Source of the DNA: Candidatus Latescibacterota bacterium
Lineage (GTDB): Bacteria > Latescibacterota > UBA2968
DNA: 64,000 nt
NCBI GenBank assembly: GCA_965208125.1
Contig: OZ242320.1
Location: 1,792,001 to 1,856,000, forward strand
Direction of reading: 5' to 3'
Part shown: positions 1 to 64,000 of the stretch, piece after piece
Layout: each line of letters starts with the position of its first letter
Numbering within the stretch: position 1 is the stretch's first letter
Position numbers and translations under genes: made by a program
The notes under the pieces: generated by a model
Told to the model about the DNA's origin: nothing
Database searches by the model: none
What the model saw: only the letters and a program-made list of their open reading frames with translations

Positions 1-804
1 AACCTCTTCCGCGCAGAGAACTTTTCTCATGTCATCAACCTCGCAGCTCAGGCGGGTATGCCTTACAGCCTGAAAAATCCCCAAGCCTTCGTCAAAAGCA
101 ATGTCATGGGCTTCCTCAACATCCTGGAAGGATGTCGCCATTGCGGCATCGAACATCTGGTCTATGCATCCTCCAGTTCCGTTTATGGCTTGAACGCCAC
201 CACGCCTCGTGGCGTCCGTCAAAGCGTCGATCATCCGATCAGCCTTTACGCAGCGACAAAAAAATCAGATGAACTAATGGCGCATGTGTATAGCCATCTA
301 TACGGCATCCCGACCACAGGATTGCGCTTTTTCTCCGTGTATGGGCCCTGGGGACGTCCAGATTTTGTCGCCTATCTGTGGACCAGAGCCATCCTGGAAA
401 ATCAACCAATCAAAGTCTATAATCACGGAAAAATACGCCGCAGTTTTACGTACGTCAGCGACATTGTCGAAGGCGTGACCCGCGTTTTGTCAAATCCCGC
501 AAAGCCAGATCCCGAATGGACGGGACAATGCCCCGATCCGGGATCGAGTTCCAGCCCTTATCGGATCTACAATATCGGCAATCCGAATGTCATAGAACTG
601 GAGTATTTCCTCTCGCTATTAGAGGACTTGCTGGGCAAAAAAGCCATCCGAAAAGATTTGCCCATGCAGCCCGGAGATGTACAGGATAATGCAGCAGATG
701 TATCAGACCTGATGCGAGATGTGGGCTACAATCCCACAACGCCCATAGAAACAGGACTTGCAAATTTCGTCGCGTGGTATAAGGACTATCACAACGTAAA
801 ATAA
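1..804 (+). CDS. NAD-dependent epimerase (UDP-glucuronate 4-epimerase-like), 5'-truncated by window edge
   Basis: Frame open from base 1 (…HVINLAAQAGM); YASSSSVYG, SLYAATKK (SDR YxxxK), GLRFFSVYGPWGRPD. Confidence 0.92.
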   Translation, partial: NLFRAENFSHVINLAAQAGMPYSLKNPQAFVKSNVMGFLNILEGCRHCGIEHLVYASSSSVYGLNATTPRGVRQSVDHPISLYAATKKSDELMAHVYSHLYGIPTTGLRFFSVYGPWGRPDFVAYLWTRAILENQPIKVYNHGKIRRSFTYVSDIVEGVTRVLSNPAKPDPEWTGQCPDPGSSSSPYRIYNIGNPNVIELEYFLSLLEDLLGKKAIRKDLPMQPGDVQDNAADVSDLMRDVGYNPTTPIETGLANFVAWYKDYHNVK

Positions 805-905
805 AGATGAGATAGGCGTTGAACAGGTGCATCCAACTGTATGCACTTGCGCCAGAAACTCGCAGGTGTAGCACAAATCATTCTCAAATTTTATCTCATT
901 GTTTT

Positions 906-971
906 TCAAGCACTTGAATAATTTCAAGTGCTTTTTTTTGTGCCAAAACGATTTTTGGCACGAATCTTGCA
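906..971 (+). promoter_or_regulatory. sigma54 -24/-12 promoter with upstream IHF-like inverted repeat (copy 1)
   Basis: TGGCACGAATCTTGCA at 956-971 (GG-N10-GC); AAGCACTTGA…TCAAGTGCTT upstream; palindrome GTGCAT-N8-ATGCAC near 827-846 as possible activator site. Confidence 0.75.
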
Positions 972-1150
972 CTAAATAGAATGAGACACTGGAAGTGGTT
1001 TCACGAAACCAGTGCCAAACACAATAAAGAAAGGAGATCCCCACACGTCACGGCGTTTCACAGCACTGCCATATATCCCACCTCAAAGATGAAAGGAGGC
1101 AACGCAACATCACGGGTTTTCATAGTTCTATTGTAGATCACACCTCAAAA

Positions 1151-1498
1151 ATGTATAGGAGAATCGTCATGAAAAAGCGAATCAGGACAAACAAAATGCG
1201 CTCTCACATCCTCATCCCGTTTCTCATGGTTGGAATGGGACTTGGAATTTGGATAAGCTGTTCCACAGACAATATGATCTCCAGCATAGACCAGACCTCA
1301 ACCGACGATGGCGTCTCCGGTCAAAGATCGGTTGGAACAAAGCCTGCTGTTGGGGGTTCAAATTATGCCGACTTTCACCCACAGACGAATGTCAATTACG
1401 ATCCTTTCGACTTTTCTTCCGAGAAAGGAGTCTCCCGTGACTATAAAATCTGTAGTATTCACATTGATTGCCTTCACCTTTTTTGCTTGCGGCGATAG
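1151..1498 (+). CDS. Putative lipoprotein, probably truncated
   Basis: Basic N-terminus, hydrophobic stretch and lipobox-like WISC; 3' end overlaps next gene. Confidence 0.4.
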   Translation: MYRRIVMKKRIRTNKMRSHILIPFLMVGMGLGIWISCSTDNMISSIDQTSTDDGVSGQRSVGTKPAVGGSNYADFHPQTNVNYDPFDFSSEKGVSRDYKICSIHIDCLHLFCLRR

Positions 1499-1901
1499 CC
1501 CAACAAAGCCTCATTCTCCTGTCATTGTGCATACACTTGTGAGCGATTCTTACGACTCTGGCGGCAACATCTCTATCTATGATAGTCGCCTAAAAAAGAT
1601 ACACCACTACATGATCGAACTCGTCATAACACAAAAAGGTGAAGACCCACGAGAGAAAATTGGGCATACAATCGCTGATAGCATTATCCCGAGCCAACAA
1701 TTTTTTCAAGATATGGCTGAAGAATGGATGGACCAAAACGCCCTTGACTTTGTTGTTTCTATCACCGAAGGCTTCATTCGCATTGCCGACCCCAATAGGA
1801 CAATTTTAGCCTATGCAGAGGTTGTCAAAAATGCTTATGATGGTGACAACAAATCCGCTCATCTCGTTATCCATTTTGCTCCTACAGCCGGGGATCTTTA
1901 G
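1437..1901 (+). CDS. Putative lipoprotein
   Basis: AAGGAG RBS plus GTG at 1437; MTIKSVVFTLIAFTFFAC-GDS lipobox. Confidence 0.6.
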   Translation: MTIKSVVFTLIAFTFFACGDSPTKPHSPVIVHTLVSDSYDSGGNISIYDSRLKKIHHYMIELVITQKGEDPREKIGHTIADSIIPSQQFFQDMAEEWMDQNALDFVVSITEGFIRIADPNRTILAYAEVVKNAYDGDNKSAHLVIHFAPTAGDL

Positions 1902-1905
1902 GAGG

Positions 1906-1943
1906 TGGAGTTACCCCGCTTCGGTGGAGAGTTTAGGGCTTGT
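1906..1943 (+). repeat. IS-end-like repeat; empty form of the MITE target
   Basis: TGGAGTTACCCCGCTTCGGTGGAGAGTTTAGGGCTTGT; reverse complement matches the joined flanks of the MITEs at 8704 and 62105. Confidence 0.75.
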
Positions 1944-1983
1944 CAACCCATCGGCTCGACGACTCCCGGTAATCACGAAAATG

Positions 1984-2018
1984 AAAAAAGCGAGTCCTTT
2001 TAGGCTCGCTCTTTTTTT
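1984..2018 (+). terminator. Rho-independent terminator
   Basis: AGCGAGTC…GGCTCGCT hairpin plus T7; A-run before it. Confidence 0.7.
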
Positions 2019-2299
2019 AAAATATATCGCTCAGGTCTTATCTGGTGGCTTCTCAAACACCTTTAATTCTGCATCCAGATTATAGATAGAGATGATGTTC
2101 CGATTCCGTCAACCTGGTCAACTTGTCGTAGTCTATGGCGGCAACATGATCAATCCTGAACTCCACCAGATCACGACTCAGGTGAAGTATGCCTTTTATT
2201 TTTATTTTTTCTTCCGCAAAATAAGCATATCATGTAATGCCTTACAATTCAAGACAAAATATAGCCATCCTGATGAGACCAGAATCTCGAGGTGGTACG

Positions 2300-3460
2300 A
2301 TGAACACTCAAAGCGAGCATAGAGACCAAACCCTCACAGCACTTGAAGAGGCGGCAAGCCATTACAAAGCGATCCTGGAAACCACCGTTGACGCGATTAT
2401 TACGATTGACAGTCAGGGGATTGTACAAACATTCAATTCTGCTGCCGAGAAGATATTCGGCTATCGCGCTGAGGAAGTGATCGGAAACAATGTCAAGATG
2501 CTGATGCCCGCGCCTTACCGCAGTGAACACGATAGCTATATTGGCAGATATTTAGAGACGGGCGTACCCAAAATTATCGGAACAGGACGTCAAGTGACTG
2601 GCCTGCGTAAAGATGGAACTGAATTTCCAATGGATCTGGCTGTCAGTGAGGTCCCCTTAAAAGACAAGCGATTATTTGCTGGCATTATCCGCGACATGAC
2701 AGAGCGCATACTGTTGGAGGAGCAATTGGTGCAATCAACCAAACTCGCAGCCGTGGGTAGATTGATTAGCGGGATTGCACATGAGGTGAACAACCCCGTG
2801 AGCATTATCAAACTCCATATCACCAGTGTGATGCAAAATATCGAAAGTCAAAAATTGCCAGAGGACCTGATTGAGACGCTGAAGGTCATTCAACGCCAGA
2901 ACAATAAGGTCGGGCAGATCATATCGGGACTACAGGCTTTTTCTCGGCAGGGATCTTTCAGCCCTGACTGGATCAATATCAACCAGACCGTGCATACTGC
3001 CTTGAGACTGGTTGAAAATACGCTGCAAAATCAGGACATTGTGTATCATGCTGAATTGGAAGACAGTTTGCCCAAAGTGTTGTTGGATCCCATACGCATT
3101 GAGCAGGTGTTGTTGAATCTGTTTAACAATGCGATTGAAGCGATGCCCGGTGGCGGTGTTTTGACCGTATCAACGACACTGGAGACAGACCAGACAGATG
3201 AAGATTGGGTGGTGGTCCGGATAAGAGATACAGGCACGGGCATTGAGGAAGAACATCTCAGCCATCTATTTGATCCTTTTTTTACAACCAAAGAAGTGGG
3301 TGAAGGAACCGGCCTGGGTCTTTCGGTCAGTTATGGTTTAATTCAAGAGCACAAAGGCCGAATTGAGGTGAGCAGTCAACCGGGCAAAGGCAGTGAGTTC
3401 CAGATTTATCTTCCCGTAACGGAGGAAGAAACATGGACAAAGAGAAAATCCTCGTCATAG
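2300..3460 (+). CDS. PAS sensor histidine kinase (FixL-like PAS, NtrB-type kinase core)
   Basis: PAS LMPAPYRSEHDSYIGRYLETG…IIG; H-box IAHEVNNP; N, D, F and G boxes; start at 2300 after GAGGTGG (alternative 2237). Confidence 0.9.
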   Translation: MNTQSEHRDQTLTALEEAASHYKAILETTVDAIITIDSQGIVQTFNSAAEKIFGYRAEEVIGNNVKMLMPAPYRSEHDSYIGRYLETGVPKIIGTGRQVTGLRKDGTEFPMDLAVSEVPLKDKRLFAGIIRDMTERILLEEQLVQSTKLAAVGRLISGIAHEVNNPVSIIKLHITSVMQNIESQKLPEDLIETLKVIQRQNNKVGQIISGLQAFSRQGSFSPDWININQTVHTALRLVENTLQNQDIVYHAELEDSLPKVLLDPIRIEQVLLNLFNNAIEAMPGGGVLTVSTTLETDQTDEDWVVVRIRDTGTGIEEEHLSHLFDPFFTTKEVGEGTGLGLSVSYGLIQEHKGRIEVSSQPGKGSEFQIYLPVTEEETWTKRKSSS

Positions 3461-4788
3461 ATGACGAGCAGGATATGTTGCGCGGTTGCCAGAAGTTTCT
3501 GGAGACAGCGGGATACGCGGTTGTCGTAGCAGATTCGGGTAAGGCTGGAATCGCGTTGTTCGAGACTGAAAACCCCGATCTGGTCATAGTGGATTTGAAA
3601 ATGCCCGGAATGGACGGGATGGCTGTACTTGAAAGCATTATGGCACGCGATCAAGAGGCTATTGTGATCGTCTTTACCGGATATGGAACCATTGAGAGTG
3701 CAGTGAAAGCGATCAGAGCAGGCGCGTTCGACTTTGTTCGTAAACCATTTGATCCAGATACATTTTTAATCGTAATAGAACGGGCATTGAAACTGCGGCG
3801 CGTGAGGATAGAGAACAGTGCTCTCAAGCAAATGCTGGATACGCGATTCCGGTTTGAAAACATCATCGGGAACAGTGAAGCGATCACGCAGGTATTTGAT
3901 CTGATGCGGAAAATCAGTGACATAGATGCCAACGTCCTGATCACGGGGGAAAGTGGAACGGGAAAGGAACTGGTTGCCCAGTGTATTCATGCCAATAGCA
4001 AGCGCAGCCATAAGCCGTTTGTGCCGCTCAACTGTGGGGGCCTGCCAGAGCCTCTCATTGAAAGTGAGATATTTGGTCATACAAAGGGGGCATTCACAGA
4101 TGCGAAACAGAATCGCGTCGGGTTAATCGAACACGCGAAGGGCGGGACATTTTTTCTCGATGAAATCGGGGAATTGCCCATGCCCCTTCAGGTGAAATTC
4201 TTGCGGGTTTTGGAAGATCACAAAATTCGCAGGTTGGGAAGCAATCAGGAGATAGAAATCGACATCCGTCTCATCTCGGCGACCAATCAGAATATCGAGG
4301 CATTGATTGAAGCAGGTAAGTTTCGAGAAGATTTATTTTATCGACTTAACACCTTTGAGATTCACCTGCCACCTCTCAGGGAACGGCAGGGAGATATTCA
4401 ACTTCTTGTTCATCACTTTTTGAACGACTTTACCGAGACCTCTGAAAAAGTGGTTCAAGGAATTTCCACCGAGGCGATGGATGTATTGTGCGAATATACC
4501 TGGCCAGGCAATGTGCGAGAACTGATGCATGTGATAGAACGCGCTGTCGCACTGTCAGAAGAAGGTCGTGAAATTACGCCTGATTTGTTCCCAAAGCCTA
4601 TTGGGGGTAGCCTGGGGATAGAGACACAGACTAAAGGCCACTTAAAAGCGAGGGTCGCAGTGTTTGAAAAACAGATGATCCAGGATGTGCTCAAGAAACA
4701 CGCAGGCAATATCACGCAGACGGCTGAAGAATTGGGGCTGACCCGCGATGGTTTAATAAAAAAGATGGCGCGCCTGAAGATGCGTTAG
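3433..4788 (+). CDS. sigma54-dependent response regulator (NtrC/AtoC family)
   Basis: Receiver (DD…DLKMP), Walker A GESGTGKE, GAFTDA, FFLDEIGE, WPGNVREL, C-terminal Fis-type HTH. Confidence 0.95.
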   Translation: MDKEKILVIDDEQDMLRGCQKFLETAGYAVVVADSGKAGIALFETENPDLVIVDLKMPGMDGMAVLESIMARDQEAIVIVFTGYGTIESAVKAIRAGAFDFVRKPFDPDTFLIVIERALKLRRVRIENSALKQMLDTRFRFENIIGNSEAITQVFDLMRKISDIDANVLITGESGTGKELVAQCIHANSKRSHKPFVPLNCGGLPEPLIESEIFGHTKGAFTDAKQNRVGLIEHAKGGTFFLDEIGELPMPLQVKFLRVLEDHKIRRLGSNQEIEIDIRLISATNQNIEALIEAGKFREDLFYRLNTFEIHLPPLRERQGDIQLLVHHFLNDFTETSEKVVQGISTEAMDVLCEYTWPGNVRELMHVIERAVALSEEGREITPDLFPKPIGGSLGIETQTKGHLKARVAVFEKQMIQDVLKKHAGNITQTAEELGLTRDGLIKKMARLKMR

Positions 4789-4802
4789 CAAATTGGACGT
4801 GA

Positions 4803-4987
4803 CCTTGTGAGGTGTATAATTTTTTCGTGGTTTCTTTTCAAATCGTATAAAAAATTATATACTTCGCAGAAAGCAACAACTTATAGCACCTGAAACATAA
4901 AAATTTTATCTTTTTGTTTTTCAAGCACTTGAGCATTTTCAAGTGCTTTTTTTTTGCGTTAGATAATTTATGGTACGCATCTTGCTT
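4803..4987 (+). promoter_or_regulatory. sigma54 promoter module (UAS + IHF-like site + -24/-12), copy 2
   Basis: TGGTACGCATCTTGC at 4971-4985; ~185-bp near-identical direct repeat of 8284-8467. Confidence 0.75.
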
Positions 4988-5051
4988 CATATTTAGATAC
5001 AACAGTTTCCAATCAGTAAACGCTGTATCCTCAACCAAAGGAGAGTTGAAG

Positions 5052-6032
5052 ATGACTGAGAATAAATGGAAAACCGATGTGTGCAACCCTGTGTATTGTT
5101 CAATCGGCTTGCTTTTCATTCTGTGTCTGTTCTCTGTGCCATTGGCATGGGGGGATTATCAGGATGGTAGGGAGGCATATAACCGAAAGGACTACACAAT
5201 AGCACTGGAGGCATTGCGATCTCTCGCCGAGCAAGGCCATGCTGGCGCGCAGTATGTCATCGGCTATATGTATTACAAAGGTCAAGGCGCGAAGAAAAAT
5301 GGTGCGGAGGCTGTGAAATGGCTCCGCAAGGCTGCCGATCAAGGAAATGTCAAAGCGCAATTACGCCTTGGCATGATGTTTCGCATGGGGTCGGGCGTGT
5401 CGAAAAACTATGCGGAGGCGCAGATGTGGCTTCGCAAAGCGACCGAGCAAGGGGATGGCAAAGCAGGGTACAATCTCGGTTTGATGTATTACAGAGGCGA
5501 AGGGGTGGATAAAGATGAAGAAGAGGGGTTAAAGTGGTTTCGCAAGGCTGCCGAAGCAGGCTATGTCAATGCTCAACTCGCGCTTGGTGGCATGTATTTG
5601 AAAGGCCAGAGTGTTGCCAAAGACAATGCAGAAGCCGTGAAATGGTTTCGCAAGGCCGCTGAGCAAGGCCATGCCATGTCTCAGTTTGCTCTTGCCGACA
5701 TGTATTCCAGAGGTAAGGTCGTTGCAAAAAACTATACAAAAGCCGTGAAGTGGCTTTGCAAGGCCGCCGCAGGTGGAAATGCTCATGCCCAATTCGCCCT
5801 GGGCAGATTCTATGTTACGGGTGTAGCTGAGCTCGGCGTGTCGAAAGATATCGTGGAGGCGCACAAATGGTTGAGCCTATCTGCGGCACAGGACCATGAG
5901 AAGGCACGCGAAAAACGCGATGAGATTGCCCAACTGATGACCCCTGAGCAACTTGCCGAAGCCGAGCGCCGGGCGCACGAATGGAAATGGAAGCAAATTG
6001 AGAAAGTGCAAAGTAGGCAGGCTGGAAGATAG
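5052..6032 (+). CDS. Secreted Sel1-repeat protein
   Basis: Signal peptide and ~6 repeats AQxxLGxMYxxGxGVxKxxxEAxKWxRKAAxQG; ATG at 5052 after AGGAGAG. Confidence 0.9.
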   Translation: MTENKWKTDVCNPVYCSIGLLFILCLFSVPLAWGDYQDGREAYNRKDYTIALEALRSLAEQGHAGAQYVIGYMYYKGQGAKKNGAEAVKWLRKAADQGNVKAQLRLGMMFRMGSGVSKNYAEAQMWLRKATEQGDGKAGYNLGLMYYRGEGVDKDEEEGLKWFRKAAEAGYVNAQLALGGMYLKGQSVAKDNAEAVKWFRKAAEQGHAMSQFALADMYSRGKVVAKNYTKAVKWLCKAAAGGNAHAQFALGRFYVTGVAELGVSKDIVEAHKWLSLSAAQDHEKAREKRDEIAQLMTPEQLAEAERRAHEWKWKQIEKVQSRQAGR

Positions 6033-6054
6033 GCTGTGGACTTGACCCGTTTCG

Positions 6055-6183
6055 GATGCTGTTGCCGAATTTCGAATCTGTCTCGATGCAACTAAACATA
6101 AGGCTTACAGAGCCTGCATTCAGGCCACAAATAGCCTTTTTTGTAATCGCAGACTCCCTCCCCACCAATTCGGCAACAGCATC
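6055..6183. mobile_element. MITE copy 1 (17-bp TIR GATGCTGTTGCCGAATT)
   Basis: Perfect TIRs; interior similar to 8704-8831 and 62105-62225; no coding capacity. Confidence 0.85.
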
Positions 6184-6300
6184 TAAAGCGGGATAACTCC
6201 AGTGGTTGTCGGTTGTAAAAAGCTGTGTGATTTCGGTATCTTGTGAGAGTGATATGGGCAGATCAAGCGGTGTACAAACCTGCGCTCTAATTGGCGTTAA

Positions 6301-7107
6301 ATGGGACTGCGATTCAATATGTTTTTAAATCAAAAAAAACTGGTGAGAATACTGATTATTTTGTATTTGCTACTTGGGGGAATGGATGCTGTAGCAGAAC
6401 AAAAGAAGAAAGAAGATGCAAAAGAAAAAAACAAGGAATGGATTGGAGTCCTGGGAGGTCTGTCGCAATTTTACTTAAAAGATGAATTGGGTTCCTACTT
6501 GCGATTCGGAGGTCAGACGCAATCCATCGCTTTGACTGGACTAACCGAAAAACTCAAAAGCTACCAGTGGGGGTCTGGTGCATTCGGTACTGGCAAACTC
6601 CAGGCGCCTTTTGCAAGTGTTGATCTAATGTATATGCAGATTGAATTTTTTTACGGTCGCTATTTGGCATCCTATTTCGAGAAAAAAATGAGGGTGAGCA
6701 TAATGGGAGGCGGAACAGTGGAAATATATCGCAAAAAGTATGCCTATCCGCGTCTTAGTGAGCAGGTTTCAGATATGATTTTGAGTCTGAATTTTGCGGT
6801 GGCGGGTGACTATCGTCTCAATGCAAGACACCATCTCAAAGCATATATGGGTAGCAATATCGCGTCGTACAATAATATCTATCACGTACCGGGAACCAGT
6901 CTTTTGCTCAGCAAGTACCGTTTCGCATTGTGGAACCGCTTTTTGCACGTCAATATGGGTGTTCAATACGAAAACCAACTGTTATCATCCATGCGGCTTT
7001 ATGTACTTTATCGCATGGATTTTCGACGCTTGCAAAGGCGTGATCGTATGTCCTCAGCGTTCACGCATAATCTGTTGATCGGTTTTGCTTACAAGTACAA
7101 AGGCTAA
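6301..7107 (+). CDS. Exported protein, probable outer-membrane beta-barrel
   Basis: Signal peptide, amphipathic strands, aromatic C-terminus; 5 bp upstream of the S41 gene. Confidence 0.6.
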   Translation: MGLRFNMFLNQKKLVRILIILYLLLGGMDAVAEQKKKEDAKEKNKEWIGVLGGLSQFYLKDELGSYLRFGGQTQSIALTGLTEKLKSYQWGSGAFGTGKLQAPFASVDLMYMQIEFFYGRYLASYFEKKMRVSIMGGGTVEIYRKKYAYPRLSEQVSDMILSLNFAVAGDYRLNARHHLKAYMGSNIASYNNIYHVPGTSLLLSKYRFALWNRFLHVNMGVQYENQLLSSMRLYVLYRMDFRRLQRRDRMSSAFTHNLLIGFAYKYKG

Positions 7108-7112
7108 TAGAT

Positions 7113-8183
7113 ATGAAACGGTGCGTACACATACTATGGGTCGTTGTCATCGGTGTTCTTACTTTTTCCTGTGGAAAATCCATCATAGGTGGAGACCAAG
7201 ATCTATCTCCCGAACACAACTTTGAAATTCTGTGGCAGGAATTTAACGATTTTTACGCACTATTTGAGACCAAGAATGTCGATTGGGACGGGATTTACAG
7301 GTTTCTTCGCCCCAATATCACACCTCAATCTACTCCACAGGAACTATTTGAAATCTGTGCTCTCATGTTGGAATATCTCAATGACCGGCATGTCGCTCTC
7401 GTTACGCCATTTAGTGGTTTTTTATCAGGGCGCAGTGATGAGCCTTTAACTTTTGATCCGAGCATAGTCGGAAGAGATACGACAATTGTGCTTGGCGGTA
7501 GAAGAGACGAGTCTTTCGATTTTGACCGCGTCAGAAATTATGTTGGAAATATGCACAGTCAGAGCAGTCTTCAGTATGGTATTATCCAGAATCATATTGG
7601 GTATCTTTTTATTCCTGGATTCTCAGGGTCTGTTAAAGACTGGGAACGCGATATTGACGCTGTATTAGAGCAGTTGAGGAATACGTCTGGCATAATTATT
7701 GATCTGAGACAGAACTCGGGGGGCTTGCGGAAGTTGTCTAAAGTTATAATGTCCCGATTTATTGAGACAACACAGGTATATGGCTATGAAGAATTTCGCA
7801 ATGGCCCCAATCGATCTGATTTTACATCTCCTCGTGAACTGAAAATAGAACCTGCGGGCACACGGCAGTATATCAATCCCATTGTTTTGCTTGTTGGAAG
7901 AAATACCGGGAGTGCGGCTGAAAAAATTGTTTTGGCTCTTAGAGAACGCCCACATGTCACGGTTGTTGGCAGCCCGACCGCAGGTGCGCTTGGAGCCACT
8001 AAGCGAGGCCAATTGCCCAATGGGTGGACTTACCAACTCACGATTTCTAAGTTTGTTTCTGGGGATGGGATAAGCTATGAAGGTATCGGTATTCCACCCG
8101 ATATTGCGGTCAGCTTTTCCGATGCCTCCCCGACGGACGACCCCGTGCTTGAGGCGGGTATTGAGGTTTTGGCAGGAACGTAA
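7113..8183 (+). CDS. S41 family peptidase, lipoprotein
   Basis: Lipobox FSC; IIDLRQNSGG, TGSAAE, VVGSPTAG, GIGIPPD. Confidence 0.9.
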   Translation: MKRCVHILWVVVIGVLTFSCGKSIIGGDQDLSPEHNFEILWQEFNDFYALFETKNVDWDGIYRFLRPNITPQSTPQELFEICALMLEYLNDRHVALVTPFSGFLSGRSDEPLTFDPSIVGRDTTIVLGGRRDESFDFDRVRNYVGNMHSQSSLQYGIIQNHIGYLFIPGFSGSVKDWERDIDAVLEQLRNTSGIIIDLRQNSGGLRKLSKVIMSRFIETTQVYGYEEFRNGPNRSDFTSPRELKIEPAGTRQYINPIVLLVGRNTGSAAEKIVLALRERPHVTVVGSPTAGALGATKRGQLPNGWTYQLTISKFVSGDGISYEGIGIPPDIAVSFSDASPTDDPVLEAGIEVLAGT

Positions 8184-8283
8184 GAGAGGGCATAGATCAT
8201 GTTTATCAGATATCTTGGGCTAATGTCATAGACATTTTGCAATCTTTTACCTCACAACTTGAGTTAAACTATAGTACTGGAGT

Positions 8284-8467
8284 CCTTGTGAGGTGTATAA
8301 TTTTTTCGTAGTTTCTTTTTTAATCGTATAAAAAATTATACACTTCGCAGAAAGCGACAACTTATAGCACTTAAAATATAAAAATTTTATCTTTTTGTTT
8401 TTCAAGCACTTGAGCATTTTCAAGTGCTTTTTTTTATTTTGAAAAATTTATGGCACGCATCTTGCTT
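8284..8467 (+). promoter_or_regulatory. sigma54 promoter module, copy 3
   Basis: TGGCACGCATCTTGC at 8451-8465; 14-bp inverted repeat GTGTATAATTTTTT/AAAAAATTATACAC at 8293-8343; IHF-like TTTCAAGCACTTG. Confidence 0.8.
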
Positions 8468-8517
8468 TATAGAATGTGCAAGAAAATAACAACAATTAGA
8501 TTTTACTAAGGTGACTT

Positions 8518-8688
8518 ATGAATGTTCAGACACAGATAACAATACGCGATTATTTGGCTCATCTCGCCTTACTCTATGCTATCTGGGGCGATAAAGTTCG
8601 ATCCGAAGCCTTGCGCACGATGATGAGTAGAATAAACAGAGATAGAGCAGCGACCAGTACAATCACAGGCTTGAAAAACAAGCCCTAA
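8518..8688 (+). CDS. Small ORF (56 aa) below the ORF-track cutoff
   Basis: TAAGGTGA RBS; MNVQTQITIRDYLAHLALLYAIWGD…NKP; directly after the sigma54 promoter. Confidence 0.45.
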   Translation: MNVQTQITIRDYLAHLALLYAIWGDKVRSEALRTMMSRINRDRAATSTITGLKNKP

Positions 8689-8703
8689 ACTCTCCGCCAA
8701 AGC

Positions 8704-8831
8704 GATGCTGTTGCCGAATTCCGAATCTGTGTTGATGCAACTAAACGGGCTTACAGAGCCTGCATTCAGGCCACAAATAGCCGTTTTTCTAATCGCAGAC
8801 TCCTCCCTCCCCACAATTCGGCAACAGCATC
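8704..8831. mobile_element. MITE copy 2
   Basis: GATGCTGTTGCCGAATT…AATTCGGCAACAGCATC. Confidence 0.85.
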
Positions 8832-8983
8832 TAAATAACTCCAGTGGATGCTCTCAGATACGAGTGAATGGCCCTGCTTGCGTACGTGATCCATAGAAAT
8901 TTCAGAAGCGAGTGCGTCTTTGTTACAGCGCCGTTATGCTCTGGAAATGGTTACTATATGTCTTAAACAGAGAGGTGAGACAT

Positions 8984-9883
8984 ATGTATAAAATTTCAGA
9001 CTTCAAAATTCCGGATCGGCTTAACCTGGACACAGACTGGAGCATTGGTGAGACAGCATTTGAGAGAATCGCAACCACGCTTCTTCAGATGTCCCCAGTA
9101 GAAAAAATTCTCGAATTTGGGAGTGGTCCGAGTTCTATCCGTCTGGCGATGGCGTTTTCTGAAACTCAAGTTCTGTCTGTGGAAGGCGACTGGCGGAATT
9201 ATGCAGAGACCATGAATCTGATGCAAACATTCTGGAATAAACGCAATCTATCGATCAAATATCGTCCAATTACACCTGAATCTTATGGAGACGCGGAATT
9301 TTTGACTTATAAAGATGGGATGTTTTGGGATGACCAAAAAGAGATAGATTGCGTGATTATTGATGGTCCGCCTGTCTATACCTTGCGAGGTCGAGAGGCG
9401 TGTCTCTACCAGATTTATGATCAGATCAAGACTGGTGGTCTGGTCGTCCTGGACGATTTCAGAAGGCCTTATGAGAAGCAAATTGTCGAGAACTGGCTAT
9501 CCGTCTATCCCGGTAGTTTTACAGTGGAAATGATCCGCGAAGACCACCATCTGGCCGTGCTGCGTAAGGTCAGATCCACGACACCGTGTTGGGATGCGCC
9601 TTATAGGCTTTCTGATGTTCAGTCTGTCAGTAAAATGCTCGCCCGCATTACACAGGCATTATCGCAGGTTGATGATGTGTACTTGAGAGTGCTGGCCAAA
9701 GCGAATAACTGCTATGAGACAGATCTGATTGACCTATTCAACATCCTTCGCAACATCTATGGGGTAACACCTGAGCATATCCACAAGTTCGCGGATCGAA
9801 ATGCTACACTCCCACCAGACGCGAAAAAAAGAAAACAGAATGCCTGTTATATGACAATTTTCAATGCGTTTTTTCGGAACTGA
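8984..9883 (+). CDS. Class I SAM-dependent methyltransferase-like protein
   Basis: ILEFGSGPSS (motif I), VIIDGP, GGLVVLDD; GAGGTG RBS before ATG 8984. Confidence 0.75.
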   Translation: MYKISDFKIPDRLNLDTDWSIGETAFERIATTLLQMSPVEKILEFGSGPSSIRLAMAFSETQVLSVEGDWRNYAETMNLMQTFWNKRNLSIKYRPITPESYGDAEFLTYKDGMFWDDQKEIDCVIIDGPPVYTLRGREACLYQIYDQIKTGGLVVLDDFRRPYEKQIVENWLSVYPGSFTVEMIREDHHLAVLRKVRSTTPCWDAPYRLSDVQSVSKMLARITQALSQVDDVYLRVLAKANNCYETDLIDLFNILRNIYGVTPEHIHKFADRNATLPPDAKKRKQNACYMTIFNAFFRN

Positions 9884-9900
9884 ATGTACAGGGGGGAGAT

Positions 9901-10548
9901 ATGAGATACTTTATGGGTATTCTGATATTTGCGGTCCTGTCCTATCCCGCCTCGATTCTTGGGCAATCGACACTCTCTTTTAGGGAGGGCCTGAATCTGG
10001 CAACCCTGAGCGGAGAGATAATGGATAGGCATCCAGTGAATGCACGCGCCACCCTCAAGCTGGGTGTTTCCGGGACTTTTCCAGTACGGGGCAGATTTGG
10101 CTTTCAACTCAATGGTGACTATGTGCAAAAGGGTGCTCATGACTTCTTATACGATTTCATCATAGAAGTTGACTATATTGAGTTTTCTGGGCTGGTCAAT
10201 ATCACACTTATCTCCCCCTATCATGCACCTTCTTTATTTATACTCGCAGGGCCATCAGTAGCATTCAAAGTTAGGAGCGAGGGCGAACAGTTAGCGAGAA
10301 GACACTGGAGAGATCGCTTCGAGTTCAAGACCACAGACTTTGGTATCATTGTAGGACTTGGCACGCAAATGACATTTTCTGAAGCGATGATAATCAAAGC
10401 AGAATTTCTATACACCGAGGGCATTCGATCTATCAACAAAACCGCTCTCTATGATCCTAACTTCAATGCAGAAACCAGTATCAAAAACCGAGCGCTCTCC
10501 GCCTGTGTCGGCCTCGGTTTTCCTTATGGGCGAAGAACGGGAGGTTAA
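9901..10548 (+). CDS. PorT-like outer-membrane beta-barrel protein
   Basis: Signal peptide; YVQKG, DYIE, LAGPSVAF, DFGIIVGLG pattern. Confidence 0.75.
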   Translation: MRYFMGILIFAVLSYPASILGQSTLSFREGLNLATLSGEIMDRHPVNARATLKLGVSGTFPVRGRFGFQLNGDYVQKGAHDFLYDFIIEVDYIEFSGLVNITLISPYHAPSLFILAGPSVAFKVRSEGEQLARRHWRDRFEFKTTDFGIIVGLGTQMTFSEAMIIKAEFLYTEGIRSINKTALYDPNFNAETSIKNRALSACVGLGFPYGRRTGG

Positions 10549-10549
10549 A

Positions 10550-11947
10550 ATGAAATCTGCCATGGCAACATATATTCGCAGGATCCTCGTGGTAGCACTG
10601 GCTACTGGTGTGATGGAAAGCCCTATATGGGGGCAGGAGATTGAGACGGCTGTGACCTCATTTGTGATAGGCGGCGTGACACTTCAGGAAGATGTGAAGA
10701 ACCCACCTGTGCCGAGTGGCATGCAGAGATTTGAAATCACAATGAATAAACCAGTCGTAACTTTTAACGAATTGAGGGAACCTGAAACTTTGCCCTATTT
10801 CGATGGCGACAGCATTGCTATAGCAACTATCACTAAGTACTTTGATATTGACCGAGATTTTATTTCCTATCCTCCTGATCTGATGGTAGAGGTTCTAACT
10901 GCTCCTGACCTATCAGCCAGTGCGGATGGCTTTACATTAACAGGGACTATCAATTTGCCTGACAGTATGAGCTACCAGGTCCTTATTGGTGAGTCGGATT
11001 CAGACCCTATTGATGAACAGCAGCAATATTTCTTTGGGACTTCAGAACTGCCAGATGCTGTTATTTCCGGTATAGGCACCTTACCTGATGGTTTTACAGT
11101 CAACACGCGGTCACACCCAGGCGGAGCCATAATTATTGACCCTGAACGATTTGTGACGGCTTTCCCATACTACCAAGAATGGGATGATCTAATCATATTA
11201 TCTATGGTTCGCATTGCCGATTTCAATGAACAACAGATATTTGAGATAAAACATGTCCCTGATGGCGCTTATGCTATGATAATGGGAGCGGATCTGCTCG
11301 ATTCAGTGGGAAATAGGTTTCAGTCACTTACTCCCAGAGGAATCAATCTTACGACAGGTGAGGTCGATTCTACCGAATTTGTTCATGTCATTGGTGGCAA
11401 AAGTGTAACAGATTTACAAATGATGTTACAGATAGTACCGCGGGATCCAGAGCCACAGATTTCTGAAATTCTGGAGGTCAAGGTTCAAAGCGTCAATGCT
11501 GAAACAAAATCGTTTGTCATTCAACCTGGCAACCAACAGATACAGATAGATGCTTCAGAGGCCCTGGCAGTTTCCCCAGGCCAAATAAGTGCTGAGGAGA
11601 TCCTCAAGATCTTTTTGTTTCATAATCCTGATGATTTCGCACGAATCATTTTTCCTATTACCGACCTGATGGTAGGAGATACCGTTTCTCTCCTGGGAAC
11701 ATACACTTCTGAAACGATGTTCCAGGCCTTTATAGTAATCCGCCATGAATCGCCTCTGGCACGGAATGGAGATATAGATGGGGACGGAGATGTCGATTTC
11801 TCTGATTTTCTACTTTTTACTTCTGCCTTTGGCACAATTGAAGGGGAACCAGAATACAATCCCGCGGCAGATTTGGACGGGGATGGTGCGGTCGTATTCT
11901 CAGACTTTCTGATATTTGCCAGTGCCTTCGGCAAACCCGTGGGTTAG
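10550..11947 (+). CDS. Secreted protein with C-terminal EF-hand/dockerin-like pair
   Basis: GGAGG RBS; GDIDGDGDVDFSDFLLF and ADLDGDGAVVFSDFLIF. Confidence 0.75.
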   Translation: MKSAMATYIRRILVVALATGVMESPIWGQEIETAVTSFVIGGVTLQEDVKNPPVPSGMQRFEITMNKPVVTFNELREPETLPYFDGDSIAIATITKYFDIDRDFISYPPDLMVEVLTAPDLSASADGFTLTGTINLPDSMSYQVLIGESDSDPIDEQQQYFFGTSELPDAVISGIGTLPDGFTVNTRSHPGGAIIIDPERFVTAFPYYQEWDDLIILSMVRIADFNEQQIFEIKHVPDGAYAMIMGADLLDSVGNRFQSLTPRGINLTTGEVDSTEFVHVIGGKSVTDLQMMLQIVPRDPEPQISEILEVKVQSVNAETKSFVIQPGNQQIQIDASEALAVSPGQISAEEILKIFLFHNPDDFARIIFPITDLMVGDTVSLLGTYTSETMFQAFIVIRHESPLARNGDIDGDGDVDFSDFLLFTSAFGTIEGEPEYNPAADLDGDGAVVFSDFLIFASAFGKPVG

Positions 11948-12016
11948 AAGTACGGTATGACACAATAAACAGCCCAAGGACTGACCCCCAGGAATGTTTT
12001 CCATTTCTCTAAAATG

Positions 12017-12050
12017 AAAAGAGTGAGTTCTTTTTGGCTCGCTCTTTTTT
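12017..12050 (+). terminator. Rho-independent terminator
   Basis: AAAAGAGTGAG…CTCGCTCTTTTTT. Confidence 0.55.
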
Positions 12051-12163
12051 GCTAAAATGCTTCGTTGTGCCGCGCGAAGCATAATTTAATACGGCTCGTT
12101 GACACCCTTTTGGATTTGGGCTATATTGCACAAATAAGAAATGTGAATTGGAGAATTTAAGTC

Positions 12164-12403
12164 ATGAATACTTATCGCAGGCGTCTTGTAGTCCAAGACC
12201 CCAAACAGATTGTGCTTTCTGATGTTCCTTTTCAAACAGGTCAAGAAGTAGAAATTACCCTGCGTTCAATAGAGCAGCCTACAGTAGAGCGGAAGAATGA
12301 GTTACGCGCCCTGTTAAAGAAGACGCAATCACTTCCCCAAATTCAAACCCTCACAGAAGAGGATATTCTTGCTGAAATTGAAGCCTATCGGAAAGGCCAA
12401 TGA
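12164..12403 (+). CDS. Putative antitoxin of PIN toxin
   Basis: 79 aa; ATGA overlap with PIN gene; C-terminal TEEDILAEIEAYR. Confidence 0.65.
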   Translation: MNTYRRRLVVQDPKQIVLSDVPFQTGQEVEITLRSIEQPTVERKNELRALLKKTQSLPQIQTLTEEDILAEIEAYRKGQ

Positions 12404-12813
12404 TAGTAGTCATTGATACAAGCGTTCTGGTCTCGGCTGCATTTCGTGACCGCACACCCGAAGAAGTGATTCTGTTTGTTACCGGGCAAGACGCCTTTCA
12501 TTGGATTGTTTCTGATGAAATTTTAGCTGAATATCGAGAGGTTTTAAGTCGCCCTAAATTTGATCTGTCAGAAGAAATTTTGAATCAATGGATAGAAATG
12601 CTGGAATTATCCACAATCGAAATAGATGTTGACTTAGAAATTGATTTTCCAAGAGATCGCAAAGACGCCAAATTCATCGCCTGTGCCCTTGCTGCACAAG
12701 CGAATTTTTTTATTACTGGAGATCATGATTTCAGCGAGGCACAGCAGATGATGAATACAACAATTATATCCGTGTCGCTTTTTAAAAGGACTGTGTGTGA
12801 TAACTGGATATAA
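12400..12813 (+). CDS. PIN-domain toxin (VapC-like)
   Basis: VVIDTSVLVSA, RDRKDAKFIACA, ITGDHD. Confidence 0.9.
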   Translation: MIVVIDTSVLVSAAFRDRTPEEVILFVTGQDAFHWIVSDEILAEYREVLSRPKFDLSEEILNQWIEMLELSTIEIDVDLEIDFPRDRKDAKFIACALAAQANFFITGDHDFSEAQQMMNTTIISVSLFKRTVCDNWI

Positions 12814-12908
12814 TCATTTAATTGATAGGGACGTAGGATGACACAGGAACAAAATGAGAAAGTCCAAATGCGGGGGCTTGTAGATTACTGCATCATATCT
12901 TTTAGCAA

Positions 12909-13409
12909 CTACTGAGTCTTTATCGGCAATGTAAGTTGCATCCTGAATGTGGTACTTTTGTCTTCGACGCTAAGATCAGTGCGGATTTTTGGATTGTCTT
13001 TATTTCTGATTGATATATTGCAAGGGGCTGTAAATATCACCTGTCGGTGGGCTTGTTGGTTGATCTCAACGAGACCGGGAAAAATATTAATCACAGCGCG
13101 TTGATTAATCTCGCGAACAATGTCAAAGGAACCGTACTCGCTTATGACGCCCTCAGCCAGGCCACCCACTCGCCTACAGGTCTCGACTGCGGCTTTTACA
13201 GAGGAATACTGCTGATTAACAGTGAATTTGACAAACTTTTGATCATTTTCAAACCTTGCAAGAGCGTCCAAACCCCACAACTTCCCCTTATAGCTCCCCT
13301 TATCTGGTCCCACTTCTACTTTTTTCCATGATTCTTCTGCTCGGATGGATGACGTATGCGACATCACCAAAAAGAAACATAGTGTTGCCAAAATCACACT
13401 GGTCCTCAT
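12909..13409 (-). CDS. Hypothetical exported protein
   Basis: GGGAGG RBS after nadE stop; signal peptide MRTSVILATLCFFLV…A. Confidence 0.6.
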   Translation of the reverse strand: MRTSVILATLCFFLVMSHTSSIRAEESWKKVEVGPDKGSYKGKLWGLDALARFENDQKFVKFTVNQQYSSVKAAVETCRRVGGLAEGVISEYGSFDIVREINQRAVINIFPGLVEINQQAHRQVIFTAPCNISIRNKDNPKIRTDLSVEDKSTTFRMQLTLPIKTQ

Positions 13410-13422
13410 AGCATCCTCCCAC

Positions 13423-15150
13423 CTAATATTCCCGACACCGATTCGTAATCGGCAAGCGCCTATCGCGTCCAAATGCGCGGGGCGTAATCTTGATACCTGG
13501 CGGTGCCTGGCGGCGTTTGTACTCGTTGATATCAACCGTGCGGATAACCCGCATAACGAGTTCCTCGTCATATCCCAGCGCAATAATATCTTGCAAACTG
13601 GTATCGTCCTCCACATACGCTTTGAGAATCGGATCCAGCACCGGATAAGGCGGCAAACTATCCGTATCTTTCTGATCATCGCGCAACTCAGCCGTGGGTG
13701 GTCGCTCGATAATCGAAAGGGGAATAACGGGATGATCCGACAGACCATTGCGATAATGCGCCAGATCGTAAACAAGCGTCTTGTAAATATCCTTAATAAC
13801 CGCAAACCCACCCGCCATATCCCCGTAAAGCGTCGCATAGCCCATACTCAACTCGCTCTTATTCCCCGGAGCCAGCACCAGCGCGCGGAACTTATTGGCA
13901 AGCGCCATCAGCAAAGTACCCCGAATGCGCGGCTGGATATTCTCCTCTGCAGTATCAGAAGGCAAATCGCCAAACTCATCCGCAAGAAGACCGAGATACT
14001 GGTCGAACAACCTTTGAATCGGCAACGTCAGAATGCGAATATCGAGATTGCCCGCCATCTGCAAGGCATCGTTAAACGTACCCTCTGAAGAGAACTGAGT
14101 CGGCATCGTCACACACACCACATTCTCTCTCCCCAGCGCATCATAGGCAACAGCCGTGACAAGCGCCGAATCAATCCCGCCAGACAACCCGATAAAAACC
14201 TTCTCAAACCCATTCTTCACAACATAATCGCGCGTACCCAGAACAAGCGCATGGTAAATATTCTTGAGACGCTCATCTGGACGCGGAAAATCCGGTCTCT
14301 CAGGCGGAGAAAGACACACAGATTTGGGTTTCAGATCGGGCAGATCAATGGCGGTCGGAGAAGAAACATCGCGTTTCTCCTTGCGCCGACGCGAATCGTG
14401 CAGACGATTGCGAAAAACAGCCTCAACATCAACATCCGCCATCAGCAGATCTTCCGCAAACCGGGGAGACCGCGCAATAACGCGCCCTTCCTGATCGACA
14501 ATCAAACTGCCCCCATCAAAAATCAACTCATCCTGCCCACCGACCAGATTGCAAAAAGCCAGAACAGCACTATTATCCGTCGCGCGCGTAGCAATCATCT
14601 GCTCGCGCAACAACTCTTTGCCATCGTGGAAAGGGGAGGAAGAAATATTGATCAGCACCTCGGCATCGCCGGCAAGTGCTTGCTCTCGAGCGGGACCGCC
14701 GGGATACCAGATATCTTCGCAGATCGTAACCCCAAACGCGATGCCATTGAGGCGGTACACCCCTGCGGTCTTGCCAGATTGGAAATAGCGGTCTTCGTCA
14801 AAGACCCCGTAATTGGGCAAATAGGTCTTGTGATAAACATCGATCAAGCGCCCGTCGCAAGCAATCGCTGCGGCATTGTAGATATCGTCGTGACGATCCA
14901 CAAATCCGAAAATCGCAGCAATACCCTGCGTCGCCCGAACGAGTTCGTTCAACACATCGAGGTTGGATTGGATAAACCGGGGCTTAAACAGCAAATCCTC
15001 GGGCGGATAGCCCGGAATCGCAAGCTCGGGAAAAACGACAACATGCGCCCCCGAATCGCGTGCTCTGTGAACATAGTCGAGAATCTTTTCACGGTTGCCC
15101 GCAAGATCACCAACGGTGACATTAATCTGCGATAGGGCAAGGCGGATCAC
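13423..15150 (-). CDS. nadE: Glutamine-dependent NAD+ synthetase
   Basis: Nitrilase domain (FPEL, ICEDIW) plus GLSGGIDSA, ENIQPRIRG, GNKSE, INEYKRRQAPPG. Confidence 0.97.
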   Translation of the reverse strand: MIRLALSQINVTVGDLAGNREKILDYVHRARDSGAHVVVFPELAIPGYPPEDLLFKPRFIQSNLDVLNELVRATQGIAAIFGFVDRHDDIYNAAAIACDGRLIDVYHKTYLPNYGVFDEDRYFQSGKTAGVYRLNGIAFGVTICEDIWYPGGPAREQALAGDAEVLINISSSPFHDGKELLREQMIATRATDNSAVLAFCNLVGGQDELIFDGGSLIVDQEGRVIARSPRFAEDLLMADVDVEAVFRNRLHDSRRRKEKRDVSSPTAIDLPDLKPKSVCLSPPERPDFPRPDERLKNIYHALVLGTRDYVVKNGFEKVFIGLSGGIDSALVTAVAYDALGRENVVCVTMPTQFSSEGTFNDALQMAGNLDIRILTLPIQRLFDQYLGLLADEFGDLPSDTAEENIQPRIRGTLLMALANKFRALVLAPGNKSELSMGYATLYGDMAGGFAVIKDIYKTLVYDLAHYRNGLSDHPVIPLSIIERPPTAELRDDQKDTDSLPPYPVLDPILKAYVEDDTSLQDIIALGYDEELVMRVIRTVDINEYKRRQAPPGIKITPRAFGRDRRLPITNRCREY

Positions 15151-15162
15151 GTTTCCGACCCT

Positions 15163-16986
15163 CTAATAATTGGAGTAGAAGAAGTGACGGTAATCAACAA
15201 TGTCGGCATTCTCCCGCAAATCGGCAAACCAGGCCGTGAAAATCTCCTGGTGTTTTTGTGAGAGCACCTGCTGCAACAACGTCCCTTTTGCCGACGCTAA
15301 ACCCGTTTCATCAACAGATTGTTTTTCTTCTACGCGCAAAATATAAGCCCCGCGGTCCGTTTTGACGATCTCGCTCGTCTGACCCGTTGACAGACGAAAT
15401 GCCGCGCCCACAAAAGCATTGCGACTGCCCACACTGGGAACAAAGCCCGTGCGCGCAAAAGGCTGCGGTGTCTGAACCGTGAGATTGAAAAACTCGGCCG
15501 CCTCCTCGAGCGTTTTGCCCGTCTTGATCTGCCCCATCACCTCGTCCAGCCGACCGGCTGCAACCTCGACCTTCTTTTTGTTCTTCAAACGCATCTCAAC
15601 CTGCGGTTTAACCTCGTCCAGAGGCCGGGGACCTGCCTCGCGGATCTCCCGCAAAGCGAAAACGTGAATACCCTGGTCATTTTCATAAACACTGGAAACA
15701 TCCCCTGGAGAACTGTGCAAGAATTTGTTCACCAGACCCGATGTGCTATTGCCCAGCAGGGGGAAAAAGCTCCCAGCGGTAATAAACTCCGAATCCTGAC
15801 TCTGCAAATCCCTCTGGTTGACAGCCGAGTCAAACCCGACATCCTCGGCTATTTCTGCAAACTCTTCGGCAACCACGCGCAAACTGTCGAGCGTATCGCG
15901 CCCGGGGCGCACCTCAATGAGAATATGCCGCGCGTGAACCTCGAGACTATCCGCCGCACCGCGCGTCTCCTCCACCTTAATCACATGCCAGCCAAACTGC
16001 GTTTTAACCGGATCGGATATTTCCCCTGCTTTGAGCGCAAAAGCCGCATCTTCAAAAGGCTTGACCATACGCCCCCTCCCAAAGAAGCCGAGATCGCCAC
16101 CGCGCGGGCCACTTGGACCATCGGAATACGCCCTGGCGAGTTCGGCAAAATCCTCACCGGCTTTAGCCTCGGCGAAAACCCGATCAATCTCGGCTTTGGC
16201 TTCGGCTTCATCGCGTGCGGTCGCTATTTTGGGCAATGAAATAAACGCTGCGCGTATGGCGGCATCTTCCTCGTATTCGTCCCGATGGCCTTCGTAATAA
16301 GTCTGAATCTCAGCATCCGCGACCAGCGCGAGCGAGTCGGGAATGGCATTGACATCAAAACCGACATAAGACACGCGCACTTTTTCATTCCGTTCGATAT
16401 ACGCCTGCTCGATCTCCGCATCGGTAACTTTGACCGAACCTACAATGAGCGTTTCGAGCTTTTGCGAAAGCAACTGACTTCGCGCATTCTCTTCGGCGAA
16501 CAGAACAAACTGTTTCATTCGGGGATCGCTGTACGTGCTGGGATCGTCGAGAAATTGGTTATATTTAGCCGGATCAAATACGCCATCGGTCTGAAAAAAT
16601 TCTTGTTGTTGTATCCACTCGGCGGGTTGTGTGCGGTTGATGTGATTGACTTCAGTATCGGAAACAGTAATGCCGTACTTCGCAATTTGTTGCCCAAACA
16701 GGATTTGCGTAACCACGCGTTCCCAGGTCTGCGAAATAATCTGGCTCACATCGGGATCTTCATTGCCTTGCGCCCTGGCCTGTTGAAGGCCATTTTGGAC
16801 TTCGGCCTCAAACTGCTTCACAGAAATATCCTGACCATTCACAGAACCGATATTATCACCAATAGCGGCAAACCCCCGACTGCTAAAATCAGCCCCCCAT
16901 TCAAACACCATAAGGCCCACAAAAGCAACCGCAACAATAATCATCATCGCCTTGATAAAAGTAGCACTACGCATTTGAGCGAGCAT
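15163..16986 (-). CDS. SurA/PpiD-like parvulin peptidyl-prolyl isomerase
   Basis: N-terminal TM, SurA-N-like region, [10 protein letters not shown]…GGDLGFF…FGWHVIKV. Confidence 0.9.
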
Positions 16987-17160
16987 TGGGACTTCTCCTC
17001 CAGATAGGATCAGGATAAACAGGATTTACAGGATTATGCAGGATGCCACCCAGCCACACCAATTTTGTAATCTACTTGTTGGACTTTGTACTGGCAAGGT
17101 TTTTTTCTACAAATGCAAGCCAATACAGCTTCTTGACGGAGGTCGGCAAAAGTCATATAC

Positions 17161-17349
17161 TGAGAAGTGAGAAGTGAGAAGGAAGAAGTGAGAAAGCCAC
17201 CCTACACCACTCAAAAACGGGTGTCTTATCCTACTTCCTACTTCACACTTCATCCTTCACACTTCATCCTTCACACTTCATCCTTCACACTTCATCCTTC
17301 ACACTTCATCCTTCACACTTCATCCTTCACACTTCATCCTTCACACTTC
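17161..17349. repeat. Heptamer-based short tandem repeats
   Basis: (TGAGAAG)n at 17161-17195; (CTTCACACTTCATC) ~7.8 copies at 17241-17349. Confidence 0.9.
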
Positions 17350-17351
17350 GC

Positions 17352-19367
17352 ATGCTCCGTCTATCTGCCATAAGTTGTATTCTCCTATCCCTCCTCACAA
17401 CTGCACACACAGAAAACTATCACTGGCCCATGGATGCCCCCCCGGCATTGACATCGACCTTTGGCGAATATCGGGGTGGGCGATTGCACGCGGCCATCGA
17501 CTTGAAAACCTATGGCAAAGAAGGATATCCCGTAACAGCAGTAGCCGATGGATACGTCTGGCGGATCCGCACATCGCCCTGGGGATACGGCAGGGTGGTA
17601 TATGTTCAACTCGACAATGGCCTGTTCGCGCTCTGGGCGCATTTATCCGGATTTTCCAAACGCATCGAAAAATACGTGCAGCAAGAGCAAGACCGCCGCG
17701 GAACATACAGCGTAAATCTGTATTTCCGCCCCGATCAAATCCCCGTCAAGCGCGGAGAAATAGTGGGATATTCGGGCAGCACGGGCATTGGCGTACCGCA
17801 TCTGCATTTTGAATTGCGCGACGCGAAACACCGCCCCATAAATCCCCTGCTCCATGGATTTGATATCAAAGACACCATATCCCCAACCATACAGGCAATC
17901 GGCCTCGCACCCTTAAACGCAAATGCCCGGGTCAAAGGCGGACACAAGCCAGTGTCACATCGCCTCGCCTATCGAACAAAAGAAAATATCTTCACACATC
18001 CCGATACCATAGCAGTCTGGGGTCCCATTGGCATTGGCTTGAAAGTATTTGACCGCGCAAATGACTCGCAACTAACAAATCGATTGGCCCCTTACCGCAT
18101 GAGACTCCTGGTAAATGGCGAAGAGATATTTCAAAAAACCTGTGGCCTATTTGGATACGACGTAACCCGCCACGGAGAACTCGCCTATGACTTTTACATG
18201 AGCCGCCGCGGCCTGGGGCGATTTCACAGCCTGTATCGCAAACCCGGCAACCGCCTGCCTTTCTACGGCGATCACAAAGTGGGATCAGGCGTATTATTTG
18301 CGGGAACAAAAACCGACGGTGCGGGACATGAACTCTCGCCGGGCGTACATCGTCTGCAGATCATTGCCGAAGACGTAAAGGGAAACCGCGCAACAGCAAT
18401 CGTATTTCTCCGGGTGCAGAACGCGGATAGAATATTCCCCTCAAAAAATTCACCACAACAAAGCAGCACCCCGAAAATAACCAGCAAAATATCCTACTTC
18501 CCCACCTTTGCAGTTATCTACATCACAGCCAATCAGACACTGTCAGAAATACCAACCGTACGAGCACAACTTTCCAAACAATGGACGCGAAACCTCGCAG
18601 TTCAACAGACAGGTTTGAAAACATATCAGGTTGTCATTCCATTTGATGAAAAGCACGCCCACGACATAGACCTGCAAATTGAAACAGCCGGACAAACACA
18701 GAAACTGTGGATCATCCAGCAAACCGTCACACAAGATGGCGGAGAAATGCGCTCGGATGACGGACTGGTGCGGGTGCGATTTGAGAAAGAGGGCGTTTAC
18801 AAAACCTTATATGGACGCATAGTATCTGAAAGCCGGATAAAGGACAAACGAATGGTGGGAGCCGCATTTCGAATAATGCCCGAAGATGTCGCATTCAAAG
18901 GGGCGGAGATCGCGTTTATCTACCCTCCTGATCATCCCAATATAGACAAACTCGGCATTTACAAATGGAATGGAAAAAATAGCTGGACTTTTATCGATAA
19001 GGAACGCGATTCAAAGACAGGTGCTATAACGGGAAACGTGAGAAACTTTGGTGTATTTGCATTGCTCGCCGACACTGTACCCCCCAGAATTGCCAGCATA
19101 ACCCCTGCCAACGGCACAGCACTCACACAGCGCCAACCCAGAGTTGCAGCTTCTGTGTGGGATACCTCTTCGGGTATTTGGCGAGAGGAAGATATGGTGA
19201 TGCGCATCGACGGCAAAGCTCTCATTGTAGAATATGACCCGGAAGAAAATCGCATCTTTGCCAAACCGCGAAAACCCCTGACACCCGGAGCGCATAAACT
19301 GGAAGTCATCGTACGCGACATCTGTGGCAATGAATCGCGACGCACCACCACATTCAGGATCAAATAG
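17352..19367 (+). CDS. M23 family metallopeptidase, large exported form
   Basis: HAAIDLK (HxxxD), WAHL, GSTG…PHLHFE. Confidence 0.9.
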   Translation: MLRLSAISCILLSLLTTAHTENYHWPMDAPPALTSTFGEYRGGRLHAAIDLKTYGKEGYPVTAVADGYVWRIRTSPWGYGRVVYVQLDNGLFALWAHLSGFSKRIEKYVQQEQDRRGTYSVNLYFRPDQIPVKRGEIVGYSGSTGIGVPHLHFELRDAKHRPINPLLHGFDIKDTISPTIQAIGLAPLNANARVKGGHKPVSHRLAYRTKENIFTHPDTIAVWGPIGIGLKVFDRANDSQLTNRLAPYRMRLLVNGEEIFQKTCGLFGYDVTRHGELAYDFYMSRRGLGRFHSLYRKPGNRLPFYGDHKVGSGVLFAGTKTDGAGHELSPGVHRLQIIAEDVKGNRATAIVFLRVQNADRIFPSKNSPQQSSTPKITSKISYFPTFAVIYITANQTLSEIPTVRAQLSKQWTRNLAVQQTGLKTYQVVIPFDEKHAHDIDLQIETAGQTQKLWIIQQTVTQDGGEMRSDDGLVRVRFEKEGVYKTLYGRIVSESRIKDKRMVGAAFRIMPEDVAFKGAEIAFIYPPDHPNIDKLGIYKWNGKNSWTFIDKERDSKTGAITGNVRNFGVFALLADTVPPRIASITPANGTALTQRQPRVAASVWDTSSGIWREEDMVMRIDGKALIVEYDPEENRIFAKPRKPLTPGAHKLEVIVRDICGNESRRTTTFRIK

Positions 19368-19369
19368 CC

Positions 19370-20056
19370 ATGATGATTCCCCTCAAAGACGAAACCCCTT
19401 CTGGTCGTATCCCCGTATTGATGATCGGCATTTTGCTGACCAACGTGGGCATCTTTGTGTACGCCTGGTTATTGGGTGACATTGGATTTCATGTACTCAA
19501 CGCGCGATATGGGGCAATCCCCTTTGAAATAATGCAAGGCGTTGACGCGATCTCTCCCACACCCATCCCAATATATCTCACGCTATTATCGTCGATATTT
19601 ATGCACGGCGGCATATTACATCTGGGCGGCAACATGCTGTATTTGTGGATCTTTGGGAACAATATAGAAGCGGCACTGGGGCATGCGCGATTCTTATTTT
19701 TCTATTTATTTTGCGGAGTAATAGCAACACTATCACATGTGATATCCGAACCGGAATCCACCATACCAATGGTGGGAGCCAGCGGTGCGATTGCGGGAAT
19801 ATTAGGAGGCTATTTGGCGGCATATCCCGGCGCGCGAATACTGGTACTCGTATTTTATTTTATCCTTCGCGTACCAGCCCTGATCGTACTCGGTGGCTGG
19901 TTTGTCATTCAATTGCTCAACGCCTCAAGCGCCAGCAGCACAAGCGACGTGGCCTGGTTCGCCCACATCGCCGGATTTGTCGTGGGCTATGTGCTCATGC
20001 GGCAATGGAAGAACAAAATCCCGGCCAAAAGAGTATATGAGCAGTGGGAGTATTAA
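19370..20056 (+). CDS. Rhomboid intramembrane serine protease
   Basis: FMHGGILHLGGNM, GASGA, AHIAGF. Confidence 0.95.
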   Translation: MMIPLKDETPSGRIPVLMIGILLTNVGIFVYAWLLGDIGFHVLNARYGAIPFEIMQGVDAISPTPIPIYLTLLSSIFMHGGILHLGGNMLYLWIFGNNIEAALGHARFLFFYLFCGVIATLSHVISEPESTIPMVGASGAIAGILGGYLAAYPGARILVLVFYFILRVPALIVLGGWFVIQLLNASSASSTSDVAWFAHIAGFVVGYVLMRQWKNKIPAKRVYEQWEY

Positions 20057-20254
20057 CAGCGGATCAGGATGATCGGGATTAAAAGATGATCAGGATATTT
20101 CTCAGCGGTCAAAAAAAGTGGCGTGCTAAAAGAAAGAGCACGCCATTGTCGTATCAATGATACGACAATCTCGGATTGCCAAACGCTTCAACCAATTATC
20201 TCTACACTGTCGAGACAATTGTTGCGACAGTGTAGCAACAATCTCCTAATTTCT

Positions 20255-22618
20255 TCAATCAAGCCCCACGCTATCTACATCCCTTGGCGTCATCCCGGAT
20301 TTCCACTTTTCTATAATCGCGTGTATATCTTCGGGATTTTCTATTGGCGGGCCGAGGCGGAGCAGGTTTTCAAGCGCAGAAATAGCGCGAGTTGCGTCAC
20401 CCGACTCGTAAAAATAAAGGGCTATATCGCGATAGTGTGCGCCAACGAGTTGCCATGTCTCCGGGAAATCGAGCGCGTAGGGAGGCACGCGTTTTTCGAC
20501 TTCCATGAGAACCTCATAAGCCTCGTTGTACATACCCAGCCGAATGTACGCACGGACAAGCCCATCAAAGAGAATCAAATAATTGCTGAGCAAACGGCGC
20601 GCAACCGGGTCTTTGTGAACCGTGCTATCCGCAACACCGGTGTACCGATAGACCTCGAGCAAATTGCGTTTGATCTTTTCCTCCTCAAACTGCTCGTATC
20701 CACGGGACTTGACCAGTTTATACGCCATCCCCTCCATAGACAAATAGGGCTTCAAACCCGCCATATTGACATCGGGCACGGTCACGGCAAAATAAATAGG
20801 CCGATTTTCCCAGTTGTGTTTCACAATGCGCCATATCATTAAAGAGTGAGGCTCCAGAACCGGCACCGTCTCTCTGCCTCTGCCCGTAGGATACGGGACT
20901 ATGGGAAGATCCCCTCCCTCGAGTTTAAGACCTGCTACTTCTACGCCTCTGTCGTAATCCCAGGGAAGAGCCGCGAGCCAATCTTCAACCTCATCATCCT
21001 CGAGACCAAATTCAATACCGTACCGCTTCAGTTGTTTAATGTACCACGACGTCTTGATCAGACTGAGATTGACAATCTGAATATCGTTTCGCACATCCTC
21101 AACGCCCTGCAAGAACCACAGGGGATACGTATCGTTATCCCCATTCGTAAACAAAATGGCGTTTTCGTCACAGGTTGCCATAATATTATAGGCATAATCA
21201 TAAGGCACAAAATCGCCTGTGCGATCGTGTACGTGATAATTTTTCACCAGAATACCCGATGGCACCAGAAGCATGAGAGCCGCCACGAGAACCGCCAGCG
21301 ATCTGTTTTTCACCTCAGCGATAAGACCTGCGGCGCCAATACCCATCCAGATACCAAAAAATGTGTACGCTCCCACAAAGATATATTCGCGCTCGCGGGG
21401 TTCTGGATCGGGCATATTGAGATAGAGCACAAGACCCATGCCCATCAGGGCAAACATCGCAAAAAGGGAAGCAAAGCGTTTCCAATCCTTGCGCAGGTGA
21501 TACACAGCACCGCCGATACCGAGCGCGAGCGTAATCAGAGAAAAGTGAATGACCTCATATCGGCCCATATAAACATCTACGGCACGGCGAAAATGTGCGG
21601 AAATACCATCGAAAAACGGAAACTGCTGAAGAAAATATTTGATAAAAATATTAAACTGAAAAGCCCAGGGTTCGGCGCGGCGTGGAAAAACAAGGTGAAT
21701 CCCGTATTGCTGACGTCCCAGAAATGCCTTGAAATTCTCCCAGGTCTCGGGATCGTTCATATCAATCATGGGATTGAGACCCGACCGAATAAAAAGGGCA
21801 AAGTACGTGGAAAAACCCAGCGCACCGATGATAATTCCCAAAAGCCAGAATTGGGGATTGCGCCACGCAGGTCTCAAAATGAGCAACCCGATAACAACAG
21901 CACCCGTCAGGAGTGCAGCGACTCCGATGGGAAAAACAATAGATAAAAAGGGATAGAGGGTAAGACCCACGACCACAAGCACCTGATGCTTGAGTGGTCG
22001 ATCTTCCATCAAATCGGTAAAAAGCAGAATGAGAATACCGGGAATGGTGAGCAAACACTGGAGATGTACACCTGCGCCGAGTCCAAAAAGATAGGCAATA
22101 AAGAGCAAAAGGCGATCGCTATTGTGGTCTTTATCTGCGTCATCCCAGCGCAGAGCCACCCACACCGCCAGCATGGTAATACACATCGACAGACCATAAA
22201 CTTCGGCTTCGATGGCATTATTCCAAAAAGAAAAAGAAAATGCCGTGCTGAGGGAAGCAACCACACCACCGACCAAAATGGCGATTTGTTGGACGGTATC
22301 CTCGCGGTCGAGCCATGTGCAGAGCAAACGGACAGTACACAAATAGATGAAAACGACTGTGGCAATACCAGCAGCGGCCGACAGGAGATTCACGCGAAAA
22401 GCGATTTCCCCAAATGGCAACAGAGAAAAGATACGCCCCAGCAAAGTATAGAACGGCGCGCCGGGGGGATGGGGAATGCCCAGAGTATAAGCGGTAGTGA
22501 TAAACTCGCCACAGTCCCAAAATGCAACAGTAGGCGCCAGTGTTGAAAGATAAATAATAGTCGTGACAAAAAATACCAGACCAGCGACGATCCTATTGCG
22601 CTGTCCAAATTCGCTCAT
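20255..22618 (-). CDS. DUF2723 / GT-C membrane glycosyltransferase-like protein
   Basis: WDCGEF…HPPGAP, EAEVY, multiple TMs, FTNGDNDTYPLW. Confidence 0.85.
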   Translation of the reverse strand: MSEFGQRNRIVAGLVFFVTTIIYLSTLAPTVAFWDCGEFITTAYTLGIPHPPGAPFYTLLGRIFSLLPFGEIAFRVNLLSAAAGIATVVFIYLCTVRLLCTWLDREDTVQQIAILVGGVVASLSTAFSFSFWNNAIEAEVYGLSMCITMLAVWVALRWDDADKDHNSDRLLLFIAYLFGLGAGVHLQCLLTIPGILILLFTDLMEDRPLKHQVLVVVGLTLYPFLSIVFPIGVAALLTGAVVIGLLILRPAWRNPQFWLLGIIIGALGFSTYFALFIRSGLNPMIDMNDPETWENFKAFLGRQQYGIHLVFPRRAEPWAFQFNIFIKYFLQQFPFFDGISAHFRRAVDVYMGRYEVIHFSLITLALGIGGAVYHLRKDWKRFASLFAMFALMGMGLVLYLNMPDPEPREREYIFVGAYTFFGIWMGIGAAGLIAEVKNRSLAVLVAALMLLVPSGILVKNYHVHDRTGDFVPYDYAYNIMATCDENAILFTNGDNDTYPLWFLQGVEDVRNDIQIVNLSLIKTSWYIKQLKRYGIEFGLEDDEVEDWLAALPWDYDRGVEVAGLKLEGGDLPIVPYPTGRGRETVPVLEPHSLMIWRIVKHNWENRPIYFAVTVPDVNMAGLKPYLSMEGMAYKLVKSRGYEQFEEEKIKRNLLEVYRYTGVADSTVHKDPVARRLLSNYLILFDGLVRAYIRLGMYNEAYEVLMEVEKRVPPYALDFPETWQLVGAHYRDIALYFYESGDATRAISALENLLRLGPPIENPEDIHAIIEKWKSGMTPRDVDSVGLD

Positions 22619-22645
22619 AGTATCTCTACTCGAAAGTATAGGTTA

Positions 22646-23296
22646 TTACTCCGGAAGGTCTTCGGGACGCTCAATTTCAATATCGACAAATGTACCATCA
22701 ACTCTGGCCGTAACATAAAAAACTTCATTGCCTCGCAAGACCCATACAGAGCTACCTGTACCGTGCATAAGAACGGGTTCGGAGGGACCATAGGTATTGG
22801 GAGGCAGGTCTTCGGGTCCATAAATCTGCACATTTCCATACGTGGGATCCCATTTGAGATAAAAGAGACTATAACCCTTCAAAACCCACGCCCTGGCACC
22901 ACCACCCGCCATCATAACCGGTTCGGATCCTTCTGAATCCGGAAGTTCTTCGGGACGCTCGGCTTCCAGCCTCACAAACGTACCTTCGCGTTTTGCAGCG
23001 ACAAAATAGACATCATCACCTCGCAGTATCCACGCAAAATCGCCTGTGCTTTGCATCAGCAGAACTTCTTTGATATCCTCACCACCGATTTCCAGGGGAC
23101 CGTAAATCTGCGCTTGTTCAAATTCCCTATCCCACTTGAGATAGTAAATTTTATTTCCCTTCAAAATCCAGGATGTCATCCCGCTACCGTCCATCATCGC
23201 AGGTTCTGGCATAGCTTCATCCTGAGCAAAAACAGACGCGGGTTTAAAAAGTAAAAACAGAGCAAGGAGCACGTAGATAAAACGCCGATTAGACAT
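22646..23296 (-). CDS. Secreted protein with four internal repeats (possible 4-bladed propeller)
   Basis: GGAGG RBS; signal peptide; four EPxxMxGxGxxxWxL(K/R)GxxxYY-type units. Confidence 0.6.
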   Translation of the reverse strand: MSNRRFIYVLLALFLLFKPASVFAQDEAMPEPAMMDGSGMTSWILKGNKIYYLKWDREFEQAQIYGPLEIGGEDIKEVLLMQSTGDFAWILRGDDVYFVAAKREGTFVRLEAERPEELPDSEGSEPVMMAGGGARAWVLKGYSLFYLKWDPTYGNVQIYGPEDLPPNTYGPSEPVLMHGTGSSVWVLRGNEVFYVTARVDGTFVDIEIERPEDLPE

Positions 23297-23368
23297 GTGT
23301 GATCCTCCAGGTTGAGTTAAAAAAATTTTTAGACGAACAAATGTATGGGTTATGGAAGAATGAGTCAA

Positions 23369-23432
23369 GTAGGGGACGGCCCCTGTGCCGTCCCGAAGAC
23401 AGCAGCGGGCGACCACAGGGGGTCGCCCCTAC
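23369..23432. repeat. Inverted pair of GTAG-type REP-like palindromes
   Basis: GTAGGGGACGGCCCCTGTGCCGTCCC…GGGCGACCACAGGGGGTCGCCCCTAC. Confidence 0.75.
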
Positions 23433-23470
23433 TATACACCCCAGCAAACCAAAAGTTCTACCAAAAAAAT

Positions 23471-23507
23471 AATAGGCCACATCGGGCGAACCCGTTTGTG
23501 GCCTATT
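23471..23507 (-). terminator. Probable terminator of the sigma factor gene
   Basis: AATAGGCCAC…GTGGCCTATT hairpin; T-run on minus strand. Confidence 0.65.
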
Positions 23508-23523
23508 GGAATAGCGGTCCGTA

Positions 23524-24381
23524 TTAATGCAAATAAGATTTCAGCGGACGGCTGCGCGAGGTATGGCGCAATCGCCGAAGTGCTTTCTCTTTAATCTGAC
23601 GCACGCGCTCTCGAGTCAATCCAAAACGTTCGCCAATCTCCTCGAGGGTAAGAGGCTGTTCGCGATTGATGCCAAAATAAAGTGTAATGACTTCGGCTTC
23701 ACGGGGGGTAAGGGTAGCGAGGGCTTTTTCTATTTCTCGTCTGAGTGCGTCATCGAGAAGAGGATCGTCGGGTGGGGGTTGCATACCGTCTTCAAGCACA
23801 TCGAGCAAATTGTTGTCTTCGCCATCTTTAAATGGCGCATCCAATGAAAGATGCCGGCTCGAAATTTTGAGCGTATCGCGCACTTCGAAATCATTCATGC
23901 CGAGTTCATCGGCAATTTCACCCGGGCTGGGTTCGCGTCCATACTCCTGTTCGAGACCACTCGATGCCTTGCCGATTTTGTGGAGCGCACCAACCCGATT
24001 CAGCGGCAAGCGAACAATGCGAGACTGCTCGGCAAGAGCCTGTAAAATCGCCTGTCGGATCCACCACACGGCATAAGAAATAAATTTGAAACCCTTAGTT
24101 TCATCAAAACGCTGGGCGGCTTTGATGAGTCCGAGATTCCCTTCGTTGATCAGGTCGCCCATCGAAAGGCCCTGATTCTGGTATTGTTTAGCGACGCTTA
24201 CCACAAATCTCAGATTGGCTGTGGTCAATTCTTCAAGAGCGCCTTGATCGCCCTTTTTTATTCGTTTGGCCAGCACGACTTCCTGATCTGCTGTAAGCAA
24301 CGCAACTTCGCCTATTTCCTGCAAATACTGATCCAGTGATTCGTCTTCACGAGCATAAGGTCTTTTAGATAGTCTTGGCAC
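23524..24381 (-). CDS. RNA polymerase sigma-70 factor, short RpoD/SigA type
   Basis: [43 protein letters not shown]; GTG start with GGAGAGG. Confidence 0.93.
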
Positions 24382-24589
24382 TTCGTCAACCTCTCCTTCT
24401 TTGCACAGGGGATTTGCGCAGGCAGATGAACTGTCTATCTTCCTGCAAGGATAAAGGACAAAGGTCTTTGAACAACAAAGGGAGAACTTTACATGAACAC
24501 CTCCTATCTTTACCCGATTACCAGTGCCAAATCCCTTCCCTTCTATTGGCACGGCAACGAGGCTCTAACTTCTGAGTGGGGTCAGAAGT

Positions 24590-24913
24590 CTAAGCTTTAG
24601 TCGTGCTGTCGGCTTCTTGTAATACTTTGAATTGCGCTTCCTGGTTTTGCAATTGCTCTTCGAGTTTGCCAATCGTCTCAATCTGATCTTGAACCGCTTC
24701 TGTCTGTGCCTGAATGGCGGCTTCATGATCTTTGAGTTCATCGTATATTTGTCCGCCAAGTTCAGTAAATGCATCGTGAATGGCGTGGCGGGTGCGCGCA
24801 ATATCGAGACGTGCGCGACCGAGTTTGCCCAAATACTCGGCTTTTTCCGCTGCTGTAGCCGCGCCATCGCGAAGACTCTGCTTGATTCTTTCCCAAAGAG
24901 TTTCGGTGTTCAT
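24590..24913 (-). CDS. Hypothetical coiled-coil protein
   Basis: GGAG RBS, ATG 24913, heptad pattern; downstream of BMC gene. Confidence 0.65.
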   Translation of the reverse strand: MNTETLWERIKQSLRDGAATAAEKAEYLGKLGRARLDIARTRHAIHDAFTELGGQIYDELKDHEAAIQAQTEAVQDQIETIGKLEEQLQNQEAQFKVLQEADSTTKA

Positions 24914-24929
24914 TGTGTTTGCTCCAGCA

Positions 24930-25385
24930 TTAAGCGTCAGCTTGATTTCTGTTTGCCTTGCGAAGTTCGGATAGCAATTGCGCTCGATTTGCGCGGGAAA
25001 TTTCCCGCCCTTGAATCGCAATGCCCGGCGTTTCACGAGCAATCTGGCGCAGACGATGTACGGGCAGACTTTCGAGATCCCTTTCGTTCGTTTCGTCTAT
25101 TTCATCCGTGTTTTCCATCAACCCAAAAACATCGACGAGGTCCTCGTGTGGATTGGGAATCACATGATGTGCCACCAGAGTGCCCACCTGTTGCGCCGCA
25201 TGCACACCTGCCTCGACCGCGGCCTGTACTGCGCCAACATCGCCTAAAAAACGAATCGAAATAATACCACCTTCTATTTGTTCAACAGCAGACAACTCAA
25301 CGGCCGCTGCTTTGGTTGCTGCATCGGCCGCTTCTGTAACGCCGACAAAACCCAGCGTTTCAATGAGTCCGAGGGCAGGTTTCAT
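24930..25385 (-). CDS. BMC shell (hexamer) domain protein with C-terminal extension
   Basis: ALGLIETLG…AADAATKAA…GDVGAVQAAV…HVIPNPH; tail LPVHRLRQIAR…ISRANRAQLL. Confidence 0.9.
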   Translation of the reverse strand: MKPALGLIETLGFVGVTEAADAATKAAAVELSAVEQIEGGIISIRFLGDVGAVQAAVEAGVHAAQQVGTLVAHHVIPNPHEDLVDVFGLMENTDEIDETNERDLESLPVHRLRQIARETPGIAIQGREISRANRAQLLSELRKANRNQADA

Positions 25386-25685
25386 AAATGCTTATTTCCA
25401 AACAAAGAAAAGCGGCTACTCAAAACGCCATATGCGTATAGAACAGCCGCCGAACGAATCAACTCAACGGTGTGTATTTTTGGCAGAGAAAATGAAAATG
25501 GTGGTATGATCCAACGGAAGGTTCATTAGACTTGCCAATCTACTAATGTGTTGATTTATATGGATACCGCGAAAGTCAAAAGTAACAAATTTAAGGTCAG
25601 ATGTCACGCATTTTTTTGCACCTGAAAGTTGGCCTAATGTTCTTTATTGCAATATAGTTGCATAGCTTATAAATATATCCGCAAG

Positions 25686-27128
25686 TCACCTGCGAAAACG
25701 ACTCAGCCCCTCAGCAGTACCAAACCAGACATATCCGCCATCTCGAAGAACAACCTGTACCCGCGTGTGTGCGAGACCATCGTACATCGTGTAATGCGTC
25801 CACAGGTGGCGCGGCACATCCAGAAGAAAGGCTCCTGCGCCCGTGGCAACCCACACCTCATTGCTATCGGCCTCAATTGAAACGCGGTCTCTCCCGCCTA
25901 TCTCGGCGAGGGGATACTCGCGCCAGGTATTATCTCCCGGGCGGTATCGCACAACTGCTGATAGAGCTTCTGTAGCAAGCCACAGATCATTGTTGTGCAT
26001 AGCCAGCGCGCGTATCCTTCGTTTGGCAATATTATTTGCCACTGGTCGCCAGGTGCGATCCCCTCGGGCACATTGAAAAAGACCGCTCGCAGTACCTGCC
26101 CAAATATAATCGGGACCCTCAACCATAGCATTGATAACCGCGTATTCGCTACCCTGCACATAGTCGAGCGAATCGGCTTTGATATCCAGCATTGCCAAAC
26201 CGCGGTCCGAGCCGATCCAGAGGATATTGTCGTCGCGTGCCAGTGCCTGCACCCGTCCCCAGCGGCGGGTCTCGCGATACGTAAACCATTGTCCCGTGCG
26301 TCTATAATACCGCATCAAGCCATTATGGGTGCCAAACCACACATTTTCACCACCGGGTAATATCGTGACAATCTGGGGATCGTCGAGACCGATGATGCGG
26401 TTGGCTTCAAAATATTCCCACGTACTTGTACCAGGGCGATATCGAGTAATACCGCGCGCAGGTGCGCGATAGGTGTCCGCCCCCCCAATCCACAAAACAT
26501 CGCCATCGCGTGCAATAGCCGTAACATTTTCTTCCAGCGGACCATAAGTGAGGAATGAAAGCTGACCATCTATGAGTTCTGCCTGCCCCACGCCCAGCCC
26601 CCATGTGGCGATCCAGAGGTGGCGCCACGAATCAATCAACACATCTGTAATAGCATAATTGCGCCGAGGACCTATAACCTGATGGTCGTCGACATAATAA
26701 CCAAAGGGCGGAAAAACCGGTGGAATTTGGGAAACTGACCGGGGGGTGTGGAGATATGCAGGAGGCCTACCGCCCGGCATGACACTCTGTACGCCAGTGA
26801 GCCATCTGCCCACACCCGAAGGCGTTTCAAACCACAGGTCACCTGTATCTCTATCATAAGCAATTCGCTGCACCCTGTTATCCGGCAGACCATCGCGGGT
26901 TGTCACCGGAGCCAACCACTTCTTGGCAAACCGGTCATAGCGGCGAATGCCCCCGGTCGTCGCCACAAAAATGACCGTCGGGCTTTCCGCTATAGACGTG
27001 ACGTAATTCATGCTGGTAAAATTTTCCCAGCGGTCGCGATCATATCCGGGTGAAGGCGCAGAAATCAGGACGGTCAGAAGTGCGATAGAAAATAGCGCTG
27101 CACATCGGTGAATAACAAGCTTAAACAT
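25686..27128 (-). CDS. Exported beta-propeller protein (two-component-regulator-propeller-like repeats)
   Basis: Signal peptide from ATG 27128; repeated WxGTxxGL and DGLPDN motifs. Confidence 0.75.
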   Translation of the reverse strand: MFKLVIHRCAALFSIALLTVLISAPSPGYDRDRWENFTSMNYVTSIAESPTVIFVATTGGIRRYDRFAKKWLAPVTTRDGLPDNRVQRIAYDRDTGDLWFETPSGVGRWLTGVQSVMPGGRPPAYLHTPRSVSQIPPVFPPFGYYVDDHQVIGPRRNYAITDVLIDSWRHLWIATWGLGVGQAELIDGQLSFLTYGPLEENVTAIARDGDVLWIGGADTYRAPARGITRYRPGTSTWEYFEANRIIGLDDPQIVTILPGGENVWFGTHNGLMRYYRRTGQWFTYRETRRWGRVQALARDDNILWIGSDRGLAMLDIKADSLDYVQGSEYAVINAMVEGPDYIWAGTASGLFQCARGDRTWRPVANNIAKRRIRALAMHNNDLWLATEALSAVVRYRPGDNTWREYPLAEIGGRDRVSIEADSNEVWVATGAGAFLLDVPRHLWTHYTMYDGLAHTRVQVVLRDGGYVWFGTAEGLSRFRR

Positions 27129-28275
27129 TACCTGGGACCTCGAACATATCCCTCGCCGCCTCAAATTCGGGTATTGATGTCTTGCCATTGAGACTGAGTT
27201 CAGACAAAATGCGACCCGTGAGCGGCCCGAACTTAAAACCGTGCCCGGAAAAGCCCGCCCCGATAACCACATTGGGATTATCTGGATGGACATCCAGAAT
27301 AAAATCCTCAGTACCCGTATTGGTATAGAGACACGTCTCCCAATCGAGAAACCGCTCAACCGGCGGAACAAATTGCGCTTTAATAAATACGCGAAGATCC
27401 TCAATCGCGTCTTCCGGCATCTGCGTGGGCACATCGTCGGGATCGTCGTCAACGCCACTGACAATATGTTTGGCCAGCTTGATCCCCTCGCGTCCAAATT
27501 GTGGAAGACCGTAATAACTTATATCGCCCTTTCGCAGGAGATAGCCCCAAACCGGAAAAGCCCCGGGTTGAAATTCTTCCCGCGCCCCCTCAAGCTGGAA
27601 AAACCCAACCGTCTGGCGCGCCACTGCAACCCGAGAATTGAGAACCGGAAGCAAGCGAGACACCCAGGGACCAGCCGTCACAATCAGACGCTCTGTTTCA
27701 AAATCCCCCGCAGAAGTCTCCACGCGAATGGGCTCCCGGGTAATATCAACGCACTGCACAGTCGTATTTTCCCGGATCTCCCCATCCCAACTGCGAATCA
27801 GGTGAATAAGAGACTGAACAGCCTGCGCAGCAGCCACAAGCCCGGCCGTGCGGTCGTACAGAACGCCAGCGGCATCTTCAAAGCGAAAAACCGGAAAGCG
27901 TTTCCGCCCCTCTTCCGGAGTGAGAGGTTCCACATCCACACCAACCTCTGTCACAGCCTCGGCATAGCTCGTGTATTTTCCCCCGGGTGGACCAAAAAAA
28001 CAGCCGGGTGTGGGATAGATGAGTTGAACATCTGCATCGCGCTCGAGCTGGGGCCACGACTCGCCGTGAGCAATTTGCATGAGACGCACATAGTCTGCAT
28101 TCACATACGCACTGCGGGTAATGCGCGAATCCCCGTGTGAACTGCCCCGGCCATGACCGAGTTCAAATTGCTCAATCAGCCCAACATCGCGTATTCCCTG
28201 CCGCAAGAGATGATAGCATGTACACAGGCCATTAATCCCTGCGCCGATGACGAGTGTATGGTATGTAGAAGACAT
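27121..28275 (-). CDS. Monomeric sarcosine oxidase / N-methyltryptophan oxidase family
   Basis: IGAGING, GSSHGDSRITR, CLYTNT, GFSGHGFKF. Confidence 0.9.
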   Translation of the reverse strand: MSSTYHTLVIGAGINGLCTCYHLLRQGIRDVGLIEQFELGHGRGSSHGDSRITRSAYVNADYVRLMQIAHGESWPQLERDADVQLIYPTPGCFFGPPGGKYTSYAEAVTEVGVDVEPLTPEEGRKRFPVFRFEDAAGVLYDRTAGLVAAAQAVQSLIHLIRSWDGEIRENTTVQCVDITREPIRVETSAGDFETERLIVTAGPWVSRLLPVLNSRVAVARQTVGFFQLEGAREEFQPGAFPVWGYLLRKGDISYYGLPQFGREGIKLAKHIVSGVDDDPDDVPTQMPEDAIEDLRVFIKAQFVPPVERFLDWETCLYTNTGTEDFILDVHPDNPNVVIGAGFSGHGFKFGPLTGRILSELSLNGKTSIPEFEAARDMFEVPGNV

Positions 28276-28427
28276 CGTTTTCTCCGAAAGAACCAAACTG
28301 CAACCTCTCCAATATAGCCAAATCCAGTTCGATAGCCACCTGATTTTTTTATTTGTGCAACACAAAGTTTATATTTACATTTTGAATATAAAATAGAAAA
28401 CTGTAAACCAAAAGGCTGAGGCATCAC

Positions 28428-29504
28428 ATGTTTGGAAAGCACCTGCAACTCGCCCGAAAAAAGGCCGGTTATTCACTACGCGGCCTCTCCCACGCGCTGG
28501 ATGGCGAAGTAACCGCACAAGCCATTGGAAAATATGAACGCGGCGAAATGATGCCGCGCTCCAGCGTACTAATTCATCTCGCCAGCGTCCTCGGCGTTTC
28601 ACTGGAATATCTGCTCAGCGAACGCGTCGAAGTCCTCAAAATCCCCGAATTTCGCAAGCACTCGGGCATGAGTGTCGGTGATCGAGCACGCGTTGAGGCG
28701 GCAGTCATTGACGGCCTGCAACGCTACTTTGCCATTGAAGAGATACTCTCAGGCGATAGCGGGACCTCGAAGGCTCCCCGATTGGGCAACCGGTGGCTGG
28801 GACACGAGGATGACGGCGAAGTTCTGGCACAGAACCTGCGCCAAAAATGGCAACTGGGGATTGATCCCATCCTCAATATGACCGCTCTACTGGAAGACCG
28901 AGGCATCAAAGTACTCATGATGCCCCTGCCCGACCGCGTCTCGGGACTCACCTGTTTTGTGTACAGGTCGCAGCAAAAGACCAGGATACCGGTTATTGTT
29001 ATAAACGCGGAGGCCTCGCAGGAAAGGCGGCGGTTTACCCTCGCCCACGAACTTGCACACCAGCTAATCGATAAGACCTCGCCCGTTGATCGTGAAAAGG
29101 CGTCAGACATCTTCGCAGGAGCTTTCCTGATGCCTAAAGATCATCTGATGCGCGCAATAGGTGAACAGAGAAAGGCTCTCTGTTATCGGGAATTGATCCA
29201 GATCAAGCGCATATACCGGGTAAGCGCGGCAACGCTTTTGATCCGCCTCAGACAGGTCGGCATCATCAATCAATCGACTTTCGACTATGCGTTCCGGACG
29301 TATGCACGCGGCTGGCGGAAGAATGAACCGGAATCGCTAAAAGGAAATCACGAAGTGCCGCAGCGATTTGAGAGGCTTTGTTATTGGGCACTTGCCGAGA
29401 AACTCATCGATCCAGGAAAAGCTTGCGAGTTGTTGCAAAAGCCATTGGCAGACATCGAAAAAGGGCTGAGAGGACCTGCCAGTGGCAATTCGGACAGTAG
29501 TTAG
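28428..29504 (+). CDS. XRE HTH - ImmA/IrrE Zn-metallopeptidase fusion
   Basis: N-terminal HTH; RRRFTLAHELAH; A..FAGAFLMP. Confidence 0.9.
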   Translation: MFGKHLQLARKKAGYSLRGLSHALDGEVTAQAIGKYERGEMMPRSSVLIHLASVLGVSLEYLLSERVEVLKIPEFRKHSGMSVGDRARVEAAVIDGLQRYFAIEEILSGDSGTSKAPRLGNRWLGHEDDGEVLAQNLRQKWQLGIDPILNMTALLEDRGIKVLMMPLPDRVSGLTCFVYRSQQKTRIPVIVINAEASQERRRFTLAHELAHQLIDKTSPVDREKASDIFAGAFLMPKDHLMRAIGEQRKALCYRELIQIKRIYRVSAATLLIRLRQVGIINQSTFDYAFRTYARGWRKNEPESLKGNHEVPQRFERLCYWALAEKLIDPGKACELLQKPLADIEKGLRGPASGNSDSS

Positions 29505-29589
29505 CGATACGAGTTGCATGATTGATCTGAGGAAGGGCGGTCTTCTCGAAGCGATGTTGCAACCCGCATACGCATCAAGACACCCTTAA
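29482..29589 (+). pseudogene. Truncated PIN-domain gene
   Basis: GTG start, IRTVVSDTSCMIDLRKGGLLEAML then stop after 35 aa; overlaps end of the IrrE-like gene. Confidence 0.6.
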
Positions 29590-29601
29590 AGTCCAATATG
29601 A

Positions 29602-29904
29602 AAGACAATCCAGGATGTATGTCCTAAACGGGAAAAACGCCGCGCCGAGTCTCCATACTCGAGCTTATGGGAAGAGGTGAGTGAAAATATAGGTGAGAGG
29701 ATCCAGTCCCAGTCTTTTGAGACCTAGTTTCAGCCGCTTTTCATCTCAGAAGTAGGAAAGACATCGGTTGTCTTCGATGCTCCAGATCAATTGGTGGCCG
29801 ACTGGGTCGAAGAAAACTACATTGGACTATTGACATCAGCACTCAAAACTGCTGGCATATTTGATCGATCAATCTCCTTCGAAACATCCACGCCATCATC
29901 GTGA
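29602..29904 (+). pseudogene. DnaA N-terminal-like domain remnant with in-frame stop
   Basis: LWEEVSENIGERIQSQSFET*FQPL…APDQLVADWVEENYIGLL; TAG at 29725-27 where W is expected. Confidence 0.65.
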
Positions 29905-30095
29905 CGGTTCTCTCACCTGGGATCTCCTCCTGCATCCCACTATCCCCTTCATATGAATGACATTCTCCCTTCATACCCTTCTGATAGATGTGGTACACGT
30001 TGTGCAAACTCCCCCTCAGCATTCGACATTTGACACCAGAGACATTTAGAATTTTGTAGAATCAATATGCGTCGCGTTTTCCCCAGATCTATTTC

Positions 30096-32306
30096 TCATC
30101 GCCAGGGAATAGCGGCGAAAAAACTTTTGATCTCCTCGTAACGGTCCAATCTTTTTTCGAGGGTCTCGATATCTTCTTGACTACCTCCAAAAGCATCTTT
30201 CATATCTTTGATATGGTTTTCGTACTGCGTATTAAGGTTCTCTGCTCCTTTCTGGAAAGCAACCAGTGTTTCCTTCCAGAAAGTATCGATATTTTTCTCT
30301 ATCATTGAAAGGACATCTTCTTTTTTAAATACATCCTTGATTTTTTTTGCTAAACGTCGTTCCCAACTGTCTCCAAAGAGCCAGGAAGACAAGGCACCCA
30401 TCGCAAGAGCTACCCCGATCGCCAGAGTAATTGGTCCTCCTAAGGCCGAGACAAGAGCAGCTGCCCCTCCCGCGCCTCCCGCGAAAGAGAATCCCAAAAC
30501 GGACAGCACACGAACCATTTTTGCGACTATTATATATCCACCCAGATTTCCCAATGTGGATGCCCAAGCACCAAGAGCACCAAGGGTACCAAGCCCTGCT
30601 AATCCTCCGAGAAATGCTCCTTTCGCATCGAATGGTATAGAAAATTCTTCTGCACCTTGATCCTGTGGTACTTCTAACAATCTGTCTTTTCTTATACTTC
30701 GCATGAAACCATCAATGAGATCTTTAATCTCATCAAGCAAATCACGCCGACAATCCTCTGTCCGGGATTGAATTTCTGCAAGGACATAAGCAGCGGCATG
30801 CGTCTCCGCTTTTTTTTTATCCCCTTCATAGCGATCTTTAATCATCTGTTCTATCTTCTCGACCGCAGTTTCGTCCTCAAAAATTTCTCGGAATTTTTCC
30901 AGTTCTCGGTATTTCAATTTGTTGATTTCCCCTTCTATACGCTCTACCTCGCGTTTATGTCCCTTCTTTCTATCAGGCTCCCCTTTTTTTAACCTTTCAT
31001 AGTGTTTTTTTGCTTTTTCCTTCTCATCCCTAATTTTTGCAAACTTGTCGATTTCCTGTGCGTAAAAGTCCTTTCCTTCATCCTTAAATTTGAGAATTTC
31101 TTCGTTTACGCTTTCTTTTTTAATCGGCGGTATTTTCTTCCCAAGTAAGCGTTTTAGATCCTGTTCCAGCCTTTTTCGTCTTCCTCGTATTTCCTGGTAA
31201 AAACTGAAAAAGCGAGCATGGACATGCTCATGCGTAATTGACTGTTCACGACTGCTTAGTTTGGGAAGAAGGTTGTCCTCAAAGTGTTTATAGAAATCCT
31301 CACTACCTCCTCTCAATATCTGATTCTCAAGTTGTTTTTTTGGGATTCCAGGATGAGCGTGCGTCCCAATGATGAAAAGATTGCCGAGCTTAGGAAAGTC
31401 ATCATAAATTTCTTCATACCGTGGAAGACCACGTAGCAAATCAGCGAGGTGTGTCAGATCTCCACCACCGAGAAATCCTTGAACGGGACAAAGATATAAT
31501 AAAATAGCTCCACGACTGCTTAACTGGCCAATAAGAGACTCATCTGTTATCCTGTCACCGTACCCAGGCAAATCTACCAGGACGCACGAGTGGAGTAACG
31601 GAGCATCGACAAAAGCCAAGACAGCGCCTTCTCCGCTGTTATCATTCCGACCTTTTAGAGTGGCATGCTTTTTAAGCGTATCCCAACTTCCAGCGAGGAT
31701 TCGATTGTCTGTACAATAATCTTCGACAGCCCATTTTTCATGCTCTGTAAAACCGGGTCCCATAAGCCACAAGTCTTCCTTGAACCATGAAGGACGATCA
31801 GAGATATGACGAATAAAGGTGGGGTACCTGGTGACCGGACGGTAGCCCGTTGGAAGCCGGCCTTCTCCCAAATAGAAATTACAGAAATGGGACTTGCCAG
31901 CATCAAAACGTCCGGTGAGTACGACCCAGGGTTTTTCTTTAAGAACAGTAACACGGTCTCGAAACTGTTCAATAGTTAGGCCAAATGACTCATCACCTAA
32001 CTCTTCTTTAGAATTAAGAAATCGGTCAATGTACTGTTCAAGTAGCTCCAAATCTTCTGTGAGGGATCCATATAAACGGTCGTCAAAGTCAAAGATAGTT
32101 TCTTTTTGGGCTGGTGGGAGGTCTGGATCTGGTACAAGATCGTCAATTGAGCATCCTATGGTATAAGCCCATTGTTTCAATAGATCAATAGGGATATCTC
32201 CGCTGGCCTCATATCTGGATACCCGGGCCTGAGTAATCTTAAGAGCTTCCGCAAGGTCCTTTTGCTTTAATCCCGATTCTTTTCGAAGGTCTGCTAGATT
32301 CTTCAT
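30096..32306 (-). CDS. XRE HTH fused to dynamin-like GTPase
   Basis: HTH (QKDLAEAL…QARVSRYE), G1 GRFDAGKS, G3 DLPG, G4-like THAH, coiled coil, Gly-rich hydrophobic hairpin. Confidence 0.8.
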   Translation of the reverse strand: MKNLADLRKESGLKQKDLAEALKITQARVSRYEASGDIPIDLLKQWAYTIGCSIDDLVPDPDLPPAQKETIFDFDDRLYGSLTEDLELLEQYIDRFLNSKEELGDESFGLTIEQFRDRVTVLKEKPWVVLTGRFDAGKSHFCNFYLGEGRLPTGYRPVTRYPTFIRHISDRPSWFKEDLWLMGPGFTEHEKWAVEDYCTDNRILAGSWDTLKKHATLKGRNDNSGEGAVLAFVDAPLLHSCVLVDLPGYGDRITDESLIGQLSSRGAILLYLCPVQGFLGGGDLTHLADLLRGLPRYEEIYDDFPKLGNLFIIGTHAHPGIPKKQLENQILRGGSEDFYKHFEDNLLPKLSSREQSITHEHVHARFFSFYQEIRGRRKRLEQDLKRLLGKKIPPIKKESVNEEILKFKDEGKDFYAQEIDKFAKIRDEKEKAKKHYERLKKGEPDRKKGHKREVERIEGEINKLKYRELEKFREIFEDETAVEKIEQMIKDRYEGDKKKAETHAAAYVLAEIQSRTEDCRRDLLDEIKDLIDGFMRSIRKDRLLEVPQDQGAEEFSIPFDAKGAFLGGLAGLGTLGALGAWASTLGNLGGYIIVAKMVRVLSVLGFSFAGGAGGAAALVSALGGPITLAIGVALAMGALSSWLFGDSWERRLAKKIKDVFKKEDVLSMIEKNIDTFWKETLVAFQKGAENLNTQYENHIKDMKDAFGGSQEDIETLEKRLDRYEEIKSFFAAIPWR

Positions 32307-32365
32307 AATTAAGTCTCCTTTTGGGTACGTTGTACCATCTGCGAAGATGGCACAACGTGGAAAAA

Positions 32366-32674
32366 TTACCTACCAGCCTTTCGACCACCACCGCCAGCTC
32401 TTTGGTTCAGTGGAGGATTATGCTGGACAATCTTGGCTTGCTCATGGACACGGCGAGTTGTAGATGTACTTCTGCCATCCGCTCTCTGCCAGGCAAAAGT
32501 ATGGGTCTCACGCGGTGCCAGGCCCGTACGACGATGTTCTCCAATTCTGCGATTCAGGTTCACAGTTTCCCCAAAGTAATCCACCTTGCCACTTTCATTA
32601 TTGATGGCACGATAGAATCCGGGGGCATTGGGCGGCTCTTGCGTAGAGGGCCGCCCGCGTTTAGTAATGGCCAT
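32366..32674 (-). CDS. Small standalone GIY-YIG-like protein
   Basis: AGGAGG RBS; PGFY…YFGET.NLNRRIGEH…HE…NPPLN. Confidence 0.75.
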   Translation of the reverse strand: MAITKRGRPSTQEPPNAPGFYRAINNESGKVDYFGETVNLNRRIGEHRRTGLAPRETHTFAWQRADGRSTSTTRRVHEQAKIVQHNPPLNQRAGGGGRKAGR

Positions 32675-32705
32675 AAAAGACCTCCTAAAAAAGGATTGAG
32701 ATTGT

Positions 32706-32740
32706 GGGCTACCAGTTGCTCCGGTAGCCCGTGACTTACC
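32706..32740 (-). repeat. Conserved hairpin after peptide B
   Basis: Minus strand GGUAAGUCAC-GGGCUACCGG-AGCAA-CUGGUAGCCC. Confidence 0.8.
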
Positions 32741-32745
32741 GGCAG

Positions 32746-32835
32746 TTATACCGCCATCGCGGCGAAGTGCTGTCCGACGGTGATCAAAACCGTAGCGATG
32801 ACGCTGTACAACACTTTGAGCAGTAGTGCGTGCAT
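32746..32835 (-). CDS. Small hydrophobic peptide B (29 aa) MHALLLKVLYSVIATVLITVGQHFAAMAV
   Basis: AAGGAG RBS; 15/29 identical and ungapped to peptide A. Confidence 0.75.
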   Translation of the reverse strand: MHALLLKVLYSVIATVLITVGQHFAAMAV

Positions 32836-32897
32836 AGCTTTCTCCTTTTGGTTACGCTGGCTGTCCGAACAGGAAGAGCCAGAAAAGATGAGAGTTA

Positions 32898-32933
32898 TGG
32901 GCTACCAGTTTCTCCAGTAGCCCACGACTTACC
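32898..32933 (-). repeat. Conserved hairpin after peptide A
   Basis: Minus strand GGUAAGUCG-UGGGCUACUGG-AGAAA-CUGGUAGCCCA. Confidence 0.8.
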
Positions 32934-32934
32934 G

Positions 32935-33039
32935 CTACTGTGGCGGACGTCTATCTGCCATCGACGCGACGTGCTGCCCTATGGCCACTATGGCCGCGGC
33001 GAGAGCACTATACAGCACTTTTTTCCCAAGTGCTTTCAT
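32935..33039 (-). CDS. Small amphipathic peptide A (34 aa) MKALGKKVLYSALAAAIVAIGQHVASMADRRPPQ
   Basis: AAGGAGG RBS; homologous to peptide B. Confidence 0.75.
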   Translation of the reverse strand: MKALGKKVLYSALAAAIVAIGQHVASMADRRPPQ

Positions 33040-33103
33040 GATTTTCCTCCTTTGCTATGCCCGCTACGCATTTCTGCGGGAAAAATGAAATGTGATTTCC
33101 CAT

Positions 33104-33132
33104 AAAGTAATATTGAAATTTTATTTTGTCAA
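33104..33132 (-). promoter_or_regulatory. sigma70-type promoter for the peptide/GIY-YIG/dynamin operon
   Basis: TTGACA-17 bp-TACTTT on minus strand with AT-rich upstream tract. Confidence 0.65.
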
Positions 33133-33431
33133 GTTATTTTTATTAATAATTGAGAAAAATTTATTGATTTAATCCTTAAAGCATAATCCCTACTTAATAT
33201 AAACGATAATTGATGGTTAATCGGATTACGGTGCGCCCACAATGTATTTTCCAATCACAAAACCCCGCGTTATTCGTTTCAGAGGGCGCACTCTTATTGA
33301 TGTTATGCCCGCCCGCAGGTCTTCAAAAGATATGCGACACCCCAAAGCGCAAGGATGTCTAAATGTCTGCGGGCGGTCAGCACTGGTGTTGGCCGTTGGG
33401 TTCAGGCTGTTGCTTCTTTCAGGAGGTTGTC

Positions 33432-34251
33432 ATGTCAGGTTCGTCGTTTGTGGTTCCGTCGGCTGTGTTCTCGGGGTTGTCCGCTCTGTCTGGCCCCGTG
33501 GCTGTTGTGGGGTCGCGTTCTTTGCCGTCTGCGGCGTTGCTTTCGGTTGCTCGGTTCGGTCGTTGGGTGGGTCGTTCTCGTCCGCTCTGGTCCGGTGGGG
33601 CGTTGGGCGTTGATAGCGCTGCGTCTGCTGGTGCTCTGGCGCAGGGTGGTCAGGTGTGCTGGTGGTTGCCGGCTGGGTTTGGCGAGTTGGCCGCTGGGTC
33701 TTCGTCGCCTGTTGTTCGTGGCCCGGGTGGGGTCTTTCCCGTCTCGGCGCCCCGTCAGTTGGCTCGTTCTGTTCGGTGTGTTGCCTGGTCGGGTGGGCCG
33801 TCTTCCGCTTCTGTGCCTTTCAGCGAGCGGTTGTTCCAGCGGTCGGTTTCGCTTCTTCTCTCGCTTCGTGGTGCGGGTGGTGGGTCTGTGGTCTGCTTCA
33901 TCTCTCAGGTTGCTCTTTCGGCTCGGCGTGGTGGGTCCTGGTTCACTGTCCGTCGTGCTTTGGGGCTTGGGTTCCGGCCTGGCCGCGTCGTTGTTCGTTG
34001 TGCTCGTTGGGCCTGGCGGTTTTTCGCTTTTGTCGCCGGGGGCTGTGGTGTCCGCCTTTTTCGCTCCCTCTTCTTCTCAGCAGTCTCTCTTCACTCCCGA
34101 GCAGCTCGTGGGTGCGCGTCCGTCTCTCTTCCCGCCGGTGTCTCCTTCTGGGTCCCGTCGCGATCCGCATGGCGAGCGGTTTGATTCTCAGTCCGTGTGT
34201 GGGCCGTTGTCTCAGGCGTTCTGGCTCGGTTTCCGGTTCAGGTCTGGTTAG
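33432..34251 (+). CDS. Adenine-depleted DprA/SLOG-like protein, apparent +1 frameshift near 33985
   Basis: AGGAGGT RBS; VAVVGSR, SGGALGVD, RLFQRS, GSWFTVRRA; ~27 A in 820 nt. Confidence 0.65.
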
Positions 34252-34418
34252 GGTTTCTGGCCCTTCGGCCGCGGTCCATGTGTCGCATGTATGGCGATAA
34301 TTATGCGTGCATTTGTCGCCTTCTATACGTCAGTTGTCCACAAAAAGATACCGCGCTCCCGATAGCAGGAACGCGGCACTGAGTTGTTTTAGGGAATTAT
34401 ATCCAATGTTAGCCAATA

Positions 34419-35230
34419 TCAAAACTGTGATTCTTTTGCTTTTTTGGTTCTTTCAGCTTCCCTTTTTTCGCTTTGGGAACTCCTATGCTGCCAATAGCCT
34501 TGAAAACGGTATTCAAGTTCTAATTGGTTGAAATCTCCAACTCTTTTAAAGGAGAGGCGAATTTCTTTAAGTTGCCATTTGTTATCCGCATCAAAATCGG
34601 ATTTTCTCCAAAGTTCACTATCGGAATCTTGCGCCACGCGTACCTGTTCAGCCTGATCAAAAATAAACATACCCGGTATCTTCAGCCCGAACCCCTCTTT
34701 ACCATACTTCCTTCTTATACTAATCGTAAGAATTAAGTTTGCCTGGTCTATTGCCTGCTCAAGCTGTCGCAGAGTCGGGAAAAGGATTTCCCTCCTACTA
34801 CTGCTTACTGTTGGAGCGGCATCCCTGCCGCGATCACCCAATTTCGAGAACCTAATGCAAGATTTCTATATCTGATTAGTATTAGAATGTCGCGTATTTC
34901 CCAATACTTCAATCTTGGGTTATCAATCTCCCATTCCAAACGGACGGCCAGAAGTCCACTCTTTGGCAAAATTTCAAAATTTATGTACTTGGCATCCTTT
35001 GGCATTTTGGGATTTCGGACATAAAAAGATTCAAGCCCGAATACCGTCGTGCCCCCGAGGTTCTCAATAGTGCCAAAGTCCAAAGCGCGAATTTCATCAA
35101 TAGTCATCCCCTTCTTGAGTCCAAAAATATCTGCGTCTCTGGCGTCGCCATACGCCAGAGTGAACACACAGACCACCCAAATTGAAATTGTCCACGCAAG
35201 ACCTATACGTTTCAACAGTGAAACCTTCAT
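34419..35230 (-). pseudogene. Exported protein gene split by a 164-bp insertion
   Basis: Removing 34718-34881 joins the two ORFs in frame (…EIRDILI-RRKYGKEG…); signal peptide; FGLKKGMT. Confidence 0.7.
34718..34881. mobile_element. MITE-like insertion carrying two REP-like palindromes
   Basis: Ends TACTAATC/GATTAGTA; internal palindromes at 34774-34798 and 34810-34834. Confidence 0.7.
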
Positions 35231-35556
35231 AGCTATTTCTCTTATTCGCATAGCGATTCCAACCACGTCCATGCCAAGCATCTTTCCAGATAGACGGTAT
35301 CAAATGTGGCATTTGATGGCAGTGCGCTTGGTCGGGTAAGCCACACCTTGCAGTGTGCCGTGTTCTATTCGATCACCTCAACCGCCATTTCGATCATTGC
35401 GTCACCTGTTGGCATCCTCCACCACAGTCCCACCGTCAGCCCTTGGGCATTTTTCTGTTCGGTTGCCTTGATATACCAGTCCGAAGGCGTCAAGGCGACG
35501 TGGGCGGAATTACCCGCTTTATTGCACTTTTTGGGGATAACCCGCCTGGAGCTTCA

Positions 35557-36714
35557 TCAACTTGTCCAACCGGCAGGATCACTATCGGATAGACAGGAGA
35601 AAAACTGGACATGTCCGCAGTGGTCACAGACAAAGACCTTAAAGGATTGGCTTCCCTTTGGTTCCAACCCAAAATTGCTTATAGCAATGGGATTTCCTCT
35701 ATTTATAGCCAGTTTGTAAATCCCGAAACCACAAACTCTGCATGGGCGACGTACAGTATCGCTCATTCGATCACCGCCAAGTTTCAAGACTTCGAGGAGG
35801 ACGTCAATCTCGTAGAGCAAGATCCTCGCATTTTTGAGGCAATCCCGTTCACGTTCAACAATGCATTTATCAAGCAAACCATTGAGAAGTCTCATTTCAG
35901 GTCTGCCGGGGAACATTGCCTCAATATTGTTCCCTGGTTCGCGGTGATACCAAAGATGTAAAAACGGCTTGCCCGATACTATTGCCCAGATGACTTTACC
36001 CAATGAAAATACATCGAAACTGGGGTTTATATCTTCTATGCGCCTGCGCATAGCCCATGGTGGCATCCAGTCGGTACTTCCCACGTTTTCAAGGGTGCCA
36101 CTGATTCTCGTATGTCCTGGATCCTCAAAGAACACGAGACCAAAGTCGCCGAGTACCAATTGTTCGTTCTCATCTACAAAAATGTTCTCTGGCTTGATGT
36201 CGCGATGAACGATTTGCTTTTCGTGTAAGGAGGCAACCCCTTCAACGATCGGTCGAATTGCAGTGAGGGCATGTTTTACTTGTCCGGTGTACCGATCAGA
36301 CCTGTTTTTCAAGGTTCCTTTTGGATAGTATTTCGAGACGAACCACTTTTCCTCAAAGTTGAGATCCACAACCTCCAGAAGGTTTGGGTGGTCGGCTTGC
36401 TGCATAGCTTCCAACTCGCGTTTTAGCCGTTCCTCTGCATCATCGAAATTCTGGGCTTCATCCGGCGAGTGTAGAATTTTGAGCGCACCGTGATTCACAG
36501 GGTTTTCAGCCTGCACAATTTCGGAAATGATTTTTCGCATCAACTTCATTGCCTTCGGGGCATTGTATAGTTGACCGGCCTGTTGGACTGCCTCAAATAA
36601 AGTATCCGCAAGGTCGTCCAAAGGGACCTCATGCTTATCCAAGACACGGATGACCTTCCCCTGTCCACCTTCACCAATCTCTTCAATTTCCTCCCAACGA
36701 TTTTCGTATTTCAT
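35557..36714 (-). CDS. Hanks-type Ser/Thr kinase with C-terminal zinc ribbon
   Basis: GEGGQG, ALK, HRDIKPEN, DFG, DVFSLG; CRVC…CDHC. Confidence 0.9.
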   Translation of the reverse strand: MKYENRWEEIEEIGEGGQGKVIRVLDKHEVPLDDLADTLFEAVQQAGQLYNAPKAMKLMRKIISEIVQAENPVNHGALKILHSPDEAQNFDDAEERLKRELEAMQQADHPNLLEVVDLNFEEKWFVSKYYPKGTLKNRSDRYTGQVKHALTAIRPIVEGVASLHEKQIVHRDIKPENIFVDENEQLVLGDFGLVFFEDPGHTRISGTLENVGSTDWMPPWAMRRRIEDINPSFDVFSLGKVIWAIVSGKPFLHLWYHREPGNNIEAMFPGRPEMRLLNGLLDKCIVERERDCLKNARILLYEIDVLLEVLKLGGDRMSDTVRRPCRVCGFGIYKLAINRGNPIAISNFGLEPKGSQSFKVFVCDHCGHVQFFSCLSDSDPAGWTS

Positions 36715-36980
36715 TTACGGCCCTCCTATTTTGTCTTGTCAGATGACACTCATTACTGAGACAGACTATGAACGAGAAAGATATGCAGTGGATCTCGCCC
36801 GTCGATGTTCCGAGCAGGCCGACTCGAGTCGAGAAATTGAACGATCAGAGTAGTAAACTGAATGCCGATGATCCAGCGTTGGCCGACCGCAACACTGCTC
36901 TCGATATTGATCAAGCGCGTGTTCATCTGCTCGACAATCCCCTCAACGCGAGAAAGACGTGCATCAAACTATAGAGTCGT

Positions 36981-37331
36981 TCATTTTTTGATCTTGATAA
37001 CGACAATATAAGGAAGCCCATCATTGTTTGGCACAAATTCAGCCCTGTATTTGTGAGGATTCTGCCATGACCAGGGTATTCCCCCACCTTCATTTTCCAT
37101 CCATTGTTTGAATTTGTCTGGACAGTCTGTGAACTTAAATGACGGGTCATGACTCCAGTTTAAAATAGATTTTAGAACAAGGGGAGTTTCATCATTTTTG
37201 GGAAGCCAGAAATTAACTTCCCGAAGATCCTTTAAATAATCGATAATCCTGTTTCTGTTGGTAATAGCAAAGAAATAACTGTTGCCGCTTCCGCGAGCCG
37301 TTAATTCGATCCTCTTACTTATGTTAGTCAT
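36981..37331 (-). CDS. Hypothetical protein
   Basis: AGGAGG RBS; 116-aa ORF. Confidence 0.6.
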   Translation of the reverse strand: MTNISKRIELTARGSGNSYFFAITNRNRIIDYLKDLREVNFWLPKNDETPLVLKSILNWSHDPSFKFTDCPDKFKQWMENEGGGIPWSWQNPHKYRAEFVPNNDGLPYIVVIKIKK

Positions 37332-37422
37332 TAGAGCCTCCTCGCTGGCTACGGGTTTTTTATCCGAGTTTGATGAGAATGAGCATGCCGGGCGTCGGTG
37401 ATTAGCATTATGTATTTTTGAG

Positions 37423-38106
37423 TCAGAGATCCTTCAATTCCTCCTCGCAGATACAAAAAAAGTCTTCAATCTCATAAGGCTCAAGATTGCTCGAAATTGG
37501 CTCTGGTATGTCCTCAATTGATAATGATTTTTGTCTGTGATTTAGCCCAAGAGCCTTTGCACCGATCTTCGCCCCACTGTGCAGATAGATGACCTTCGGA
37601 TATAAGCCAAGTTTTGCCCCAATTCTCAGTGAGATGTCATAAATAGTCAGACAGCCAATGTCTGGGACAGTTATTATTATGCTATACACAAGTTCTCTTA
37701 AATCTTCAAAGTTTTTGCACATTTTGATTTTATCCTGAACACCAAGGAGTCTCCTCGCTGATTCATCAAGCGCAGACTGGGTTCTTCTTTTTTGGTGTGC
37801 ATGTCGTTTCCCATCAGGCCGGAGGCTGAGTGCGGCAATTCTAATCGCATCATTTAGAGTCTGATGATCATAATATCTGAAGTATTCCTTCATTCTATCC
37901 CTGTGTTCGTCAATGTAATAGAAGACAAGAGCACCAAGAGTCAAATCTCTTTGCCCTCTATTCTTGGAACTACAATTGAACGCCTCAACAGGCTTGGACG
38001 TTGAGCAATCCATATCATCAAAATTCATTTTCAACTCCTTTACATGTTTTGAAAACGTTTCACCAAAACAAAAAGTGTAGCAACGATGAAAGTTTGTCAA
38101 CCGCAT
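37423..38106 (-). CDS. Hypothetical protein, possible HhH-like DNA-binding/modifying fold
   Basis: VPDIGCLTIYDISLRIG, IYLHSGA, EIEDFFCI; true start probably later (AAGGAG before MNFDD). Confidence 0.55.
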   Translation of the reverse strand: MRLTNFHRCYTFCFGETFSKHVKELKMNFDDMDCSTSKPVEAFNCSSKNRGQRDLTLGALVFYYIDEHRDRMKEYFRYYDHQTLNDAIRIAALSLRPDGKRHAHQKRRTQSALDESARRLLGVQDKIKMCKNFEDLRELVYSIIITVPDIGCLTIYDISLRIGAKLGLYPKVIYLHSGAKIGAKALGLNHRQKSLSIEDIPEPISSNLEPYEIEDFFCICEEELKDL

Positions 38107-38273
38107 TTCAACAACTTGCCAGAGATTGCTTTTTCTGACTTAAAATCTCCACATGCGTTTTTTTTCGCGCTATCAATATATATTACAGGTTGCCAATTGC
38201 ACAGGACTTGCGTTTCTTGTTCCTAGACCGGCAGCGCAAGTCTCCCAACTATAACCTGAAGAAAGGAGAAACA

Positions 38274-39176
38274 ATGAACGAACAAACGACAAATCCACGC
38301 ATCATCATTGATGCAAGCTATATTCGCGAGACGAGCAATGGTGAGCCGTTTCGTACTATATGTGAACAAGGTGGGCGCATCGTGATTACTGATACCCTAA
38401 TATGGGAACTTGTTACCGCTGATCCCCCACAATTGCGTCCATCAATGAAGAAACTGAAGGCGAGTGTGGATACTATCGAAATCTGGAAACATGTACATGT
38501 GATGTGGAGGGAAGAACTTAAAATGAGCTGCCCTTACGGCGATCCATTGTCTCCCGAAGTAACAGCACTCTGGCAAACATATATAGAAACAGAAGATGCT
38601 TCAATGCTTCGACCTCTTGAAGCACCAAGTGAGCAAGAAAAGCAAACAAGAGAAGATAAGTCTATAATTGAATTCTTTCAACAACTTGCATGTAATTTTT
38701 CACTATCTGAGAAGTACCGGAAAAAAATCGAAAATCAGCCAAGCAATAAAGAAGAAGTCGTGCATCATTGCTTTAACTTCGTCAATGATCCAGATAATAT
38801 CCGGTCAATAGGAATACGTACTATTATCAAAGTGGCGGTGGAGGAAGGTTTAGATGTCTTAGTAACCCCTGAGGACGTGGATGATACTTGGGTTTTATGG
38901 CATTTCGCTAAATCGCTTCTTGTCATATTCTGCGACAGCTTACGACGAGGTGAAAACGCGCTTAAGGAAATACCCCCCGGATTAGAAAAACGTCTAAAAA
39001 ACACAGGACAAGATTTAAACTATTTGACTGAATTGGCATTTGCAGATGCTCTTGCCTCTTTCGATAAGCGCGAGATGTCTTACTATCGAAAGTGGATGTT
39101 TGACGATGCAAAACCGCGACTGCGTTCACTTAAACGAGACAAAATCGTTCGTTTTATGGAGGAACTCAACGCCTGA
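38274..39176 (+). CDS. Hypothetical protein with PIN-like N-terminus
   Basis: AAGGAG RBS; IIIDASYI…LIWE…DLNY…SFD acidic pattern. Confidence 0.55.
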   Translation: MNEQTTNPRIIIDASYIRETSNGEPFRTICEQGGRIVITDTLIWELVTADPPQLRPSMKKLKASVDTIEIWKHVHVMWREELKMSCPYGDPLSPEVTALWQTYIETEDASMLRPLEAPSEQEKQTREDKSIIEFFQQLACNFSLSEKYRKKIENQPSNKEEVVHHCFNFVNDPDNIRSIGIRTIIKVAVEEGLDVLVTPEDVDDTWVLWHFAKSLLVIFCDSLRRGENALKEIPPGLEKRLKNTGQDLNYLTELAFADALASFDKREMSYYRKWMFDDAKPRLRSLKRDKIVRFMEELNA

Positions 39177-39210
39177 AGGTTATTAAGTCTCTAAAAATCT
39201 CGATTACAGA

Positions 39211-39247
39211 AAAAAGACCGTTGATCAGTTGTGATTGACGGTCTTTC
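39211..39247. terminator. Hairpin terminator between convergent genes
   Basis: AAAGACCGTTGATC…GATTGACGGTCTTT. Confidence 0.6.
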
Positions 39248-39287
39248 CTTGTCCGTGTAAGAAACCATAAATGTTCACGGGACTGAA

Positions 39288-40394
39288 TTAGTCGCTCCGT
39301 TGTATTCTTTCGAGAAACCCGATATGCACCTGCTTCACTTGATCCAAAAATTCGCTAAATTCGCTCACATTCATTTCCTTAAGATTCGCAGTATCAATTG
39401 ATCCGACGGTGCATTCATTACCCCTCCTCATTTGAACTTTTCCGGTACAAAGTCCTTCTTGTTGGCGGGCTTCTTTGAAGCGATTTCGGTATTCATGTAC
39501 CACATCATAGTTTTCCCCGGCGTTGTTAAGGGAAATCATCAGCCGCAGCGGTTTCCATGAATCAAGTCGCCAATATAGATGCTTTGAGAACCAGTACTGC
39601 GTCCACGCACTACCACCCACATTTTTCCCCCTACCCAAGCCGTTCCAAATCCACTCCCAGTCTGGCTCCCTGGACAATTTGTCGGAGATAAAGTGCTCCC
39701 ATTCGCCATCCACGTTTCTCAGCACCTTACGGAGCTTCCGCATGAACTCCCATTGCACATAGTCTTGGTCAAGGTCCCATATCTCTTGGGCCTCGGCTCT
39801 CTTTTGTATCTTGTCGTTCAGATATTCTGTATACTGGCGCAGAATCTCGTTTTCCCGAATTGCATCCTGATGACAGTCGAGGAAATTTCTCAGATCTTTC
39901 GCTGCAAACAAGAAATATTTGTTCTTCTTAACGGCCCATCTTTCATCATTGAACACATACCCAGTCTTGAAATAGACAGGCTTAATTAGATCTTCTTTCT
40001 CTGCATCCTGACTGATAGAATCCAGATATCGTGCCAGTTGGTTACTGTGATCCCGCGTGTTTATTTTGTCTTCAATGAGGAAAGAGACCTTCTTCCCATC
40101 TACTCTGGCCTGGAAGTACACATCGATCTGATTGTACTGAGTGTAGGGCTTTCCCACATCGCTCACTTCGCAAGGCCCATTGTAGGGAGGAGCTATTCGC
40201 TTGCCGTCGGGGTCCAACACTGGAATGTCCCTGGTCCCATTCAATGCGCCTGCTCGAAAGAGCACGCGAACGAATGCCAACCCACACTTCTGGAGATTGC
40301 CAGTGGCCTCGGTGGCACAAGCAACAAGCCAGCAGATAAATGCGTCCTGCGAGAGTTCGCTTGTAGCGTAAGAGAAGATATTAGGAGTACTCAT
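39288..40394 (-). CDS. PD-(D/E)XK nuclease family protein
   Basis: NIFSYATSELSQDAFICWL; ID…IEDKI…HSNQLARY. Confidence 0.8.
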   Translation of the reverse strand: MSTPNIFSYATSELSQDAFICWLVACATEATGNLQKCGLAFVRVLFRAGALNGTRDIPVLDPDGKRIAPPYNGPCEVSDVGKPYTQYNQIDVYFQARVDGKKVSFLIEDKINTRDHSNQLARYLDSISQDAEKEDLIKPVYFKTGYVFNDERWAVKKNKYFLFAAKDLRNFLDCHQDAIRENEILRQYTEYLNDKIQKRAEAQEIWDLDQDYVQWEFMRKLRKVLRNVDGEWEHFISDKLSREPDWEWIWNGLGRGKNVGGSAWTQYWFSKHLYWRLDSWKPLRLMISLNNAGENYDVVHEYRNRFKEARQQEGLCTGKVQMRRGNECTVGSIDTANLKEMNVSEFSEFLDQVKQVHIGFLERIQRSD

Positions 40395-40579
40395 GAAACC
40401 CTCCCTATTGTCGATGTCTTTCTGCGGATGATTGTCTTGGCAAAGGGCGACCGCCATCGCTCTTTACTGCCCAACGCTTATAAGCCTGAAAAACGGCAAA
40501 GTTCAGTATGAAAAATATCTATACCTTTTATAAATCAATACTTCGGACAGTTTTAGGTGTAGAGATTCTTTGAAATCAA

Positions 40580-41434
40580 TTATCTCCAATTCGTTTCGAA
40601 TATTTTGCATCCACCATTTCCAAGGCCCTCTATCGTTCCCACTTCTCTGAAAGATGCAGGTAGATCGCGTTTGTCCCCCTGGTCAGCCCCCCAGAACTTT
40701 GGACGCATAGCAGGCGACGCTCTTTGTATTGCACGGGGAAGCATTCCTTGTTTGAAGTCGTGCGTAGAGTCCCAAGACATAGAGAAGCCTCCGACTCTTA
40801 CAGCAAAAAAAATCTCAATTGGTATCTTATATTTCTGAAATATTTGCTCAAATATTAGTAGGTTTTCCGCTGCTACAAAAACTACGGGAAAAGACACTTG
40901 TTCTGAGTTGAAGCTAAGACGAAATAAAAAATAAACCAGATGCCAATCGTTATCAGGGACTGAATGAATTGATGACGACCAAGTTTCGTATGTTTTTTGG
41001 AAATTATTACGCTCATTATCTCCCCACAATTTCCATGGTATCATTTGATCGATAAATGCTTCACCATTTCCTACGAAATGCCGATAATCTCCATCCAAAT
41101 TACAATAAAATGGTGATCCTTCAACAAAATCGGCTGAACCTCTCCATACTCGTACGGGGCGATGATCAAGTTTTTGATACACATTTTTTAAACTATTAAG
41201 GTGATTGGGGTCATAATCGGACATAACCAAAATCGTATTCTGCAATTGTCTGGAAAGAAAATTCGGTACCTTACCAAGTGCTTTAGCAGCTATCATTGGA
41301 TATATATCCAGTCCAGATGAGGCATCCCAGACGATTTGATAGCGAGTGTTGATAGCTTCTGTCTTTATTTCATTCCATCTATCGCGGTCAGCACAGTTTA
41401 CAACGGTGATCTTCTCGAATAAATTTTTAATCAT
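40580..41434 (-). CDS. Hypothetical protein
   Basis: AAGGAG RBS; 284-aa AT-rich ORF. Confidence 0.65.
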   Translation of the reverse strand: MIKNLFEKITVVNCADRDRWNEIKTEAINTRYQIVWDASSGLDIYPMIAAKALGKVPNFLSRQLQNTILVMSDYDPNHLNSLKNVYQKLDHRPVRVWRGSADFVEGSPFYCNLDGDYRHFVGNGEAFIDQMIPWKLWGDNERNNFQKTYETWSSSIHSVPDNDWHLVYFLFRLSFNSEQVSFPVVFVAAENLLIFEQIFQKYKIPIEIFFAVRVGGFSMSWDSTHDFKQGMLPRAIQRASPAMRPKFWGADQGDKRDLPASFREVGTIEGLGNGGCKIFETNWR

Positions 41435-41936
41435 TATATTCTCCTTTTTAGGTCGGGGTTATCCCCTGCCTAATGGTCAAGGGATGTTCTTGAGTTCCTC
41501 CGCGAGTTCCACAAGAGTATTCGGTACATTTTCATCTCCTCCAAGCACTTCTTCCCCTAGGTCGAAATTAGGATTTTTGAATAATTGAAGACCGATCAAA
41601 AAATGTCCGAACCATTAATAAATAAAATAGGCTACACCTATATCAATCAAGAACGTGATCTTTTCAACATTCGCATTATATAGTATGCCCCAACCCTCGC
41701 CAGCAGAACCCTGATCGCTTCCCTATACCCTCCCTAATAAAAACACCTGAATCCTGTCCTCGAAAGAAGCCCCCAACCCCACAAAACCTCTGTCGCTTCT
41801 CGATCATCTTACCGGTGGAAATTCCCAAATCCTTTTCTTATATGAAGCCCCCAACCCTTGCCAGCAAAACAAGAAGCACCAGCTACCCCACCCCATGCCG
41901 ATCTTACCCGTTGAGGGCAATCTTCGGCGAGAATTT

Positions 41937-42106
41937 ACGGTCACTGTCAAGAGGGGCAAGAACGTTCAAAACACAACAAAGTCCGGCGTCTTCGTGCTCC
42001 AAGCGGGGGCGCCATTTTTTTCGGTTCCCTTACGCCCCACCACCCCCCAACCCCAGGCTACGCCCAAAAAAAACGCCGCGGTGCTGCCACTCTTGACAGT
42101 GACCGT
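41937..42106. repeat. Long inverted repeat (21/22-bp arms) containing TTGACA
   Basis: ACGGTCACTGTCAAGAGGGGCA…TGCCACTCTTGACAGTGACCGT; inner T7/A8 arms also pair. Confidence 0.8.
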
Positions 42107-42262
42107 GTGTAAAAAGTGTATTTAAAATCTGTCTGGAAAAGGCAGAACACCATAAAGGCAGATGGCTAATCCGTCAGTCGCCCTTCTTTGCTTTCCAATC
42201 GGGAAGTGAGGAAGGGCGTTTTCGTTGCTGGCGGATGGCTGTCATTTCACAGGAGGTTGGTT

Positions 42263-42505
42263 ATGCAGTCTGTCCGTTGTCTTACCGTTGGTCGTCGTTC
42301 TCGCCGGTGCTATATCGATCTTTCGACCCGTGATATGTACGGCAAGGTCGTTTATGACAAGATGAAGTCTGTTGATAATTCTTGTCCATTGCTCAGACTC
42401 TCTGGGCATTGGCTGGCTGAGGCTGGCTTTGAGATGGGCGATAAGGTGAAGGTTGAGGTCTCAAAAGGTCAGTTGGTTATCAAATTGAAAGGAGGATCGG
42501 CATGA
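42263..42505 (+). CDS. SymE-family type I toxin-like protein
   Basis: AGGAGGT RBS; PLLRLSGHWLAEAGFEMGDKVKVEVSKGQLVI. Confidence 0.8.
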   Translation: MQSVRCLTVGRRSRRCYIDLSTRDMYGKVVYDKMKSVDNSCPLLRLSGHWLAEAGFEMGDKVKVEVSKGQLVIKLKGGSA

Positions 42506-42606
42506 TGTTGTTCTATTCAGGTGTTCATTGGGATTCTGGTGTTGAAAAAGTTAGTCAGCAAGCTGTACGCAATGGATCTATTACCCCGAATAAGGAGGTT
42601 GAAGAT

Positions 42607-42762
42607 ATGGCTGCTAAAAAGCGTGATAATGGCAAGTCCCCATTGTTTGTTGTGGGTGATAAAGAAGCGAAGTTTAGTATTGCCCATGCGATGGCAAAGG
42701 GCTATCGCATAACCCTGGATGGTGATGGGAATTTAGTATCTCAATTTAAGACCCAAAAATGA
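42607..42762 (+). CDS. Small hypothetical protein, possibly truncated
   Basis: TAAGGAGGT RBS; 3' end overlaps a convergent gene. Confidence 0.45.
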   Translation: MAAKKRDNGKSPLFVVGDKEAKFSIAHAMAKGYRITLDGDGNLVSQFKTQK

Positions 42763-43419
42763 TCTTATTTTTTTAATAGATGACCGTAGCAATCTTTTTA
42801 ACTGGCCTTTGGAAGTTCGTCTTCTATTTCGCTCTTCCTCTGTTAGATAGCCAGGTCCCGGTTCATCGAACATAGTGGTACGACCGTATTCCCTTGTAAT
42901 CCAATGATTCATTGTGTACTTGTTGCCCAGGGAATCATAACATTGGGGACGAAATCTTGCTGGTTGATCGTTCTCCTCAACTCGTAGCATTTCTACAACT
43001 TCTGTTTCATTATACAGTATTTGCATACTGTCACCGTACCCGAATCGTCGTGGCAAGGTAGAGTCTGGTAATTCACCATCCTCGGATTCGGTTATGGGTG
43101 AAATGATAACAATGGGTGCATTTAACCAATTACTGTCTTCTGGGATTCCTAATTCGAGATCGAAAGAAGTAATTGTAACTTCAAAAAAGCTTTCATTTCT
43201 GATAGAAAAGCCGACGTAGCGAGTGCCATTGTTGAACTTAGTATATGGCGTTATTATTATTTTTGGTTCTGTATTTCGTTCTTCCGCCTCTTTTAATAAT
43301 TGGGCTTGCTTTTTTGTATTTCGTGCTTGAGAATAGGCAGAACACGCAATGATAATTGTCAGGATTATCATTATGAATTCGTCTAATTCTACGGTATCAA
43401 AGAGTTCTAAAAGTTCCAT
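42733..43419 (-). CDS. Hypothetical protein with N-terminal TM helix
   Basis: AAGGA RBS; FIMIILTIIIAC segment. Confidence 0.6.
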   Translation of the reverse strand: MELLELFDTVELDEFIMIILTIIIACSAYSQARNTKKQAQLLKEAEERNTEPKIIITPYTKFNNGTRYVGFSIRNESFFEVTITSFDLELGIPEDSNWLNAPIVIISPITESEDGELPDSTLPRRFGYGDSMQILYNETEVVEMLRVEENDQPARFRPQCYDSLGNKYTMNHWITREYGRTTMFDEPGPGYLTEEERNRRRTSKGQLKRLLRSSIKKIRSFLGLKLRY

Positions 43420-43500
43420 ATTGTTATCCTTAGAAATGGCTCAATGAGGCTTGCCTATAAGGGCAACCTGAGACCGACATGTGCTTTCTCTTTCCGGTAC

Positions 43501-43782
43501 TCATACCACTGCCTCCATATAGGGCCGCATCACATTGGTCATCCGACAGACTTGTGCGAAATGATAGAGGTTATCCAGAGAGGCTTTCCGTTCTCGAATG
43601 CAGTCTCGCAGGCTCTCAATAGCCACATCCAGACCGATCTTGTTCCGGTATTTAAAGCAGTCCGCCACGGTCTTGGCCGGATTGTATATCCGCACCTGGA
43701 TATGTTCAATGGTATGTGTTTCAATGCCCTCATCAAAGGCAGGCCCTGAAAAACGAGCAAACCGAATCTGCAGCCCATCCAC
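43501..43782 (-). pseudogene. C-terminal fragment of AbiEi-like (type IV TA) antitoxin
   Basis: RIYNPAKTVADCFKYRNKIGLDVAIESL; N-terminal HTH half and AbiEii partner absent. Confidence 0.7.
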
Positions 43783-44070
43783 AGCCTTCCTGATGTTACA
43801 AATTGTCGATATTTATATATATACGTTTTCAGGCAAAAGTGCCATACTTTAAAACAAATAACTGTCGCGGAAAGTACTGTGACCTACAAGTCTTTTCTGA
43901 TGGGTAGTCCATTGACAAAACACCCTGAATTGGATATGATATTTTCATCACCACACGAATAAAATATCTTGAAAATTTTTGTGACTATTAAAAGCCCTGG
44001 CGGACAAATTTTCTTCAAGGGAGTTTGATGGCAACCGTCGGAGCTTTTTTTATAAAAAGAGGACTGTGTT

Positions 44071-45150
44071 TTGCTCGGGAAATTTACCAAACTTAATCTA
44101 TTCATATGCAGGTGGCGGAGGTCAAAAAATTCGCTGCTCAACGACAAAGTGCTTATCGAAGAAGCTCTCGGGGATTCGAATAGGCAGACATTTTGGTGTC
44201 GATCAAATCGCTTATTGATCTACCAGCTATCGGAGGCTGACGTAAAGCTCCTAAACGAAGTAATTGAGCAGACGACGCCTAAGTTAAAACCTTCCCAAAT
44301 CTATGCCATACCAGCTTCAAAGATCACCGAATGGTTCTGCGTGTTCGACATTGAACAAGCGAAATGTCACATAATCTACGTCCATTACGTGGACTATCGA
44401 TCCAGACAGACAAACATTAGAGAGGTGGTAAGATTCTCAAAGGAGTGTCATTCGCCGTGTCGAGCGGAAAAGCTTAGGCTTACTACGCCCTCGTACTATT
44501 GGGATCAAGAGAACCTACGGTCAGGAATCGCGGATCCCGATGAAAACACGCTGAGAAAGGATACCACACCTTTGATACGCGATCTTGCTCGTATTCCATA
44601 TGGCAGCAGCTTTAAATCAAAAGCTGTATTCTCGTCCTCCACCGAACCCTGGTTGTACTGCACATCCCATTTCCCTCTTCTTAGTATGTATAGGAAGCTC
44701 AAAATCAGGGTCTCAGATGAATATGATTACGATGCCGCGACGAAGATTGAAGATGTTAATGCTTTCGCGATGTGGTTGGGGATTGACTATGCGTTGCAGA
44801 TCGACAAAGGCAAATACCAGAATCTGGACGGTCTCAATCCGTGGGCTTCCTTGGCAATTAACGTCTCTCCGGACTTGAAACAACTGGGAGACTTAGAAAA
44901 AAACATCGACACAGTCGTACATGTTTATCACGGCCCCGTTCACTACGAGGATGAAGCGGGCATTATTGCCACAAATGACGATTTGGTGGATATCTACGTT
45001 CCCGAGAGAGCTTGTTTTACAAAGCGGACGGAATTCGAGGATCAAAGCGAATACCGCTTCGCGATATCGACGCCCGAAACTCCGGAAGACAAGTTTCTTT
45101 GGTTGGATGTATCTGAGGAACTTCAGCAACTCACGTCCCCAATGTGGTAG
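44071..45150 (+). CDS. Hypothetical protein; start uncertain
   Basis: Long ORF; WLYCTS and CFTKRTEFEDQSEYRF motifs. Confidence 0.55.
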   Translation: MLGKFTKLNLFICRWRRSKNSLLNDKVLIEEALGDSNRQTFWCRSNRLLIYQLSEADVKLLNEVIEQTTPKLKPSQIYAIPASKITEWFCVFDIEQAKCHIIYVHYVDYRSRQTNIREVVRFSKECHSPCRAEKLRLTTPSYYWDQENLRSGIADPDENTLRKDTTPLIRDLARIPYGSSFKSKAVFSSSTEPWLYCTSHFPLLSMYRKLKIRVSDEYDYDAATKIEDVNAFAMWLGIDYALQIDKGKYQNLDGLNPWASLAINVSPDLKQLGDLEKNIDTVVHVYHGPVHYEDEAGIIATNDDLVDIYVPERACFTKRTEFEDQSEYRFAISTPETPEDKFLWLDVSEELQQLTSPMW

Positions 45151-45430
45151 GAACCTGCGTGGAAAACCTACGAGATGATAAAAAATAAGGGCTTCTTAAA
45201 GAGATTGATTAGATTTGCCTTTCCCCGATGTTTTCTGTATCCCTGCTCCACCGCCTATCCCTATCTGCCTTGCCTGGCGATGCAATTGACTTTTTTCTTT
45301 TCCTGCGGTACTTTCCTGAGTGAACTGGCTGGGCAATGCATCCACGATGCCGGGCACATCGGGCTGATTGCATTCGCGCCGTTATTGAAATATTATTCAT
45401 CGTGCATCGTTAAATTGGAGTCTATGCGAT

Positions 45431-45676
45431 ATGGAAAATGGAAATTATCGAGGCAGGATTGCGGTTGATCCCCAAATTCATTTTGGTAAGCCTTGTGTTG
45501 CTGGAACACGGATCCCCATGGTCGATGTTCTCGAATTGGTGCGTGAGGGAATCTCGTTTAAGACGATCCTCTCTGATTATTTTCCCGACCTCCAAGAAGA
45601 CGACATTCGCGCGTGCATCCATTATGCGATAGACGTAGTGCAGATCGAAGATATTCATATTTCAGAGGTGAGATAG
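45431..45676 (+). CDS. DUF433 family protein
   Basis: RIAVDPQIHFGKPCVAGTRIP…FPDLQEDDIRACI. Confidence 0.9.
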   Translation: MENGNYRGRIAVDPQIHFGKPCVAGTRIPMVDVLELVREGISFKTILSDYFPDLQEDDIRACIHYAIDVVQIEDIHISEVR

Positions 45677-45719
45677 GTAATAGATGTCACTCGCCAGCCA
45701 TTTATCATTATGTTAACGC

Positions 45720-46001
45720 ATGATCAAGAGTTTTGCAGACAAGCGCACCGCAGCTATCTTTGCGGGCCATACTGTTCGCGGCCTGCCTCTGCAACTCCAG
45801 CAACGAGCGCGGGCGAAGCTTCTGGCAATTGATGCTGCTAATCGGCTCAACGACCTGCTTACTCCACCTGGCAATCGTCTCGAGGCTTTGCGAGCTGATC
45901 GTAGAGGGCAATACAGTATTCGCATCAATAACCGATGGCGTATCTGCTTCGTTTGGCGCGATGGTGAATCGTGGGAAGTCGAGATCGTTGATTATCATTG
46001 A
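45720..46001 (+). CDS. higB: HigB-type (RelE/ParE) toxin
   Basis: MIKSFAD…PPGNRLEAL…GQYSIRIN.RWRICF…VEIVDYH. Confidence 0.92.
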   Translation: MIKSFADKRTAAIFAGHTVRGLPLQLQQRARAKLLAIDAANRLNDLLTPPGNRLEALRADRRGQYSIRINNRWRICFVWRDGESWEVEIVDYH

Positions 46002-46012
46002 GGAGATAAAAG

Positions 46013-46372
46013 ATGACCATTAAACGCGAAGAACTGGACCGGCGAAAGGTTGACTTCTCAGAAGTCACAACCGGACAGCTACTGTCTCCGGTACATCCTG
46101 GCGAGATCCTGCGCGATGAGTTCCTTATTCCGATGAATCTCAGTGTGGCTCGCCTTGCTCAAGGGATCAAGGTTTCGGAAAAGGACTTAGACGCTATCGT
46201 GCGTGGAATTAATGGAATTACAATCGATACCGCGCTACGCCTTGGTCACTACTTTGGCATGACGCCTGAGTTCTGGATCAATCTTCAGACCCGCTACGAT
46301 CTCGATGTCGCCGAGCACACGGTACGTCGCCAAATTGAGCGGGAGATAGAACCGCTGATTGCATCTCCGTAG
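46013..46372 (+). CDS. higA: HigA antitoxin
   Basis: PVHPGEIL.DEFL…TALRL..YFG…FWINLQ. Confidence 0.92.
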   Translation: MTIKREELDRRKVDFSEVTTGQLLSPVHPGEILRDEFLIPMNLSVARLAQGIKVSEKDLDAIVRGINGITIDTALRLGHYFGMTPEFWINLQTRYDLDVAEHTVRRQIEREIEPLIASP

Positions 46373-46733
46373 CAGGACAGGCTGGCACAACATAATGTGC
46401 AAAGTTGATCCGCACAGGCACCGTAATGATTCTATACGGCATCAAGGGGGTCTCTGTATTGCTGAACTTGAAAGCTGGTCTGTAGTTGCTCCCCTTTCAT
46501 CTGCGTAAAACACTCAAATGAACTGGCTATTGCCAGTTGTACCCCACTCATTCGCGTTTTTTCTGTGGTTGCTTTCCCCTAAAGTTAAAAGCAACCTCCC
46601 CCATCCGATTGACGACGTGCTAAACAGATTACGGGTCGTATGCTGCGCGTCAAATGTTGACAGACATCCAAAAGGGGCTATATTTCCCATGTGCTGGGAA
46701 GTTGTGGAATAAGCAAGTATCGGAGAATCGAAA

Positions 46734-47177
46734 ATGAATACGCAAAATATAGAAACCATTGAAGGTACCGAACCATGTCTAATTGATGAGAAACAGGCGA
46801 AAGAATTGATCGAGGCAAATACCCAAGAGATGGAAGACCTGGAAGGCCTGCTAACTTCCTCTCAACTTGTCGCCCTCGCTGGCCTCAATCACCACCAGGT
46901 TGTTCACGACTGGCTGAAGAAAGGGCATATAGTCGGATGGAAAAATGCCAGGCACGATTATGTCTTTCCTGCTGGACAATTCGACAAACACGGACAGCCT
47001 ATCAAAAGGCTTGATCGTATTACCCAGCTATTCGATGACGCCTATGAAATGTGGTATTGGCTTACAGCACCAAACGACGCGCTTGATGGAGCGGAACCAC
47101 TTGCCCTTCTTCACAAGGGAGAAGTCGCTCGTGTTAAGGCTGCCGCCAAAGGATACCTCCAGGGTGACTTTGGGTGA
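46734..47177 (+). CDS. Xre/MbcA/ParS-type antitoxin
   Basis: FPAGQF and WYWLTAPNDALDGAEPL; stop overlaps RES-like start. Confidence 0.7.
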   Translation: MNTQNIETIEGTEPCLIDEKQAKELIEANTQEMEDLEGLLTSSQLVALAGLNHHQVVHDWLKKGHIVGWKNARHDYVFPAGQFDKHGQPIKRLDRITQLFDDAYEMWYWLTAPNDALDGAEPLALLHKGEVARVKAAAKGYLQGDFG

Positions 47178-47480
47178 TGGCCAGCTATGTCGATCTTATA
47201 GGGCGTATTGAAGCACAGATTCGCACGTTCCGGATTGCGTTGATGTTCCGTATCATTAACCAACGCCACGCCGCCACACCGCTTAATGCTATTCCTGCGC
47301 CGAGCAGATTCAGCGATCCGGCCGGGAATTATGCCGTGCTGTACGGTGCCGCATTGGTGCTGCGCCATTTTTGATCGGGCGTTCGATAAATTGGATACGC
47401 TGGCAGTCAGTCCATTGACTCAACACGCCGATCTTTGGAACGCTCTGAACGACTATGACATCACATTGGCAAGACCATAA
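47174..47480 (+). pseudogene. RES-domain toxin with internal deletion
   Basis: FRII…PSRFSDP…YAVLYGA, then jumps frame to a C-terminal-like AIFDRA…; core missing. Confidence 0.6.
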
Positions 47481-47873
47481 ACCTGGCGTATCATGATGGA
47501 GCCAGATATTTTCAAACAATACAAAAGCCCGTTGATCATTATTGATCGACGGGCTTTCTTTTCTCTTTTCATTGACGCCAGCGCACCACAGGCATATAAG
47601 ATATTTTGGGATGCATTGGCTGAATAAATACAATAACGCGCGGTACCTACGTCAATTTCTCTTGGAACTGGCGATAAATTATGATGTCGCCATTATTGTC
47701 ACCCAAAAGCGAAAGTGAATCAGCCATGCTGGGACAAGTGTTGACAGATATCCGAAGAACGCTTTTTATAAAAACTTCTGAGAATATTCACTTGAAACCC
47801 GTGAGAATTAAAACCGGTTTCGGGTGGAAGGGATTTAACGAAATATTAAACGCCAATGGTAAGGAAAAAACTA

Positions 47874-50861
47874 ATGCGTAAACGGATTCTGGTCATCCTG
47901 TCAACATTCACGCTTTTGGTACACCCGCTGACTCTTTTGGCACAAAATAGCTTCTCTCTTTCGCTGGATGTAAATAGTACTACGGGCGATCAAGCTGCCA
48001 CGTCTATTAATGTGTCCGCAGATGGGGTTGTGACCATACAGATCTTTGGCAAAGATATTCAGAATGCGAATGGACTCGCTGTGCGTTTTGAATACAATGC
48101 CACACAGATTGTTTACGAAGGATTTGAGACAGGTGATGTGTTGCCCAATGCACAAACACTCACAGAACAGGGTACAAATCCGACTTTTGTGGAGATTAGC
48201 ATTGTGTCTTTTGGTGGTCAAGCCACGGTCAACAACGGTCTTGTGGGCACGATTCGTTTTCGCACGTTGGCTGCGTTTTCGGGCACTTCGATTCGGTTGG
48301 TGCGTGCTGATCTTGGCCGGGGTGGGCAAATTGAAAGCGCGACCTTGAATTTGCGCGTTGCGTTACGGTTACAACTTACATCGGACTTTAATGGCGATGG
48401 TCGAGTTGGCTTTGCCGACTTTTTGGCGTTTGCAGATCAGTTCGGGTCACGTAGGGGCGATGGGACGTATGAAGCCAGATATGATCTGGACAGCAACGGC
48501 GTAATTGGATTCTCCGATTTTCTGATCTTTGGTAATAGCTTTGGCAAAGAGGTATCTTCCCCTACCAGCGGTGGCGATGCGATGCAGGTTGTTATTCCAG
48601 ATGGGAATCTGCGCGCTGTTATTGAGGATAGCCTCGGTAAGGTGCGCGGTACACCGATCACCAGAGCAGAGATGGCGACCTTGACGAGACTTGAGGTGCC
48701 GAACAAGAATATTAGCGATTTGACCGGCCTTGAGTTTGCAACTGGGCTGACGAGACTTGATCTTGGTGAAGAGGTGGTGAATGGGTTGGGCAACAACAGC
48801 AATGAAATATCCAACCTCTCGTCTCTTTCAGGCTTGAACAACCTGACATATCTAAATCTTCGCAGGAACGAGATATCAGATGTATCCACACTCTCTAACT
48901 TAACCAACCTGACATATTTGAATCTTTCTTTGAACAAGATATCAGATGTATCCGCACTATCTAACTTAACCAATCTGACATATCTGAGTTTTTCTTTTAA
49001 CGAGATTTCAGATGTGTCCGTGGTATCTAACTTAACCAACCTGACAACGCTGGCTTTTGGCAGCAACGAGATTTCAGATTCAGATGTGTCCGTGGTATCT
49101 AACTTAACCAACCTGACAACGCTGTGGCTTTACAGCAACAATATCTCGGATATATCCGCACTATCTAACTTGACTAACCTGACAACGCTGTATCTTTACG
49201 ACAACAATATCTCGGATATCTCGCCACTACCAGGATTGACTAAACTGGATTCGCTGTGGCTTGGCAACAACAGCATCTCGGATATATCGCCCCTATCAGA
49301 ATTGACTAATCTGGAATCGCTGGATCTTTCCAACAACAGCATCTCGGATGTATCCGCGCTATCTAACTTAACCAATCTGACAACGCTGTGGCTTTATGAC
49401 AACAATATCTCGGATGTATCGCCCCTGTCAGGATTGGCTAACCTGGAATTGCTGGATCTTGACGATAATAGCATCTCGAATATCTCGCCCCTGTCAGAAT
49501 TGACTAACTTGAAAAGACTGTATCTTGACAACAACAGCATCTCAGATATTGCGCCATTGGTCGCAAACATGGGATTGAGTGAAGGAGATAATGTTAATGT
49601 GAAGGGCAACCCGCTAAGTGACACATCGCTCGACACGCACATTCCAGCCCTTCAGGGCAGAGAGATTGAGATTTCTTTTGATCCACTGCGAGTAAGTGAC
49701 TTTTCATTGCCAGTAGGCATCCCAGATGCGAACCTGCGTGCTGTCATTGAAGATAGTCTCGACAAGGCGAGCGGTGCGCCTATCACCAGGGGTGAGATGG
49801 TAACCATAACTCGCCTTGTGGCACGGAATGCGAACATTAGTGACTTGACTGGCCTTGAGTTTGCGACCAGTCTGGAATGGTTATCTCTTTCCTCTAACAG
49901 CATCTCGGATGTGTCTGCACTGTCCGGCTTGACCAATCTGCGAATTCTGAGTCTTTCCAGCAACAGCATCTCGGATGTGTCTGCACTGTCCAGCTTGACC
50001 AGTCTGGAATGGTTATCTCTTTCCTCTAACAGCATCTCGGATGTGTCTGTACTGTCCGGCTTGACGAGCTTGGAATCGCTTTATCTTTACAACAACTTCA
50101 TTTCAGATGTGTCTGCGCTATCAGGCTTGACCAGTCTGAGAACGCTGGATCTTGACTACAATGCGATCTTAGATGTGTCTGCGCTATCAGGCTTGACCAG
50201 TCTGGAATGGCTGGATCTTGCAAACAACTTCATTTCGGATGTGTCTGCGCTATCAGACTTGACCAGTCTGGAATGGTTATCTCTTTCCTCTAACAGCATC
50301 TCGGATGTGTCTGCACTGTCCGGCTTGACCAGTCTGAGAACGCTGGATCTTCAGTCTAACACCGTCTCAGACCTCTCGCCTCTCTCAGGTCTGCCTAACC
50401 TGAGAGAGATTTGGCTTGCTGGAAACACCTTCTCGGATATCACACCCCTGTCAGGCTTAACCAACTTGACAGTGCTAGATCTTCAGAGCCTCGGTATCTC
50501 GGACATCTCTCTACTGTCAGGATTGACTAACCTGGAAACGTTGCATCTTAACAACAACAGCATCTCGGACATCATCCCATTGGCAGGCTTAACCAATCTG
50601 GAAAAGTTGACACTTCGCAACAATGCCATCTCGAACATTGGCCCCCTGGTCGCAAATACGGGATTGGGTAGTGGCGATGAGGTTGACTTGAGGAACAACC
50701 CATTGAGTGCCGATTCAATCAACCGATACATTCCATTTCTTCAGAGCAGAGGAATCACGGTAATATTTAGCGCGTCGAAATCCGCGGTGGTGAAGGAAGA
50801 ACGGGACATAACCCCTGTGGTAGAGGAATGGAAAACAGACGACTATATTTACCACAGATGA
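47874..50861 (+). CDS. Secreted internalin-like LRR protein with cohesin-like and EF-hand/dockerin-like modules
   Basis: Signal peptide; DFNGDGRVGFADFL and DLDSNGVIGFSDFL; two IPDxNLR caps, each followed by many 22-aa LRRs. Confidence 0.9.
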   Translation: MRKRILVILSTFTLLVHPLTLLAQNSFSLSLDVNSTTGDQAATSINVSADGVVTIQIFGKDIQNANGLAVRFEYNATQIVYEGFETGDVLPNAQTLTEQGTNPTFVEISIVSFGGQATVNNGLVGTIRFRTLAAFSGTSIRLVRADLGRGGQIESATLNLRVALRLQLTSDFNGDGRVGFADFLAFADQFGSRRGDGTYEARYDLDSNGVIGFSDFLIFGNSFGKEVSSPTSGGDAMQVVIPDGNLRAVIEDSLGKVRGTPITRAEMATLTRLEVPNKNISDLTGLEFATGLTRLDLGEEVVNGLGNNSNEISNLSSLSGLNNLTYLNLRRNEISDVSTLSNLTNLTYLNLSLNKISDVSALSNLTNLTYLSFSFNEISDVSVVSNLTNLTTLAFGSNEISDSDVSVVSNLTNLTTLWLYSNNISDISALSNLTNLTTLYLYDNNISDISPLPGLTKLDSLWLGNNSISDISPLSELTNLESLDLSNNSISDVSALSNLTNLTTLWLYDNNISDVSPLSGLANLELLDLDDNSISNISPLSELTNLKRLYLDNNSISDIAPLVANMGLSEGDNVNVKGNPLSDTSLDTHIPALQGREIEISFDPLRVSDFSLPVGIPDANLRAVIEDSLDKASGAPITRGEMVTITRLVARNANISDLTGLEFATSLEWLSLSSNSISDVSALSGLTNLRILSLSSNSISDVSALSSLTSLEWLSLSSNSISDVSVLSGLTSLESLYLYNNFISDVSALSGLTSLRTLDLDYNAILDVSALSGLTSLEWLDLANNFISDVSALSDLTSLEWLSLSSNSISDVSALSGLTSLRTLDLQSNTVSDLSPLSGLPNLREIWLAGNTFSDITPLSGLTNLTVLDLQSLGISDISLLSGLTNLETLHLNNNSISDIIPLAGLTNLEKLTLRNNAISNIGPLVANTGLGSGDEVDLRNNPLSADSINRYIPFLQSRGITVIFSASKSAVVKEERDITPVVEEWKTDDYIYHR

Positions 50862-51000
50862 ATGATCAAGGTGAAGGACGTGATCAACCAAAAAGCGAGT
50901 CTCTCCACCAAAGCAGAGATGTGGTAAAGCTATAGTCCTTTTAGGAAGGAACCGAGGGCTGCTCACTCTCCACTGTGATCTCCCCTAGGAGGTAGCTATT

Positions 51001-51312
51001 ATGCCTATAATGCCCCCAATTCATCCGGGAGAAATCCTGCTCGAGGAATTTCTCCAGCCTCTGAGTATTAGCCAGTATCGTCTGGCAAAGGATATTTCAG
51101 TGCCTCCTCGGCGGATTAACGAGATTGTGCATGGCAAACGCGCTATCTCGGCAGATACAGCGCTACGGCTGGCGCGCTACTTTGGGACCACAGATCAATT
51201 CTGGCTCAATCTGCAGACGCGCTACAATTTGGAGTTGGAGAAAGACCGCCTCGGTGAGCGATTGGAGGTTGAAGTGCGCGTTTTAGAGCGTCAAGTATTG
51301 ACAGATACCTGA
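51001..51312 (+). CDS. higA: Orphan HigA antitoxin
   Basis: PIHPGEILLEEFL…RRINEIVHGKR…FWLNLQ; no higB upstream. Confidence 0.9.
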   Translation: MPIMPPIHPGEILLEEFLQPLSISQYRLAKDISVPPRRINEIVHGKRAISADTALRLARYFGTTDQFWLNLQTRYNLELEKDRLGERLEVEVRVLERQVLTDT

Positions 51313-51332
51313 CAGGGGCTATATTTCTTTAT

Positions 51333-51665
51333 ATGCTAATTGCAAAAATTCCTGATGATGCCCTTGTAGTTCGTGGCGGTAAAAACCGACCAGAAGACAT
51401 TCGACGTGGAAGCGGAACACATCCAAGTGGGATCACAGGCATATCAGTAGAAAGTGGTGAAGGTGTATCTATTTCTGAATTGGCAAGGACGATTCCACAT
51501 GGACAAGTTGGCGTGACAACCGTTGGTGAAATCCGAAAAGCTGGCGGTGATGTGGTGCGAACTTCTGGGCGAAGCCCTTTTCATGCGACATTAACTGGAC
51601 TTACGCCCGAGCAAGTTAGTGAACTTTTTGTGCCAACAATTCCAAATCCCGCACGGGAGAATTAA
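51333..51665 (+). CDS. Hypothetical protein resembling a standalone toxin domain
   Basis: VVRGG…GISV…PHGQVGVTTVG…HATL. Confidence 0.55.
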   Translation: MLIAKIPDDALVVRGGKNRPEDIRRGSGTHPSGITGISVESGEGVSISELARTIPHGQVGVTTVGEIRKAGGDVVRTSGRSPFHATLTGLTPEQVSELFVPTIPNPAREN

Positions 51666-51667
51666 AA

Positions 51668-51940
51668 ATGAACAAACCAAGAATATTCGCGGACTTTCAC
51701 AATGCGGATGTAAAAGGCAGGGTGCGTTTGAACTGCGCTGGGACCGTGGAAGACCTTGCATGTCAGAAAATGGTTCTAAAAGAAGGGCAATCACTGATCC
51801 TTTACAGCGAAGATTTAGAAGTTGATGGTGTGGTTCGATACTCTCAAAAAGAAAATTTGTGGGTTGCTATGATTGATTGGGATGCCATTCGAGAGGTTGC
51901 CCCTGTAGTCTCTCAAACAGAACACCACAGCCCAGTTTGA
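51668..51940 (+). CDS. Hypothetical protein, possible immunity partner
   Basis: Starts 2 bp after previous stop; IFADFHNAD…W…IDW. Confidence 0.55.
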   Translation: MNKPRIFADFHNADVKGRVRLNCAGTVEDLACQKMVLKEGQSLILYSEDLEVDGVVRYSQKENLWVAMIDWDAIREVAPVVSQTEHHSPV

Positions 51941-51975
51941 TGGCCTTTAAACCGCTCAATCGGATCTTATTTTTT

Positions 51976-52017
51976 AAAGCCCAACGGTCTTTTCTAAACC
52001 GTTGGGCTTTTATTTTT
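51976..52017 (+). terminator. Rho-independent terminator
   Basis: AAAGCCCAACGGT…ACCGTTGGGCTTT plus T-rich tail. Confidence 0.75.
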
Positions 52018-52150
52018 AGAGACTCAATGGTCATAACAACTGCCATTATGACTGAAATCGGGTAGCAAAATCGGCACTTCTCAGATTAAATAATGGAACC
52101 AAAATTGATATTTGGTTGTAAATAAAGTAATTAGCTGAATTTAAAATTTC

Positions 52151-52166
52151 AGGCACGGATATTGCT
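52151..52166 (+). promoter_or_regulatory. sigma54 -24/-12 promoter upstream of lon
   Basis: AGGCACGGATATTGCT (GG-N10-GC). Confidence 0.6.
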
Positions 52167-52214
52167 TAAAAAATGGTAAAGTTGATATACCATCATTCCA
52201 AGGAGCATCTAATC

Positions 52215-54617
52215 ATGCCAAACGACAACCCCCTCACAAGCGTAAACGCAATCGAAGCGTATAGCATCCCCTCCGAATTACCCATGCTGGTGACATCTGA
52301 AGTGGTGATCTATCCCCTCATGGCCGCCCCCTTGTTATTGGAAGACGAACGCGCGGTAAAAGCCGCGCAAGCGGCAATAGACGCTGGGCACAAAGTAATC
52401 GCCATCTTTGGAGAACTGGAAGAAAGCGACGCCGAAGAAGACATCCGCCGGGAGTCCCTGTATCCCGTAGGCACGGCAATCTACATCGCGCGATCCGCGG
52501 ACATGCCCGATGGCCGCATGCAAGTGCTCGTACAGGGCATGGCGCGACTATCACTCATAGATGTATTGCGATCGCAACCTTATCCCATAGCGAAAGTTGA
52601 GAAAATAGCATCAGAAATAGAACACAACACCGAATTGGAAGCACTCGCGCGCAATATATTCGGTCAGTTCAAAAAAGCAGTGGCACTCGCCCCCAATGTA
52701 CCCAGAGAAGTCGGAGCAGCCTTAGACGCCCTCTCAGAAATAACCCACAAGGCAGACTTCATCGCCTCACAACTCAACGTGGGATTTGAAGATCAACAAA
52801 AAATATTAGCCGAGCGCAATCTGTATCGGCGACTGGAAGCCATCAATCAATTCCTCAATCGCGAAGTTGAAATTCTGGAACTGCGCGAAAAAATCAGCTC
52901 AGAAGCCGCGGGAACCATGGAAGACGCACAAAAAGAGTATTTTTTGCGCCAGCAACTGCGGGCAATTCAAGATGAACTGGGTGAAGGAGAGGATATCGGT
53001 GCCGAAATCGAAGAACTGCGCGAAAAAATCGAAGCCGCCAGCATGTCCGAAGAAGCAAAAACAGAAGCCGAACGCGAGCTAAAACGCATGGCGCGCATGC
53101 CCGAAGCCTCTGCCGAATACACCGTATCGCGCACCTATCTGGACTGGCTCGTCGAACTCCCGTGGAACAAAAAGACAAGCGATCAATTAGACATCAAAAA
53201 AGCCGAACGCGTCTTGAATGCAGACCACTATGGATTGGAAAAGCCCAAAGAACGCATCCTTGAGTACCTGTCCGTGCGCCAATTGAAAGACGACATGCGC
53301 GGACCTATCTTGTTACTGGTCGGCCCCCCGGGCACGGGCAAAACATCACTGGGCAAATCCGTGGCACGAGCACTCAACCGCGAATTTGTCAGAATGTCAT
53401 TGGGCGGCATCCGCGACGAATCGGAAATTCGAGGACACCGCCGCACCTACATCGGCGCACTGCCCGGACGCATCATACAGGGACTGCGGCGTGCCGGCAC
53501 AAAAAACCCCGTATTCATGCTGGATGAAATCGACAAACTCGGCGCAGACTTTCGCGGCGACCCCTCCGCAGCACTGCTGGAAGTCCTGGACCCGGCGCAA
53601 AACAACACCTTTGTGGATCACTATCTGGACGTCGCCTTTGACCTCTCAGAAGTCTTATTCCTCGCCACTGCCAACTCGCTCCACACAATCCCACCCGCAC
53701 TCATGGACCGAATGGAAGTACTGGAAGTCTCGGGATATACCGAAGCCGAAAAAATGGAAATCGCGCGTCGGTACCTGGTCAAACGCCAGATATTAGAACA
53801 CGGATTGACCCCCCAAAAGGCATCTTTCGACAAAGCCGCCCTGCAAGAAGTAATCCAGCACTACACCCGCGAGGCCGGGGTGCGAAATCTGGAGCGCGAA
53901 ATCGCAACCGTGACGCGCAAGATCGCCCGCAAATTTGCTCAGGGCCGCAAGCGACGCGTACACATCCATCAAAAAAACATCGCCGAATATCTGGGACCAC
54001 AAAGATTTCGCCACGAAGTAGCCGAAGAAGATCACGAGGTGGGCGTCGCCGCTGGCCTCGCCGTAACATCTACCGGTGGTGATGTCCTCTTTGTCGAAGC
54101 AACAGTCATACCCGGTAAAGGCGAGTTAAATCTAACCGGACAGGTCGGCGACGTAATGAAAGAATCTGCGCATGCGGCCATGACATACGTGCGGTCGCGC
54201 TGGCATGAACTGGGGCTAAACGCGCAGTTTAACAAAAACCAGGATGTACACGTACACGTACCTGCAGGAGCCGTACCCAAAGATGGTCCATCGGCAGGTA
54301 TTACCATGGCCACAGTCCTCGCATCGGTATTCACCAATCGGCCCGTTCGCAAAGACGTGGCAATGACAGGCGAAATTACACTGCGCGGCAAAGTACTGCC
54401 CATCGGCGGCGTACGCGATAAAGTCCTATCAGCACACCGCGCAGGTGTAAAAACAGTAATCTTACCCGAAGACAACCGCAAAGACGCACACGAAATACCC
54501 GATACAGCGCGCAAAGACATAAGGCTGGTATTTGCATCTCACATGGATCAAGTTCTGGAAACCGCCATCATGAAACGCCCCCGCAAGCCAATGGCTGAGG
54601 TGTTCAGTGTGAATTGA
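52215..54617 (+). CDS. lon: Lon protease (endopeptidase La)
   Basis: AAGGAG RBS; GPPGTGKTS, RGHRRTYIGA, PKDGPSAG. Confidence 0.97.
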   Translation: MPNDNPLTSVNAIEAYSIPSELPMLVTSEVVIYPLMAAPLLLEDERAVKAAQAAIDAGHKVIAIFGELEESDAEEDIRRESLYPVGTAIYIARSADMPDGRMQVLVQGMARLSLIDVLRSQPYPIAKVEKIASEIEHNTELEALARNIFGQFKKAVALAPNVPREVGAALDALSEITHKADFIASQLNVGFEDQQKILAERNLYRRLEAINQFLNREVEILELREKISSEAAGTMEDAQKEYFLRQQLRAIQDELGEGEDIGAEIEELREKIEAASMSEEAKTEAERELKRMARMPEASAEYTVSRTYLDWLVELPWNKKTSDQLDIKKAERVLNADHYGLEKPKERILEYLSVRQLKDDMRGPILLLVGPPGTGKTSLGKSVARALNREFVRMSLGGIRDESEIRGHRRTYIGALPGRIIQGLRRAGTKNPVFMLDEIDKLGADFRGDPSAALLEVLDPAQNNTFVDHYLDVAFDLSEVLFLATANSLHTIPPALMDRMEVLEVSGYTEAEKMEIARRYLVKRQILEHGLTPQKASFDKAALQEVIQHYTREAGVRNLEREIATVTRKIARKFAQGRKRRVHIHQKNIAEYLGPQRFRHEVAEEDHEVGVAAGLAVTSTGGDVLFVEATVIPGKGELNLTGQVGDVMKESAHAAMTYVRSRWHELGLNAQFNKNQDVHVHVPAGAVPKDGPSAGITMATVLASVFTNRPVRKDVAMTGEITLRGKVLPIGGVRDKVLSAHRAGVKTVILPEDNRKDAHEIPDTARKDIRLVFASHMDQVLETAIMKRPRKPMAEVFSVN

Positions 54618-54624
54618 TTTATTT

Positions 54625-55116
54625 TCACCCCTCAAAATACTCGACAAACTTCTCAAAAACAGGTTCCGGAACATAGCGTCTCACAACATCTTGCCAGCCA
54701 TCGGGACCCACCAGCCCTTTGATAAAACTGGAACTGATCTCTGCAATCTCTCGCGGGGGCATCAAAAAGATAGTCGTAATCGTATCGTCCAGATCACTAT
54801 TGATATAGCGCATCCTGCGTTCAAACTCATAGTCGCTCTGCGTGCGAATACCCCGCACAATATAACCTGCGCCAATACCGCGTGCGTAATTGACCAGAAA
54901 CTGATTTTCGTAACTGGCGACAACGACATTATCGAACTGCGACGTAGTCTCACAAAGCAGACCCAGCCTTTCCTCCAGTGAAAACGTATAGTCCTTATCC
55001 GGATTGATCCCAATAGCGACAACGAGCTGATCGAAGAGCTGCGCAGCCTCCTGAATAACCCACAGATGGCCGTGGGTAACGGGATCAAAGCTGGCGGCGT
55101 AAACGGCTTTTTTCAT
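54625..55116 (-). CDS. coaD: Phosphopantetheine adenylyltransferase
   Basis: AVYAASFDPVTHGH, IVRGIR…DYEFE, ISSS. Confidence 0.93.
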   Translation of the reverse strand: MKKAVYAASFDPVTHGHLWVIQEAAQLFDQLVVAIGINPDKDYTFSLEERLGLLCETTSQFDNVVVASYENQFLVNYARGIGAGYIVRGIRTQSDYEFERRMRYINSDLDDTITTIFLMPPREIAEISSSFIKGLVGPDGWQDVVRRYVPEPVFEKFVEYFEG

Positions 55117-55124
55117 CTTATTCC

Positions 55125-55829
55125 TCATGAAATATCGGTGAGTGCCCAAGCAATGAGGCCGAAAGTAATGAGTTGCGGGCGGCGGTCCTTATCCAGCAAA
55201 TAGTGGACGGGCAAGATACCTTCGCCAGATTGAACAAAGGTTTTATAAGAACCGATACCGAGTTCAACCGATCCATCGGCAACGAGCTTGTGATTGGGGT
55301 GCAAGAGAGACAGATCTTGAATCAGATCAAATGCCATTGGCAAGGAATGCCTTCCACATAGCAAAATGTGGGGGAGTATCCAATGGCTAAAGACCGGACG
55401 CGTTGCGCGGTATGTGTATGCACCATCTCGCGACTGAATATGCCCCTTGTTATTTTCCCAGCTCTCGCGCAACTCAGAAATCGGAATCGGCTCCCCCTCG
55501 GCATCGGCGCGATAAGTGTACAGCGTCCAGGATTTGAGGGTATCGTCGGGGTTGCAGATCACATCCGCCTCAAAAATAGTCGGCTCGCCGCCAATGTGAG
55601 TTTGCTGGCGGATGCAATACGTGCCGCCCTGTTCGCGCCCAATACTCACCGAGCCATACACGCTATTGGGACAAGGCGGCGGTTGCGCGGGCGCAAAGGA
55701 CCAGTTGAGGATATCGTAAGTGAGCGTAGCGCAATCGGCATCCACAATAGACGTCTGCACCGGCGTGAAACCCGAGAGAAAATCGCGGATGGGTTGAACG
55801 GCATAGGGACCGATGGTGTCAATTGCCAT
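55125..55829 (-). CDS. Hypothetical protein
   Basis: Co-oriented ORF filling the sulfatase-coaD gap; GEGILPVHY..D motif. Confidence 0.6.
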   Translation of the reverse strand: MAIDTIGPYAVQPIRDFLSGFTPVQTSIVDADCATLTYDILNWSFAPAQPPPCPNSVYGSVSIGREQGGTYCIRQQTHIGGEPTIFEADVICNPDDTLKSWTLYTYRADAEGEPIPISELRESWENNKGHIQSRDGAYTYRATRPVFSHWILPHILLCGRHSLPMAFDLIQDLSLLHPNHKLVADGSVELGIGSYKTFVQSGEGILPVHYLLDKDRRPQLITFGLIAWALTDIS

Positions 55830-55833
55830 GGGG

Positions 55834-57135
55834 TCAGGCCTCATTGAGAATGGAAAGATACCAGTCGATATAGTCGCGATAGACATTGCCGCGCTTCAGA
55901 TTACCGAGATCGATTTCTGGTTCGGGATACATTTCAATTTGGGATATGTATTCGCGAAAATGTGCCCGATGGCGCGCGACAATATCTGCACAGTGCGCTT
56001 CATCGGCGAGGTCTTGCGTTTCGAGCGGATCGTTTTGAAGATCGTAGAGACGCGTGTTATCCCGATCAATAATGCTTTTGTAGCGCGCATCGCGCACGGC
56101 AACCGATAGCCGACCAATAGAAGTTTCGCCGATGACGTAGGTGCGCCACGGGACATTGCGCCGTTCAAAAATGGGACGCCATGAACGCGCAATAGTGGTC
56201 TTGGGCAAGGGCGGTGCGCCGGCATAGTCGCATATCGTGGCGGGAATATCGACGCCGGAGATGAGATGCTCGGCATCCCGCACGCCTTCCGGAATACGCC
56301 CGGGCCACCACGCAATGGTGGGAACACGAAACGCTTCTTCCTCAAGAAAACCCTTGCTGGTATTGCTGTGAAAGCCGAGGCCATCGCCGTGGTCAGAGGC
56401 AAAAATGACGAGGGTATTGTCAGCATAAGGCGATGCGCGAAGCGCGTGCATAACGCGGCCAACTTCGGCGTCAACCATCTCGACCATGCGGTAATACTGA
56501 TAGATGTAATACTGCCAATCGCGGCGCGACCACTGGCGAGTACTGGGCCGCCCGCGCTGGGCGTATTCGTCGTCGAAATTGCCCGGAAGAGGCGGGAGAT
56601 CGCCCTCAATTTTCGATGCAAAACCGTATTTGCCCGGGCCGCCGTGGGACATCGCGGGAAAGCAGCAATCGTGCGGGTTGAGGAATCCAACGCTTAAAAA
56701 GAAGGGTTTATCAGACGTGCGATTTTTCAGATAGGCCACGGCTGATCGGGCGACATTGCCGTCGTTGAGTTCGCCCATGCCGTGCTGGGGTTGCAACACA
56801 TCAAAACTCGCGTGTAAATCGCGTCCCGTGACGTGCCATTTGCCCGTGTACACACACTCATAGTCTTCGCGGCGCAGCCACTGTCCCAGGTCCGGGATAC
56901 TGGGATCAATGGGATAGGAATTGACGACAACGCCGTGTTCTTTGGACATGCGCCCCGTGTACCAACACGCCCGCGAAGGACAGCACTGGGGCATGGCGCA
57001 GTAGGCATTGGTAAAGGTATAGCCTTCGCGCACGAGCTGGTCAATAGCAGGTGTGTGTACGTATTCGCAGCCGAGCGCAGAGATCGCATCGGCGTGCATC
57101 TGATCGACGTGTATAAAGAGAATATTGAGTTTCAT
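55834..57135 (-). CDS. Formylglycine-dependent (S1) sulfatase
   Basis: NILFIHVDQ, CCPSR (CxPxR), GKWH, PHD, SDHG. Confidence 0.93.
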   Translation of the reverse strand: MKLNILFIHVDQMHADAISALGCEYVHTPAIDQLVREGYTFTNAYCAMPQCCPSRACWYTGRMSKEHGVVVNSYPIDPSIPDLGQWLRREDYECVYTGKWHVTGRDLHASFDVLQPQHGMGELNDGNVARSAVAYLKNRTSDKPFFLSVGFLNPHDCCFPAMSHGGPGKYGFASKIEGDLPPLPGNFDDEYAQRGRPSTRQWSRRDWQYYIYQYYRMVEMVDAEVGRVMHALRASPYADNTLVIFASDHGDGLGFHSNTSKGFLEEEAFRVPTIAWWPGRIPEGVRDAEHLISGVDIPATICDYAGAPPLPKTTIARSWRPIFERRNVPWRTYVIGETSIGRLSVAVRDARYKSIIDRDNTRLYDLQNDPLETQDLADEAHCADIVARHRAHFREYISQIEMYPEPEIDLGNLKRGNVYRDYIDWYLSILNEA

Positions 57136-57140
57136 AAGCA

Positions 57141-58592
57141 CTATTGTTGAGCCACGAGGCGGTCTTCATTGAGCAAATTGCCATCCACCCCAAAATGGCG
57201 AAAAATGAGAACGGGAACATTGTTTTCGCGATCCACCACACCCTCCAGAAAACCACCAATAACATTGAGATAGCGGTGCTCGGGCAGCCGCTTATCCTCA
57301 GGCCATCCACCGGCGTGCCCATCGCTGGCAGGACCACAAGAATATTCTCGCACACCAGTTTCCCCATCAACAGAGACGTATTGCCAGTGCCGGTCACCGC
57401 AAACAACCACCATATTCTTTTGTCCCGCGATAAACTGACGCAATTCATCCCCCTCATAAGAGAACACCTTGTTGGCGTGGTTGTCTTTTTTATTTTCGCG
57501 ATCAGGACCAACCACTGGCGTAGGGCTGATGAGAATGCGGAACGCGGCATCGGAACCCCGCACAGTATCTTTAAACCAGGCCTTTTGCTCCTTTCCCCAG
57601 ATGGTCTTTTCAGGCCCATCTACCATCGTATTGGGACTCCGAAAATCGCGCCCTTCAACCATCCAGATCTGCAAATCTTTTCCCCAGCGCACCGTTCGAT
57701 ACGTGCGATCACCCATCCCAACCTGCTCCCGAAAAACAGCCAGACCCTGCTCAAAGGTAAATTCCCCCATGAATGGCGTCTGTTGACCCGGCCAACAATC
57801 GTTCATCCAAGTATCGTGGTCGTCCTTAATAAAATAACTGGCAACCTCCCGGTGAAATGCGACATTGGTAGGCAGACTATACATCCGCGCCCAGTGCCAG
57901 CGCGCCAGAGGCAGGGTTTTGGCCCGGCTATCGTAATAGACAATATCGCCTGCATGCACAAAAAAATCGGGATCGCGCTTTAATATACTCGCGTAAATGC
58001 GATAGCCCCCCTCAGGTGCATCTTGATCGCCATAAGCCTGACAGGTAGAAACGTGAAAAACAACACGGGCGGACTGATCTACAGAAGGTGCCGTGCGAAA
58101 ACGTCCAGAGACCATTTGTCCATCTGCCTCAGCGCGAGCCTGCACCTCAATTTGATACCGCGTACCCGGCTCTAAATCCGTCAGCTTGATCTGCCGCGTA
58201 AAATCGAGATCGAGATCCACCGCACCCCAGGGCGTACTCTTCCAGTCATCGGACTTTTCAACAGCATACCGAACGCGCACATCCCCCAACGTACCGGGAA
58301 CCGCACCCTCAATCGTATGGATATCGGAATCATCGGGAAACAGAACAACGGGTTCCATAGTGCGTCGGCCCTGGCGCCGTTCCAATTCACCCGTCTCGGG
58401 ATTTCGATAGCGCACAGTGGGCCTGGGATGACTTTTATCCATCCGCTCGGGATTCCTGGTCAAACGCGCCCAGACAATCGCACTGGTCTGATCCACCTCG
58501 CAAATTTTAATCCCTGTAGCCTGATAAGGACCGCTACCATAGCTATTGACAAACAGTGCCAATATGCAAAAACCGGCAAATAGCGTCTTCAT
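57141..58592 (-). CDS. PhoD-like alkaline phosphatase
   Basis: Signal peptide; HAGDIVYYD, DDHD, GKEQKAW, GDRH. Confidence 0.85.
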   Translation of the reverse strand: MKTLFAGFCILALFVNSYGSGPYQATGIKICEVDQTSAIVWARLTRNPERMDKSHPRPTVRYRNPETGELERRQGRRTMEPVVLFPDDSDIHTIEGAVPGTLGDVRVRYAVEKSDDWKSTPWGAVDLDLDFTRQIKLTDLEPGTRYQIEVQARAEADGQMVSGRFRTAPSVDQSARVVFHVSTCQAYGDQDAPEGGYRIYASILKRDPDFFVHAGDIVYYDSRAKTLPLARWHWARMYSLPTNVAFHREVASYFIKDDHDTWMNDCWPGQQTPFMGEFTFEQGLAVFREQVGMGDRTYRTVRWGKDLQIWMVEGRDFRSPNTMVDGPEKTIWGKEQKAWFKDTVRGSDAAFRILISPTPVVGPDRENKKDNHANKVFSYEGDELRQFIAGQKNMVVVCGDRHWQYVSVDGETGVREYSCGPASDGHAGGWPEDKRLPEHRYLNVIGGFLEGVVDRENNVPVLIFRHFGVDGNLLNEDRLVAQQ

Positions 58593-58610
58593 TCATTCTT
58601 CTCCTGTGAT

Positions 58611-61016
58611 TCACCTCGCCGCCTGGGGCAACGTATCCGTCGCCCTCTGAACACCTGATGGTTCAACAAGCACCGTCGCATCAGATGCGCTCTGCTGTTT
58701 TCGATCTACCGTGACATCCACACCAAGGGCGATACCCTTGTCCTCGTGGCGAATCTCGAGCGAGGGACCACGATCGGGATTTAACTCCCCCCGAATAATC
58801 CAATCGTCCAAACAAATCCACCCATCTCTCTGAACAGGATCTTGAAACCGCGCTTCATCTTCCCGGTCACGCACCTGAAAAACAGCGAGAAAACGCATAA
58901 TATTGCACGCCCTCTCAGGCGAAACCACGACATGCCACTGATCGGGAAAAACCGCCATATTTTTCCCCAAAAAAGTCTTATTACCCCCCCAGTTGACAGC
59001 GTGCGGATCAAAAACCGTATCGATCTCAATATGCAATTTTTGCGACCCAAAAATATTCACCTGACCGCACGCAGTACGAGTCTGCGTGTACAATCGCTGA
59101 TGGCAAACATCAACAGTAATTTCCCGATCCCCGTGTACAAGCCATTGCCAGCAAGCGTCGTGATCGGCTTCCAGATCGTCGTAAACCACCAGAACATCCG
59201 GCCTCAAAAGCACCAGATGCCGACGAAAACGCCTGAGACCCGCATCCCCATACGCCTGGGATGCATCCCCAAGCGCGTACGCCACATGTTCGCCATTGAG
59301 AAACCGGGAAATTATACCGTAGCTCTCAGCACCTCGGGGCTGACCCTTGCCATCTATGAGAACCGAATTGTGTCCCCGCGTAGCCCTGTACCATAGTTTC
59401 GAATGATCGTCACCCGCAGACGTGTAATACCCCGAATTCCTGAAAAGAGGTTCTCCCCCATAAAAAATATTAAACCCATTCTGACACTCGTGAGAATGGA
59501 GAAGCGATCCATAGGGACTGGACCGCATACCCACCATGAGATCTCGTCGGGTATTTGCGAGATCCGTATGCAGCGACACAATACCAACATCGGCAAAACA
59601 CCTGCCCTGCGGCAATGCCCTGGGCGAACGCGGGCGCGGTTTCGCCTTTTGATCTTTGAGCTTGTGCCAGATAAGCAACGGATTGCTCTCCTCTCCTGCC
59701 TCTTCCCGCCACTGCTGCACATACCACGCGGCATAAGGATCGTCAAACCGAACAGCCATATCCTCTACAAAATCGAGATGATTACCCGTCGGATGCGCCT
59801 TCAGTTCCGTACCATCGCCAAATCCATCCGACCGCGAATGGGGCGGCCATGTATAAAGCAGAAAACTGGCACTATTTTTGTACCATGCATCCTGAAAAAG
59901 ATCCACACCGCTGAGTTCTCCAATGCGCGAAGGGAGAACGAGCAGCGTCTCCACATTCGTCCCAAAATAAGAATTGCCATTTGCCCAGCCCCCATCAGCA
60001 CCTCCCATAAGAGGAAAGCGGGCAATCCACAGTTCGTACACAAAGCGCACCCATTGTGCCGCATCGGGATACTCGTGCAAAAGTGCAAAAGCAACTTCGG
60101 AAAATTCGATAAGCAAATGTTGCCAGAAATGGCTGCGAAAAACCAGCGTCTCGATCTTATTCCTCTCCTCCCTGAAAAAACGCTCTGCCCGCACAACCAT
60201 TGCCGCACGCAGGCACGCGCGCTGGGATTCCGTAAGCAGATCAAAGCAAGAATCGTAAACACCCGCCATAACCCGCATACAAGACCCATCGGCAAAATCG
60301 CTAATAACGGGATTGGTGTACCCATCCGCATCCCAATTCGCCACATGAAGCCCGCGGCGTATCGCTTCCCGAGCATAGCACTCCTCACCCGAAAGCAAAT
60401 AAGCCGGAATAAGCCACTGCACCGCCGAAGCCATACTACCCGCAAGCGCTTTACTACCCCACCTGTGAAACTTGAAAACCTGATACGCGTCTTCCCCTTT
60501 ATCCGGCGGCATAGTATCGTCTTCCAGCAGCGCATCGAGAAACTGATCCGCACGCGACGTAAACCGCTTGCTATGGCCTTTGAGATCCGCGCCTCCACCT
60601 GGCAACACCCAGAGCCGGGGATGCGTCCTCGGACAAGCCGCAATCACATCCGTAGCCGACGGAGTCTCCATGCACCGAACAGAACCAGTAATCTCAAATT
60701 CATACCTATCAGACCAGCGATAGGGACCACCATCTACTGACGTACCGTATTGCCAAAACCATACCCCAAGCGCGAGTTCTCGATGCGGATTGAACATCGC
60801 CCAGGGAAAACCCTCTTCTGCAATAGTACTGCATTCCGGAAAATCGGGATCTCGAGACAAACGAACCGCGTATCGCACATCCTCACCCCTCTCAGCGGGC
60901 CAGAGTAGTGGTGGGGGATTGCGGTCAACGCGCTTGTTATTAATCGGAAATGCCGCAATGCGCGGTTGGGCGTGGATAACTCTCATAAAAATGGACTCAC
61001 AGCTTTTGGTGATCAC
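58611..61016 (-). CDS. DUF4962 / heparinase II/III-like polysaccharide lyase
   Basis: HPRLW, SHFWQ, DGGWANG.SY, HSH..QN.F, HNSVLIDG; start may be 60986. Confidence 0.8.
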   Translation of the reverse strand: MITKSCESIFMRVIHAQPRIAAFPINNKRVDRNPPPLLWPAERGEDVRYAVRLSRDPDFPECSTIAEEGFPWAMFNPHRELALGVWFWQYGTSVDGGPYRWSDRYEFEITGSVRCMETPSATDVIAACPRTHPRLWVLPGGGADLKGHSKRFTSRADQFLDALLEDDTMPPDKGEDAYQVFKFHRWGSKALAGSMASAVQWLIPAYLLSGEECYAREAIRRGLHVANWDADGYTNPVISDFADGSCMRVMAGVYDSCFDLLTESQRACLRAAMVVRAERFFREERNKIETLVFRSHFWQHLLIEFSEVAFALLHEYPDAAQWVRFVYELWIARFPLMGGADGGWANGNSYFGTNVETLLVLPSRIGELSGVDLFQDAWYKNSASFLLYTWPPHSRSDGFGDGTELKAHPTGNHLDFVEDMAVRFDDPYAAWYVQQWREEAGEESNPLLIWHKLKDQKAKPRPRSPRALPQGRCFADVGIVSLHTDLANTRRDLMVGMRSSPYGSLLHSHECQNGFNIFYGGEPLFRNSGYYTSAGDDHSKLWYRATRGHNSVLIDGKGQPRGAESYGIISRFLNGEHVAYALGDASQAYGDAGLRRFRRHLVLLRPDVLVVYDDLEADHDACWQWLVHGDREITVDVCHQRLYTQTRTACGQVNIFGSQKLHIEIDTVFDPHAVNWGGNKTFLGKNMAVFPDQWHVVVSPERACNIMRFLAVFQVRDREDEARFQDPVQRDGWICLDDWIIRGELNPDRGPSLEIRHEDKGIALGVDVTVDRKQQSASDATVLVEPSGVQRATDTLPQAAR

Positions 61017-61155
61017 TCAAGTAGCGTTGACATAATAATCGGCACAAAGAATGAATACAAGAAGGAAATAGAGTCCCACATTGACCAGCCATAGTGATTG
61101 TGGTATATTTTTTATCCTATTTGATTCTGCAAAACTCAACAGTTCTGGTCCGATA

Positions 61156-61503
61156 GTGATTATACCCAACGCAGAACACGCCTTCGTTGATATCAGGAAA
61201 CTTAGAGATTATACGCTTAACACACAGCACCGTGTTGGGCGTCATAAGGCGCGTTTATTTAATTCTATATTGGGAATTACACAAGAAGATGTAGAGGTAT
61301 TGCGTAATATTCTGATTGAAGTCGTTCGCACACATGAGGCAATGTTGGGGACACAAGATACTCACGGACAGCGTTATGAACTGGATTTTATGATGAACTG
61401 GCAAGGACATCAAGCTCTGGTCCGGAGTGTTTGGAATATCAGACCCAGCGAGCAGCATCCTCGCCTTGTCACATGCTATCCTTTGAAGGAGAGGCAAGAA
61501 TGA
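61156..61503 (+). CDS. DUF6883-like protein
   Basis: PNAEHA.VD.RKLRDY.LN..H..GRHKARLF…PRLVTCY. Confidence 0.75.
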   Translation: MIIPNAEHAFVDIRKLRDYTLNTQHRVGRHKARLFNSILGITQEDVEVLRNILIEVVRTHEAMLGTQDTHGQRYELDFMMNWQGHQALVRSVWNIRPSEQHPRLVTCYPLKERQE

Positions 61504-61742
61504 CCAATGATATTCGCCTATTAGATGTGGTGGCATTAACAATTGACAAGTTGGAACATAAATTGGTACGTGGCGAAATAGGCACTGTTGTAGAATGTCA
61601 TCCTGATGATGGCTATGAAGTCGAATTTGTAGCTCAAGATGGCTACACCTATGCCCTGATAACATGTGAGGGAAAAGATCTCCTTCCATTACGCGAAAAA
61701 CGGAAAGTGTACGACACCGCAGCTATTTCTGCTGAATCGTAG
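61500..61742 (+). CDS. DUF4926-like protein
   Basis: LLDVVAL…GEIGTVVE…YEVEF…G.TYA; ATGA overlap. Confidence 0.8.
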   Translation: MTNDIRLLDVVALTIDKLEHKLVRGEIGTVVECHPDDGYEVEFVAQDGYTYALITCEGKDLLPLREKRKVYDTAAISAES

Positions 61743-61754
61743 TTTATTTTTTAT

Positions 61755-61970
61755 ATGAAAGTTCAAAAATTCACTCTGATTATCGCACCTGATCCGACAG
61801 AAGAAGAAGCAGATAAAATCTACGGCGTTATTGACGATGGGACACTTGCCACTATCACCGATATTCCTCAAATTCATTTTCATCGAGAAGCGACAACAAT
61901 GGATAGTGCAATTCGATCAGCAATAGCCGATGTGAAGTCTCTGGGTCTGGATGTTCTGCGCGTTGAGTGA
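61755..61970 (+). CDS. Small hypothetical protein
   Basis: 71 aa; HFHREA…AIRSAIADV. Confidence 0.55.
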   Translation: MKVQKFTLIIAPDPTEEEADKIYGVIDDGTLATITDIPQIHFHREATTMDSAIRSAIADVKSLGLDVLRVE

Positions 61971-62020
61971 GCCAGAAGCTATCGCGTCATGGGCATAAAA
62001 ATTGGAAAGAAGAGCGAAAA

Positions 62021-62089
62021 ATGACCAATGATATTCGCCTATTAGATGTGGTGGCATTAACAATTGATAAGTTGGAACACAAGCCCTAA
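62021..62089 (+). pseudogene. Truncated duplicate of the DUF4926-like gene
   Basis: First ~60 nt nearly identical to 61500-61560, then fused to the IS-end-like repeat. Confidence 0.8.
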
Positions 62090-62104
62090 ATACTCCACCA
62101 AAAC

Positions 62105-62225
62105 GATGCTGTTGCTGAATTCGCCCTGTGAAAATAAACATAGGTCTTACAGAGCCTGAATTCGGACCACAAACAGCCGTTTTTCCAACCGCAGACTCAC
62201 TCTCTACCAATTCGGCAACAGCATC
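62105..62225. mobile_element. MITE copy 3 with 6-bp target duplication CAAAAC
   Basis: TIRs (1 mismatch); CAAAAC at 62099-62104 and 62226-62231. Confidence 0.85.
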
Positions 62226-62331
62226 CAAAACGGGGTAACTCCATACGACCACCCGCAGGAGCGTCTTGTTTACTCCTTTAGGGTGTTTATTCATGTTACC
62301 AGCGAACTTTATCCTAATCTGGAAACACCCA

Positions 62332-64000
62332 ATGATCCACAACTACCTGCTTGTGGCGATTCGCAATCTCAAGCGTCACAAACTGCATTCGGCGATCAAT
62401 ATCCTCGGTTTGGCCGTTGGTATGGCGTGTTGTCTCTTAATTATACTATTTATAATAGATGAACTGAGCTATGATCACTTTCATGAGAAAGCAGATCGAA
62501 TTTATCGCATTGTAAGTGAATTTGAAAATGAGACCACTGGCGAAATGTATCAGATGGCAACAACACCCTATCTGTTAACTGAGTTGCTTAAAGAGCAATT
62601 TCCTGAAATTGAGAAAACTGTGCGCTTTTATCGCATAAACCCATCTGTACGATATGGCAACAAGCAATTTTTTGAGCGTCAATTTTGTTTTGTCGATGCC
62701 ACTGTATTTGATGTGTTTTCGTTTCCGCTGGAAAAGGGAGATCCAAAGACAGCGCTCAAAGAACCCCATTCGATTGTGATTAATACAGAGATTGCCAGGA
62801 AGTATTTCGGTGATGCAAATCCTATGGGGAAGCTACTCTGGGTAGGAGATTCGATGCCTGCGGTGAAAGTAACAGGGATATTGAAAGACACGTCAGATAA
62901 ATCGCATATTGGATTCAATGCGCTGCTGTCGATGTCTGTTTCACAGGATTTGTTTTCGAATACTACGCTTAATACCTGGCGAAATACCCAGCATACTTAT
63001 GTGTTATTGCGCAAAGGGATTTCATCTGGTGCGCTTGAAGAAAAATTAGTCGCTTTTGTAAAGCAGCTTTATAAAGCAGATGTGCCATTTTCAAAACTGA
63101 TTTTGCAGCCTATCACACTTATTCATTTACACTCAAATATCCAAGAGGAGTGGAAAGCGAATAGTTCTATAGATTTCGTGTATACTATCGGAAGTATTGC
63201 TGTATTGGTGATGGCAATTGCGTGTTTGAATTTCATGAGCTTGTCAACAGCGCGATCTATTATTCGCGCTAAAGAAATTGGCCTGCGAAAGGTGGTGGGT
63301 GCGCATCGGTGGCATTTGGTTGCTCAGTTTCTCGGCGAGTCGGTACTGTTATCCTGTATCGCCCTTTGTATCACGCTGTTATTGGTTAAATTTTCTGTGC
63401 CTTGGTTCAATAAATTGATGGCAACAAATCTACAAGTATCTTTATGGCAAGGTTGGGTTGGCTTCCCATTTTTCGTTGGTTTTTCCTTTTTTATTGGGCT
63501 TGTCGCTGGGTGTTATCCCGCTCTTGTATTGTCGAATTTCCAGCCTGTCCAAGCCTTGCAAGAACAGAAGGTTGGTCGCCGTGTGGTATTTCGCAATGCG
63601 TTGGTTGTAGTTCAATTTTGCATTTCAATTGTTATGCTGATTTGCACAGGTATAGTATTTAAACAGTTGGAATTTTTGAGATCCAAAGCATTGGGCTTTG
63701 AAAAGGAAAATATAGTGGTAATCGAACGATCAAGATTTGTACACGCTCAATTAGATGCATTCAAAGCAGAAGTATTGAAAAATCCGAATGTATTGAGAAT
63801 AGGAACGGGCCGCAATGTACCCCCCGATGACCTTGTGCGTCGATATAACGTAGTTCCTGAAGGTGGAGCGCTAAGAGAGATGGCTGTATTGATGGTAGAT
63901 CCGGATTATTTTAGAGCTCTTGGGATCGACTTAGAAATGGGACGCGATTTCTCACAGGCTCGGGCAGCAGATGCAGAGGGGGCGGTGATTCTTAATCGGG
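62332..64000 (+). CDS. ABC transporter permease (MacB/FtsX-type), runs off window
   Basis: MIHNYLLVAIRNL…INILGLAVG; RAKEIGLRKVVGA…QFLGES; RNALVVVQF. Confidence 0.9.
   Translation, partial: MIHNYLLVAIRNLKRHKLHSAINILGLAVGMACCLLIILFIIDELSYDHFHEKADRIYRIVSEFENETTGEMYQMATTPYLLTELLKEQFPEIEKTVRFYRINPSVRYGNKQFFERQFCFVDATVFDVFSFPLEKGDPKTALKEPHSIVINTEIARKYFGDANPMGKLLWVGDSMPAVKVTGILKDTSDKSHIGFNALLSMSVSQDLFSNTTLNTWRNTQHTYVLLRKGISSGALEEKLVAFVKQLYKADVPFSKLILQPITLIHLHSNIQEEWKANSSIDFVYTIGSIAVLVMAIACLNFMSLSTARSIIRAKEIGLRKVVGAHRWHLVAQFLGESVLLSCIALCITLLLVKFSVPWFNKLMATNLQVSLWQGWVGFPFFVGFSFFIGLVAGCYPALVLSNFQPVQALQEQKVGRRVVFRNALVVVQFCISIVMLICTGIVFKQLEFLRSKALGFEKENIVVIERSRFVHAQLDAFKAEVLKNPNVLRIGTGRNVPPDDLVRRYNVVPEGGALREMAVLMVDPDYFRALGIDLEMGRDFSQARAADAEGAVILNR

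Follow-up and report, generated by a model that had tools for sequence, protein, structure and literature searches.

Tandem hydrophobic micro-ORFs, each followed by a repeated hairpin element, upstream of a small GIY-YIG gene in a Latescibacterota bacterium

In the puf operon of Rhodobacter, the genes pufB and pufA for light-harvesting peptides are followed by a stem-loop that increases the yield of these small products in relation to that of the enzymes. Proteins of fewer than 50 residues, such as the two described below, are routinely missed. Among defence systems, the PADLOC model LeoBC represents part of the Eleos or 'Dynamins' system (LeoA/LeoBC). Small hydrophobic peptides in tandem are also a feature of some type I toxin loci. 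In Fozo et al. (2010, PMC2887945), ibs-sib, ldr-rdl and zorO/zorP appear as tandemly duplicated loci of this type and such loci are described as usually distant from flanking genes. The tandem-repeat screen of that study selects peptides of 16-70 aa with at least 10 hydrophobic residues in 15, at least 50% identity between repeats and no internal gaps.

The locus analysed here lies in a window of 64,000 nucleotides (the whole stretch of DNA that was analysed, and to which all positions refer) from a Candidatus Latescibacterota bacterium. The minus strand carries, in this order, a promoter-like site, a first micro-ORF (pep1), element 1, a second micro-ORF (pep2), element 2, a GIY-YIG gene and a gene for an HTH-dynamin-like protein:

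33104..33132, minus strand: promoter-like site read from the sequence, with TTGACA (33132..33127), a 17-nt spacer and TACTTT (33109..33104).
32935..33039, minus strand: micro-ORF pep1, 34 aa, with GGAGG about 7 nt upstream; called protein P0021.
32895..32934, minus strand: element 1, consisting of GGUAAGUC (32933..32926) and a 10-bp hairpin with a 5-nt loop (32923..32899).
32746..32835, minus strand: micro-ORF pep2, 29 aa, with GGAG upstream; called protein P0022.
32702..32741, minus strand: element 2, consisting of GGUAAGUC (32740..32733) and a 10-bp hairpin (32730..32706).
32366..32674, minus strand: stand-alone GIY-YIG domain protein, 102 aa (Pfam GIY-YIG, E 5.5e-5).
32330..32355, no strand assigned: 26-bp palindrome read from the sequence, just upstream of the ribosome-binding site of the dynamin-like gene.
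30096..32306, minus strand: HTH and dynamin-like GTPase protein, 736 aa (Pfam Dynamin_N, E 1.6e-10; HTH_3, E 2.6e-9).

This layout resembles puf in that genes for small, putative membrane peptides stand at the 5' end of an operon and a stable hairpin without an adjacent U-tract precedes the distal genes; hairpins of -19 to -21 kcal/mol lie between the small and the distal cistrons of what is probably a single transcript. Unlike in puf, both paralogous cistrons are followed by a copy of one conserved element in which the GGUAAGUC flank is fixed, the peptides, of about 30 aa, belong to an unnamed family, and the distal genes encode a nuclease and a dynamin-like GTPase. The likeness to Eleos concerns the 736-aa neighbour, which has a dynamin-type GTPase domain and the C-terminal part of which matches LeoBC (E 7e-11). 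Unlike the Eleos protein, it has an N-terminal HTH, and the match is partial, as it covers profile positions 303-583 of 601 only.

The initial annotation had proposed two homologous micro-ORFs that align without gaps and show signs of coding selection. Both are present as quoted, with 15 identical columns over 28 shared positions (where 15 of 29 had been given), no internal gaps and 52% identity in the alignment. The codon comparison yielded a dN of 0.35 against a dS of 1.21 (dN/dS about 0.29) at saturated synonymous sites, the nucleotide differences fall 12/4/14 on the three codon positions, and eight of the 15 conserved residues are encoded by different codons. When the 30 differences were placed at random, 15 or more identical residues without a stop codon were retained in 0.9% of 20,000 trials (P about 0.009). 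Furthermore, a strong Shine-Dalgarno sequence, GGAG(G), stands about 7 nt upstream of both frames. Together with a third homologue from elsewhere (P0023), these data support the view that pep1 and pep2 are homologous ORFs under coding constraint, i.e. purifying selection.

This third homologue was the only foreign result when the two-peptide profile was compared with 1,835,955,588 proteins, in which three matches reached E ≤ 0.001, namely the two peptides of the window and P0023 (30 aa, E 7.6e-8, 48 bits). Eleven columns are invariant across the three sequences. P0023 is recorded on one ENA contig of 36,547 nt, which is also the size of the longest contig of P0004, a GIY-YIG protein 75% identical to that of the window; the family counts three known members from two loci, and P0023 is a candidate neighbour of P0004. 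Within the phylum, the profile recovered no homologue. Among 31 genomes at the family level the best foreign match had an E-value of 0.0098 and contained two in-frame TGA codons, and at the order and phylum levels none of 52 and none of 167 other genomes, respectively, gave a match. In searches with back-translated peptide patterns, species genomes gave 57 stretches and viral contigs 44, none of which was confirmed, and the best score in the ESM Atlas was 0.84, which is below the level at which a match exceeds a lead. None of the families in Pfam, PADLOC, NCBIfam or PHROGs matched the peptides, and no DNA nearly identical to the locus was found among plasmids or E. coli genomes.

All three peptides (34, 29 and 30 aa for pep1, pep2 and P0023) contain 11 hydrophobic residues in their best window of 15, have best 19-residue Kyte-Doolittle means of 1.58-2.14 and carry positively charged N-termini, and two of the three end in a polar C-terminal tail. 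For pep1, a single hydrophobic helix behind a lysine-rich N-terminus is predicted. This composition suggests that the peptides insert into a membrane. In their layout they are also signal-like, with basic residues at the N-terminus, then a hydrophobic core and, close to the end, a small-x-small motif. A cleavable signal peptide of a secreted protein was rejected because only 0-6 residues follow this motif, and a truncated remnant of a longer secreted protein because no longer protein matched the peptide profile at E ≤ 0.001.

In the tandem units of about 200 bp described initially, the conserved hairpin behind each stop codon belongs to a 40-nt direct repeat (32702-32741 and 32895-32934; spacing 193) that comprises GGTAAGTC and the hairpin and is identical at 35 of 40 positions (88%). 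The coding sequences agree at 54 of 84 positions (64%), and the hairpin element is hence better conserved than the micro-ORFs. Its edges are sharp, the elements begin right after the stop codons, and the hairpins lie 11 and 15 nt past the stops. The stems have 10 bp, extendable to 12 in unit 1, and include six to seven G-C pairs. It had been suggested that the stem probably folds in the mRNA, with mismatches that are G-U pairs on the minus strand only. The pair types bear this out, as the mismatches form G-U pairs, one in unit 2 and two in unit 1, solely on the coding (minus) strand. Folding energy does not, with values of -19.3 and -21.5 kcal/mol on the minus strand (z -3.1 and -3.4) and about equally good values of -18.4 and -22.2 kcal/mol on the plus strand. 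Energy thus does not decide between the strands, and the choice is made from pair types and position. Both hairpins persist when the whole 457-nt RNA from the leader to the GIY-YIG gene is folded.

The element is restricted to this locus within the 5,747,750-nt genome, in which a pattern allowing up to three mismatches, a script and a covariance model (R1) each detected two copies; R1 scored 79.8 bits for element 1 and 85.4 bits for element 2. The covariance-model search across relatives that the initial annotation had recommended found nothing in 150 other genomes of the phylum, and the hairpin pattern matched no stretch in species genomes, viral contigs or metagenome contigs. Three other identities were considered and rejected. 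Repetitive palindromes of the REP/BIME type occur in tens to hundreds of copies, against two here. For long-range pairing of the pep1 region with the GIY-YIG start (inverted repeats I1 and I2), about 0.5 matches of 12 nt are expected by chance in 700 nt, by estimate. A leader-peptide attenuator is disfavoured because the hairpins stay clear of the ribosome-binding site that follows and alternative pairings were not seen.

The statement that no U-tract immediately follows the stems was correct: the 8 nt after each stem contain two T, and a U-rich run starts only 10-13 nt downstream in both units. In unit 2, UUUUUU occupies 32692..32687 and is followed by the AGGAGG of the next gene. Among the strong post-stop hairpins of the genome (n = 342), 28% are followed by at least five T, compared to 1.7% of hairpins inside genes (n = 116); as 72% of the former have no U-tract, its absence is common in this genome. 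Look-alike stems with GGCTAC at other places in the genome have T-runs directly after them. An intrinsic (Rho-independent) terminator was rejected, with no U-tract within 0-2 nt of the stem and both hairpins omitted by the terminator scan. The hairpins thus do not look like canonical terminators, though they may be terminators of a kind that needs no U-tract, and processing, stabilisation or partial attenuation is a candidate role.

The only promoter-like site seen upstream of both peptide units is TTGACA-17-TACTTT; at the syntenic locus of genome G013, TTGACA-17-TATCTT aligns with it. The consensus promoter scan omitted the site of the window because its second hexamer matches at only three of six positions, and gave instead a neighbouring weaker pair at 33146..33118. 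TTGACA-17-TAnnnT likewise precedes the dynamin-like operon in G000 and G013 and in three genomes of another family, and sigma-70-like promoters seem to be in use in this phylum. The scan found no promoter-like site between the two units. With promoter and leader both shared with G013, and with the pep2 stop codon only 71 nt from the start of the GIY-YIG gene on the same strand, pep1, pep2 and GIY-YIG probably share a single transcript. The palindrome at 32330..32355 is a candidate operator for the dynamin-like protein's own HTH, or may form an RNA hairpin; a similar palindrome occupies the same place in G013. Because this palindrome may belong to a promoter or operator that serves the dynamin-like gene separately, it is uncertain whether co-transcription extends past GIY-YIG. 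In other genomes, homologues of the dynamin-like protein have other genes upstream, or no upstream gene at all; we therefore rejected the idea that the peptide units belong to a conserved dynamin operon.

The GIY-YIG assignment of the 102-aa protein is based on Pfam PF01541 (23.8 bits against a cut-off of 22.6) and on a profile alignment to 1yd6_A, the N-terminal nuclease domain of UvrC (positions 15-91, E 4.7e-4). This alignment takes in the Y, Y, R, E and N positions of the GIY-YIG superfamily. Nineteen homologues besides the window's own protein were found; P0002-P0006 are GIY-YIG proteins of 75-85% identity. At 12 of 40 metagenome loci of GIY-YIG relatives, a small hydrophobic ORF with a Shine-Dalgarno sequence stands directly upstream on the same strand, compared to 0/40, 0/34, 4/34 and 2/29 in the controls. 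The 12 loci represent only four sequence types, one of which accounts for eight loci, and the other 28 have no such ORF. These loci resemble the window in that a GIY-YIG gene of the same family (about 102-112 aa) is preceded by one small hydrophobic ORF or by two, each with a strong ribosome-binding site. The metagenome ORFs (L048, L052, L055, L058, L067 and others) encode 55-66 aa and are glycine/alanine-rich and glycine-zipper-like, with Pfam Gly-zipper matches below the curated cut-off. Unlike the window's peptides, they cannot be aligned to pep1 or pep2, and their hairpins (10-11 bp) are unrelated in sequence and present in only two of the four types. Across 48 metagenome loci of GIY-YIG relatives, neither a peptide homologue (best E 0.63) nor the hairpin element was found, and the same-genus GIY-YIG homologues in four genomes are without peptide units.

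Taken together, we favour, at about an even chance, the reading that pep1 and pep2 are real paralogous single-helix membrane peptides that are co-transcribed with the nuclease, that the hairpins act at the RNA level as decay barriers or processing elements, and that peptides and GIY-YIG protein form a two-part module. A tandem duplication of a unit of about 200 nt, made up of 5' leader, ribosome-binding site, ORF and hairpin element, would have produced the two peptide genes. One sigma-70-like promoter at about 33132..33104 would drive the peptides and GIY-YIG, and possibly the HTH-dynamin-like gene. The element, i.e. GGUAAGUC, the 10-bp hairpin and, about 10 nt beyond it, a single-stranded U-rich stretch, would act on RNA; the hairpin would bar 3'-to-5' decay, and the adjacent single strand may serve as an endonuclease site or as a weak pause or termination point. 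We propose that, through this decay block and the adjacent cleavage or pause site, short peptide messages would outlast and outnumber the distal enzyme message. The peptides most likely partner the GIY-YIG nuclease because genes of this nuclease family repeatedly have small hydrophobic ORFs upstream of them.

Peptide and GIY-YIG protein might instead be a self-contained selfish or abortive-infection module of poison and control with many insertion sites, in which the hairpin sets the product ratio. At least four unrelated types of small hydrophobic ORF, besides the family of the window, stand directly upstream of the GIY-YIG family, and the genes around the pair vary between loci and include the end of a sporulation operon and genes for an AAA ATPase, an adenine deaminase and a NERD protein. 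Truncated GIY-YIG remnants persist in G004, G013 and G016, and the window locus itself lies amid defence-type genes (LeoBC-like, RmrA-like and kinase proteins). All of this would suit such a module, but the 28 GIY-YIG loci without a small ORF do not, the GIY-YIG protein matched no PADLOC model, and a tblastn search of 50,697 phage and 72,556 plasmid records gave no match to it; we consider this explanation unlikely. It may further be speculated, with low confidence, that small hydrophobic peptides and a stand-alone GIY-YIG protein of about 100 aa constitute an undescribed, widely scattered module of the toxin-antitoxin or abortive-infection type, with interchangeable membrane peptides and, in this lineage, with hairpins behind each peptide cistron that set the ratio of peptide to nuclease by mRNA processing.

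The initial annotation implied a type I toxin with an antisense antitoxin. Under this explanation the peptides would be tandem membrane-damaging toxins, their mRNA curbed by an antisense or trans-acting small RNA and stabilised by the 3' hairpin. Like ibs-sib, ldr-rdl and zorO/zorP, the pair passes the tandem-repeat criteria of PMC2887945 (11 of 15 hydrophobic residues, 52% identity, no internal gaps), and the polar tail of two of the three peptides is also compatible with it. The surroundings are not: although sigma-70-like promoters seem to be used in the phylum, the scan detected neither promoter-like nor terminator-like sites on the plus strand from 32700 to 33100, and no antisense or divergent small-RNA gene is predicted. 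Neither strand of the hairpins carries a T-run, which argues against bidirectional terminators, and Rfam gave no match at E ≤ 1 on either strand of 30000-36000. The peptides have no similarity to any named family, and they head an operon rather than forming an isolated intergenic locus. Unit 2 lacks a promoter-like site of its own, and its stop codon lies within 71 nt of a same-strand gene, whereas type I loci are usually distant from their neighbours according to PMC2887945. A type I system is thus improbable here, though an antitoxin RNA may still exist, and this part of the initial annotation found no support.

It would be very unlikely, in our judgement, that the element acts at the DNA level, with the palindrome and its GGTAAGTC flank as a recombination or cassette-boundary site, the units as small cassettes and the ORFs as incidental or weakly selected. 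The element's far better conservation than that of the ORFs and its sharp edges right after the stops would fit such a site. So would a 608-nt contig of a related, more abundant strain in the metagenome, which matches 32609-32740 up to the outer edge of element 2 and then joins 33238, within a region that from 33236 onward is a repeated element with different flanking genes between its copies. This joint has a likeness of at least 85% and 30 letters on its shorter side, and joints of this kind often stem from other organisms or repeats and are weak evidence. Moreover, the finding of two copies in 5.75 Mb and none in the 150 other phylum genomes or in the species-genome, viral and metagenome collections speaks against such a site, the protein family searches saw no recombinase gene in the operon, and the ORFs are under purifying selection.

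In G013, which has the promoter and the leader in common with the window, 56 nt stand in place of 32408-33125, and the dynamin-like gene is kept with only the last codons of GIY-YIG. This loss of the segment, together with the very narrow distribution (0/167 other phylum genomes, and no locus confirmed among species genomes or viral contigs) and the many post-stop hairpins of the genome without a U-tract, could mean that the frames are young, lineage-specific and non-functional, with hairpins that are remnants or weak terminators independent of a U-tract, but we regard this as the least likely explanation, given the dN/dS of about 0.29 with saturated synonymous sites, the strong ribosome-binding sites of both ORFs, the same 11 columns kept in P0023 and an element held at 88% while the ORFs drifted to 64%.

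The locus provides a clean case of small proteins, with two paralogues under selection at the codon level, a further member at another locus and an RNA element of their own. To our knowledge, the phylum Latescibacterota has no cultured members and no described RNA biology, and the rarity of the peptide family limits the reach of the finding. If the pairing of small ORFs with mini GIY-YIG proteins is functional, it would represent a new small module, maybe in defence or addiction, that is present in metagenomes from gut and marine sources. Should the hairpins be decay barriers, the locus would offer an example of operon-internal stoichiometry control in this phylum.

The two paralogous micro-ORFs pep1 and pep2, each with its own hairpin element (unit 1 and unit 2), precede the genes for a GIY-YIG protein and an HTH-dynamin-like protein on the minus strand. 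Read 5' to 3', the features are as follows.

Features of the locus on the minus strand
TTGACA 33132..33127, 17-nt spacer, TACTTT 33109..33104 (-): promoter-like site in an AT-rich stretch, from sequence reading
between this site and pep1 (-): leader of about 57 nt
33039..32935 (-): pep1, 34 aa, GGAGG about 7 nt upstream
one base past the pep1 stop (-): element 1, comprising GGUAAGUC, two bases and hairpin 32923..32899 (10-bp stem, 5-nt loop)
between element 1 and pep2 (-): spacer of 59 nt
32835..32746 (-): pep2, 29 aa, GGAG upstream
five bases past the pep2 stop (-): start of element 2, hairpin 32730..32706
between element 2 and the GIY-YIG gene (-): U6 run, then AGGAGG
32674..32366 (-): GIY-YIG gene, 102 aa
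32330-32355: palindrome of 26 bp, just upstream of the RBS of the next gene
32306..30096 (-): HTH-dynamin-like gene, 736 aa

Both ORFs, the 88% identity of the 40-nt elements and the codon pattern confirm the tandem arrangement described in the initial annotation. The elements lie 193 nt apart, and similarity between whole units begins about 25 nt before the RBS and includes the U-rich run that lies about 10 nt beyond the hairpin. The ORFs share 54 of 84 nucleotides compared to 35 of 40 in the elements. As stated initially, the peptides align without internal gaps and with 15 identical residues, albeit over 28 shared positions instead of 29. Seven of the 28 common codons are identical, eight carry synonymous differences only and 13 encode different residues, with 12, 4 and 14 nucleotide differences at codon positions 1, 2 and 3, respectively. 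The proposed coding selection is borne out by a dN of 0.35 and a dS of 1.21 (Nei-Gojobori, 28 codons), and random placement of the 30 differences left at least 15 identical residues without a stop in only 0.9% of 20,000 trials.

Curated protein families (Pfam, PADLOC, NCBIfam, PHROGs) contained no match to either peptide. The proposed homologue search did reveal a third member: among 1,835,955,588 proteins, the two-peptide profile matched pep1, pep2 and P0023, a protein of 30 aa (E 7.6e-8), at E <= 0.001. Eleven alignment columns are invariant in all three, among them K-x-L-Y close to the N-terminus and G-Q-H-x-A-x-M towards the C-terminus. The profile matched none of the 167 other genomes of the phylum, and no peptide locus was confirmed in species-genome and viral collections; the collections searched for the peptides and for the hairpin element may omit records very near the window's genome. 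It is very probable that pep1 and pep2 are true genes and that they represent a new and rare small-protein family. P0023 comes from a single ENA contig of 36,547 nt, which is also the length of the longest contig of P0004, a GIY-YIG protein with 75% identity to that of the window. This match in length suggests that the two may be neighbours.

The stretch was present in three DNA runs of one sample, the contigs of which were mapped on the window. A contig of 812 nt (depth 3-5) matches 32456-33267 exactly. A relative of higher abundance (depth 12.6-60) is represented by a 608-nt contig that aligns to 32609-32740 and differs from it by 15 substitutions and one gap. This contig is reported as joining 32740 to 33238 and skipping 497 positions; the joint was called at 85% likeness with a shorter arm of 30 letters, and joints of this kind are often unreliable. 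In this relative, homology of at least 85% does not continue past the outer boundary of element 2, which hints weakly at strain-to-strain variation of the peptide segment.

The minus-strand hairpins have folding energies of -19.3 kcal/mol (z -3.1) and -21.5 kcal/mol (z -3.4). Both remain when the 457-nt RNA between the presumed transcript start and the beginning of GIY-YIG is folded as a whole, in the minimum-energy structure as well as in the centroid. All three non-Watson-Crick pairs of the stems are G-U on the coding strand, as had been noted, but the plus strand folds about equally well (-18.4 and -22.2 kcal/mol), which is counter to a purely strand-specific reading. The case for a coding-strand RNA therefore rests on the pair types, on one U/C difference between the units that leaves the pair intact, and on the position of each element directly behind a stop codon. 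No Rfam family matches the region, and the exact hairpin pattern did not occur in species genomes, viral contigs or metagenome contigs. The suggested covariance model of the element did not extend it to relatives: it detected no copy in 150 other genomes and, in the window's own 5.75-Mb genome, these two only. The element is a locus-specific, selected feature, for which a role at the RNA level is plausible.

The initial annotation had considered plain termination the less likely role of the hairpins for lack of an immediate U-tract. Among 3,076 long ORFs surveyed coarsely across the genome, 342 had a perfect stem of at least 8 bp within 70 nt past the stop; 28% of these stems carried at least five T in the next 8 nt, compared to 1.7% of 116 intragenic stems. 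At other sites of the genome, stems resembling the unit hairpins (GGCTAC...GTAGCC) are immediately followed by a T-run, and both unit hairpins have two T in the next 8 nt. Canonical terminators therefore exist in this genome and the unit hairpins are not of that kind. They belong to a common class there, as 72% of the post-stop hairpins have no U-tract. Neither between the units nor ahead of the GIY-YIG gene did sequence reading and a promoter scan reveal a promoter-like site, so that expression of pep2 and the nuclease gene would depend on read-through past the hairpins.

By analogy, this arrangement would work most like the intercistronic decay-barrier hairpins behind small-subunit cistrons, as in the puf operon. 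It is also possible that the units encode type I toxins, which the peptide shape would fit; pep1 and pep2 pass the published tandem-repeat screen for such toxins (PMC2887945). However, on sequence the units do not form a separate transcription unit, a feature of type I loci, no antisense gene is predicted over them, and nothing beyond the peptide shape positively supports this reading.

G013, a genome of the same genus, has a syntenic locus matching window positions 33126-33353 (77%) and 32019-32407 (72%), with 32408-33125 replaced by only 56 nt. On visual inspection, the similarity covers a TTGACA-17-TAnnnT promoter and continues through the leader to about 33076, beyond which G013 has the last GIY-YIG codons and the dynamin-like gene. 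As it lacks the peptide/GIY-YIG segment and keeps the flanks, this locus looks like a deletion derivative, in which the predicted promoter now heading the peptides would drive the dynamin-like gene. In G142, G141 and G135 (another family of the same class; L080-L082), a near-consensus TTGACA-17-TATATT promoter precedes the HTH-dynamin-like gene, with a different ORF of about 100 aa in place of GIY-YIG. Thus, the peptide units are not a fixed part of the dynamin operon. The units are also absent from the loci of GIY-YIG homologues in four further genomes of the genus. A palindrome similar to 32330-32355 lies at the same place in G013; it may allow separate control of the dynamin-like gene and may be an operator for the HTH domain of the encoded protein.

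Truncated 3' GIY-YIG remnants occur in G016 (L007 and L009), G004 (L008) and G013 (L006/L079); in G016, a full-length copy that shares the downstream flank lies next to them. This points to recurrent recombination or turnover of the gene. The neighbourhood is of the defence-island type, with an HTH and M78 peptidase protein (28428-29504, plus strand; PADLOC RmrA, E 1.2e-47), a Ser/Thr kinase (35557-36714, minus strand; mad6 and PD-T4-6 models, E 3.2e-39) and the LeoBC-like dynamin protein (30096-32306, minus strand). Beside the units, about 0.9 kb (33400-34290, plus strand) contain almost no adenine (0-8 A per 100 nt) and hence hardly any stop codons in all six frames. One plus frame gives weak DprA/PsyrA-like matches (Pfam E 3.5e-6; PADLOC PsyrA E 1.5e-8). 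A conserved 120-nt piece (33234-33353) accompanies the stretch, and the adjoining genes differ between copies. A second copy, about 99 kb upstream in this genome and 94% identical over 766 nt, is just as poor in A; these two are the genome's only 300-nt segments with <=3% of any base. Homologues in G011, G017 and, more distantly, G090 are A-poor too, and in the metagenome the element reaches a depth of 70-380 with many variants, mostly changes among C, G and T.

The window's GIY-YIG protein aligns over nearly its full length with the UvrC N-terminal nuclease domain, including the Tyr, Tyr, Arg, Glu and Asn positions. We screened the 40 of 48 metagenome loci of its relatives that had at least 300 nt upstream. 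Twelve, which are not independent as they represent four sequence types, one comprising eight loci, contain a hydrophobic, Gly/Ala-rich and glycine-zipper-like ORF (55-66 aa, Shine-Dalgarno) directly upstream on the same strand (L048, L052, L053, L055, L058-L061, L064, L067, L070, L071); their Pfam glycine-zipper matches are below the curated cut-off. As controls, the same screen was positive in 0/40 cases when applied to the opposite strand, in 0/34 and 4/34 when applied downstream, and in 2/29 at positions further upstream. In L049 and L062, a membrane-like ORF of 123-124 aa lies directly upstream of GIY-YIG, and in L055 and L059 an additional 63-aa ORF with CxxC...CxxC separates the small ORF from GIY-YIG. 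Two of the four sequence types have a hairpin of 10-11 bp behind the small ORF, and the other two have none. Flanking genes vary between loci, and tblastn detected no match to the family in phage and plasmid collections. Because of the recurrent upstream ORFs and the hint from P0023 and P0004, a functional tie of small membrane peptides to the mini-nuclease appears plausible. A literature search returned no paper on such a pair, and the pairing, if functional, would raise the significance of the locus.

Follow-up and report, generated by a model that had tools for sequence, protein, structure and literature searches.

Exclusion of adenine from the message of a rare DprA-like gene family in bacteria

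Why would a protein-coding gene be written almost without adenine? The question is raised by positions 33432-34251 of a 64,000-nt stretch of Latescibacterota DNA (hereafter the window), where only 27 of the 820 nucleotides are A (3.3%), along with 224 C, 294 G and 275 T. Two runs contain no A at all, 33438-33612 (175 nt) and 33946-34078 (133 nt). The number of A's and the first of these runs had been given in a preliminary description of the locus, and both were reproduced exactly on recount. At the genome A fraction of 0.244, the binomial probability of finding 27 or fewer A's in 820 nt is 4e-63. As had also been described, the flanking DNA is normal or AT-rich, and sliding-window analysis gave 0.196 as the lowest A fraction of any other 800-nt segment of the 64 kb. 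When the 5.75-Mb genome was scanned in 300-nt windows, just two segments fell below 7% A, namely 33432-34251 and a truncated A-poor paralogue located 99 kb away (C1:1726146-1726977), and no segment fell below 7% for C, G or T. An assembly artefact is ruled out by the presence of two copies in a single-contig genome, by homologues in independent MAGs, metagenomes and protein collections, and by related sequence in public runs from 11 studies.

Reading frame and anatomy of the window copy

The segment had been read as a single gene. This reading was not upheld: the frame that opens at ATG 33432, downstream of a Shine-Dalgarno (SD) sequence GGAGG at 33422-33426, ends at a TGA (34182-34184), and to reach the TAG at 34249-34251 one has to read in the +1 frame. 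Comparison with the intact orthologue of a sister genome (G011) and with the paralogue reveals a 1-nt insertion near 33983 in the window copy, and the RNA-library contig X17 aligns to the window with one base left out at 33983, which is the same 1-nt difference. The frame matters for the placement of the remaining A's. They had been assigned to codon positions 1 and 2, which is correct when the two frames are joined (7, 19 and 1 A's on positions 1, 2 and 3) and incorrect in a single frame (5, 10 and 12). The absence of Lys, Asn and Tyr from the protein was confirmed in the ATG-frame translation. Neither the frameshift, nor the second genomic copy, nor the conserved structured leader described below had been mentioned previously.

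All parts of the locus lie on the plus strand. The segment at 33233..33308, 88-95% identical to its counterparts in G011, G013, G017 and copy A, has no alignable counterpart in the metagenome loci; it may be a promoter or form the transcript's 5' end. A small ORF (MYFPITKPRV...) can also be read in it, which was rejected as a partner gene given its genus-only conservation and its being unalignable in distant loci. Positions 33309..33353 hold a remnant of the 5' strand of the leader, recognised by motif position, by homology to the leader alignment A3 and by the covariation test; in this remnant, whose A content is normal, helix P1 is represented by its 5' arm (GCCCGCCCGCAGG) and the helices that follow by their 5' strands. 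There follows a deletion junction at 33354..33365, where comparison with the full G011 leader and alignment A3 indicates a loss of ~130-150 nt. This deletion is specific to the window copy and has removed the inner helices and the apical hairpin P7; an RNA-library contig carries ~130 extra bases precisely at this junction. With 5 A in 66 nt, the 3' part of the leader (33366..33431) is A-poor; besides the SD and two local hairpins, it includes P1's 3' arm (CTGCGGGCGG).

The first frame of the coding sequence (33432..33982, ~183 codons, 14 A in 551 nt) specifies the Rossmann core of SLOG/DprA-like type, in which the motifs GSR and WSGGALGVD occur, as supported by translation, Pfam, the family alignment A2 and the fold. 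The insertion at 33983..33985, which has substitutions nearby and was placed by the copy A alignment, the G011 ORF and contig X17, shifts the frame relative to the intact orthologue. The C-terminal region (33986..34251) is therefore read in the +1 frame only, with the tail motif ...SGSRRDPHGERFDSQSVCGPLSQAFWLGF... that is conserved in the family, up to the TAG. Beyond it lies an A-free 3' tail (34252..34277) with a GGCC-CTTC-GGCC hairpin at 34259-34270. The first A after the stop, at 34278, marks the end of the A-poor zone, and homology between the paralogue and the window copy ceases at about 34279-34283. Together, these results show that the window locus is a degenerate copy, affected by a 1-nt insertion and a leader deletion.

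The protein family, its distribution and its neighbours

In G011 the orthologue is an intact, single-frame ORF of 271 aa. A protein homologue search retrieved 29 proteins and a scan of 1.84 billion representatives gave 23 matches, with the family motifs conserved (alignment A2). dN/dS lies between 0.15 and 0.35 in 54 of 55 pairs, the exception (0.44) being based on 2 differences, and dS exceeds 1 between groups of homologues. These data demonstrate that the family encodes a DprA-like protein under purifying selection; low-complexity or non-coding sequence is ruled out by dN/dS and the conserved motifs. All six frames are devoid of stops because A is absent, and overlapping genes in other frames were considered: they are unsupported, since frame-1 synonymous sites vary freely (dS >1) and thus leave no room for a second constrained frame.

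The DprA/SLOG-type motifs and fold that had been proposed for the product were borne out by Pfam, Foldseek and PADLOC. PF02481 (DNA_processg_A) matches the window protein with 27.0 bits (E 3e-6) and the G011 protein P0001 with 23.3 bits, both below the gathering threshold of 29.6 bits, which P0018 (33.7) and P0046 (31.1) exceed. In every family member the match is restricted to profile positions ~45-110 of ~212, versus positions 12-202 in the canonical DprA P0047. The dprA equivalog TIGR00732 reaches 13-34 bits in 6 of 6 proteins, for a cut-off of 191.15 bits, and DprA_WH, found in P0047, had no match in the family. In the AF2 model, the core (residues 10-80 and 125-210) has pLDDT values mostly of 75-95, with a moderate overall mean of 66. 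Foldseek against the PDB, a comparison suggested in the preliminary description, matched this model to HpDprA (4ljk/5mll; probability 1.00, E 5.5e-4 to 1e-3, TM 0.37-0.49), with LOG-like proteins, PpnN and ShosA (8zva) also among the top matches. The family protein is thus predicted to adopt a Rossmann-like SLOG fold. The PADLOC models for PsyrA (E 1.8e-10 to 1.3e-5 in 6/6 proteins) and ShosA (E 4.6e-8 to 0.043 in 5/6) match over ~55-70 residues.

The protein is very basic, ~270 codons long, with a C-terminal motif of its own (RRDPHGERY...SQAFWLGL), and is written in a reduced alphabet of about ten letters: F, L, S, C, W, P, R, V, A and G make up 84-99% of residues. P0038 is extreme in this respect, with 99% of its residues drawn from 10 amino acids and a single Asp. 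K, N, Y, D and E are almost missing from the family, I, T and M are avoided too, and almost every remaining A is the second base of a codon for a conserved Q, E, D or H. With DprA/Smf proteins (PF02481, SLOG) the family shares the N-terminal Rossmann core with its GSR and SGGAxGxD motifs, and the DprA proteins of H. pylori and S. pneumoniae are among its best structural matches; it differs from them by the lack of a DprA_WH or SAM domain, its extreme basicity and its reduced alphabet. ShosA and PsyrA, the type IV antitoxins of ShosTA and PsyrTA, are likewise short stand-alone DprA-like proteins. ShosA binds ssDNA and RecA and offsets a purine-disrupting toxin (PMC11961720; PMC12961424). Unlike these antitoxins, the present family has no adjacent gene for a PRTase ShosT or RecQ-like PsyrT toxin, and the antitoxin models span only ~60 residues of its members.

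The module, composed of leader and gene, is rare and patchily distributed, strong matches (E <= 7e-61) being found in 4 of the 168 genomes of the phylum scan. Within the window's genus, database records and sponge metatranscriptomes suggest that the carriers live as sponge symbionts. Contigs with relatives of leader and gene were found in four sponge metatranscriptome libraries from three studies; such contigs do not show transcript ends and may include DNA carry-over. The gene had been suspected to be an early-expressed mobile-element gene near an oriT, relaxase or reverse transcriptase, which was unsupported. The plasmid collection gave no DNA or protein match to the gene, and viral contigs gave no match with the family profile, P0043 or P0046, so that a plasmid or phage origin receives no support from these collections. 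The nearest entries in the ESM Atlas are small phage DprA-like clusters (scores 0.84-0.88), which we mention as a lead only.

Neighbouring genes are unrelated and mostly chromosomal. No relaxase or reverse transcriptase family was matched among the neighbour genes scanned, Pfam scans of 40 neighbour proteins found no PRTase or RecQ, and no protein cluster recurs across distant loci besides the gene itself. Defence-like neighbours in the window include a LeoBC-like dynamin, a PD-T4-6/Stk2-like kinase and PDC-S26. A SymE-like pair lies 2.3-8.4 kb downstream in 4/4 loci of the genus; it was rejected as a partner, being missing from the flanks available in distant loci.

Exclusion of adenine across the family, and the leader RNA

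Depletion of A is conserved among the homologues: in 14 of 14 loci the gene contains 0.2-8.3% A versus 17-27% in its flanks. The A-poor zone opens at the leader's apex and closes at a hairpin ~25 nt beyond the stop codon, and its edges are sharp at every locus. A remains excluded although synonymous sites are saturated between lineages. The G content of the gene is 36-41%. Codon choice reflects the same exclusion (CAG 84 versus CAA 7, GAG 45 versus GAA 1; third-position A in 1 of 328 GGN and 1 of 211 CGN codons), the usage being an equilibrium among C-, G- and T-ending codons, and the stop codon is TAG in 11 of 11 copies. The depletion is therefore strand-specific and non-random, as had been proposed, and comes on top of protein-level constraint. 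We consider this exclusion to be solid, even if the mechanism discussed below should prove wrong.

The sequence context of the remaining A's is equally biased. At four-fold degenerate third positions that precede A-starting codons we observed 57 C, 6 T and 1 G for an expectation of 18.7, 14.9 and 30.4 (p 5e-25; the counts come from related sequences, so that their independence is overstated). In flanking control genes, the base preceding A-starting codons is C in 301, G in 317 and T in 126 cases. GA was thus found at 1/64 free sites in the family and at 317/744 in the control genes (C, G and T classes). Third-position A's sorted by the preceding base gave 47/816 for NCA, 8/486 for NTA and 2/539 for NGA. 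GA is avoided ~50-fold relative to CA at free sites. These data show that residual A's are placed after C, and that GA is avoided, as is UA less strongly. CA may be tolerated in part because mutation supplies it (CG to CA), and not because an agent spares it.

Broken copies are frequent: both copies in G000 are affected, as are those of G017, G013, L013/L014 and L020, and the deletion in G013 takes out almost exactly the A-poor segment. Lineage-specific changes to A account for 16 of 66 changes in two clearly broken copies versus 5 of 51 in intact ones, a contrast based on small counts (Fisher p 0.053). Broken copies being so common, the gene must often be either superfluous or a burden to its host, contrary to what an essential "rescue" role would lead one to expect. 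A hyper-structured mRNA was also considered and is ruled out by the comparison of MFE per nt with each sequence's own shuffles: the value is no lower in G011 (-0.381 vs -0.412 +/- 0.009), L023 (-0.316 vs -0.339) and L015 (-0.548 vs -0.547), and ~1.4 sd lower in L018 (-0.538 vs -0.525 +/- 0.009). Relative to GC-matched balanced random sequence, G011 and L023 are less stable and L015 (-0.548 vs -0.511) and L018 (-0.538 vs -0.491) more stable.

Upstream of the gene lies a previously undescribed leader RNA of ~240 nt, which is supported by covariation. Its consensus structure has 81 pairs, with 96.1% of cells paired. Compensatory change was seen at 20 pairs versus 9.3 +/- 1.9 in shuffles, none of 500 of which reached 20, and at 2-7 pairs when partners were slid, this support resting on 9 related sequences. 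The presence of G.U pairs shows that it is the sense strand that folds. Rfam had no match at E <= 1 in window positions 32000-35500 and, for 7 loci with a full leader or related upstream sequence, returned two chance-level miRNA matches elsewhere; promoter scans detected nothing conserved. To judge from the alignment, the leader is a new conserved structure. A makes up 20-35% of its 5' half, where coding-strand AA is abundant, and 24-50% of the junction, and then drops to 3-11% over the stretch that leads up to the start codon.

Candidate explanations for an adenine-poor message

Among the hypotheses first offered for the locus, that of an mRNA resistant to A-directed attack fits best, in view of boundaries that match the translation unit, the GA/UA context and the regain of A in broken copies. 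We tentatively favour the reading, to which we would give somewhat less than an even chance, that selection has shaped the mature mRNA to evade an attack directed at adenines in single-stranded RNA, above all in GA and UA. The exclusion of A would then be due to selection acting on this mRNA, without any mutator. In the part of the transcript that can be translated, an activity recognising unpaired A in ssRNA, putatively an endoribonuclease or else a toxin or defence effector that modifies RNA, would find no substrate. This message could then still be translated when ordinary ones have been inactivated. Neither the single-stranded, A-rich junction of the leader nor the 3' flank with its A's would be needed, and the flanking helices would shield the transcript ends that remain. 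By analogy with ShosA and PsyrA, the product would probably bind single-stranded nucleic acid and aid RecA-type repair or recovery. The stronger version, a natural "toxin-proof" message, framed by its leader RNA and 3' hairpin, that allows a DprA-like repair or antitoxin protein to be made while a GA/UA-directed RNA toxin or defence effector halts all other translation, is possible but doubtful; in this version, that activity might even act on the A-rich leader junction to mature or unmask the message. Several observations count against the favoured reading: no gene is a conserved neighbour across distant loci, broken copies are common, and the SD itself contains GA, leaving one site for a GA-directed agent, which the SD hairpin presumably protects.

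Effectors of suitable specificity are described in other systems: CmdT attaches ADP-ribose to the N6 of A within GA dinucleotides, in ssRNA but not in dsRNA (PMC11618068), P. furiosus Csx1 cleaves ssRNA after adenosines (PMC4712672) and HigB requires an A in the codon (PMC5027501). These preferences match what the gene avoids, that is unpaired A and especially GA. Cas10/Cmr2, the sole marker profiled in carriers, does not co-occur with the gene: it is present in 1 of 3 carriers of the genus (G017, and neither G000 nor G011) versus 8 of 18 non-carriers, and type III CRISPR (Csx1/Csm6) was rejected as the A-directed agent for this lack of association.

An engineered system follows a similar principle. 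In single-protein production with MazF, a message stripped of ACA sites is reportedly translated while other mRNAs are destroyed. In the present family, the putative recognition element is likewise missing from the message, and it is common in the flanks (A at 0.2-8% in the gene vs 17-27% in the flanks). ACA-less messages lose one trinucleotide synonymously, whereas the natural family drops a whole nucleotide, reshapes its amino-acid alphabet and adds structured flanks. Full-text literature searches returned nothing relevant on adenine-free genes, adenine-free bacterial genes or adenine-free mRNA. If the favoured reading is true, this would be the first natural gene family found to exclude a whole nucleotide from its message, within the literature searched, and a case where RNA conflict reshapes the amino-acid alphabet of a folded protein, beyond codon choice. 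The protein would then represent an evolved, natural Rossmann-fold protein of reduced alphabet, relevant to protein design and early alphabets, and the signature (single-base exclusion, dinucleotide shielding and structured flanks) could serve to find other "hardened" messages and A-directed effectors.

The boundary and context evidence would fit equally well with a self-immune toxin, in which the SLOG-like product itself attacks adenines or adenylates, as an N-glycosidase like LOG and PpnN or by binding and occluding A-containing RNA, and an A-free mRNA keeps its own synthesis going. We regard this as rather improbable. The nucleotide N-glycosidases LOG and PpnN are indeed among the fold neighbours, and the frequent inactivation listed above (G000 twice, G017, G013, L013/14, L020) is expected of a costly or toxic gene. 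Tightly repressed toxin messages typically have a long structured leader, which also counts for this explanation. Against it, the motifs are of the DprA type (GSR, SGGAxGxD), the LOG-type motif PGGxGTxxE was not seen on inspection of alignment A2 by eye, to our knowledge no catalysis is known for DprA-type proteins, and no conserved antitoxin partner adjoins the gene.

Nucleotide economy, that is transcription under ATP depletion by ATP-degrading effectors or ShosT-like toxins with elongation proceeding without ATP, had also been proposed, and we find it quite improbable. It would account for the lack of A throughout the CDS and proximal 5'UTR, and ShosA indeed counters a toxin that disrupts purine metabolism (PMC11961720). 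It fits poorly with the upstream leader, which on the same strand contains 20-35% A in its 5' half and 24-50% at the junction, so that the polymerase must use ATP before it reaches the A-free zone. Moreover, supply predicts no dinucleotide context effect, yet GA is avoided ~50-fold relative to CA; the gene is 36-41% G, which is also a purine; and translation needs ATP anyway.

Adenine-directed hypermutation, another of the initial proposals, would purge every A not defended by selection, either by DGR-like A-mutagenic reverse transcription onto the gene or by a deaminase or glycosylase that targets adenines in the non-template strand. We consider it highly improbable. The depleted segment is sharp-edged and ends at a GC-rich hairpin, an ending reminiscent of that of a DGR target; the G013 deletion matches the segment almost exactly; and the surviving A's are mainly at conserved non-synonymous positions. 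RVT_1 (PF00078) had no match in G000, G011, G017 or G078, the four carrier genomes searched, which are 91-98% complete, and the positive controls matched. There is no A-bearing template repeat, since the sole other genomic copy is equally A-poor, and the window copy and this paralogue differ mostly among C, G and T. Codons are at equilibrium among C, G and T endings instead of bearing an A-to-G footprint, A is regained in broken copies, and a mutator would need to travel with the 1.2-kb module, yet no neighbour is conserved. The likeness to diversity-generating retroelements stops at the adenine specificity, the sharp gene segment and the nearby GC-rich hairpin: here A is lost rather than A positions being variable, with neither reverse transcriptase nor template repeat.

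A cause at the DNA level has in our view a very slight chance. A thymine-free template strand would prevent T-directed lesions (UV dimers, or DarT-type ADP-ribosyl-thymine on ssDNA) from blocking transcription of a repair gene, and the DprA-like product is plausibly repair-linked. The strongly avoided coding GA corresponds to template TC, which is dimer-forming, but so is template CT, the counterpart of the tolerated CAG, and GG (template CC) is abundant. In addition, the 5' half of the leader, transcribed first, is rich in coding-strand AA, and the UV rationale is weak for genus carriers that are apparently sponge symbionts.

Least probable of all is a cause at the level of translation, the escape from anticodon nucleases by avoidance of NAN-box amino acids (K, N, Q, H, E, D, Y), of which the tRNA-Lys case was among the initial proposals. 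It agrees with the near absence of K, N, Y, D and E and with 84-99% of residues being encodable without A. It does not account for the nearly complete lack of synonymous third-position A (GGA 1/328, CGA 1/211), the shortage of A in the 5'UTR and the 3' tail, or the bias in context where codons meet, nor for the avoidance of I, T and M, whose codons are decoded by other tRNAs.

Adenine exclusion in the window and across the family

In the segment 33432-34251, 27 of 820 nt are A (P = 4e-63 with a genome-wide A fraction of 0.244), and two runs lack A altogether, one of 175 nt (33438-33612) and one of 133 nt (33946-34078); the hand counts of the preliminary description were exact. A scan of the window gave an AT skew of -0.8 to -0.9 across this segment and ordinary values to either side. 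When the whole 5.75-Mb single-contig genome was scanned in 300-nt windows, just two segments with less than 7% of any base were detected. Both are A-poor, on the same strand, and they correspond to the window segment and to a paralogue located 99 kb upstream (C1:1726146-1726977). The longest G-free run of the genome (126 nt, 17224-17349) is an ordinary intergenic tandem repeat, about seven copies of the 16-nt unit cacttcatccttcaca upstream of a 671-aa ORF, and has no relation to the A-poor gene. Every stop codon, on either strand, needs a sense-strand A, be it in the codon or in its reverse complement, so that A-free stretches are open in all six frames. Long spurious ORFs are present on both strands in 33363-34277 (33355-34251, 33656-34300 and 33943-34170 on the minus strand, for example), and gene callers will mis-annotate A-free loci of this kind.

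The depletion is conserved in homologues. In 14/14 loci available as DNA the gene contains 0.2-8.3% A, versus 17-27% in the surrounding DNA, and the A-poor boundaries are sharp at every locus; in the distant member L023 (identity about 50%), a single A occurs in 507 nt. Family codon counts are CAG 84 versus CAA 7, GAG 45 versus GAA 1 and AAG 15 versus AAA 2, and A-ending codons, used freely in neighbouring genes, are limited to GGA 1/328 Gly, CGA 1/211 and GTA 4/249. Such codon usage shows that it is the nucleotide that is under pressure. The exclusion has been actively maintained, since synonymous sites, although saturated, still lack A. The protein has been recoded into a reduced amino-acid alphabet: 84-99% of its residues come from the ten amino acids encodable without A, which make up a mean of 57% ± 5% in the long ORFs of this genome. 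P0043 and P0046, two distant relatives (32-36% identity) whose composition is normal, can be aligned across the whole core; where they have I, T, E, N, Y and K, the A-poor members mostly have V/L, S, S/A/G, S/G, W/L/F and G/R/S, respectively.

The A's that remain follow a context rule. Once the two frames of the window copy are joined, codon positions 1/2/3 have 7/19/1 of its 27 A's, in keeping with their earlier placement at positions 1-2. Across the family, the four-fold third base before A-starting codons is C in 57 cases, T in 6, G in 1 and A in 3, whereas 18.7 C, 14.9 T and 30.4 G are expected from the gene's own third-position usage (p 5e-25, which overstates independence as the sequences are related and represent roughly five lineages). 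Per-locus counts give the same direction of bias in each lineage with such codons, and 17 flanking genes of the same loci, taken as control, give C 301, G 317, T 126 and A 139. A third-position A is kept in 47/816 NCA, 8/486 NTA and 2/539 NGA (controls 18%, 10% and 20%), and the stop is TAG in 11/11 copies, TGA and TAA never being used. From these counts GA is the most avoided dinucleotide and UA the second, while CA (usually CAG) is tolerated: residual A's are shielded by a preceding C.

The DprA/SLOG-like product and its leader RNA

A word-indexed search returned 29 homologous proteins, with identities as low as 54% across most of the length, some matches being partial. An exhaustive scan of 1.84 billion representatives gave just 23 matches; this DprA-like family is rare. 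In an alignment of 18 members, the GSR and WSGGALGxD motifs are invariant, as are several R, W and G positions, and a C-terminal motif, (G)RRDPHGERYDSQTVSGPLSQAFWLGL, is conserved. Calculated for 11 coding sequences available as DNA, dN/dS is 0.15-0.35 in 54/55 pairs, the remaining pair differing at 2 sites, and dS exceeds 1 between the main lineages. Judged by these comparisons, the A-poor locus is a real protein gene under selection. The Pfam match (18-34 bits) is confined to the N-terminal third of DprA and exceeds the threshold of 29.6 bits in two relatives only; the same ~60 residues are matched by the PADLOC models of the DprA-like antitoxins PsyrA and ShosA. With the NCBI dprA equivalog model, family scores are far short of the cut-off. 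The AlphaFold model built from the family alignment has a confident core, whose best structural match is H. pylori DprA, followed by LOG-like proteins, PpnN and ShosA. The product is thus predicted to be a DprA/SLOG-fold protein and not a canonical DprA, which upholds the preliminary assignment at the level of fold.

The gene is preceded by a conserved sequence of ~240 nt, found at 9 loci with both main lineages represented, and local hairpins fill the ~65 nt between it and the start codon. In the RNAalifold prediction the helices of this leader are nested into a rod, which P1 (GCCCGCCCGCAGG pairing CCTGCGGGCGG) closes, and the long apical hairpin has textbook compensatory changes. In this structure 96.1% of cells are paired, and double changes occur in 20/81 pairs versus 9.3 ± 1.9 in shuffles (0/500 reached 20), falling to 2-7 with partners slid. 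The structure was assigned to the sense-strand RNA because of many G.U pairs in the 3' helices. It matches no Rfam family; the leader RNA is novel. A makes up 20-35% of its 5' half, 24-50% of the single-stranded junction that follows the apical hairpin and 3-11% of the remainder up to the start codon. Past the stop, a small GC hairpin (34259-34270) precedes the first A, at 34278. The A-poor zone spans the leader apex to this hairpin and is essentially the translation-competent unit with presumably protected ends.

Broken copies and the case for selection

Many copies of the module (leader plus gene) are broken. The two copies of the source genome are ~93% identical, their homology beginning ~200 nt before the ATG, in DNA of normal composition, and stopping ~30 nt past the TAG (34249-34251). 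Damage to both was gauged against the sister genome G011, whose single unbroken 271-codon frame has the same MSGSSF... start and the same TAG. By this yardstick both are broken. The window copy lacks ~130-150 nt of leader and has a 1-nt insertion near 33983, also seen in an RNA-library contig; consequently the ATG frame terminates prematurely at TGA 34184, the conserved C-terminus being readable in the +1 frame only. The paralogue is deleted from the apical hairpin of the leader to about codon 35. Elsewhere in the genus, a 5.4-kb insertion (2566-7935 of locus L012, genome G017) carrying six minus-strand ORFs lies inside the leader, between the P7 (apical hairpin) region and the P1 3' arm, and the CDS is truncated after ~140 codons. 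In G013 (locus L005, 1500-1760), a deletion between CGG microhomologies coincides almost perfectly with the A-poor zone; the 5' half and the apical hairpin of the leader are kept, joined straight to the 3' flank, and the leftover P1 arm is starting to decay. The metagenomic loci L013/L014 have a ~100-nt AT-rich insertion between leader and CDS, ~100 nt before the latter and in place of the SD and start codon, the remainder of the gene being intact, and L020 is frameshifted.

Loss of A could be due to a mutator, the A-specific hypermutation of the preliminary description. No RVT_1 reverse transcriptase was detected by profile search in four carrier genomes, in which positive controls responded, nor was any A-bearing template copy, and a mutator would need to be passed on together with a 1.2-kb module next to which no gene is conserved. 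Lineage-specific substitutions to A amount to 16/66 in two clearly dead copies versus 5/51 in intact ones (Fisher p 0.053), and to 2/12 in the frameshifted window copy; the higher A gain in dead copies, which relaxed selection predicts, is weak evidence. On these three grounds (no RT or template, A gain in dead copies, no neighbour conserved with the module), selection is favoured over a mutator.

As to what is selected for, the reading left after eliminations is a message resistant to A-directed attack, already among the earlier proposals: a putative agent would recognise A's that are unpaired in RNA, with a preference as to their 5' neighbour, which fits the GA/UA versus CA context effect. 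We put selection against such an agent forward tentatively, as a possibility somewhat short of probable. An ACA-less message reportedly survives MazF and would be the engineered counterpart of an A-free message. Agents of this kind exist: CmdT acts on ssRNA and not on dsRNA, ADP-ribosylating A at N6 within GA dinucleotides (PMC11618068), P. furiosus Csx1 cleaves ssRNA after A (PMC4712672) and HigB needs an A in the A-site codon (PMC5027501). By analogy with ShosA (PMC11961720, PMC12961424), the product would be expected to bind single-stranded nucleic acid and to aid RecA-type recovery; alternatively, the SLOG-like product could itself be the A-directed agent. Cas10/Cmr2 did not co-occur with the A-poor gene when carriers and non-carriers were compared. 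ATP sparing, tRNA availability (including the tRNA-Lys nucleases proposed earlier) and template-strand lesions do not hold up, each failing to accommodate one or more of three facts: transcription passes through the A-rich leader before it reaches the gene, A is scarce both in untranslated flanks and at synonymous sites, and GA/UA and CA are treated differently. A hyper-stable mRNA fold was considered as well and no such fold was seen. The original observation is confirmed and extended to a phenomenon that combines whole-nucleotide exclusion, C-shielded A's, a reduced alphabet and a novel leader RNA; the searchable literature yielded no precedent for an adenine-free gene or message.

Distribution and neighbourhood

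DNA matches were obtained in 5/41 relatives, the source genome included. Strong matches (E <= 7e-61) occur in 4/168 genomes of the phylum, three of this genus and one of another family; the other 17 matches of that scan are weak and lie in the generic DprA motif region. No neighbour gene is conserved across distant loci. The neighbours are as varied as glycosidases, histidine kinases, an integrase and a replication-initiator-like gene in G011. The mobile-element, oriT and reverse-transcriptase setting suggested earlier is not borne out by these neighbours, nor by the RVT_1 search of the four carriers.

In the window, an HTH-dynamin protein (30096-32306, minus strand; PADLOC LeoBC match), a Ser/Thr kinase (35557-36714, minus strand; PD-T4-6, Stk2 and mad6 models) and a PD-(D/E)XK protein (39288-40457, minus strand; PDC-S26) look defence-like by their profile matches, and the setting resembles a defence island. 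Further downstream, a 93-aa ORF and a 105-aa SymE_toxin-domain ORF form a pair on the plus strand (41815-42505). This SymE-like pair lies 2.3-8.4 kb downstream of the A-poor gene in 4/4 loci of the genus and was not seen in the flanks of distant loci; its block is 93% identical between the two loci of the source genome, and the G011 locus is without the 34.4-41.8 kb block that separates it from the module. The module is closely preceded, on the opposite strand, by two small hydrophobic ORFs that are paralogues of each other, 29 and 34 aa long (32746-32835 and 32935-33039, minus strand), the second with an SD before it. They share the motif KVLYS..A..I..GQH.A.MA and look like type I toxin-like membrane peptides.
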